DNA from: Thermodesulfobacteriota bacterium
GTDB taxonomy: Bacteria > Desulfobacterota > WTBG01 > JAGOGO01
Direction: 5' to 3'
DNA length: 32,000 nucleotides
Assembly: GCA_026625185.1 (NCBI GenBank)
Contig: CP113000.1
Coordinates: 675,622 to 707,621, forward strand
The notes under the pieces are model-generated. The model searched no databases and was not told the origin of the DNA. It saw only the letters and a list, made by a program, of their open reading frames with translations. The position numbers and the translations under genes were made by a program. Below, piece by piece: positions 1 to 32,000 of the stretch (the first letter of the stretch is position 1; each line of letters opens with the position of its first letter).

Positions 1-94
1 CATCGCCGCCAAAATCACCAAAACAATTCCGGAAGTGGTAAGCGTCACCTACAACATCACCACCAAACCGACCTCAACGATTGAAGCGATTTAA
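1..94 (+). CDS. 3' end of an unidentified CDS (5' part outside the window)
   Basis: An open frame runs from the window edge to TAA at 92-94 (tail ...IAAKITKTIPEVVSVTYNITTKPTSTIEAI). It is followed about 100 nt later by a palindrome plus a T-run terminator. No family recognised. Confidence 0.3.
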   Translation, partial: IAAKITKTIPEVVSVTYNITTKPTSTIEAI

Positions 95-123
95 AACTGA
101 AATTTAAAATATTCTCATCTTGA

Positions 124-283
124 GAGGGGTTTCACGGACATTAAGGATTATGGGTTAAGTGAAAAGGGATTAAGTAAATCAGTGAATACGTAGGGGCACG
201 TTGCAACGTGCCCTTTTTTTCTTTGAATTTTACGGTCTGTATTACTTAATTTGTCAAGGGGAAAGATTGGACCCTCTATCTTC
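124..283. repeat. Direct repeat copy R1 (~150 bp), paired with 1545-1674
   Basis: Aligns by eye with 1545-1674. Shared blocks are ggacattaag...ggttaagtgaaaagggattaagtaaatcagtgaatacgt, a 20-nt palindrome plus T7, and atttgtcaagRggaaagattKgaccctcYatcttc. R1 carries small extra insertions. It ends 1-2 nt before the ATPase stop codon. Confidence 0.8.
194..220 (+). terminator. Rho-independent terminator-like element (perfect 20-nt palindrome + T7)
   Basis: gggcacgttgcaacgtgccc is its own reverse complement and is followed by ttttttt on the + strand, downstream of the partial CDS ending at 94. Confidence 0.6.
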
Positions 284-284
284 T

Positions 285-1439
285 CTAATCACTACTTATC
301 CTGTTTAAATCTGACAATGGAATAACCGTCACATTGCGACCCAAAGGATAAGACTCCTTGCCGGGGTAAAGAATCCATAGATGCTTTATTGATAAGTCTT
401 GTAATACCGCATTCATTGATCTGGTAACGGTTGGGGCCTGCGCGTATTTTACTCCGACGCCGTAAAGGCCGCCTTTTTTTTGGAACACCAGATCAATCTC
501 AGCAGCAGCGTGCACCCCCCAGAAAAAAGCTTCGTCTTCTGTTAAGCGGGCGGTTTTAATCGCCTCTTCTAACGCAAAGCCTTCCCAGGAGGCGCCAAGT
601 TTAGGATGCAAAAGGATATCTTTTTTCCCCTCCAAAGTAAACAGGGCGTGCAAGATACCGGAGTCGCGAAAATAAATCTTTGGCCTTTTGATGATTCTTT
701 TTTTGGTATTATAAAACCAGGGACGCAACTGACGGACCATGAAGGTTCCGGAAAGCAGATCAAGATACCTTTGCGCAGTGTGGTCAGATATACCCAGACT
801 TTTGCCTATTTCTGAGGCATTGAATATTTGGCCGTGATAATGCGCAAGCATTCTCCAAAAACGGCCTAATGATCTGGCAGGTATATTAATTCCCAATTGC
901 GGAATATCCCGTTCTAAAAAAGTTGCAATAAAGTCCTGGCGCCATTGATAGGAAGCCGCTTCGCTTGAGGAGAGAAAGGATCTGGGGAAGGTTCCCCGGA
1001 TCCATAGTTTTTCCGCTTTTTCGGGGCCCAGTAACGAAAGGGAAAACCCGCCGATTTCCGCGTAACTGATCCGGCCGGCAAGCGATTCGGAAGACTGCCT
1101 GATTAAGTCCCGGGAGGCGCTTCCCAGAATCAGATATTTTACCTTTTTCTGGCGGTCGGCCAGAACACGGAGCACCGGAAAAAGATCGGGTGATCGTTGG
1201 ATTTCGTCGATGATAACGAGACCATCAACGTTTCCCAAGGCCAGCAAAGGTTCCTGCAGCCGCTGGGTGTCGCGGGGACTTTCAAGGTCAAAAACAGTGA
1301 CCTGTTTCGGCCATTGCGAAGAAAACTGACGGGCAAGGGTGGTTTTACCGCATTGTCGCGGCCCCAAGATCGCAACAATCGGGTTATTTCTGAGGAGGCG
1401 GTTTAATAGCGCAATCTCTGCGGTTCTTTGTATCTGCAT
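285..1439 (-). CDS. AAA+ ATPase, DUF4143/AAA_14-type ATP-binding protein
   Basis: 384-aa ORF. Walker A is GPRQCGKTT near the N-terminus and Walker B-like is LVIIDEIQ. Length and C-terminal half are typical of the COG1373/DUF4143 family (recalled signature). Confidence 0.8.
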   Translation of the reverse strand: MQIQRTAEIALLNRLLRNNPIVAILGPRQCGKTTLARQFSSQWPKQVTVFDLESPRDTQRLQEPLLALGNVDGLVIIDEIQRSPDLFPVLRVLADRQKKVKYLILGSASRDLIRQSSESLAGRISYAEIGGFSLSLLGPEKAEKLWIRGTFPRSFLSSSEAASYQWRQDFIATFLERDIPQLGINIPARSLGRFWRMLAHYHGQIFNASEIGKSLGISDHTAQRYLDLLSGTFMVRQLRPWFYNTKKRIIKRPKIYFRDSGILHALFTLEGKKDILLHPKLGASWEGFALEEAIKTARLTEDEAFFWGVHAAAEIDLVFQKKGGLYGVGVKYAQAPTVTRSMNAVLQDLSIKHLWILYPGKESYPLGRNVTVIPLSDLNRISSD

Positions 1440-1544
1440 GACAAGAGCATATCATGAAATTTCGATATGTCAAGTCGAATTTTCATAATCCAAGGCCGGG
1501 CATTATTCTTTTATCTCCTCTCCCCGCTGGGGAGAGGATAAAGG

Positions 1545-1674
1545 TGAGGGGTGACACGGACATTAAGGGTTAAGTGAAAAGGGATTAAGTAAATCAGTGA
1601 ATACGTGGGGGCGCGTTGCAACGCGCCCTTTTTTTGTTCATTTGTCAAGAGGAAAGATTTGACCCTCCATCTTC
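1545..1674. repeat. Direct repeat copy R2, paired with 124-283
   Basis: Same blocks as R1. The palindrome here is gggcgcgttgcaacgcgccc (1609-1628) followed by T7. There is no + strand gene upstream that it could terminate. Confidence 0.8.
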
Positions 1675-1840
1675 GAGTCCTGCGCCCAATCAGGCACCTC
1701 TCGGTATCGGTAATCACGAGGCACAAATGGAAGAACTTTCATCATATTCCAGCGCTCTCATCCTTTATAGTGATCCGCAAAACCTCACTGCTAAGAATGT
1801 TATAATGTTATGGACGTCCCCCATGTTTCTTCTGGTTGAT

Positions 1841-2948
1841 GGTGAATTCAAATTGCAAGTGCACCACGAGCTGCATTCCAGAACACTTCATAGGGTGTCC
1901 GGTAGTTGAGAGATTTTCTTGGCCGATTATTAAGCCTTTTAACAGCACGAGAAATATCACGTTCGGTAATTTTTCTCATGTAAGTTCCTTTCGGAAAATA
2001 CTGCCGCAGTAATCCGTTGGTGTTTTCATTGGCTCCTCGCTGCCATGCAGCATAAGGATCGGCAAAGTAAATACTGAGTTTGGTTTTTTCCTCAAGTTCT
2101 TTAAATTGGGCAAACTCTGTTCCATTATCTACCGTTAAAGTTTGCCGCATTATTCCAGGAATGCGCCTGAAAATTTGAGTGCTTTTATCTGTCAATGTCG
2201 TAGCTTTCTTATTTTCCAGCTTGCCAGCCAAAAGGTAGCGGCTCTTGCGTTCGACTAACGTCGCGATATAGCCACTGCTTTTTTTGCCTTCGATCGTATC
2301 GCCCTCCCAGTCTCCAAATCGTTTTCTCCCTTCCACGATTTCAGGTCGTTGAGCAATTCTCTTGCGCCCGGCAAGAAACCGCCTTCCCAAACCATACCGT
2401 TTCTGGCGCCGTCGCCTTTTCCTCCCCCGCCGCAGGTTTAGATAAAGCTTGCCATTAACCTTCGCATCCTTATAAATCCAGCGATAAATTGTCTCATGGC
2501 ACACTCGCATCGTCTCATCATCAGGATAATTAATCCGCATATAATCGCTTATCTCCTCTGGAGACCATTGCAGATTCAGTTTTGTTTTTACATAATCAAC
2601 AAGGCGCTCGTTGCCCTCCCGACGATAATGCCTGGCCTGATGCCGTCGTTTTAGAGCTACCGGATGCGTCCAGTCATACCAATAAACAGTGCAATCATAT
2701 TCCGGCCCGTTGCGTTTAAGTTCACGACTGACCGTGCTGTGATCTCGGTTTATCCGGCGGGCAATTTCTCGTTTACTAAATCCAGCCACATTTAAATGGC
2801 TGATGACATATCGTTCGTTTTCTGTTAAATGTATATATGACATGGCAGGCTCTTTCTGGTTGCGAGTTGGTCGTTCTTCTCAACATACCAGAATTCCTGT
2901 CATGTCGCATGCTTTTCTCAAATGGTGCACTTTGAAGTTGATTCTACC
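1841..2948 (-). mobile_element. IS30-family insertion sequence, apparently intact (1108 bp)
   Basis: Left end is GGTGAATTCAAATTGCAAGTGCACCA (1841-1866). The reverse complement of the right end is GGTAGAATCAACTTCAAAGTGCACCA (2923-2948), matching at 20 of 26 positions. It is flanked by a 3-bp direct repeat GAT (1838-1840 and 2949-2951). There is a single transposase ORF whose stop lies inside the left IR. Confidence 0.8.
1848..2843 (-). CDS. IS30-family DDE transposase
   Basis: 331 aa. The N-terminal HTH is GFSKREIARRINRDHSTVSRELKRN. The catalytic region contains GDWEGDTI ... TVDNGTEF ... ENTNGLLRQYFPKG, typical of IS30 transposases. Confidence 0.92.
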   Translation of the reverse strand: MSYIHLTENERYVISHLNVAGFSKREIARRINRDHSTVSRELKRNGPEYDCTVYWYDWTHPVALKRRHQARHYRREGNERLVDYVKTKLNLQWSPEEISDYMRINYPDDETMRVCHETIYRWIYKDAKVNGKLYLNLRRGRKRRRRQKRYGLGRRFLAGRKRIAQRPEIVEGRKRFGDWEGDTIEGKKSSGYIATLVERKSRYLLAGKLENKKATTLTDKSTQIFRRIPGIMRQTLTVDNGTEFAQFKELEEKTKLSIYFADPYAAWQRGANENTNGLLRQYFPKGTYMRKITERDISRAVKRLNNRPRKSLNYRTPYEVFWNAARGALAI

Positions 2949-3130
2949 GATCTTGTTTTTCTGCGCATCCCATTCAAAACGTATGGCTTTCATAATTATA
3001 TTATAATTTTAAAAAAAATTACAATTTTTTTATTGAAATAAAAAAAAGACCCATTGCCTTTATAGCAGGCAATCAGGCCCTGTTTTATGCTCATTCGTTG
3101 TTTTTTACCCCTCGAACCCATCTTGATCAG

Positions 3131-3196
3131 AATTTCCTTTTTTTGGTCAATAATTCTTTTTGTTTTTAGCCGGGTGGAGGGAAAAAGTCAAGGAAT
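3131..3196. repeat. Composite dispersed repeat, copy 1 (core ggtcaataattctttttgttttt...agccgg...aaaagtcaag)
   Basis: The 23-nt exact core at 3145-3167 is identical to 4275-4297. The flanks are similar by eye over about 65 bp. An upstream module (ggccYtg...cattcg...ccctc) recurs at about 3071-3130, 3928-3990 and 4193-4255. Confidence 0.7.
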
Positions 3197-3204
3197 TTAA
3201 ACAA

Positions 3205-3332
3205 GGAACGAGGTTCGAGGAACGAGGAACGAGGATAAAAAAATTAAGGGTTAAGGGTTAAAGGATAAAAAACATGAAAAGGTGCGAGGAACGAGGTTCG
3301 AGGCACGAGGACGAGGAGCGAGGGGCGAGGAA
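3205..3332. repeat. Heptamer microsatellite blocks (NNcgagg units, ttaaggg units)
   Basis: Block 3205-3235 is ggaacgaggttcgaggaacgaggaacgagga. Block 3244-3264 is ttaagggttaagggttaaagg. Block 3284-3332 has seven further cgagg-containing ~7-nt units. Confidence 0.8.
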
Positions 3333-3533
3333 TAAAGATTTAAGATTTTAATGGAAAAATACTAAAAAAAAAAAGCACCCGACAAAAGGGGGATTTTAAC
3401 AAATCAAAATTATCGCTGAAGTCATTAGATGGGTATCCATTTGATTTTTCGCCTATAAAGGTTTTTACTATTATTGTAAGCAAAAAAAAAATTTTCCATT
3501 TGGCTAGAAGGCTTGGCCGGAAAGGATAAGACT

Positions 3534-3866
3534 ATGATCCAGGAGACAATTGCCAAAATTGAAGCAAAGATCAAAGAGGCGCCTTCCTTAACAGGCGAGA
3601 AAAAGGGAGAATTATTGAATCTCCTTTCCACCTTGGAAACCGAGGTCTCCGAATTATCCAAGACTCACCCTGAACACACTCAGAGTATTACCGGCTTTGC
3701 CGAAGTTTCGCTTCACGAGGCGATACGCAGGGAGAAGAATCCACAACTTTTAAAACTTTCTTTAAAGGGTCTCTCTTCCTCTGTGGAAGGGTTTGAGAGT
3801 TCCCATCCTAAACTGGTGGGAATTGTCAATTCCCTTTGTCTTACCCTTTCAAACATCGGCGTTTGA
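3534..3866 (+). CDS. DUF4404-family protein
   Basis: The C-terminal motif FESSHPKLVGIVNSLCLTLSNIGV and the helical N-terminal half match my recollection of DUF4404 (E.F..sHP.l......i...LsnmGI). I place the start at ATG 3534, which is M8 of the track ORF (that ORF begins at a TTG), preceded by aaaggataag. Confidence 0.6.
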   Translation: MIQETIAKIEAKIKEAPSLTGEKKGELLNLLSTLETEVSELSKTHPEHTQSITGFAEVSLHEAIRREKNPQLLKLSLKGLSSSVEGFESSHPKLVGIVNSLCLTLSNIGV

Positions 3867-4060
3867 AGGAGGTTACCGACCGGCTTCCTCCGTGGCTAAG
3901 CCATCAAAGTAAAAAATGCCTATCACCCTGGTAATCCGGCCTTGTTCTCTGTTCATTCGTTTTTTGATTTTTCCCCTCAAAGCTATTTTAATTATATTTT
4001 TTAATTCGGTTCAATTGGCGGGAGGGGCGAACACGGTTCGCCCCTGAAAAAACAAATCTT

Positions 4061-4162
4061 TTATTTGCCTGTTTTTTTTGATTTTTTCGCCTGCCGTTTT
4101 TCTTTTAAGGTTTTCGTCGGTTGTTTTTTTGCAGCTTTCTTCGTATCCTGACATTTTGCCAT
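4061..4162 (-). CDS. Small Lys-rich basic protein, 33 aa (below the ORF-track cutoff)
   Basis: Minus strand reads acaAGAAGGAGGAacgatATG, a strong SD with a 5-nt spacer. The product is MAKCQDTKKAAKKQPTKTLKEKRQAKKSKKTGK*. A GC hairpin (ggggcgaac/gttcgcccc, ~4023-4045) lies just downstream. Confidence 0.4.
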   Translation of the reverse strand: MAKCQDTKKAAKKQPTKTLKEKRQAKKSKKTGK

Positions 4163-4260
4163 ATCGTTCCTCCTTCTTGTTCTTTATAATCCGCCAATGC
4201 GGCCTTGATTAATTTCTATTCGGCTTACTTTCCTCTCAGCCATTTCAAAAAAATTCCTTT

Positions 4261-4325
4261 TTACCGGTCAATAATTCTTTTTGTTTTTTAGCCGGTTTGG
4301 GGGGAAAAGTCAAGAAGAATAAATA
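4261..4325. repeat. Composite dispersed repeat, copy 3
   Basis: Shares the 23-nt exact core (4275-4297) and flanks with 3131-3196. It is followed by purine-rich low-complexity sequence (gaactaagaactaagagcc), analogous to the heptamer blocks after copy 1. Confidence 0.7.
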
Positions 4326-4491
4326 AGTTTAAAGTGTTACGTTTTAAGGGGTAGGGGAAAAATAAAAAGCCAGAAATAACGAACTAAGAACTAAGAGCCA
4401 AAAGCCGGGCGGGCGACGAGCAGGCGTTTGTCAACAATAAGTCCACGTTTGATAAGGCGGCCAAGCTTGTTCTTCAAAAGATAAAGGGAGC

Positions 4492-5136
4492 TTATGAGCT
4501 TTCTATCAGCCGGTGGGAGGTGAAGATGGTAAGACCATAGATGATATCGAGGGGGAGGAATTCCTGAATGGTGGGATCAAAAAGAATTTTTACTGAGGCC
4601 GGGAATTCTTCGTCTTCTATCCAGAGCACATAAGTAATTGGGATTTTAGGCGCTGCCTTTAACTCAATCGCCGCATCACCCAAAAAAATCTTTTCCCCCT
4701 TGAGCTTTAATCCCGCCGCCAGAAATCCGTCCGGGTTATTTCCGAACTTTTTGCTTATTCCTTGCGTTGATAGAGCGTGAGGGCCGCGGAAAAACATCTC
4801 ACCGCCCTTGAGCTCTTTTTCTGAAACCGGTTTCCCCTTAAGTGATATGTTTTTGGTTCCCAAGAGGTAGTGGAGGAGAAAGAGGGTGAGTTCAACCCGG
4901 AATTTTTCTGGCGAAGCATCACCTTCCGTGAGTTTTGTTATCTTTTTATCTTTTGGACAAACACCATAAACTTCATCGAGCACCGGAATAAGGTAATGCC
5001 CTTGTTTTGGGTCAAAGGAAACGCCGCAGTTCCGGCTGATAGTTTCCGGATCGGCTTTTTGTAAAGCCCCCCAAAGTTCATCATCCACGATGAAGTGCCG
5101 GGGAATTTCTTCGTATTGATTAAAAGTGGCGCTCAT
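4492..5136 (-). CDS. DUF3786 domain-containing protein
   Basis: Contains LHYLL, an FRGPHAL segment, and the C-terminal motif YVLWIEDEEFPASVKILFDPT...L, as I recall for DUF3786. The start is set at ATG M28 (MSATFNQ...); the track ORF begins at an upstream TTG, so the start is uncertain. Confidence 0.55.
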   Translation of the reverse strand: MSATFNQYEEIPRHFIVDDELWGALQKADPETISRNCGVSFDPKQGHYLIPVLDEVYGVCPKDKKITKLTEGDASPEKFRVELTLFLLHYLLGTKNISLKGKPVSEKELKGGEMFFRGPHALSTQGISKKFGNNPDGFLAAGLKLKGEKIFLGDAAIELKAAPKIPITYVLWIEDEEFPASVKILFDPTIQEFLPLDIIYGLTIFTSHRLIESS

Positions 5137-5340
5137 ATCTTGAAAATCCTGTTTGCCTTTCCGTTGCAGGCGTGCCTGCTGGGTGATTTTTATAGCATTT
5201 TCAAGCAGGTAAATCAAGCCGGAGTTTTATTTTTTTTCGCAAAGCCTTGAAAAGAAGAGGCAAAGGTGACACAATGCGGGGAGAATAATAAAACTTAAAA
5301 CTCATCCGGAAGCTATTATCAGTCAAGGTAATCAACGTAC

Positions 5341-8175
5341 ATGAGTAATGCGATCGTTATCAAAGGAGCGCGACAGCACAACCTGAAAAATATTGATCTG
5401 GAAATCCCGCGGGACAAGCTGGTGGTGATCACCGGCTTGAGCGGGTCAGGGAAGTCATCGCTGGCGTTTGATACCATTTACGCGGAAGGGCAGCGCCGCT
5501 ACGTTGAGTCTCTGTCTGCCTACGCCCGGCAGTTTTTAGAGCAAATGGATAAACCGGACGTGGATGCGATTGAAGGTCTTTCGCCGGCAATCTCCATTGA
5601 ACAAAAAGGAATCAGCCGAAATCCGCGCTCCACCGTGGGAACGGTTACCGAGATTTATGACTATCTCCGCCTTCTTTTTGCCCGGGTCGGACGGCCGCAT
5701 TGTTATCAATGCGGTCAGGAGATAAGTTCCCAAACCATACCCCAAATAGTGGATCAGATAATGGAGTTTCCTCCTCAAAGCAAAATCATCATTCTGGCGC
5801 CGATTATTCGGGGTAAAAAAGGCGAGTTCCGGAAAGATTTGGAACAGCTTCGCAAGAAAGGGTTTGTACGCGCCCGGATCGATGGAGCGCCAAGGGAGTT
5901 GGATGAAGAGATCGTTTTGGATAAAAACAAAAAACACCAGATTGAGGTGGTGGTGGATCGGCTGAGCGTCAAGGAAAAAATTGAGAAGCGGCTTTCGGAT
6001 TCCTTAGAGACAGCACTCACGTTAAGCGGTGGGATTGTAAAAATTGAAGATCAGGACGGAGAAGGAAAAATTTTTAGCGAAAAATTTGCCTGCATTGACT
6101 GCGGGGTAAGTTATTCAGAGATCACGCCCCGGATGTTTTCCTTCAACAGTCCGTATGGCGCGTGTCCGGAGTGCGGCGGGTTAGGAAACAAGCTTTTCCT
6201 TGACCCGGAGCTTATTGCTCCCAATCCGGAACTTTCTATCCGTGAAGGCGCGCTTGATCCCTGGGCAAAAAGAAATTCAGTTTACTTTCATCAGATTTTG
6301 GATGCGTTAAGCGAACATTACCAGTTTGACATCTACACCCCTTTTAAAAAACTCCCCGACCAAATAAAACACGTTCTTCTTTACGGTTCAGGGGAGGAAA
6401 AGATTAAGTTTTACTATGATGATGAAGACCGGCGTCATTTTTTCTTTCGCCCGTTTGAAGGGATAATCCCCAACCTTGATCGCCGCTTTAAGGAAACCAA
6501 CTCCGACTTGATCCGGGAAGAAATCGAACGGTATATGAATATCCATCCGTGTCCGGTTTGCCAGGGAAGCAGGCTTAAGCCCGAAAGCCTATTTGTGAAG
6601 CTGAGCGGAAAATCGATTTATGAGGTCAGTTCTCTGTCGATCACCCAGGCGCTTTATTTTTTTGAAAGTTTGAAACTTGATTCCCGGGAAAAGGCGATTG
6701 CCCACCCCATTCTCAAAGAAATATTGGCCCGGCTTAAGTTCATGACGGATATGGGGCTTGATTATCTCACATTGCATCGGTCCTCAGCAACTCTTTCCGG
6801 AGGCGAAGGACAGCGGATTCGTTTGGCCACGCAGATCGGCTCCGGGCTCATGGGAGTGTTGTACATTCTTGATGAGCCGAGCATCGGCCTTCATCAACGG
6901 GATAACAATAAGCTGATTAATAATCTTAAAAGACTGCGGGACCTCGGTAATACTGTTTTAGTGGTGGAGCACGATGAAAACACGATTGTAGCGGCCGACC
7001 AGGTGATTGATATGGGCCCGGGCGCGGGAGTCAATGGCGGCGAGGTAGTCTTTAGCGGCACGCCCCAACAATTAATGGGGTGCGAGAATTCTCTCACCGG
7101 TCAATACCTCTCAGGAAGCCGTTTGATAACGGTTCCCCAAAAAAGGCGTTGCCCTGATAACCGTTTTTTTACCATCAAGGGAGCGCGTGAAAACAATCTA
7201 AAAGATTTAGAGGTGCGATTTCCGGTCGGGATTTTGATCTGTGTTACCGGAGTCTCCGGTTCAGGGAAAAGCACTCTTATCATTGACACACTCTACCGCG
7301 CGTTGGCGCAAAAATTCTGCCAGAGTAAAGGACGGCCGGGAAAATTCCTCGCGCTTGAAGGACTGGAATATATTGATAAGGTTATTGACATTGACCAGAG
7401 CCCTATTGGCCGGACGCCGCGATCCAATCCCGCGACCTATACCGGCGCTTTTACCTTTATCCGGGAACTTTTTGCCGTTACTCCCGAGGCCAAGGTCCGC
7501 GGTTATAAGGCGGGCCGTTTCAGCTTTAATGTCAAAGGAGGCCGGTGCGAAGCGTGTTGCGGCGATGGACTGATAAAGATCGAGATGCACTTTCTTCCTG
7601 ATGTGTATGTGACCTGCGATGAATGCAAAGGAAAACGGTATAACCGGGACACTCTGGAAGTAGTGTATAAAGGGAAAAGCATCGCTGAGGTTCTGGATAT
7701 GACCGTATCACAGGCGTTAGATTTTTTTTCCCCTATCCCCCGGATAAGGGAAAAGCTCCAAACCCTCACTGAGGTGGGGCTGGGATATATCACGCTCGGG
7801 CAGTCGGCGCCGACACTTTCGGGTGGTGAAGCCCAGCGAATTAAACTTTCGCGTGAATTGAGCAAACGGAGCACCGGCCGAACTCTTTATCTGCTTGATG
7901 AGCCGACCACCGGCCTTCACTTTGCGGATGTTCAGAATCTGTTAGAGGTCCTTAATCGCCTCACGGACCGGGGAAATACGATTATCATCATTGAGCATAA
8001 TTTGGAGGTCATCAAAACCGCGGACTATGTTATTGACTTGGGGCCGGAAGGGGGAGATAAGGGGGGCTATTTGGTGGCCTGTGGGACTCCGGAAGAGGTC
8101 ATTCAAAACCAAAATTCTTATACCGGTAACTACTTAAAATCCCTTCTCGAAAAACAAGCAGGTAAAAAAAATTAA
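5341..8175 (+). CDS. uvrA: Excinuclease ABC subunit A
   Basis: 944 aa. There are two ABC modules (GLSGSGKSS / LSGGEGQR / LDEPS and GVSGSGKST / LSGGEAQR / LDEPT) and zinc-finger Cys pairs (CIDCG...[14 protein letters not shown]...CDECKG). Confidence 0.97.
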
Positions 8176-8228
8176 CTTTAAAAAATCCCCGCAATCCTCC
8201 TTTTCTCACGGGTGAGGGAAAAGGCATC

Positions 8229-8249
8229 CTCCCCTTTGATAAAGGGGAG
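8229..8249. terminator. Stem-loop between convergent uvrA and the cytochrome gene (possible bidirectional terminator or repeat element)
   Basis: ctcccctttgataaaggggag forms a 9-bp stem with a 3-nt loop. A second imperfect hairpin (ccttttctcac...gtgagggaaaagg) lies just upstream at ~8198-8224. Confidence 0.4.
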
Positions 8250-8263
8250 TAAGAGGGGTTTTA

Positions 8264-8815
8264 TTATGGCTTATGTTTTACCATCTCAATCATTTTTTTA
8301 TAATCGAATCCTTTGTTAAACGGATTGTCGGCATTATGACAGGTAATGCAAACCCGCTCAGTAGGCTCGGTTAACCCGGCCTCCAGAGCCATTTTATGCT
8401 GACCTGCTCGGTTTTCTTGGTATTTTTTCTTACTCATGATGGCGGGGCTTCTATATTTGCTTCCCGGGCCATGGCACGATTCGCAACCAACATTCGTTAA
8501 ATCAGCGCCAGGCGCAGCCGGTTTACCGGATCCGACACTATGGCAGACAAGACACGAGGCATCAGTAGTATAATCCTTTTTGGGGTCAAGTTTCGCTCTG
8601 ATCTTAGCATCGCCCTTGTTACCCGGCTTTAAATTATCCAACGCACGGGAATGAGAATCTTTTTGCCAGGATTGAAATTCAGCCCGATGACAAGCGATGC
8701 ATTTTTTATTTCCCACATAGAGTAATTGATCGGCCGCCACTTTGGGGAGGTGGACTAATAGAAATAAAAGCATAATCACGATTAGGGGTAAAATTGCCAT
8801 ACCGGCTTTTTTCAT
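8264..8815 (-). CDS. Tetrahaem c-type cytochrome, secreted
   Basis: There are four CXXCH motifs (CIACH, CLVCH, CESCH, CITCH). The signal-anchor is MKKAGMAILPLIVIMLLFLLV. The start is set at ATG 8815 (M42 of the track ORF), 6 nt after AAGGAG. Confidence 0.85.
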   Translation of the reverse strand: MKKAGMAILPLIVIMLLFLLVHLPKVAADQLLYVGNKKCIACHRAEFQSWQKDSHSRALDNLKPGNKGDAKIRAKLDPKKDYTTDASCLVCHSVGSGKPAAPGADLTNVGCESCHGPGSKYRSPAIMSKKKYQENRAGQHKMALEAGLTEPTERVCITCHNADNPFNKGFDYKKMIEMVKHKP

Positions 8816-9097
8816 GGTCATCTCCTTTTTTAGAAAGATTTTAAAGGCATAAATCTTTCTTAATGAGTTATTTTTCCGACTCCATCGCTCAGGACGGGTT
8901 TTTGAACTCCATACGCAGCTCCTTGTGATGGCAAACAAGAGAAAAATATTCTTTTATTTTGTTTTTGGCAAGACTTCTTGCGTGGTGTGAGAAAAACATA
9001 AGACATTTTATGGGGAACAGCCTATAATTTTGTTTGATACTCTTCATTTGATTATTTTGGTTGATCTATTAACCGTTAGCATATAAAAAACATTATT

Positions 9098-9739
9098 ATG
9101 ATTGAACCTTATCCTTTAAACCTGCTTCTTAATAATAGAGCGGTCGCGGTGATTGGGGGGGGTGGAGTCGCCGAGCGGAAGGTCTTGAGTCTTCTCGACA
9201 CCGGGGCCAAAATTACCGTGATTGCACCGAAAGCAACCAAAAAAATCAAATCATTAGCCGCAAAAAAAAAGATAGTTTTAAAGCTCAGAAATTTTGTTCA
9301 TGATGATTTAAAGGGCAAACTTTTGATCTTCGCGGCCACGAATTCAGATGAGGTTAACAAGCAGGTTTCTCGCTCAGCCCGCAAAAAAGGCATCCTGGTA
9401 AACTGTGTTGACGACCCTAAGGAATGTGATTTTTTTGTTCCTTCATTTTTTCGGCGGGGAAGTCTTTTGCTTGCGGTATCCACGGGAGGTAAGATACCGG
9501 CTTTAGCAAAAAAGATCAGAAGGGATATCGAGCTTTCTTACGGAGCACTATTCGCGGAGTATGTAAAGTTACTCGCCAAGGCGCGAGGCGCAATCTACCG
9601 CAATACTTCATTAAGTTTTCAGAAAAAAAGAGATTTGATCGAAAAAATGATCGAGAGCAACATATTATCCCTGCTCAAAAAGGGAAAAAAGGAAGAAGCC
9701 TCAAAGATTATCCGGGAGTTTTTACAAAAAAATCTTTAG
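9098..9739 (+). CDS. Precorrin-2 dehydrogenase / sirohydrochlorin ferrochelatase (siroheme synthase N-terminal domain type, SirC/Met8-like)
   Basis: 213 aa. The Rossmann motif is AVAVIGGGGVAERKVLSLLDTGAKITVIAP. Size and layout match the CysG N-terminal domain family. Confidence 0.8.
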   Translation: MIEPYPLNLLLNNRAVAVIGGGGVAERKVLSLLDTGAKITVIAPKATKKIKSLAAKKKIVLKLRNFVHDDLKGKLLIFAATNSDEVNKQVSRSARKKGILVNCVDDPKECDFFVPSFFRRGSLLLAVSTGGKIPALAKKIRRDIELSYGALFAEYVKLLAKARGAIYRNTSLSFQKKRDLIEKMIESNILSLLKKGKKEEASKIIREFLQKNL

Positions 9740-9806
9740 CTGGGTTTACGATTTTCCTTCAAACAATTCCACAACGCGGAGCTAAGCGGCGCGGCTTTTT
9801 TTTAGA

Positions 9807-10037
9807 TTATTCTTCGCCAAGAGATTCAAGGTCTGCGAGATCTTTTTTGCGGCCGATTGCCCGTTGAATAACTCGAACAACTCTTTGAAGTCTTGCTGTG
9901 CTTCCATAATATTGTTTTCTCAGATAATCGACAGTTGCGACGCGTTCTTCCGCAGGACGGCTCAACCAGTACAAAAGATCATCCTTTGCAGATTGAAGAC
10001 TATGAAGATCGCTTTTGCGAACAACTTTTTTAATCAT
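9807..10037 (-). CDS. Small hypothetical protein (possible deletion derivative, see findings)
   Basis: 76-aa ORF. The N-terminal part is DLLYWLSRPAEERVATVDYLRKQYYG...LQRVVRVIQ and the C-terminal tail is GRKKDLADLESL. Confidence 0.4.
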   Translation of the reverse strand: MIKKVVRKSDLHSLQSAKDDLLYWLSRPAEERVATVDYLRKQYYGSTARLQRVVRVIQRAIGRKKDLADLESLGEE

Positions 10038-10228
10038 AATTAATAATTATCATGAATTCATGCATATTGATACAGTTCTTTCGCCGAACGATGAGTTGAG
10101 CCGCGAGCTTGCAAGTCGGCTCCAACGCCTTGGGCAATGCCTTTTCTCTCGCTGTTTTCTTCTGTTAACGACTGGCCCGTCTCCGATTGTGCTCAGGCGG
10201 TTTGCTGTTTCTCTCCTTTTTGGCGCTA

Positions 10229-10672
10229 TTAATCTCGGCAGTATATTTCAAACCAGAATTCACTTGGAACATGGCCCGTTTCTTCGTCATCACAACTGGA
10301 GTCAATATTGACGTAGATATTGCATAAACGGTTCCCTTTTTCGTAGGCAAACGACGAACTACCGTGACCATCAGCCTGATACCTTGCAACATATCTCCAG
10401 CTACTTGCGGAGAACATTCTTTCCATTGTCTCAAAAGGATCTGAAGTTTTTCCTAGTCTACCGTTTCCCTTTAGGCAGAATGTAAAATATTTTCCTTCTT
10501 CCAAGTTATCAGGCAATTTCACATGAGACACATTGACTTCTGTCTGGAATGTCTTGACAGCAACTGAACGTAATTCATGAACCCATTTGGGGAACTCTGA
10601 ATTGTCAGCGGCTTTACTTACTTGATGCATCAAAGCCAGAATGAGGATGAATAGAGTGGCGGTTCTTTTCAT
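10229..10672 (-). CDS. Secreted hypothetical protein
   Basis: 147 aa with an N-terminal signal peptide MKRTATLFILILALMHQVSKA/AD. No recognised family. Confidence 0.6.
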   Translation of the reverse strand: MKRTATLFILILALMHQVSKAADNSEFPKWVHELRSVAVKTFQTEVNVSHVKLPDNLEEGKYFTFCLKGNGRLGKTSDPFETMERMFSASSWRYVARYQADGHGSSSFAYEKGNRLCNIYVNIDSSCDDEETGHVPSEFWFEIYCRD

Positions 10673-10956
10673 ATCGGAAGTTCCCTTTCTTATCCAACGA
10701 TTAGACTCCCGGAAAAATTAAATTTCTTTCTGTGCCCAACATTTACTTTTATGGTATTGTGTTGAAAAAATATATCGAATAATAAAAGAGATGTCAATAT
10801 TTAAGTGCTTGACTTAGATGGAGTTTTTGATATACATTATATAAAAGTCGCGGGAGGGAATAAGAAACATGAATTTAAGAATTATCTTCTTTCAATAAAC
10901 TAAGACTATTGGCAGGGAAAAACTGGTGGATTATGCTTATGCAGAGGAAAGGAAAG

Positions 10957-11913
10957 ATGGAAAAAACATATATGAGTAAGTGGTTCATAGCTGTCTGTAT
11001 ATCCTGGCTGCAGCTTTTAATTTTGATTTTCCCTTTTACCCTGCGCGCTGAAAATGTTTCGGTGATCACCACCATTTTCCCTTTAAAAGAATTCGCTCAA
11101 GCAGTCGGGGGCGAACAGGTAGAAGTTACTCAGCTTCTTCCTCCAGGGGCTGAAGCTCATACCTGGGAGCCAAAGCCGAGTGATATTGTGAGGCTTTCCC
11201 GGGCGGACATTTTTATTTACACGGGGGCAGAGATGGAGCCCTGGGTTTCCGGGATTTTAAAGACAATAGAAAATCCGAAATTAGTTATTATTGAAGCGAG
11301 CCAGGGATTGCCACTCCTGAGGGCTGATCAAGCCGAAGCAATAGGTGGAGAACATCACCATAGCCAGGAATCTATGCATGGGAGGTTTGATCCCCATATC
11401 TGGCTTAACTTTGATTTTGACCAGAAGATTGTTGATAAAATTACCGAAGCTTTAAGCAAAAAGGACCCGGAAGTAATTTTGCGTTACCAAAGGAATGCGG
11501 AAGCATACAAAGCAAAACTTCGGGACATTGATCTGAGATATCTAAAGGGGTTGGGGAAGTGTGATTCTAAAGAAGTTGTTCTGGGAAGTCATGCCGCCTT
11601 TGCTTACTTGGCTCAACAGTATGGTCTCAGGCAGATTTCGCTTTACGGAATAAGTCCCAATGCTGAGCCAACGCCGAAAAAGATGGCTGAAGTAATCGCG
11701 TGCGCTAAAAAATATCACGCCCAAGCGATTTACTATGAGGAACTGGTGAGCGATAAACTTGCGAAAACGATTGCTCAAGAAACAGGAGCAAAAACCTTAG
11801 TTCTCAGCACCGGTGAAAACCTGACCCAAAAACAGATCGAGACGAAGGTTACTTTTTTAGCCCTGATGGAGCAAAACCTGGAGAATTTAAGATATGGACT
11901 TAGCTGCAAATAA
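10957..11913 (+). CDS. znuA: Metal (Zn/Mn-type) ABC transporter substrate-binding protein, ZnuA/TroA family
   Basis: Cluster A-I SBP features are present: ITTIFPL, PPGAEAHTWEP, DPHIWLN, and a short His-rich loop GGEHHHSQESMHG. It is followed by cognate ATPase and permease genes. The start is set at ATG M17 (MEKTYMSKWF..., signal-like); the exact start is uncertain. Confidence 0.85.
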   Translation: MEKTYMSKWFIAVCISWLQLLILIFPFTLRAENVSVITTIFPLKEFAQAVGGEQVEVTQLLPPGAEAHTWEPKPSDIVRLSRADIFIYTGAEMEPWVSGILKTIENPKLVIIEASQGLPLLRADQAEAIGGEHHHSQESMHGRFDPHIWLNFDFDQKIVDKITEALSKKDPEVILRYQRNAEAYKAKLRDIDLRYLKGLGKCDSKEVVLGSHAAFAYLAQQYGLRQISLYGISPNAEPTPKKMAEVIACAKKYHAQAIYYEELVSDKLAKTIAQETGAKTLVLSTGENLTQKQIETKVTFLALMEQNLENLRYGLSCK

Positions 11914-12658
11914 TGAGCCTCTGGTTTCGGTAAAGAATATTTCCTTTAGTTTTGGCTCAACCAAGGTACTGGAAGATATTAACCTCTCCATAACCCAGGG
12001 TGATTTTTTAGCCGTCATTGGTCCTAATGGATCAGGGAAAAGCACTTTGGTGAAAATAATTTTAAGAATATACGAGCCCGGAAATGGGAGCATTGTGCTT
12101 CTGGGAGAGGACCTTAAAAATTTTGAACAGTGGGATAAGATTGGTTATGTTCCTCAGAAAGCTACTAACATCGACCCCTTTTTTCCGGTTTCAGTCCGGG
12201 AAGTAGTGGGTATGGGGCTTTTGTCGAAAAAAAGCTTCCCTCGTTTTTTACTGAGAAGAGATGAAAAAATCATTGATCAAGCTCTCGAACAGGTGGATTT
12301 AAAAGATTTTAAAAGTCGCCGAATTGGTGAACTATCGGGAGGGCAGCAACAGAGGGTTTTTATTGCCCGGGCGATTGTTAACCAGCCGTCTCTTCTTTTT
12401 CTGGACGAGCCTACGACCGGTGTTGATGCTGAAACGCAAGAAAGGTTTTACTCGATGCTGGGAACGTTAAATCAAGCCCATCAGATCACCATCGTACTTA
12501 TCACCCACGACTTGGGTATCCTTAATAAGCACGTAAACAAGATCGCCTGTTTGAATCAACGATTGGTTTTCCATGGAATGCATGATGATTTTTGCAACTC
12601 AGAGTTGGTTCAGGAGTTGCTCCGGGGTGAGCATCACTTAGTCTGCCATCGGCATTAA
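11894..12658 (+). CDS. znuC: Metal ABC transporter ATP-binding protein, ZnuC-like
   Basis: Walker A GPNGSGKST, signature LSGGQQQR, Walker B LLFLDEPTTGVD. It overlaps the upstream SBP gene by 20 nt. Confidence 0.9.
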   Translation: MDLAANNEPLVSVKNISFSFGSTKVLEDINLSITQGDFLAVIGPNGSGKSTLVKIILRIYEPGNGSIVLLGEDLKNFEQWDKIGYVPQKATNIDPFFPVSVREVVGMGLLSKKSFPRFLLRRDEKIIDQALEQVDLKDFKSRRIGELSGGQQQRVFIARAIVNQPSLLFLDEPTTGVDAETQERFYSMLGTLNQAHQITIVLITHDLGILNKHVNKIACLNQRLVFHGMHDDFCNSELVQELLRGEHHLVCHRH

Positions 12659-12669
12659 GGATTGATTAA

Positions 12670-13488
12670 ATGGAAGATATTCTCACCTATGGCTTTATGC
12701 AGCGGGCCTTGGTTGCCGGGGTTTTTATCTCCATAGCCTGTGCCATTCTTGGGGTTTTTCTGGTGCTTAAAAGGGATGCAATGCTTGGCCATGGTTTATC
12801 CCATGTGACGTTTGGAGGCGTTGCCTTGGGGCTTTTTTTGGGAATCAAGCCTTTGCTGATGGCTTTGGTGGTGGCGGTGTTTTGTTCAGTGATTATCCAG
12901 AAATTACGAGAAAAGGCGGGCCTCTATGAAGATACAGCGATTGGAATATTCAGCAGCACCGGAATGGCCATAGGAATTATTTTGGTGACTTTGTCCGGGA
13001 AATTCAACGTAGACCTTTTTAGCTATCTCTTTGGCAATATTCTGGCGATAGAAAGGTTTGAGGTGGTGATAGCGGTTTTTTTAGCTGTAACCGTTATTAT
13101 GGTTATTTCTTTTTTTTATCAAGAATTGCTTTATCAGACCTTTGATGCGGAAGCAGCGCGGACCTCGGGAATCCGAATAGGTTTTTTGGATGCAGTGTTA
13201 GCGGTGTTGACTTCGATAACTGTTGTCATTGGCATGAAAGTAGTGGGCATTCTATTAGTAGCCGCCCTACTGGTTATTCCCTCGGCTGCCGGCTTGCAGA
13301 TAGCAAAAACGTTTCGCCAGGCAGTCATAATCTCATCGGTGGTCTCTATTGGTTCAGTGATCGCAGGTCTTTTTGCGGCGTTTTATTGGGATCTGCCTGC
13401 GGCAGGAACAACAGTGGTCGTAGCTTTCTTGGTTTTTCTTGCGTTCGGCACCCTACGAATATTAAAAAAAAGAGGTGTGCTTGAATGA
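12670..13488 (+). CDS. znuB: Metal ABC transporter permease, ZnuB-like
   Basis: 272-aa polytopic membrane protein. The N-terminal motif FMQRALVAG and its operon position fit the ABC-3 family. Confidence 0.88.
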   Translation: MEDILTYGFMQRALVAGVFISIACAILGVFLVLKRDAMLGHGLSHVTFGGVALGLFLGIKPLLMALVVAVFCSVIIQKLREKAGLYEDTAIGIFSSTGMAIGIILVTLSGKFNVDLFSYLFGNILAIERFEVVIAVFLAVTVIMVISFFYQELLYQTFDAEAARTSGIRIGFLDAVLAVLTSITVVIGMKVVGILLVAALLVIPSAAGLQIAKTFRQAVIISSVVSIGSVIAGLFAAFYWDLPAAGTTVVVAFLVFLAFGTLRILKKRGVLE

Positions 13489-13644
13489 AAGTCCCGTTAG
13501 ATATTAAATATCTTACCGGGCAAGCGGGGTACCATTAAAGATTCTTACACTTTTTTTCATACTGGACGGGGTAAATTCCCCGGGTGAAAGCCTTTTAACG
13601 GGGTTTATTAAAGTCTAATTGGCGAGTTTGAAGCCCCTTTTTTG

Positions 13645-13673
13645 TTGCACGTTTTATGAAAAAACATTATTAT
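13645..13673 (+). promoter_or_regulatory. Candidate sigma-70 promoter for tRNA-Ser(UGA)
   Basis: TTGCAC (13645-13650), a 17-nt spacer, then TATTAT (13668-13673), about 12 nt upstream of the tRNA 5' end. Confidence 0.3.
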
Positions 13674-13685
13674 ATAATAATAATC

Positions 13686-13770
13686 GGAGGGATGGCCGAG
13701 TGGCTTAAGGCGGCGGTCTTGAAAACCGCTTCTCAGAAATGGGACGTGGGTTCGAATCCTACTCCCTCCG
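13686..13770 (+). tRNA. tRNA-Ser (anticodon UGA)
   Basis: 85 nt. Acceptor GGAGGGA/TCCCTCC, anticodon stem GCGGT/ACCGC with loop CTTGAAA, long variable arm, T-loop GGTTCGAATCC. No encoded CCA. Confidence 0.93.
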
Positions 13771-13943
13771 TTTTCTTATGTTCGTGGTTTTGAAATCTTT
13801 TCCTACTTGACACAGAACATATAAAAATGAAATAGTTCCTTTTTCCCCTGGGGATGGTAAGGAATTCGGCAAAAAAAGGCGCTTTCCTTGTCAATTATCT
13901 AAAAAAACTATATTGTTGCTAAAGAACTGAAAATGCAATCAGC

Positions 13944-14036
13944 GGAGAGATGGCCGAGTAGGTCGAAGGCGCTCGCCTGCTAAGCGAGTGTATGCCGAAA
14001 GGTGTACCGAGGGTTCGAATCCCTCTCTCTCCGCCA
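13944..14036 (+). tRNA. tRNA-Ser (anticodon GCU), CCA encoded
   Basis: 93 nt. Acceptor GGAGAGA/TCTCTCC, anticodon stem CTCGC/GCGAG with loop CTGCTAA, long variable arm, T-loop GGTTCGAATCC, terminal GCCA. Confidence 0.93.
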
Positions 14037-14194
14037 TTTATTTTTTGTTTCTACCTGTATTTTCCGCAGAAGATGGTTTGTCCTTGGGCAATAAAAAAAG
14101 CTTCACGTCCAAAACGTTAACCACAACTTTAAGGCTTTTTTAAAAATTTTCGCAGAAAAATGGCTGACCCCGGCCAAGGGCATTGAGCGATTTC

Positions 14195-14593
14195 TTAGCG
14201 TTCTTTTTGTACGGGCCACTGGTCTCTCTCTTTGAGAACCTCCCGGAAGGCTTTAAGGGCAGAGTTCACCACCGGCATTCCCGCATAGGTTGCCATCTGA
14301 AACATTACTTCCGCAATTTCTTCAGGAGAACATCCAACATTCAACCCCGCGTAAATATGTAACTTTAGTTCATCAATCCGTTCAAGCACAGTGAGGGCGG
14401 AAATAGTAGTTAGTTGTCGAATTTTGTGCGGGATCTTCTCGTGAGCGTACAATTGCCCCGTGATAAAAAGAGAGAATTCCCGGGCCAAATCCGGATCAAA
14501 AGCCTGCCAAAGCTCGTATGGCCTTTCACCTTTCCAACCCTTAAAATAAAGGTCAGCGGTCTTTTTGGTTTTTTCTTTTATTTCTTGCGTCAT
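14195..14593 (-). CDS. Carboxymuconolactone decarboxylase (CMD/AhpD-like) family protein
   Basis: Helical ~130-aa protein with DPDLAREFSLFITGQLY and TYAGMPVVNSALKAF segments typical of the CMD family. The start is set at ATG M39 (MTQEIKEK...), preceded by aaggtga. The N-terminal 38 codons of the track ORF look non-coding. Confidence 0.7.
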   Translation of the reverse strand: MTQEIKEKTKKTADLYFKGWKGERPYELWQAFDPDLAREFSLFITGQLYAHEKIPHKIRQLTTISALTVLERIDELKLHIYAGLNVGCSPEEIAEVMFQMATYAGMPVVNSALKAFREVLKERDQWPVQKER

Positions 14594-14873
14594 GGGTTCA
14601 CCTTGTATTTCCTGTTTTCTCCATTTATAATAGGAAACGATTAGACAAATAGGCCGAGTCCGCCTTGAACTGGTTGGAAGTATAGGGTTCACAAAAAGAA
14701 GTGTCAAGGAAAGAACTTTATCTTTTACCCCGTTTAAAAATCTTCTAACGGGGTTTACAGAATGTAAAGAAACCTGGCAGAAAATTTTAATAAAAGAGTT
14801 TTTTCTTCTATCGTTTGATTTTAATTACTGGTTAAAATTAAGTAACTTGTCAGCTATCGCTTAAAAAACCCCT

Positions 14874-14889
14874 TGGCATATCAGTTGCT
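14874..14889 (+). promoter_or_regulatory. Sigma-54 (-24/-12) promoter match upstream of gcdA
   Basis: TGGCAT-atcag-TTGCT has the exact consensus spacing (TGGCAC-N5-TTGCW). It is intergenic and oriented toward gcdA (ATG 15369). Confidence 0.55.
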
Positions 14890-15368
14890 TTCTTTGCCCG
14901 GGAAGAATAAACGGATAGTAAGAAAAAGACAGACAAAAGATATTTTTAGCCTTATTTTTAATAGACTTGACAAGGTAAAATGAAATGATAAAGTGAATGC
15001 TCCTCATTCATCTTATTATCCAATTAATAATATAAGAAGCAGCAGTGTCCCAACGTTAATCAAATATGGACAACTGTTTATAGTTTTGCTGAACGTGAAT
15101 CGGCGCAGGTGAATTTTTTGAGTTTGTAATCGCCCTGGTATCCGGTAACGCATGTTTGAAATCGTCTCCATGGAAAAACATCCATGAGTTGGGTAAAGAT
15201 CGTAGAACCTGCAAACAGTTGCCTCTCCTTTCTTTTGGAATGAGGCAAAATAATAGTCTAAAATTAAAGTCGATGCAGGTGCTTTTTCTTTGCAGCTAAT
15301 TGATGCTTTATTGTTTTTAGCCTAATTTTAATAAAACGTTGGGACGTTAATTTAATGAGGTATGATTA

Positions 15369-17102
15369 ATGCGACCATATTTTGAAAAAATGACCGACCT
15401 CGGGAAGCCACTATCTGATGTCCATAAAAAAAGGATGGAAGAAAGTGTTAACCAGATAAAACAGGTTGAAAAGGAACTGGCGGAAGCAGTAGCAAAGGTA
15501 AAAAGTGCCGGTCTTCCTGTCGAGATCATTAATAAACGGGGTGAATGGACCGTGTATCAAAGGCTCGAGTATATCCTTGATCCCGGAACGTGGTGTCCGC
15601 TCCATACCCTGTATGATCCAATGGAAGAGGAATCGGGAACCACCGGTGTTGTTGATGGATTAGGAAGGATAGGAGGCAAATGGGCGGTTATTATCGGGTT
15701 TGATAATAAGGTCATGGCCGGAGCCTGGATTGCCGGTCAGGCGGAGAATATCCTACGAGTTACCGATTTATCTAAAAGACTTCATGTTCCTTTGGTTTGG
15801 CTGGTAAACTGCAGTGGCGTGAAACTCCCCGAACAGGAAAAAGTCTACGCCAACAGGAGAGGAAATGGAACTACCTTCTTTCGACATGCGGAACTCGAAA
15901 AACTGGGTATCCCGGTCCTCGCGGGTATCTGGGGAACGAACCCAGCGGGAGGAGGTTATCAGGGAATAAGCCCTACCTACCTTTTAGCTCATAAGAACTG
16001 CAATATTGCAGTGGGCGGCGCGGGAATCGTAAGTGGAATGAGTCCCAAGGGATATTTTGATTTGGAAGGTGCGGAACAAATCATTAACGCTACGAAAAAT
16101 TTCAAGGAAGTTCCTCCGGGGCGGGTAGAGATTCATTACAATTCTACTGGTTTCTTTAAAGCAGTGTATGATACGGAAGAAGGAGTTTTAGATGGTCTGA
16201 AAGACCTTATGAAAGGGATGCCTGTCTATGACCCTAAATTTTTCCGGGTGGCAGAGCCAAAAGAACCCCGTTTGTCTCCCGGCGAAATTGAATACTTTGT
16301 TCCCTTTAACCAGAAGATGGCCTACAGTTTTGAAGAGATTCTTGCCCGGCTCACGGATAACAGCGAACATATGGAATTTAGGCCTGACTATGGGTTCGAA
16401 GTTTACACCGGGTTAGCAAAGATTGATGGTTTTTTAGTTGGGATCATTGGAAATCGTCAGGGACTTTTGCCCAAAGGGTATCCTGAATATGCCCCTTATC
16501 CGGGGATCGGCGGCAAAATCTATCGGCAGGGTTTGATTAAGATGAATGAATTTGTAACCCTTTGCGGAAGAGACCGGGTTCCGATTATCTGGTTTCAAGA
16601 CACTTCCGGGATTGATGTGGGAGACATTGCCGAGAAAGCTGAGCTTTTGGGTTTAGGGCAATCGCTGATCTATTCGATCGAACAGACTGATGTGCCGCAG
16701 ATGCTGGTGGTTTTAAGGAAGGGGACCGCAGCTGCTCATTACATCATGGGGGGCCCCACCGCGAATAACCATAACGCCTTTACCCTCGGAACCCCTACAA
16801 CCGAAATTTACGTCATGCATGGCGAGACGGCATCCGTGGCTTCGTTTGCCAGAAGACTGGTTAAAGAAAAAGAGTCCGGCAATCCCTTAGAGCCGATAAT
16901 TGATAAAATGAACGCTTTGGCGGTAGAGTATTATAAAAAGTCCCGACCAGCTTACTGTGCCAAGACCGGATTTGTTGATGAGGTAGTTTCTTTTGCGGAT
17001 ATCCGTAAGTATATGGTGGCTTTTACCGATTGTGTCTACCAGAATCCGCTCTCTATTTGTCCTCACCACCACATGATGCTTCCAAGAATTATAAAAGGGT
17101 AA
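15369..17102 (+). CDS. gcdA: Glutaconyl-CoA decarboxylase alpha subunit-like carboxyltransferase
   Basis: 577 aa. Long collinear blocks match my recollection of Acidaminococcus GcdA: YFEKM..GKPL, LHVPLV.L.NCSGVK..EQEKVY.NRRG.GT.FFR.AEL, GIPV..GI.GTNPAGGGY, MNEFVTLC.RDR.PI.W.QDT.GIDVG, ICP.H.M.LPR. Confidence 0.8.
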   Translation: MRPYFEKMTDLGKPLSDVHKKRMEESVNQIKQVEKELAEAVAKVKSAGLPVEIINKRGEWTVYQRLEYILDPGTWCPLHTLYDPMEEESGTTGVVDGLGRIGGKWAVIIGFDNKVMAGAWIAGQAENILRVTDLSKRLHVPLVWLVNCSGVKLPEQEKVYANRRGNGTTFFRHAELEKLGIPVLAGIWGTNPAGGGYQGISPTYLLAHKNCNIAVGGAGIVSGMSPKGYFDLEGAEQIINATKNFKEVPPGRVEIHYNSTGFFKAVYDTEEGVLDGLKDLMKGMPVYDPKFFRVAEPKEPRLSPGEIEYFVPFNQKMAYSFEEILARLTDNSEHMEFRPDYGFEVYTGLAKIDGFLVGIIGNRQGLLPKGYPEYAPYPGIGGKIYRQGLIKMNEFVTLCGRDRVPIIWFQDTSGIDVGDIAEKAELLGLGQSLIYSIEQTDVPQMLVVLRKGTAAAHYIMGGPTANNHNAFTLGTPTTEIYVMHGETASVASFARRLVKEKESGNPLEPIIDKMNALAVEYYKKSRPAYCAKTGFVDEVVSFADIRKYMVAFTDCVYQNPLSICPHHHMMLPRIIKG

Positions 17103-17186
17103 AAAATCCTCAATAAAGGGCAAGAATAATTTTGCTTTAAAAATTTTATCTGAAAAGTCTTAAATCATAGGATTCTCGGAAAAAAT

Positions 17187-17387
17187 TTATTTTTCTTCCC
17201 ACTCGAGGCATTCGACTGGGCATTCGTTTATCGCTTCCTGAATTTTGCTTTCTTCATCACCCGTGGGGTCAATTATCTCATATACCCCTTCATCATTCAA
17301 AGTAAATACCCTGGGTGCGATTTCCGCACATAGCCCACACCCAATGCATTTTTCCTGATCGATATAGAGTCCCCGCTTCATAAACAC
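17187..17387 (-). CDS. Small single-cluster ferredoxin
   Basis: 66 aa with CIGCGLCAEIAP ... CPVECLEW. This Cys pattern is typical of mono-cluster [3Fe-4S]/[4Fe-4S] ferredoxins. Confidence 0.85.
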   Translation of the reverse strand: MFMKRGLYIDQEKCIGCGLCAEIAPRVFTLNDEGVYEIIDPTGDEESKIQEAINECPVECLEWEEK

Positions 17388-17420
17388 CCTTCCTTTTTCT
17401 TATCGAAGGCAGTGTGCTGT

Positions 17421-17642
17421 CTAAACTGACTCCACCCGGATAGTTTGGGACACTTTTTCTTTCAATATTCTTTCAATACCTTGCTTAAGAGTCATTTGTG
17501 ACATTGGACAGCTACCGCAGGCACCGGTTAGTTTTACTTTTACAACTCCCTGATCGCTTACGTCCACCAATTCCGCGTCCCCACCATCAGCTTGAAGCGA
17601 AGGTCTAATCTGATCTAAAGCTTTTTTGACTTCTTCTTTCAT
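17421..17642 (-). CDS. NifU C-terminal domain (Nfu-like) Fe-S scaffold/carrier protein
   Basis: 73 aa containing [17 protein letters not shown] ... [15 protein letters not shown]. Confidence 0.9.
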
Positions 17643-17964
17643 GGTCTACTCCTTATTTATGAATAATTGTTTATAACAACATAATTTTTTGTTTACGAAA
17701 GTCAAGTAAGAAAGTAAAAAGGTTTCCCTAACAAAACTAAATTCAAAAGTCAATGATCATTTTTCTTTCATTATTCGCTTTATATTCCTGAAGGAGAATC
17801 TAATTTTTAAAAAAGGATTGAAATCAAACAGGATTTGTAGTAAAAACCGATTACCATGATTGACGGCTTCGTAAAAAGTCCCGCTTTGCATCTGCAGCTT
17901 TTTACTGTGCCGTCTGATTTTCTACTTTTTTTTGGAGGGCCATCTCCCCTAAAAGGTTTTTTGC

Positions 17965-19020
17965 ATGGTTATTAAAGATTTACATAAAAAAATGAAAGAA
18001 TTTCCAAAGGTTGACCTTCACCGTCATCTCGAAGGAAGCATACGGGTGGAGAGTTTTTTGGATATTGCTCGAAAAGAAAAAGTAAAACTCCCAACGTATG
18101 ACCTGGAAGCATTCCGCCGGTTAGTCCAAGTCAATGATGAACCACCTGACTTTATTAATTTTTTAAATAAATTTAAAGTGGCGAGGGGGTTTTATCCTAA
18201 TCGGAATTCCATTGAGCGGGTAGCTTATGAAGCGGTTGAAGATGCGGCGCGCGACAATGTTAAATATTTGGAACTTCGTTACAGCCCAACCCACTTTGCC
18301 AGCGTCCAGCGTTTCCCGGAAGAAGAGGTCATCAGATGGGTCCAGGGAGCATTTGAAAGGGCGATGGGGAATTATGACATCGAAGTAATCCCGGTATTAA
18401 CGATAAGCCGCAATTATGGAATTGAATTAGCTGAACATACGGTAAACATTGCGGTCAAACTTGCAGGAAAATATTTTTTCGGGCTGGATTTAGCCGGAGA
18501 TGAAATTAATTATCCTGCCAAGCCTATGGCGCCCCTTTTTCGAAGGGCTCAAGACGCCGGCATGGGGCTTACCCTTCATGCGGGAGAAGCGGGCGGGCCT
18601 GAAAATATTATAGAAGCGGTGGAAAAATTTGGATGCGATCGGATTGGTCACGGGGTTCAGGCGGCGAAGAGCGAACAAGCAATGACGATTCTCAAAAAAA
18701 CCCAGACCTTGCTTGAGATGTGTCCAACGAGCAACATTCATACCGGGGTAGTGAGATCGTTGAAGGCGCATCCTTTAAAGATGTTTTATGAGCGGGGGCT
18801 CTCAGTGAGCTTAAACACAGATGACCCCATGGTCTCCAATATTACGTTAACTGATGAATATGTGAATGCGGTGACTAAGATGGGGTTTAATGAGGATGAC
18901 CTTAAGAAACTCAATATCATGGCCATAGAACACTGCTTCCATCCTAATAAAGAAACGCTGAAAAAGAAGTTCGCAAAAATTTGGAACAAGGGAAAAGAAA
19001 TCAAAGCAACTCGGGTATGA
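17965..19020 (+). CDS. add: Adenosine deaminase
   Basis: 351 aa. The metal and catalytic motifs are DLHRHLEGS, LHAGE and SLNTDDP. The size is canonical for ADA. Confidence 0.9.
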   Translation: MVIKDLHKKMKEFPKVDLHRHLEGSIRVESFLDIARKEKVKLPTYDLEAFRRLVQVNDEPPDFINFLNKFKVARGFYPNRNSIERVAYEAVEDAARDNVKYLELRYSPTHFASVQRFPEEEVIRWVQGAFERAMGNYDIEVIPVLTISRNYGIELAEHTVNIAVKLAGKYFFGLDLAGDEINYPAKPMAPLFRRAQDAGMGLTLHAGEAGGPENIIEAVEKFGCDRIGHGVQAAKSEQAMTILKKTQTLLEMCPTSNIHTGVVRSLKAHPLKMFYERGLSVSLNTDDPMVSNITLTDEYVNAVTKMGFNEDDLKKLNIMAIEHCFHPNKETLKKKFAKIWNKGKEIKATRV

Positions 19021-19090
19021 ATCCCAATAAAATCACCTCAAAATCCAGTTCAAAAAGTCTGGAAAAAAGGGACGAAATAACAAGCAGGTC

Positions 19091-21685
19091 ATGTTAGAAA
19101 AAATTTTTCAAAAGTTGAAATTTCACAAGTCTAAGTCTTCGAGAGATACTTTCTCAGAAATCTTCCGGATTAAATATGAACACTTTCGTGAGCTACTCAA
19201 CGCGAATGCGGAACTCGCAAAAATTATTGCCGACATAGAAGAAAAGCTCCAGGGACATACAATTTTTGGCATGTCCTATGTTCGTTCCCAGGCAGTTCAG
19301 GCAGTCTTTTATACTCTCCGAATGGTAAAAAGTCTTAATGCTCTTGCAAACAATAAATACTTTCTCCTGGTAACTGTCCTTGAAGGGTTACATTCCAGCA
19401 TCAAAGAAGAGATCGAAAAAAGAAAGGAAAGTCCCATAGTCGCATTGACCCTTCCCTTTTCCGAGGTTAATCGCGAAATGGTAGACTGGGTTGGAGCTAA
19501 GAGCGCCAATCTGGGGGAGATGCTCAATCGGCTTCATCTCCCTATATCACCGGGATTCGCAATTACTACCAGGGCCTTTGACCTTTTTCTCCAAGAGAAT
19601 AATCTTATTGATGAGATTAATAAAAAAAAGATTGAGTTTGGCGGAGCGGCTCCAGAAACCATCAACATCCTCAGTAAAGAAATTCAGGATTTAATTATCT
19701 CAGCGCCTGTTCCCCCGGCATTAGGTGAGGCTATACTGGCGGCTTATGACCATATGATGGGAACCTTCCCAAGAGAGAGGCATGATGATCTTGTCTCTCG
19801 GGTTGCTTTAAGGAGTAGTGCGGTTGGAGAAGATAGCGAACTTTCCTTTGCCGGCCAATATGTATCTGTTCTCAATGTGTCCCGGGACAAAATTATTCAA
19901 ACCTATAAAGATATTGTAGCCGGTCTTTTTGCCCCACGTGCCATCTCATATCGCTTTAGCAAAGGAGTTCGGTTCCAGGATATTGCAATGGGTGTTGCTT
20001 GTCTTCAGATGGTAGAATCGGTAGCGAGCGGTGTCGTTTATTCCCGGCACCCCTTTAACCCTTTAGAAAATCATTTTATCATTACCGCACTGTGGGGATT
20101 AGGCCCTTATGCGGTTGAAGGGGTAATTACCCCTGACACTTATACTGTCGCCAAGGACAATGCTCATACCATCCTTCAAACCACGGTTGCCATCAAACCA
20201 CGCCAGTTGGTCAGCAATCCCGATGGTGGGCTTAAAGAAGTGCTTGTCTCGGGTGAAAAACAAGGCCATCCCTGTTTATCACCCGAACAAATTAAGATGT
20301 TGGCTGAATATGCTGGCAGGATAGAGAAACATTATGGCGCTCCTCAAGATATAGAGTGGGCACTCGACAAAAAGGAGAATATTTTTCTTCTTCAAACCCG
20401 GCCACTCCGTCTGTCACCGGGAGACCAGCAAAAAATGATAAAAAACATCCCCCAGCAAACCGAATACTCGCTTTTAGTGGAGAACGGGGCAGTTGCCTTT
20501 CCCGGAGTGGGATTTGGAAAGGCCTTTGTGCTCCACTCAGATGAAAACCTCAGCAATTTCCCGGAGGGCGGTATTTTAGTTGCCAAACATTCTTCCCCCG
20601 ACTTTGTAATAGTAATGCCGAAAGCAAAAGCCATTGTCACCGACACCGGGAGCGTAACCGGGCATATGGCTTCCCTAGTCCGGGAATTTGGGATACCGAC
20701 AATATTAGACGCTAAAAATGCCACCCGTACTATTACATCAGGATTAGAAATAACCGTTGATGCTTACTCAGGACGGGTATATCAGGGGAAAGTTCCCGAA
20801 CTTTTAAACCTCCAGATAAACAAAGAACCTTTTTTCAAGGATGCGCCGGTCTATCAGGCCTTAAAACGAGTAGGGGACTTTATTGTTCCCTTACGTCTTT
20901 TTGATCCTAAAGCTCCGGAGTTTTCTCCCGAGCATTGTAAATCTCTTCATGACATCATGAGGCTCGTTCATGAATTTTCTTATGCTGAGATGTTTCAAAT
21001 CAGTGACTTGGTTTCGGATGTGAAAGGAGGCGCCCTGAAGTTAGATGCTCCGCTTCCGCTGGACTTCTATATTATCGATTTAGGCGAAGGGTTGACTGGG
21101 CTAAGCGAAAATACCAAAAAAGTAACTGTCGATAAAATTGTTTCGGTTCCTTTTCGGGCGCTCCTTCAAGGAATGCTACATGAAGATTTACGTTTTCAAG
21201 GACCACGGCCGATTGAATTAAAAGGCTTCTTTTCGGTCATGAGTGAGCAGATGTTTTCTAACCCGCAGGCTGCCGAAAGATTCGGTGAACGGACCTATGC
21301 AATTATCTCCGATAAATATCTCAATTTCAGCTCTCGAGTCGGATACCATTATGGTATTTTAGACGCCTATTGTGGTAAGAGCATCAACAAAAATTACATC
21401 ACTTTTTCTTTTAAAGGTGGAGCGGCTGATGATGTGCGGAGGAATCGGCGCGCCCGTATGATCGCCTTTATTCTGAAGGCGCTTGATTTTTCTGTTGAAG
21501 TAATAGCGGATCGGGTTGATGCCCGACTCAAAAAATATGAATCTTCGGTGATTGAAGAAAAATTAGACTTGCTTGGTCGGTTGCTTCAGTTTACCCGACA
21601 GATGGATATGCTGATGGATAGTGAAGCCAGCGTGGAAACCATCGCAAAAAAATTTTTAGAGGGGAAATACGATCTGGAATTTTAA
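19091..21685 (+). CDS. PEP/pyruvate-binding (ATP-grasp) plus phosphohistidine swivel domain enzyme with an uncharacterised C-terminal region
   Basis: 864 aa. A PPDK_N-like region begins at VGAKSANLGEM. The swivel domain contains TDTGSVTGHMASLVREFGIPT (catalytic His). The last ~300 aa do not resemble the PpsA/PPDK TIM-barrel PEP-binding domain. Confidence 0.75.
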   Translation: MLEKIFQKLKFHKSKSSRDTFSEIFRIKYEHFRELLNANAELAKIIADIEEKLQGHTIFGMSYVRSQAVQAVFYTLRMVKSLNALANNKYFLLVTVLEGLHSSIKEEIEKRKESPIVALTLPFSEVNREMVDWVGAKSANLGEMLNRLHLPISPGFAITTRAFDLFLQENNLIDEINKKKIEFGGAAPETINILSKEIQDLIISAPVPPALGEAILAAYDHMMGTFPRERHDDLVSRVALRSSAVGEDSELSFAGQYVSVLNVSRDKIIQTYKDIVAGLFAPRAISYRFSKGVRFQDIAMGVACLQMVESVASGVVYSRHPFNPLENHFIITALWGLGPYAVEGVITPDTYTVAKDNAHTILQTTVAIKPRQLVSNPDGGLKEVLVSGEKQGHPCLSPEQIKMLAEYAGRIEKHYGAPQDIEWALDKKENIFLLQTRPLRLSPGDQQKMIKNIPQQTEYSLLVENGAVAFPGVGFGKAFVLHSDENLSNFPEGGILVAKHSSPDFVIVMPKAKAIVTDTGSVTGHMASLVREFGIPTILDAKNATRTITSGLEITVDAYSGRVYQGKVPELLNLQINKEPFFKDAPVYQALKRVGDFIVPLRLFDPKAPEFSPEHCKSLHDIMRLVHEFSYAEMFQISDLVSDVKGGALKLDAPLPLDFYIIDLGEGLTGLSENTKKVTVDKIVSVPFRALLQGMLHEDLRFQGPRPIELKGFFSVMSEQMFSNPQAAERFGERTYAIISDKYLNFSSRVGYHYGILDAYCGKSINKNYITFSFKGGAADDVRRNRRARMIAFILKALDFSVEVIADRVDARLKKYESSVIEEKLDLLGRLLQFTRQMDMLMDSEASVETIAKKFLEGKYDLEF

Positions 21686-21690
21686 CTTGA

Positions 21691-21720
21691 TGAGACCCTG
21701 TAGCTTTCTACAGGGTCTCA
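21691..21720 (+). terminator. Terminator-like hairpin after the PEP-utilising enzyme gene
   Basis: tgagaccctgtag-cttt-ctacagggtctca forms a 13-bp perfect stem starting 6 nt after the stop codon. The trailing ttgtgt is only weakly U-rich. Confidence 0.5.
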
Positions 21721-21785
21721 TTGTGTCATTCTCTGGCTTGACTCCCGTATCAAGTACGGGACAGGCTCCGAATCCAGTTTCTTTG

Positions 21786-21876
21786 TTTCTGGATTCCCCG
21801 ATCAAGTCGGGGAATGACGATGTACTTTGTATAATTTTTGGGATACCCCGCAGCTTGCTGCGGGGAGGGTCATTAT
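21786..21876. repeat. Compound stem-loop repeat, left copy
   Basis: tttctggattccccgatcaagtcggggaatgac ... gataccccgcagcttgctgcgggg..tcattat aligns in the same orientation with 22698-22779. A related hairpin lies at 21743-21761 (tcccgtatcaagtacggga). Confidence 0.75.
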
Positions 21877-21912
21877 ATTTTCCCTGACTCTATCTTCTGT
21901 CTCCTGACCCCA

Positions 21913-22527
21913 TTACTTTTTAAAGATATCCGTCTGGCTGATGTTCATAAACCGCAGAGCCTTGCCTTCCTGCTTATAGTAGATCCGAACTTCATCCCCC
22001 GCGTCCCAGGTATAATCCGGACGTTTAAAGTACTCCTCGGGAAGGCTAAGGGTAACCAGAATTTTTTGTCTCTTAGAGTAGATCGTAATAGTTTTTTTGT
22101 CTCGGTCTACGACAGGAAATTTTTTGGGTTGCTTTTTCTCTTTGTCAAAAACCAGCGAATTTTCTTTTTCCACATTTTCCTTTTGATCGATGAGGGTGTA
22201 AGTGATAATGTTAAAATTTTGCGCACTTGGGTCAAAAATAGTTATTTGCCGGTTCTGAGTGTCAAGCTTCATCCGAAGTCCAGGCTTAGGTTCCGGACCC
22301 ATTTCAGCCGGTTTCTTGGGGATCTCATAAATTACCGGGGGTAAGTGGCTATAGTCAGGATTCTTGGGGTCAGGGCTTGTATCCCGGATAAGGGTACAAA
22401 GCCCTTTTTCTTTATCATAGGCTACTACTCTTCCCTGGTCTACTTTTCCAAACTCCTTACAGCCAATAATCACTGTTAGAAATAAAATGAGTCCTAATGG
22501 CATAAACCAACAAACTTTTTTCATCAT
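21913..22527 (-). CDS. Lipoprotein of unknown function
   Basis: 204 aa. The signal peptide has the lipobox LTVIIGC. The mature part is Lys/Asp-rich. Family not confidently recognised. Confidence 0.65.
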   Translation of the reverse strand: MMKKVCWFMPLGLILFLTVIIGCKEFGKVDQGRVVAYDKEKGLCTLIRDTSPDPKNPDYSHLPPVIYEIPKKPAEMGPEPKPGLRMKLDTQNRQITIFDPSAQNFNIITYTLIDQKENVEKENSLVFDKEKKQPKKFPVVDRDKKTITIYSKRQKILVTLSLPEEYFKRPDYTWDAGDEVRIYYKQEGKALRFMNISQTDIFKK

Positions 22528-22697
22528 GTGTTTCTCCCCCTGAGAAGTTTCATTTATTTTTTTTAATACCCCGTCCGTTTGCCACGGGGTGAGACGCGGT
22601 GTTAATAGCTGTGGATGTCATTCCCGTGAAAACGGGAATCCAGAGGGTGGGTATCAGGGACGACTAATAAAAAAAGTGCTTAGTCGCTTTACCTTAG

Positions 22698-22779
22698 TTT
22701 CTGGATTCCGCATCAAGTGCGGAATGACAGAATTTAAATTCTTTGATACCCCGCTGCTTGCGGCGGGGTAGTTCATTAT
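22698..22779. repeat. Compound stem-loop repeat, right copy
   Basis: The sequence is tttctggattccgcatcaagtgcggaatgac ... gataccccgctgcttgcggcgggg..tcattat. Extra hairpins lie at ~22568-22590 (ccccgtccgtttgccacgggg) and ~22617-22645 (gtcattcccgtgaaaacgggaatccag). Confidence 0.75.
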
Positions 22780-22798
22780 CAAATTTGCCGACCAAGCG

Positions 22799-23857
22799 TT
22801 ATAGTGCAGCGGCTTTTTTGGCAGCGATCTCCTTTCTTGCGCCGGCGAGCATTTTGAGAAAAATGTAGAGGGACAAAACACTCACCACCCCCAAAACCGT
22901 GACGGTGGCGGTGGCATCGCACAATCCTTTTATGGTGGGGAAATAGGTCGGAAGGAGCTTAAGGACAATAGAGACCGCACAGCCGATGACCGCGCAACCG
23001 AAAGCGACACGGATACCATAGCCTTTGATATATTTCGTAGCCACCGTACCGATCTGTGCGCCTATCGCTGCTCCCACCAGCATGACGAGAGCCGCCAAAA
23101 GTTCGGTGCGGCCTTTGAAGGTATAAGTAGCTGCTCCATAGAGACCGGAGATCATGACTTCAAAAAGGTCGGTCCCCACGGCGATATAGGTTGGGCAGCC
23201 GATAATATAAATAAGAGCCGGCATACGGATGAGTCCGCCGCCGATACCGAGTATCCCCGCCAACCACCCGGTAAGGAAACTCACCATGATCGGCAGCCAG
23301 GCTGAACAATATATCCCGGCAGTTTTTAAATGGATCATGGGAGGGATTTTGATCTTTTGAAAGGTTTTATGCCATTCAATGCCGGTGGCAAGCTTATCTA
23401 TTTCTCTCCCTGCTGCTTTCGCCTCTTTCTCTTTTTTTCTTTTTATATACACGTCGCTGAAAACCATCCAGGCAATAAACGCCAAAAGCACCAAATAGAG
23501 ATAGCGTACGATGATTTCAACCCTTCCCAGGCGTTCAAACCACATGATCATCTGAGCGCCGGCTTCAAACCCCACGATGGTGCCAACCAGCATGATAAAG
23601 CCAAGCTTGTAGTCAACATTCCCAAATCTCCCGTGCCGCATGGTGGAGATGAGGGACTTTCCCGCCATATGAGCGATATCAGTTCCGATAGCAAAAGCCA
23701 TAGGGAAGCCGAGAATATTAAGCCCGGGCGTTACCATCCAGGCGCCCCCCATACCGAAAAAGCCGCCGATAATACCAACGCCGATACCGAGAACAATTAA
23801 GCCGGGCCAAAATATCGTGACCCCCGAGATCGGCATAAGAATATATAACCATTCCAT
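22799..23857 (-). CDS. TSUP (TauE/SafE, DUF81) family membrane transporter, paralogue A (long form)
   Basis: 352-aa polytopic protein with two homologous halves. GGFFGMGGAWMVTP...GTDIAH and GILGIGGGLIRMP...AVGTDLFE are present, as is HGRFGNVDYKLG. The charged central loop contains IPPMIHLK. Confidence 0.85.
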   Translation of the reverse strand: MEWLYILMPISGVTIFWPGLIVLGIGVGIIGGFFGMGGAWMVTPGLNILGFPMAFAIGTDIAHMAGKSLISTMRHGRFGNVDYKLGFIMLVGTIVGFEAGAQMIMWFERLGRVEIIVRYLYLVLLAFIAWMVFSDVYIKRKKEKEAKAAGREIDKLATGIEWHKTFQKIKIPPMIHLKTAGIYCSAWLPIMVSFLTGWLAGILGIGGGLIRMPALIYIIGCPTYIAVGTDLFEVMISGLYGAATYTFKGRTELLAALVMLVGAAIGAQIGTVATKYIKGYGIRVAFGCAVIGCAVSIVLKLLPTYFPTIKGLCDATATVTVLGVVSVLSLYIFLKMLAGARKEIAAKKAAAL

Positions 23858-23897
23858 AAACTACCTCCTCATCCACTATTAACAATATTAGTGCAAA

Positions 23898-24197
23898 TTA
23901 ATGCTCTGCCAGTTCCCTTGACGAAAGGTCAATGCCAATTTTTTTCATAACCACATCGGCAATTAATCCAAAAATGACGCCGATGATGGGGATAATAAGT
24001 ATGGTCAGCAGCGCAAAATAAAGATGACTTTCATTATAAAGGTTGGCCCACCAAGCCATTAAACCGGTAATATGGCGGGTATCAGCAACGATAACGATAG
24101 GAGCTTCTTTCCCTCCACCGGCTGCCGAAGCAATGTGAGGCGCAAGGAAGAAGGCCAGAATCACTAAATTTATCATTTTTCCTAAGAGTTTTTTCAT
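23898..24197 (-). CDS. Small signal-anchored membrane protein (partner of TSUP-A)
   Basis: 99 aa. The signal peptide is MKKLLGKMINLVILAFFLAPHIASA. The C-terminal TM helix is ALLTILIIPIIGVIFGLIADVV. SD agggagg lies upstream. It sits 40 nt upstream of TSUP-A and ends ...LAEH. Confidence 0.7.
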   Translation of the reverse strand: MKKLLGKMINLVILAFFLAPHIASAAGGGKEAPIVIVADTRHITGLMAWWANLYNESHLYFALLTILIIPIIGVIFGLIADVVMKKIGIDLSSRELAEH

Positions 24198-24247
24198 TTT
24201 TACAGCCTCCCTTTTTGTTGTGAAGGGTGATTTATCTTACTTTGGAG

Positions 24248-24652
24248 TTAGGCTTTTAAATTCCTTTTTTCTCGAGCCATCTTTTTTTCATGGGCTTCCT
24301 CGATTTTTCCCAGGAGCTCATCAAGCGGACAAGGTTTTAAAACATAATCATATCCACCCAGTTTTGTTATTTCTACTGCTGCATCAACGGAAGCATGTCC
24401 GGTAAGGATAATAACATCAAGCAACGGATTGATTTTTTTTATCTCAGCCAAAGCCTCAATGCCGTTCATTTCCGGCATTTTGATGTCCAGGAGGATCACA
24501 TCATAGGATGTTTTTTTTATCTCGTCGAGCGCTTCTCTGCCGGTTCCCACGGCAGTAGTATCAAAGCCTCTTACTTTGAGTCTTGCGGTCAAGGCAGTCC
24601 GAAATGCCTCTTCATCGTCAACAACAAGTATTCGTGACAGCGTAGACATCAT
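24248..24652 (-). CDS. Stand-alone response-regulator receiver protein (RR2)
   Basis: REC motifs are ILVVDDEE, ILLDIKMPEMNG, ILTGHAS and LKPC. No output domain follows. The start is set at ATG 24652 after AAGGATG; the track ORF starts at TTG 24664. Confidence 0.88.
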   Translation of the reverse strand: MMSTLSRILVVDDEEAFRTALTARLKVRGFDTTAVGTGREALDEIKKTSYDVILLDIKMPEMNGIEALAEIKKINPLLDVIILTGHASVDAAVEITKLGGYDYVLKPCPLDELLGKIEEAHEKKMAREKRNLKA

Positions 24653-24695
24653 CACATCCTTCAATACCTTGATTGCAAAAAATAATTAACTACCT

Positions 24696-24764
24696 ATCTC
24701 TTCCATTGTTGGCGAATCTAACTGCAATGAATATGCCAGATAACGATCTCTTCCATAACTGGCG
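24696..24764 (-). promoter_or_regulatory. Two 19-bp direct repeats exactly 50 bp apart that bracket the sigma-54 core promoter
   Basis: The + strand reads atctcttccatTGTtggcg (24696-24714) and atctcttccatAACtggcg (24746-24764), with 16 of 19 positions identical including an 11-nt exact core. Confidence 0.5.
24723..24738 (-). promoter_or_regulatory. Sigma-54 (-24/-12) promoter match upstream of RR2, the small membrane protein and TSUP-A
   Basis: The minus strand reads cTGGCAT-attca-TTGCAg with the exact consensus spacing. It lies in the 190-bp gap between RR1 and RR2, about 70 nt upstream of the RR2 start. Confidence 0.6.
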
Positions 24765-24851
24765 CGATAAAGGATGATTACACATCTATATGACATACCT
24801 TTAATTGGCAAAAAATGATAAATATCATTTTTGATGATAATTTTTATCAAC

Positions 24852-25385
24852 TTAATAACAATTTTTCTCATTAAAAAAGTTTGAAGGGTTCTGTTTTGTC
24901 CGGCGAAGTGTGTCAAATTTTTTTAGATTTTGTAAGGTTTTTAGCGAAGAATCGGTTGCCATTTGGGAAAGTATTTTTCTCATTTCTTCATCTTTATACC
25001 CGTATTTATTCTGGATTCTTTTCTGATAAGCCTCTTCAAGCACCTGAAGAAGCATCTCCAATTCACAAGGTTTTTGAAGATAGTAGTAGGCACCTAACTT
25101 AGTGGTGCGGACGGCAGAATCAATGGACCCATGACCAGTCAAAATAATTACCTCTAAAAATTTATGCTCCTTCTTCAAGACTTCTAATACTTGTTCTCCA
25201 CCCATGCCAGGCATTTTTAAGTCAACCAAAGCGATCTCGAATTCATTTTTTCGCGCGGCTTCGATAGCTTCTTCTCCACTGCTCACGGGAGTAACCTCAA
25301 AATTTCTCAGTTCGAGACGTTTGCAGATTGTTTCAAGGAATTGTCTTTCATCATCAACCAGTAATAGGCTAATTTTTTCTCCCAT
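24852..25385 (-). CDS. Response-regulator receiver protein with a short non-DNA-binding tail (RR1)
   Basis: REC motifs are LLLVDDER, ALVDLKMPGMGG, ILTGHGS and LQKPC. The ~55-aa C-terminal tail has no recognisable HTH or AAA+ domain. SD agaggag lies upstream. It starts 17 nt after the kinase stop. Confidence 0.88.
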   Translation of the reverse strand: MGEKISLLLVDDERQFLETICKRLELRNFEVTPVSSGEEAIEAARKNEFEIALVDLKMPGMGGEQVLEVLKKEHKFLEVIILTGHGSIDSAVRTTKLGAYYYLQKPCELEMLLQVLEEAYQKRIQNKYGYKDEEMRKILSQMATDSSLKTLQNLKKFDTLRRTKQNPSNFFNEKNCY

Positions 25386-25402
25386 GAAACTCCTCTTTAT
25401 AT

Positions 25403-27148
25403 TTATGATTTTCTTTTAAAAGGAAGAAGGATTTCAAAGGTTGAACCTCGTCCAACCTCACTCCTAACTTCGATTCTCCCGCCCATGCCTTTAATGATTC
25501 CGTAGCTTACCGACAATCCCAAGCCGGTTCCCTTGCCAACCTGCTTAGTAGTATAAAAGGGGAAAAATATTTTTTCCATCTGTTCAGGGGTCATCCCGCA
25601 ACCAGTATCCGTGACTGCTACCCCGATAAATTCCCCTTTCATCATGGTTCGAAAAAAAATTTTCCCCGGGGAGGCAGTAGCGGCAATGGCATTATTAATT
25701 ATGTTAATAAAAACTTGCTGGAGCTGGTTGCGGTTCGTATAAACCTCCGGCAAATTTTCATCAAAATCAGTTTTAACCTTAATATTGGATATCATGAATT
25801 CGTTCTGCATCATCCGGATCACTTCCTGTAAAATTTTATTGATATCTTCCGACTGTAATTTTACTTCATCCTTGCGGACGAAGCCCAAGAGTTTTCCGGT
25901 AATATCCCGGCACCGGAAGACTGCATTGAGAATAATATCCAGGTGTTTATTGTATTCTTCGGGGGTTATCTCCTTGGTGTAGAGCTGAGGATCGAGCATG
26001 TCTTTCAATAGTCCAGCTTCTTCCCCGATAATAGCTAAAGGATTATTGATCTCATGAGCGATTCCGGCCGCAAGCTCGCCTACTGATGCGAGCTTGGCCG
26101 CATGAAAAAGCTGGCGTTGAAGGTCGTATTTTGCGATATCGTTTTTTTCTAAGAGCCCGATAAAGCGTGTGGTGGTAAATGATATAACGGCAACGATGAC
26201 AATGAAAAAAACCAAAAAAAGGGCGATGATAATAAAGCGAGTACGATACATGGTGGCGTAAGCTATTTTTAATGGTTGCAACACAACGAGACACCAATTT
26301 ACTTCGTGAAGCCAGGAATAGGCAGAAAGATAGGTGACATTATTATGGGAGAGTTCTTGTGCGCCTAATGTCGGCTCATTTTTTGGAAGGTAGGGAGAGG
26401 ATCCGAGGATTGTTCCCAGAGAACTTGGCACACTCTGGTATTTTCCCACGGTATTAACAATAAAGGTGAAAACGTCTCCGGTATTCTCCAGGGTATGGAT
26501 AAAATCTGCGAACCTAATAGGATCAACGGTTGCCCTTAATACCCATTTCCCCCCATTTACTTCCTGGGTTACCGCAAGGGTAAAGTGAGGTTTTCTCCGA
26601 AACCCTAAATATATGTCACTGATGATGTATTTCTTACTTCCCTGCATCAGAGAAATAAACCATGGTTCCTTGCTGTAGTCCTTATTTTTGAGAAAAGAAA
26701 AAGGACCTGCATAAGCCAGATGGATTCCCTTTTCATCAAATAAGCCCACATCGACAAAGGTGGGGCTGTCTTGTTTAAGTTTTTCCAGACTTTTTTGCAT
26801 GGTTTCATCCGAGGCAGGGATAAAAAATTTCGGACTCTCAAGCAGATTTTTAAGGTTTACCACTCGTTCCTGCAAAAACAGGTCAATGGTGTTACGCTGG
26901 CTTTCAGCAATGGATTTGAGGTGCGACTTGCTGCTTTCAGTGAGCGTGATGGTAAACTGAAAATGAAAATAAACCGAAAGCAAAACCAACGGCAAAATAT
27001 AGATCACCAGGCGAAGAATGAGGGTTTTTTTTCGCAACCGGTCATAGAGCACCTGGATCGCCGCCTTATCCATGGGCAAGGAATCGTCGGGGGGTTTCTC
27101 CGGCGGGTTCATTTTTTGATTTTGATTCCAAGTCGCCTTCATTTGCAT
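25403..27148 (-). CDS. Sensor histidine kinase with a periplasmic Cache/PDC-like domain
   Basis: 581 aa. Two TM helices (LILRLVIYILPLVLLSVYF and FIIIALFLVFFIVIVAVISF) flank a ~240-aa extracytoplasmic region. The H-box is AAGIAHEINNPL, the N-box NIINNAIAAT and the G-boxes DTGCGM and GTGLGLS. Confidence 0.9.
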   Translation of the reverse strand: MQMKATWNQNQKMNPPEKPPDDSLPMDKAAIQVLYDRLRKKTLILRLVIYILPLVLLSVYFHFQFTITLTESSKSHLKSIAESQRNTIDLFLQERVVNLKNLLESPKFFIPASDETMQKSLEKLKQDSPTFVDVGLFDEKGIHLAYAGPFSFLKNKDYSKEPWFISLMQGSKKYIISDIYLGFRRKPHFTLAVTQEVNGGKWVLRATVDPIRFADFIHTLENTGDVFTFIVNTVGKYQSVPSSLGTILGSSPYLPKNEPTLGAQELSHNNVTYLSAYSWLHEVNWCLVVLQPLKIAYATMYRTRFIIIALFLVFFIVIVAVISFTTTRFIGLLEKNDIAKYDLQRQLFHAAKLASVGELAAGIAHEINNPLAIIGEEAGLLKDMLDPQLYTKEITPEEYNKHLDIILNAVFRCRDITGKLLGFVRKDEVKLQSEDINKILQEVIRMMQNEFMISNIKVKTDFDENLPEVYTNRNQLQQVFINIINNAIAATASPGKIFFRTMMKGEFIGVAVTDTGCGMTPEQMEKIFFPFYTTKQVGKGTGLGLSVSYGIIKGMGGRIEVRSEVGRGSTFEILLPFKRKS

Positions 27149-27236
27149 ATCTTTGTTGTCTCCTCGTCGCCGCCTCGATCTGCTTTTGAATGCAACTTGG
27201 TATGGTTAGTCGGTTTTTAAGGTTTTTGAGACCGCA

Positions 27237-28079
27237 TTATTCTACTGCCACCGGGAGTTCCTGGAGGTCTACCTTGATATCTTTTACGCCGGAGACGCTT
27301 TTGGCGATGGTTCTAATTTCAGCCTCAGTTTGTCTCAGGCCGGTGGCAAACATGCCGACGGTAGTATACAATTTACCCTGAATGTGGACATTGCCGTCTT
27401 TAACCTCAACGTCAAGTTCAATCCCCCTAGTACGTTCATTAAGGGCTATTTTAGCTTTAATCTGACAAGCAAGGGCAAAATTTTCAATGGCTTTATGTTT
27501 TGCCCCGGTATCCTTAAATTCTGGTTGATCGAGGGCATACATGATCATGCCACAGGCGGTATCTATACTCAGATTTTCAAGGTTGATAACCATATCATAG
27601 AGGAAGGGATCGGTCAAATCAACATGGTAGAAAAATTTGGTCCACTGTTTACGCCTCTCATCTACTTTTTCAATATACTCTTTTGCAGCTTCCTCACTTA
27701 TATTTTTTTTCGCCATCTCGTTTTTTATTCGTTGACTTAATGGGGCAACCAGGCGGACTTTAAAAACATTAGGTACACCCTGGAGGAGAAAATGGCCGGC
27801 AAGTCCATAGTAAATAAAATCTCCTTTAGCAGCGCGCTCAGCCATAGCTGATTGAAGAGCGATTAAATATAGACGTCGCTTTTCGCCCAAAAGACGTTCC
27901 CAGACTTTTGGCCCTTGTTTAAGCTGTTGAGAAATTTCCGATTCCGATATCCCGTAAAGAGTAGCCGCTTCCTTAATGACTTCTACACCTACGGCTGGAA
28001 ATCCTGTTTTTTTTGTCAGACATTGGGCTAATGTCTCTCCGCCGCTAAAGGTGCCTCGGGAAATAGTCACAATAGGCAT
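27237..28079 (-). CDS. Cytidylate-kinase-like family (Cytidylate_kin2-type) protein with a C-terminal BON-like domain
   Basis: The N-terminus MPIVTISRGTFSGGETLAQCL matches the ISRE.GSGG pattern of the family, whose P-loop lacks the Lys. The C-terminal ~70 aa (IELDVEVKDGNVHIQGKL...IAKSVSGVKDIKVDL) look like a BON domain. There is no signal peptide. Confidence 0.65.
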   Translation of the reverse strand: MPIVTISRGTFSGGETLAQCLTKKTGFPAVGVEVIKEAATLYGISESEISQQLKQGPKVWERLLGEKRRLYLIALQSAMAERAAKGDFIYYGLAGHFLLQGVPNVFKVRLVAPLSQRIKNEMAKKNISEEAAKEYIEKVDERRKQWTKFFYHVDLTDPFLYDMVINLENLSIDTACGMIMYALDQPEFKDTGAKHKAIENFALACQIKAKIALNERTRGIELDVEVKDGNVHIQGKLYTTVGMFATGLRQTEAEIRTIAKSVSGVKDIKVDLQELPVAVE

Positions 28080-28394
28080 GATTTACCTCCTCTTTTAATA
28101 CGTAGTATCAATGCCGGCAAACACGTTCGCTGCCTTAAATCTAATTTAGAACCGCTTGCCTTGCTCATGGATTTTTAATCTATAACCTTTTTATGAAAAA
28201 ACCAGTTTTTTGATTAAAGGGCTGTCGTTATGTCAGAAAATAATCATACAAAAAGAAAACCTAAGCCTCCTTAACATGGTGTAAAAAAGGAAATAAAATA
28301 ATTGCGAAAAAGGAAAGCTAATATGTGAGACTACAAAATAATAATTATCTTGCGCGCTGTTTTTTAACATAAGCGAAAACGATTGCAGAACAAA

Positions 28395-28428
28395 TGATTT
28401 TTATCAACTATCTATCTGATAATAATCA
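28395..28428. promoter_or_regulatory. Inverted repeat in the divergent promoter region (candidate operator)
   Basis: tgatttttatca (28395-28406) and tgataataatca (28417-28428) match as an inverted pair at 11 of 12 positions with a 10-bp spacer, about 80 nt upstream of TSUP-B. The 13-mer atttttatcaact (28397-28409) recurs at 24840-24852. Confidence 0.4.
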
Positions 28429-28509
28429 GAGAAATACCCATGGCTTATGCCGTATAAGATAAAAAAACAAAATGGTAGAGGATTTAATTAGTCAGGAGGA
28501 TTAATCTAT

Positions 28510-29763
28510 ATGAATTTTTTTAAAAAGACCTTTGAATATATGGAGGCCGCCTCAATAGCCCATGCTAAGTGGGACTATGAGGTCTCGATGAACATCCTCC
28601 ACAGAAAAAAACGCTTCTTGATCCTGGGGGGGGTTGCCGCGACCTGGATCATCCTCGCCGCAATCGCGGCCAATGCCTCTGACATCTTGGGAGGCAAGAC
28701 TGCGTATGCTCCAGCCTTTTATGCCACCAATGTTTTTTTAGTATCAATCGCTATCGGGTTTTGCGCTGGTTTGATCACCGGCTGTATCGGCGCGGGCGGA
28801 GGTTTTATCATTACTCCGGCGCTCATGGCAGTGGGGGTTAAAGGGATCCTTGCCGTTGGAACCGACCTTTTTCACATTTTTGCCAAGGCGATCATGGGAT
28901 CGGTGCTGCACGGAAAGCTCGGTAATGTCAACGTTAAAATAGCAATGGCTTTTTTGGTTGGTTCAATCGGAGGCGCTACCCTCGGCGGTATAATTCAAAA
29001 GGCCATTTATGCCAAAGACCCGATTTTAAGTGATGCATTCTTAAGCATTATCTATGCTCTGATCCTTGGACTGCTTGGCTGGTATGGGGTATCCGATTTC
29101 CTCAAAAAACGCAGACAGTTCAGAATTCCTTTAGAAGCACGGCCTCCAACGCCGGCGGAAGTTAAGCTTGCTTTTAGATTACAGTCTTTAAATATCCCCC
29201 CCGCAGTCAAGTTTGATGAAGATATAGTTCCCGGAGGCAAAAAAATTTCGGGGGTAATTCTTGCTGCCGGTGGCTTTGTGGTTGGTCTTGCCTCTACGTT
29301 GATGGGGGTTGGCGGAGGCTTTATCACCTTCCCGATGTTTGTCTATGTGTTTGGTATTTCTACTTTTACCACGGTGGGAACCGATATCTTTCAAATCGTT
29401 TTTACTGCCGGATATTCCGGCATCGCCCAATATGCCATTTATGGCTTTGTCTTTTATACCCTGGCAATGGGGATGCTGCTTGGTTCTCTTCTGGGAATCC
29501 AGATTGGCGCGCTTACTACCAAGGTGGTAAAAGGCATTACCATACGGGGTTTCTGGGTTACCACCATCCTGGCCGGTTTTATAAATCGAATAACTGCGCT
29601 CCCCAAACAGTTTAGCGAACTCGGGATAATCAATCTTCCGAAAACCCTGTGCCTGGGGATTGAAAAAGCCGGCTTTTATATTTTTTGGATAATAATAGTG
29701 ACTTTTGTCCTATGGGTATTAGGCACTTTTATCAGAAACATAAAGACCTTCAGGGAGGAATAA
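28510..29763 (+). CDS. TSUP (TauE/SafE, DUF81) family membrane transporter, paralogue B (long form with an N-terminal extension)
   Basis: 417 aa. It contains GCIGAGGGFIITP...AVGTDLFH, HGKLGNVNVKIA and the second half LMGVGGGFITFP...TVGTDIFQ. The central loop contains IPPAVKFD. An additional ~70-aa N-terminal region includes an extra TM helix. Confidence 0.85.
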   Translation: MNFFKKTFEYMEAASIAHAKWDYEVSMNILHRKKRFLILGGVAATWIILAAIAANASDILGGKTAYAPAFYATNVFLVSIAIGFCAGLITGCIGAGGGFIITPALMAVGVKGILAVGTDLFHIFAKAIMGSVLHGKLGNVNVKIAMAFLVGSIGGATLGGIIQKAIYAKDPILSDAFLSIIYALILGLLGWYGVSDFLKKRRQFRIPLEARPPTPAEVKLAFRLQSLNIPPAVKFDEDIVPGGKKISGVILAAGGFVVGLASTLMGVGGGFITFPMFVYVFGISTFTTVGTDIFQIVFTAGYSGIAQYAIYGFVFYTLAMGMLLGSLLGIQIGALTTKVVKGITIRGFWVTTILAGFINRITALPKQFSELGIINLPKTLCLGIEKAGFYIFWIIIVTFVLWVLGTFIRNIKTFREE

Positions 29764-29765
29764 CC

Positions 29766-30476
29766 ATGCTAATACAGGATAAAAAACATTTTTCACTTGG
29801 CGTGATATTAGCGGTCAGTTTTTTATTATTGTTTCTGGTGATCATGTCCCCGGTATTCGGCGGGAAAAACGGCCTCCAGTATGCCGATGATATTTTTAAC
29901 AAACTTTCTAAGGGGTCTTCCTATTTCATCCCCGAGGCAACCAAGAGCATCGAAAAATTTATGGACAAACAAACTTCAGTCACCATCAAATATGAAAACC
30001 CGGAAGATGCCCAAAGAACTGCCCGCCTGCTTACGTTATCCGAAGCTAGGACGGAACAACAGGAAGGCACTTTAAAGATAGAAGGGAGCTTGGGCAAGAT
30101 CATGGCCACGGGAATAAGGGATTCTAATTTTATGTATTACAACGACGGTGAAAAACTGAAAAATGCTTACGGCTACGATGAAAAGCAGGTGATGAAAGAC
30201 TGGTGGCAGGCTTTTGATAAAATGAGCAAGGAATATAAGAAAAACAAGGCTTTTGATAATGCGAAAATATTATCAGATGTGAACAAAAAGGTGGTCGAAG
30301 CTGCCTACAATTTTTACCGGATCGAGCCGGTGAAGGTTTCCGAGCGAGCCGGCACCATGACCGGGCTGCTCGTATTCTATGTGCTCTATAGTGTTTGGTG
30401 GGGATTTGCCCTCATGTTTTTAGTTGAGGGGATGGGACTCACCATGACGAAAAAAGGAGCCAAAAAGGAAGATTAA
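29766..30476 (+). CDS. Bitopic membrane protein of unknown function (partner of TSUP-B)
   Basis: The ATG lies 2 nt after the TSUP-B stop and is preceded by gggagga. The N-terminal TM helix is LGVILAVSFLLLFLVIMSPVF. A ~170-aa soluble domain follows, then a C-terminal hydrophobic segment LLVFYVLYSVWWGFALMFLVEGMGL. No family recognised. Confidence 0.7.
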   Translation: MLIQDKKHFSLGVILAVSFLLLFLVIMSPVFGGKNGLQYADDIFNKLSKGSSYFIPEATKSIEKFMDKQTSVTIKYENPEDAQRTARLLTLSEARTEQQEGTLKIEGSLGKIMATGIRDSNFMYYNDGEKLKNAYGYDEKQVMKDWWQAFDKMSKEYKKNKAFDNAKILSDVNKKVVEAAYNFYRIEPVKVSERAGTMTGLLVFYVLYSVWWGFALMFLVEGMGLTMTKKGAKKED

Positions 30477-31255
30477 TGGCCGCCTTTCCCCTTAAAAATA
30501 AAACCGGCAAGCAACCCTACCACAATTGCAATGACCACGGCAATGATTCCGTAAACGGCGCTATGGTGCTGTGCCATGTAAGTAAACCAGCGAGATAGAC
30601 CAACCTTTTCAATGGTAATCGTTTGTTGAGTTTCCCCTAAGATCACTCCGTCCCTTATTGCCCAGCAGGTTATGGCATAATTCCCTTCCACTGCGCGGTC
30701 GGAGAAATGGAGATCAAACATAAAAGAGCTATTCTCCTTGTTGATCTCAATGACGTTTTCCCTCACCCCATAAAGCCCGGCCTTTTCCTTCATTTTCAAA
30801 AAACCCTCAAAAACCACGTTTCGATCATCGTCACCGGGTTTCCCGCTTAAAAGTTTGATCCTCAGGTTTTGTTTTAGAGCATCGTAACCAATCTTAAGTT
30901 CTTTTTTTAAGTTTTCATTTAAAACGTCAGGGAGATTCCCCGATGAAAGAACCTTATAAAGAAAAGGAACATGAGAAACTTCAAATTGTTTGACGCTCAT
31001 CCAGAAAAAAACTACCCTCCCCTTGCGTACCAGCTTTAAGGAAGGATTGTTTTCTGACTTTACCTGCATAATTATTGTGGCCTCAGGTTGGGGAAGGGTA
31101 CCCTTAAATCTTATGGTGTCACCTCCAAAGCCTATTCCCATAGCAACCTTTTTTTCCGGCAACAAGGTAAAGCACGTTTCTCCTTTTACCGGCGGAACAA
31201 AAAAAATGAGCGAGACGACCACGAACACCAAAGTTTTAATAAAGGTTTCTTTCAT
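30473..31255 (-). CDS. Alph_Pro_TM / TIGR02186-like signal-anchored membrane protein (partner of TSUP-C)
   Basis: 260 aa. It has a signal peptide, a ~200-aa extracytoplasmic domain, and the C-terminal anchor YGIIAVVIAIVVGLLAGFIF followed by KGKGGH. The architecture and the position directly after a DUF81 gene match my recollection of the TIGR02186 family. The start is 2 nt after the TSUP-C stop. Confidence 0.55.
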   Translation of the reverse strand: MKETFIKTLVFVVVSLIFFVPPVKGETCFTLLPEKKVAMGIGFGGDTIRFKGTLPQPEATIIMQVKSENNPSLKLVRKGRVVFFWMSVKQFEVSHVPFLYKVLSSGNLPDVLNENLKKELKIGYDALKQNLRIKLLSGKPGDDDRNVVFEGFLKMKEKAGLYGVRENVIEINKENSSFMFDLHFSDRAVEGNYAITCWAIRDGVILGETQQTITIEKVGLSRWFTYMAQHHSAVYGIIAVVIAIVVGLLAGFIFKGKGGH

Positions 31256-31257
31256 GA

Positions 31258-32000
31258 TTAATGCCCTCCTGCAGCTTTGGCAAGTCCAATGACGTTATCT
31301 GGGGTCACTAAGAGATCAAATAGCATCTTCACCATTACCAACAGGACGATGATGGAAAGAAGAATGCGGATCTGTTCTCCCCGAAGGAAGCGACTTGCAC
31401 GAACACCAAACTGGGCGCCGATAACCGATCCCGTAAAAAGAAATACTACCAGCACTAAATCAACCGTATGGTTCGTAATTGCCTGCTGTAAAGTAACATT
31501 TGCGGTAGTAATAACGATCTGAAAAAGATCGGTTCCCACCGCGACGATGGTGGGCATGCCGATAATATAGATCATGGTAGGCACCATAATAAACCCCCCG
31601 CCAACACCCATGAGGGCAGCCAGAAAACCCACTAAGAAACCAGCGCTAAAAGGAAAAATCGCGGAAGTCTCCAGCCCGGATCGCTTAAAATGCATCTTAA
31701 AGGGTAAGCGGGCAAAGAACAACGAAAGTTTATTGGGACCAATCTCGCCCTCTTGTACTGAAGAAGCTTTAGATTTTCTCAGGGCATTAAGGCTCTCAAC
31801 AAACATAGCGCTTCCCACTCCCCCTAGGATCAAGACATATACTGCCCGGATAACAAAGTCGAAGTTCCCCATCTCCCGGAGATACTTTACTACCTGGACC
31901 CCGACGGTTCCACCGGCAATACCGCCGATGAGAATAACCACGCCCATTTTTAGGTCCACGTTTCCCAACCTCCAGTGACTAAAAGCACCGGAGGTCGCTG
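31258..32000 (-). CDS. TSUP (TauE/SafE, DUF81) family membrane transporter, paralogue C (5' end outside the window)
   Basis: The frame stays open upstream of the track's TTG to the window edge (...ATSGAFSHWRLGNVDLKMG). It contains LMGVGGGFIMVP...AVGTDLFQ. The central loop contains LPFKMHFK. The protein ends ...AAGGH. Confidence 0.85.
   Translation of the reverse strand, partial: ATSGAFSHWRLGNVDLKMGVVILIGGIAGGTVGVQVVKYLREMGNFDFVIRAVYVLILGGVGSAMFVESLNALRKSKASSVQEGEIGPNKLSLFFARLPFKMHFKRSGLETSAIFPFSAGFLVGFLAALMGVGGGFIMVPTMIYIIGMPTIVAVGTDLFQIVITTANVTLQQAITNHTVDLVLVVFLFTGSVIGAQFGVRASRFLRGEQIRILLSIIVLLVMVKMLFDLLVTPDNVIGLAKAAGGH

Follow-up and report, generated by a model that had tools for sequence, protein, structure and literature searches.

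Three TSUP transporter genes, each beside its own membrane-anchored partner, in a sensor-kinase and dikinase locus of a Thermodesulfobacteriota bacterium

Gene content of the locus

The stretch of DNA analysed here (the window, 32,000 nt of contig CP113000.1 from a Thermodesulfobacteriota bacterium) carries three genes of the poorly understood TauE/TSUP transporter family, named TSUP A, B and C, with 29–32% identity to each other. Because the identity to TSUP A is only 29% and 32% for the other two, they are old paralogues and not recent duplicates. All three exceed the cut-off of the Pfam family TauE (PF01925) by a wide margin (E = 1.9e-40 for A, 1.4e-37 for B and 3.9e-33 for the C fragment), and these genes and their neighbours lie where a first-pass annotation had placed them. 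As also claimed there, each is coupled to a different membrane-anchored protein, encoded 2–40 nt away: 40 nt separate TSUP A from the gene for a 99-aa protein, 2 nt TSUP B from that for a 236-aa protein and 2 nt TSUP C from that for a 260-aa protein. The central loop motif described as common to the three is so only in part: conservation of [IL]-P reaches 90% or more in each subfamily, and the remainder is subfamily-specific (IPPMIHL in A, IPPMITFDED in B and LPxxxxF in C).

On the plus strand, the gene for a PEP-synthase-like dikinase (864 aa, 19091..21685; Pfam PPDK_N and PEP-utilizers) converges with the minus-strand gene for a DUF4881 lipoprotein (204 aa, 21913..22527); both had been overlooked in the first-pass annotation, as had the DVU0150 family name of the 99-aa protein. 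Between them, a repeat search found a perfect, strandless 14-bp inverted repeat (21690..21721, 100% complementary), probably a bidirectional terminator hairpin. The minus-strand genes that follow encode TSUP A (352 aa, 22799..23857), the DVU0150-family protein (99 aa, 23898..24197), two receiver-only response regulators (133–138 aa, 24248..24664; 177 aa, 24852..25385), a sensor histidine kinase (581 aa, 25403..27148) and a Cytidylate_kin2 protein (280 aa, 27237..28079). TSUP B (417 aa, 28510..29763) and its 236-aa partner (29766..30476) are on the plus strand; the 260-aa Alph_Pro_TM protein (30473..31255) and TSUP C (31258..32000, cut by the window end) are on the minus strand. Past the window end, the source contig continues with genes for a receiver, another dCache-PAS kinase and another dikinase of the same kind, so that dikinase genes stand at both flanks of the locus.

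TSUP subfamilies and their partners

Module A is a triad, with the DUF4881 lipoprotein as its third member. By its hydropathy profile, TSUP A extends the TSUP core by a single C-terminal transmembrane helix and a tail rich in Lys. The 99-aa protein is a member of the DVU0150 family (NF040783, 9.8e-42, 141 bits for a cut-off of 70), and its gene has the precomputed Pfam annotation PF28216 on the source contig. In it, a signal peptide, a short ectodomain and a single transmembrane helix precede a tail with the terminus -SRELAEH, of which -LAEH is kept in all family homologues examined except the divergent one in L012; hhalign aligns its residues 42–79 with the C-terminal anchor of Alph_Pro_TM at a probability of 53%. 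The lipoprotein (PF16222, 1.5e-78; lipobox LTVIIGC) has 1749 homologues, the best 120 of which share at least 62% identity with it, and in every locus examined its gene immediately follows an A-type TSUP. The complete triad occurs in eight independent lineages. Here, a spacer of 271 nt (22528..22798, strandless), full of short GC-rich REP-like hairpins (inverted repeats I1 and I3), separates TSUP A from the DUF4881 gene, as against 12–50 nt in other genomes (L002, L087 and L171).

In module B, the hydropathy profile of TSUP B adds N- and C-terminal transmembrane helices to the TSUP core. Its 236-aa partner matches no family in the Pfam and NCBIfam copies searched; transmembrane helices at its two termini enclose a mixed alpha/beta ectodomain of 165 aa, and its 1499 homologues, of near-constant length, form 425 clusters at 50% identity. 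Its AlphaFold2 model (pLDDT 87) finds no match at E < 0.1 in a PDB fold search. In 64 of 65 metagenome loci, the gene abutting this protein on its upstream side is a B-type TSUP, and P0396 (671 aa), P0382 and P0389 are natural fusions of both in a single polypeptide; P0396 is present on three contigs, two of which come from different samples. In the fusions, the tail of the TSUP passes into the N-terminus of the partner; both ends are predicted to be cytoplasmic, in keeping with the proposed topology.

In module C, the full TSUP C of the source contig (310 aa, PF01925 1.3e-46) ends in -AAGGH, and a -GGH terminus is found in 73/82 C-type TSUPs. The 260-aa protein had been likened to TIGR02186/Alph_Pro_TM: it is a clear member of PF09608 (9.6e-47) but scores well under the TIGR02186 cut-off (66 versus 255 bits). 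This protein combines a signal sequence, a beta-sandwich ectodomain, an amphipathic helix and a single transmembrane helix with a tail that terminates in -GGH; its AlphaFold2 model (pLDDT 78) has only generic Ig-like structural matches. Directly upstream of Alph_Pro_TM relatives, a C-type TSUP stands in 80 of 80 species loci.

These surveys started from the partner genes, so that a partner implies its TSUP and the converse, that every TSUP of a subfamily has a partner, is not implied. No cross-pairing between TSUP subfamilies and partners is seen in the surveyed loci. Collectively, adjacency and fusion show a functional linkage, not a mechanism. TSUP and partner genes lie 2 nt apart or overlap, which is suggestive of translational coupling. 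Of the arrangement formerly proposed, a TSUP core with a private periplasm-facing partner, the pairing is supported, and the number of parts has to be revised, module A having three and not two. Among the models of the 236-aa and 260-aa proteins, structure comparison reveals generic or novel folds only, with no periplasmic-binding-protein fold and no hint of a binding site.

Signalling genes and the dikinase

The first-pass annotation had recognized correctly the Cache-type kinase, the two receiver-only proteins and the Cytidylate_kin2 protein among the intervening genes. The kinase combines a periplasmic dCache_1 domain (2.1e-13) with HisKA (1.1e-08) and HATPase_c (8e-25). The receiver at 24248..24664 (PF00072, 5.1e-30) is without output domain, that at 24852..25385 (PF00072, 4.6e-24) has a 55-aa C-terminal tail, and domain searches detect no output domain in any of the three regulators. 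Signal control of the TSUP modules is plausible. The Cytidylate_kin2 protein (PF13189, 1e-37) is a recurrent companion of the modules, and in L008, L011, L012, L039, L040 and L091 its relatives adjoin either a C-type pair or the 581-aa kinase; the BON domain formerly assigned to it is a weak resemblance at the C-terminus, under the Pfam cut-off (21 versus 27 bits).

The only recognizable promoter is of sigma-54 type. A −24/−12 element, TGGCATATTCATTGC(A), identified by pattern match and sequence at 24724..24738 on the minus strand, lies some 60 nt from the receiver gene 24248..24664, which is the first gene downstream of it. In L008, L087 and L089, the consensus TGGCAC-N5-TTGCT recurs at the equivalent site, 510–600 nt upstream of the DVU0150 gene. 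This occurrence here and in three other lineages agrees with the sigma-54 dependence reported for DVU0150–DVU0146 (PMC4641369). Module A may also be transcribed from this promoter, and its activator would be encoded elsewhere, no enhancer-binding protein gene being found near the locus.

The dikinase is the most consistent companion of the TSUP modules and is part of the system. It comprises an N-terminal helical extension, a PPDK_N ATP-grasp domain (4.3e-84), a mobile His domain (PEP-utilizers, 8.6e-21) with the motif GSVTGH at residues 526–531 (His531), and a 290-aa C-terminal domain. PDB PEP synthases align to residues 123–573 only; PEP-utilizers_C is not found by Pfam, and the C-terminal domain has no match in Pfam or PDB, even using a 39-sequence profile. 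The catalytic His is present in 70/70 relatives. A dikinase gene accompanies 59 of 72 C-type loci, directly downstream in 47, with a receiver gene next in 43 of these; it is also near A triads and beside B pairs (L002, L005 and other loci). In most non-alphaproteobacterial genomes, the TSUP modules are accompanied by dikinase, dCache kinases and receiver-only regulators. In Alphaproteobacteria, the C-type pair persists with neither dikinase nor kinase nearby, indicating that the transporter is not strictly dependent on them.

Function and known relatives

Hundreds of anaerobic bacteria share these pairings, along with sensor kinases and the unusual PEP-synthase-like enzyme; this suggests an uncharacterized multi-subunit system for anion uptake. 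The reading favoured here, at slightly better than even chances, is a set of three heteromeric TSUP permeases for small anions, perhaps thiosulfate or sulfite, controlled via kinase, receiver and dikinase. Each permease would represent a different ancient TSUP subfamily with one or more accessory subunits of its own, and would work with no others: the DVU0150-family anchor protein and the DUF4881 lipoprotein for TSUP A, the two-helix protein with its novel alpha/beta ectodomain for TSUP B, and the Alph_Pro_TM beta-sandwich protein for TSUP C. The accessory ectodomains are predicted to face the periplasm and may be required for assembly or stability of the TSUP core or for substrate capture. 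The kinases would detect a periplasmic small molecule via dCache and phosphorylate the single-domain receivers, which would act on the dikinase. It is tempting to propose that transport is switched on by the dikinase as output, in place of a DNA-binding domain, since mutants of TSUP, small partner, receiver and dikinase have one phenotype in Desulfovibrio. The substrate is presumably a small anion, with thiosulfate or sulfite as best guess.

Alternatively, the TSUPs might import a carboxylate or a keto or hydroxy acid (pyruvate, lactate, alpha-keto acids), with the dikinase trapping it by phosphorylation and its C-terminal domain serving as substrate site. Such a role would suit the dikinase family, which acts on small molecules (enzymes for pyruvate, rifampicin and prodigiosin precursors are among the nearest NCBIfam models), the CBS-domain protein that recurrently adjoins the dikinase, comparable to the CBS subunit of phenylphosphate synthase, and the GntR/UTRA regulators nearby in L002 (a Nitrospiraceae MAG) and L005. 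The induction of DVU0148–DVU0150 during syntrophic lactate oxidation would also fit. Carboxylate-carrying TSUPs exist, such as KbuT, needed for alpha-ketobutyrate use (PMC12671195), so that a sulfur substrate is not assured. Nevertheless, this trap is unlikely: the dikinase has no pyruvate/PEP-binding TIM barrel, conserved downstream catabolic genes are not found in the clusters surveyed, the consistent pairing of dikinase with receiver (43/47) suggests regulation and not catabolism, and the Desulfovibrio and Dissulfuribacter data favour thiosulfate or nitrate-like anions.

The TSUP–partner complexes could also be co-sensors (transceptors) or membrane scaffolds feeding a kinase, receiver and dikinase circuit with its real output elsewhere in metabolism. 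Three sensor-like ectodomain proteins with different folds, regulators without DNA-binding output, and the equal conservation of kinase, receiver-only regulator and dikinase with the TSUP pair in non-alphaproteobacterial loci would fit; but the kinases have periplasmic dCache sensors of their own, the TSUP–Alph_Pro_TM pair exists in Alphaproteobacteria without signalling genes, and the nitrate resistance of Desulfovibrio lacking the TSUP is most simply read as loss of an entry route, which makes such a device quite unlikely. Generic or unmatched partner folds would agree with mere co-transcription of periplasmic or membrane proteins that act independently (as chaperones, enzymes or envelope proteins) and have no physical tie to the TSUPs, a very improbable reading in view of strict subfamily-specific pairing across phyla, gene gaps of 2 nt or overlaps, and natural, independent TSUP B–partner fusions.

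The earlier statement that this is not a described pathway holds for the mechanism only, as homologous clusters are already in the literature (PMC4265775, PMC4641369, PMC4001038, PMC13490349). Module A is orthologous to DVU0150–DVU0148 of Desulfovibrio vulgaris. Published primers for DVU0149, the counterpart of TSUP A, encode KFGNVDY and EKVVRWI (RFGNVDY and VEIIVRYL here), and those for DVU0148, the counterpart of the lipoprotein, encode FSMPDHT and VSLRFM (LSLPEEY and ALRFM here). Induction of DVU0148–DVU0150 is reported for syntrophic co-culture without sulfate (PMC4265775), and the cluster DVU0145–DVU0150 is described as syntrophy-induced and sigma-54-dependent (PMC4265775, PMC4641369). 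In Dissulfuribacter, a TauE protein, its "co-occurring transmembrane protein" and a protein listed as PEP synthase under the adjacent locus tag are all more abundant on thiosulfate (PMC13490349). This PEP synthase carries two locus tags in that paper, 1988 in the table and 1161 in the text.

The closest precedent is the putatively homologous "nitrate cluster" DVU0251–DVU0245 of Desulfovibrio (PMC4001038). It differs in having a PtxB-like binding protein and a phosphatase, both absent at the present locus. Transposon mutants of DVU0251 (TauE), DVU0250 (hypothetical), DVU0247 (receiver-only) and DVU0246 (PPDK_N and mobile domain) are all nitrate-resistant, and a leaky thiosulfate transporter was proposed by the authors (PMC4001038).

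Gene content and control regions of the locus

Every gene named in the first-pass annotation was recovered, at its position and spacing, by ORF listing and profile searches. The three transporter genes, TSUP A (22799–23857, minus strand), TSUP B (28510–29763, plus strand) and TSUP C (31258 to the window end, minus strand; 310 aa on the source contig), match Pfam TauE (PF01925) at 139, 130 and 160 bits, the last for the full-length protein, against a cut-off of 32.6, which bears out their placement in the TSUP family. They are divergent, the other two being only 29% and 32% identical to TSUP A in the alignment, and all are long forms, with a charged central loop of 40–60 residues and, in A and B, extra terminal helices. 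Alignment of the three resolves two homologous halves, each with a G-x-GGG-x3-P helix-break motif (GVGGGFLLTP and GVGGGFIMVP in TSUP C). In the second half GGG and P never vary; in the first, P and two of the three G positions are invariant, and TSUP A reads GGAW there.

Two features of module A had been missed at first pass, namely that the 99-aa protein (23898–24197) belongs to the DVU0150 family (NF040783/PF28216; 141.4 bits, cut-off 70) and that a lipoprotein gene of family DUF4881 (PF16222; 1.5e-78, 263 bits, cut-off 27) lies downstream of TSUP A at 21913–22527. The 260-aa partner of TSUP C, first described as Alph_Pro_TM-like, is a member of PF09608 (160 bits, cut-off 24.5) but not of TIGR02186 (66 bits, cut-off 255.25); its score marks it as a divergent relative outside this alphaproteobacterial equivalog. 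In the cytidylate-kinase-like (Cytidylate_kin2) protein, the proposed BON domain (PF04972) reaches 21 bits, below the cut-off of 27, with a weak additional match to OsmY. Profile search finds all three regulators to be receiver-only. At 19091–21685 (plus strand) lies an 864-aa dikinase paralogue, a PEP-synthase-like protein with PPDK_N (4.3e-84) and PEP-utilizers (8.6e-21) domains. Upstream of TSUP C, the source contig, a 350-kb metagenome contig, encodes a receiver-only regulator, a dCache-PAS histidine kinase and an 858-aa PPDK_N/PEP-utilizers protein; thus the whole locus is bracketed by two dikinase genes. An anti-phage defence system was considered and rejected, as no PADLOC family was matched except for one weak kinase-domain hit.

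A sigma-54-type element, TGGCATATTCATTGCA, occupies 24724–24738, upstream of the receiver, DVU0150-family, TSUP A and DUF4881 genes, and consensus elements stand at the equivalent position in three other lineages. No such elements were found upstream of modules B and C, and no enhancer-binding protein among the window proteins scanned. A 61-aa gene annotated between the two receiver genes (16385–16570 in source-contig locus L001, about 24690–24875 of the window) covers part of the sigma-54-like promoter and is unlikely to be genuine. The intergenic stretches 21686–21912 and 22528–22798, on either side of the DUF4881 gene, are dense in short GC-rich hairpins, such as TACCCCGCTGC..GCGGCGGGGTA and ATTCCCCGA..TCGGGGAAT. 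Owing to these REP-like elements, 271 nt separate TSUP A from DUF4881, compared with 12–50 nt elsewhere; they also give rise to the spurious ORFs listed in both stretches. The 236-aa and Alph_Pro_TM genes are convergent, and their tails overlap by 4 nt (30473–30476), leaving no terminator space; in two close relatives (L007 and L091) about 120 nt separate them, and in another locus (L157) modules C and B have their four genes all on the same strand.

Elsewhere in the window, a DUF4143/AAA_14 ATPase gene and an IS30-like transposase gene (HTH_38 and rve) occur at the start (285–2843), and a 224-aa multihaem cytochrome (Cytochrome_C554/c7-like) diverges from a sirohaem-synthase-like NAD-binding protein at 8264–9739, beyond which lie ZnuA and an ABC ATPase, a carboxyltransferase and an adenosine deaminase. 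None of these genes from the cytochrome onwards was linked to the TSUP locus in other genomes.

Partner pairings, models and topology

The pairing of TSUPs with membrane partners of their own is conserved in other genomes. A survey with the Alph_Pro_TM profile, one genome per species, gave 80 loci, and in 80/80 a TSUP with TSUP C as its best match directly precedes the Alph_Pro_TM gene on the same strand, end to end or with an overlap; the pair is also annotated side by side in RefSeq, in Ruegeria sp. TM1040. In a metagenome scan, a B-type TSUP abuts the 236-aa gene in 64 of the 65 loci with enough upstream sequence. The A-type order DVU0150–TauE–DUF4881 is kept in every examined neighbourhood with a DUF4881 gene, in hosts that include Syntrophobacter-like contigs, a Nitrospiraceae MAG and several other lineages. 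At all loci seen, the DVU0150-family gene precedes an A-type TSUP, even in a Poribacteria locus (L012) that has no DUF4881 gene. Across all loci, no TSUP of one subfamily was seen with the partner of another. Anchored on the partner, these surveys show that the partner implies the TSUP; partnerless TSUPs of the same subfamilies may exist.

In three cluster representatives of the 236-aa family (P0396, 671 aa; P0382; P0389), the 236-aa domain and a B-type TSUP form a single polypeptide. Identical copies of P0396 occur on three contigs, which derive from no fewer than two samples, and this fusion is therefore not an assembly artefact. The fusions count against mere co-transcription of neighbouring genes, which is for this reason the least likely explanation of the pairings.

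The 236-aa partner stands for a sizeable protein family, with 1499 close homologues of near-constant length in 425 clusters at 50% identity, and matched no Pfam or NCBIfam family. Its confident AlphaFold2 model (pLDDT 87), in which a helical ectodomain bearing a small beta-alpha-beta insert lies between N- and C-terminal membrane helices, had no match among PDB structures at E < 0.1. In the Alph_Pro_TM model (pLDDT 78), a signal sequence precedes a beta-sandwich that carries a helical insert, and an amphipathic helix and a single membrane helix follow; this model matches only generic Ig-like folds and beta-sandwiches in a structure search. A TRAP-like tripartite transporter with DUF4881, Alph_Pro_TM or the 236-aa protein as its binding protein was rejected because no periplasmic-binding-protein fold was found, neither the 236-aa protein nor Alph_Pro_TM being such a protein. 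A common origin of the partners was likewise discarded, profile–profile comparison of DUF4881, the 236-aa family and Alph_Pro_TM having given nothing; residues 42–79 of DVU0150 match the Alph_Pro_TM membrane anchor weakly (profile probability 53%).

Hydropathy, the extra helices of A and B and the fusion junction suggest a cytoplasmic location for the long Lys/Arg-rich central loop and an external one for both ends of the TSUP core. Of 82 C-type TSUPs (TSUP C itself, L001:9066–9998, and loci L007–L086), 73 end in -GGH, most Alph_Pro_TM partners (window copy 30473–31255) in -G-x-H or -AEH, and all DVU0150-family proteins seen (window copy 23898–24197) in -LAEH, except the divergent one of L012. 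This conserved C-terminal histidine was not found in TSUP A, TSUP B or the 236-aa family. Judged by hydropathy and the A/B helices, the TSUP core, and with it the -GGH of TSUP C, may end outside, whereas the -GGH of the partner should be inside.

Dikinase companions and possible function

The kinase, receiver and Cytidylate_kin2 companions stressed in the first-pass annotation do recur, but the most consistent ones are different. A dikinase relative of about 860 aa is present in 59 of the 72 C-type loci with enough flanking sequence, directly downstream of Alph_Pro_TM in 47, with a receiver-only regulator next in 43 of these; in many such loci a kinase and another dikinase paralogue come next. 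Dikinase-type proteins also flank A triads and many B pairs, and CBS, Usp and Cytidylate_kin2 proteins recur near TSUP modules. Further TSUP subtypes adjoin dikinase or CBS genes in three loci (L002:17322–18745, L143:9748–10704 and L149:3312–4271), one of 330 aa being followed by a 146-aa protein without a Pfam family and one of about 318 aa lying between two dikinase genes, so that the TSUP–dikinase link reaches beyond the three subfamilies studied. In alphaproteobacteria the TSUP–Alph_Pro_TM pair occurs by itself, and its neighbours are housekeeping genes (UvrA, tRNA-related) that gave no functional clue.

The dikinase combines the ATP-grasp and mobile histidine domains of PEP synthase, with the catalytic histidine kept in 70/70 relatives. 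It scores 357 bits against the PpsA equivalog, below the cut-off of 598, and gave no PEP-utilizers_C match for a C-terminal PEP/pyruvate TIM barrel. Where this barrel would be stands a conserved 290-aa domain, which matched no Pfam family, no PDB structure, either as a single sequence or as a 39-sequence profile, and no plasmid.

The arrangement is real and broader than first perceived. It is best read as three heteromeric TSUP permeases, each dependent on accessory subunits specific to its subfamily, within a conserved dCache kinase/receiver/dikinase circuit. That TSUPs and partners belong together is well supported. Gene order and Desulfovibrio genetics suggest that the circuit controls transport through the dikinase, and a sulfur oxyanion is the best guess for the substrate. 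It is tempting to go further and propose that TSUPs, their subunits, the swivelling-histidine dikinase and the single-domain receiver form a new class of phosphorylation-driven or phosphorylation-gated anion uptake in anaerobes, a proposal that we regard as unlikely. The dikinase would then take phosphate from ATP or PEP and pass it to the receiver, the transporter or the substrate, making the class a remote functional counterpart of the phosphotransferase system with unrelated membrane components. If true, this would account for both the nitrate cluster of Desulfovibrio and the syntrophy-induced genes DVU0145–DVU0150. Two rival readings, besides co-transcription, are less probable. The first is carboxylate uptake with phosphorylation of the substrate; carboxylate transport is also within the reach of TSUPs, as for KbuT (PMC12671195). 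The second is a signalling device.

TSUPs form one of the largest transporter families, with up to nine copies in sulfate reducers and almost no biochemistry. If at least three subfamilies work only with dedicated subunits, uninformative single-gene studies would be explained. The dikinase, kinase and receiver companions join nitrate-resistance mutants, the most syntrophy-responsive D. vulgaris cluster and thiosulfate-induced proteins of a disproportionator, turning three scattered observations into one system, directly testable in D. vulgaris, for how anaerobes take up sulfur oxyanions at low concentration. To our knowledge, after a search of the literature, neither TSUPs as multi-subunit transporters nor the dikinase link as a system has been described; the component families are known by name only, and one belongs to no family at all. 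Annotation labels and various omics and genetic papers (PMC13490349, PMC4265775, PMC4641369, PMC4001038) had pointed to the pairings before. That of TSUP with Alph_Pro_TM is noted in annotation names and is not known to have been studied.

Relation to known transporters and to Desulfovibrio systems

Characterised TSUPs (TC 2.A.102: TauE, SafE, TsaS and KbuT) are described as single-gene carriers of about 250–300 aa. They share PF01925 and the two-fold repeat of G-x-GGG-x3-P with the window TSUPs, which by family and repeat are likened to these small-anion carriers; unlike them, the window TSUPs are long forms accompanied by partner genes. Other secondary carriers rely on a separate extracytoplasmic or single-pass subunit, such as TRAP DctPQM, TTT TctABC and the animal MCT–basigin complex. 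Alph_Pro_TM, a beta-sandwich on a single helix, resembles basigin in outline. TRAP and TTT carriers have a binding protein as partner, whereas the window partners lack a periplasmic-binding-protein fold and so do not make the locus an analogue of either; the carrier families are unrelated.

Module C is the pair of TauE/SafE and TIGR02186/PF09608, here with a divergent Alph_Pro_TM; alphaproteobacterial pairs, unlike that of the window, come without dikinase and two-component genes. In Dissulfuribacter thermophilus, a TauE protein, its "co-occurring transmembrane protein" and a "PEP synthase", whose locus tag in the table is adjacent to the TauE pair, are more abundant during thiosulfate disproportionation (PMC13490349). 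The "PEP synthase" (A0A1B9F8F1) is DITHS69_1988 in Table 2, adjoining the TauE pair at 1989/1990, but DITHS69_1161 in the text (PMC13490349). If the tag 1988 is right, this protein is probably the dikinase of the system and not a gluconeogenic PEP synthase.

Module A is the counterpart of the D. vulgaris operon DVU0150–DVU0146; a receiver gene adjoins both (DVU0145 in D. vulgaris), and the putative sigma-54 promoter of module A corresponds to that of the operon. That operon, characterised by expression data only, appears as a "transmembrane transport" operon dependent on sigma-54 and placed under DVU0151 (PMC4641369), and syntrophic co-culture induces DVU0148–DVU0150 (PMC4265775). When translated, the qPCR primers published for DVU0149 and DVU0148 yield motifs found in TSUP A and DUF4881, evidence in favour of orthology between module A and DVU0150–DVU0148. 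Downstream of the A triad, three loci (L087:10752–11740, L089:10901–11889 and L171:9742–10587) encode proteins of 68–69 and 260–281 aa without Pfam families, which may be the DVU0147 and DVU0146 counterparts. Both genes are missing from the window, which differs from D. vulgaris in lacking DVU0146/0147 counterparts and, among the window proteins scanned, a DVU0151-like activator, and in having two extra TSUP modules.

The nitrate cluster DVU0251–DVU0245/Dde_0597–0605, described by Korte et al. 2014 (PMC4001038), contains a TauE-like protein, a small hypothetical protein, a PtxB-like protein, a kinase, a receiver-only regulator, a PPDK_N/mobile-domain protein and a phosphatase. Mutation of the TSUP, its small neighbour, the receiver or the dikinase makes the cells nitrate-resistant (PMC4001038), indicating that these four act in one pathway; a leaky thiosulfate transporter is the authors' suggestion (PMC4001038). 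Its PtxB-like periplasmic binding protein and dual-specificity phosphatase set it apart from the window locus, such domains having been found neither in the locus genes nor in the genes just past the window end or ten of the larger upstream ORFs. Its small partner, of 195 aa, is likened to the window partners by description and not by sequence. Matched likewise by description, a TSUP, an adjacent small protein, a kinase, a receiver-only regulator and a PPDK_N/ATP-grasp/mobile-domain protein are all five present at the window locus, which has three TSUPs where the nitrate cluster has one.
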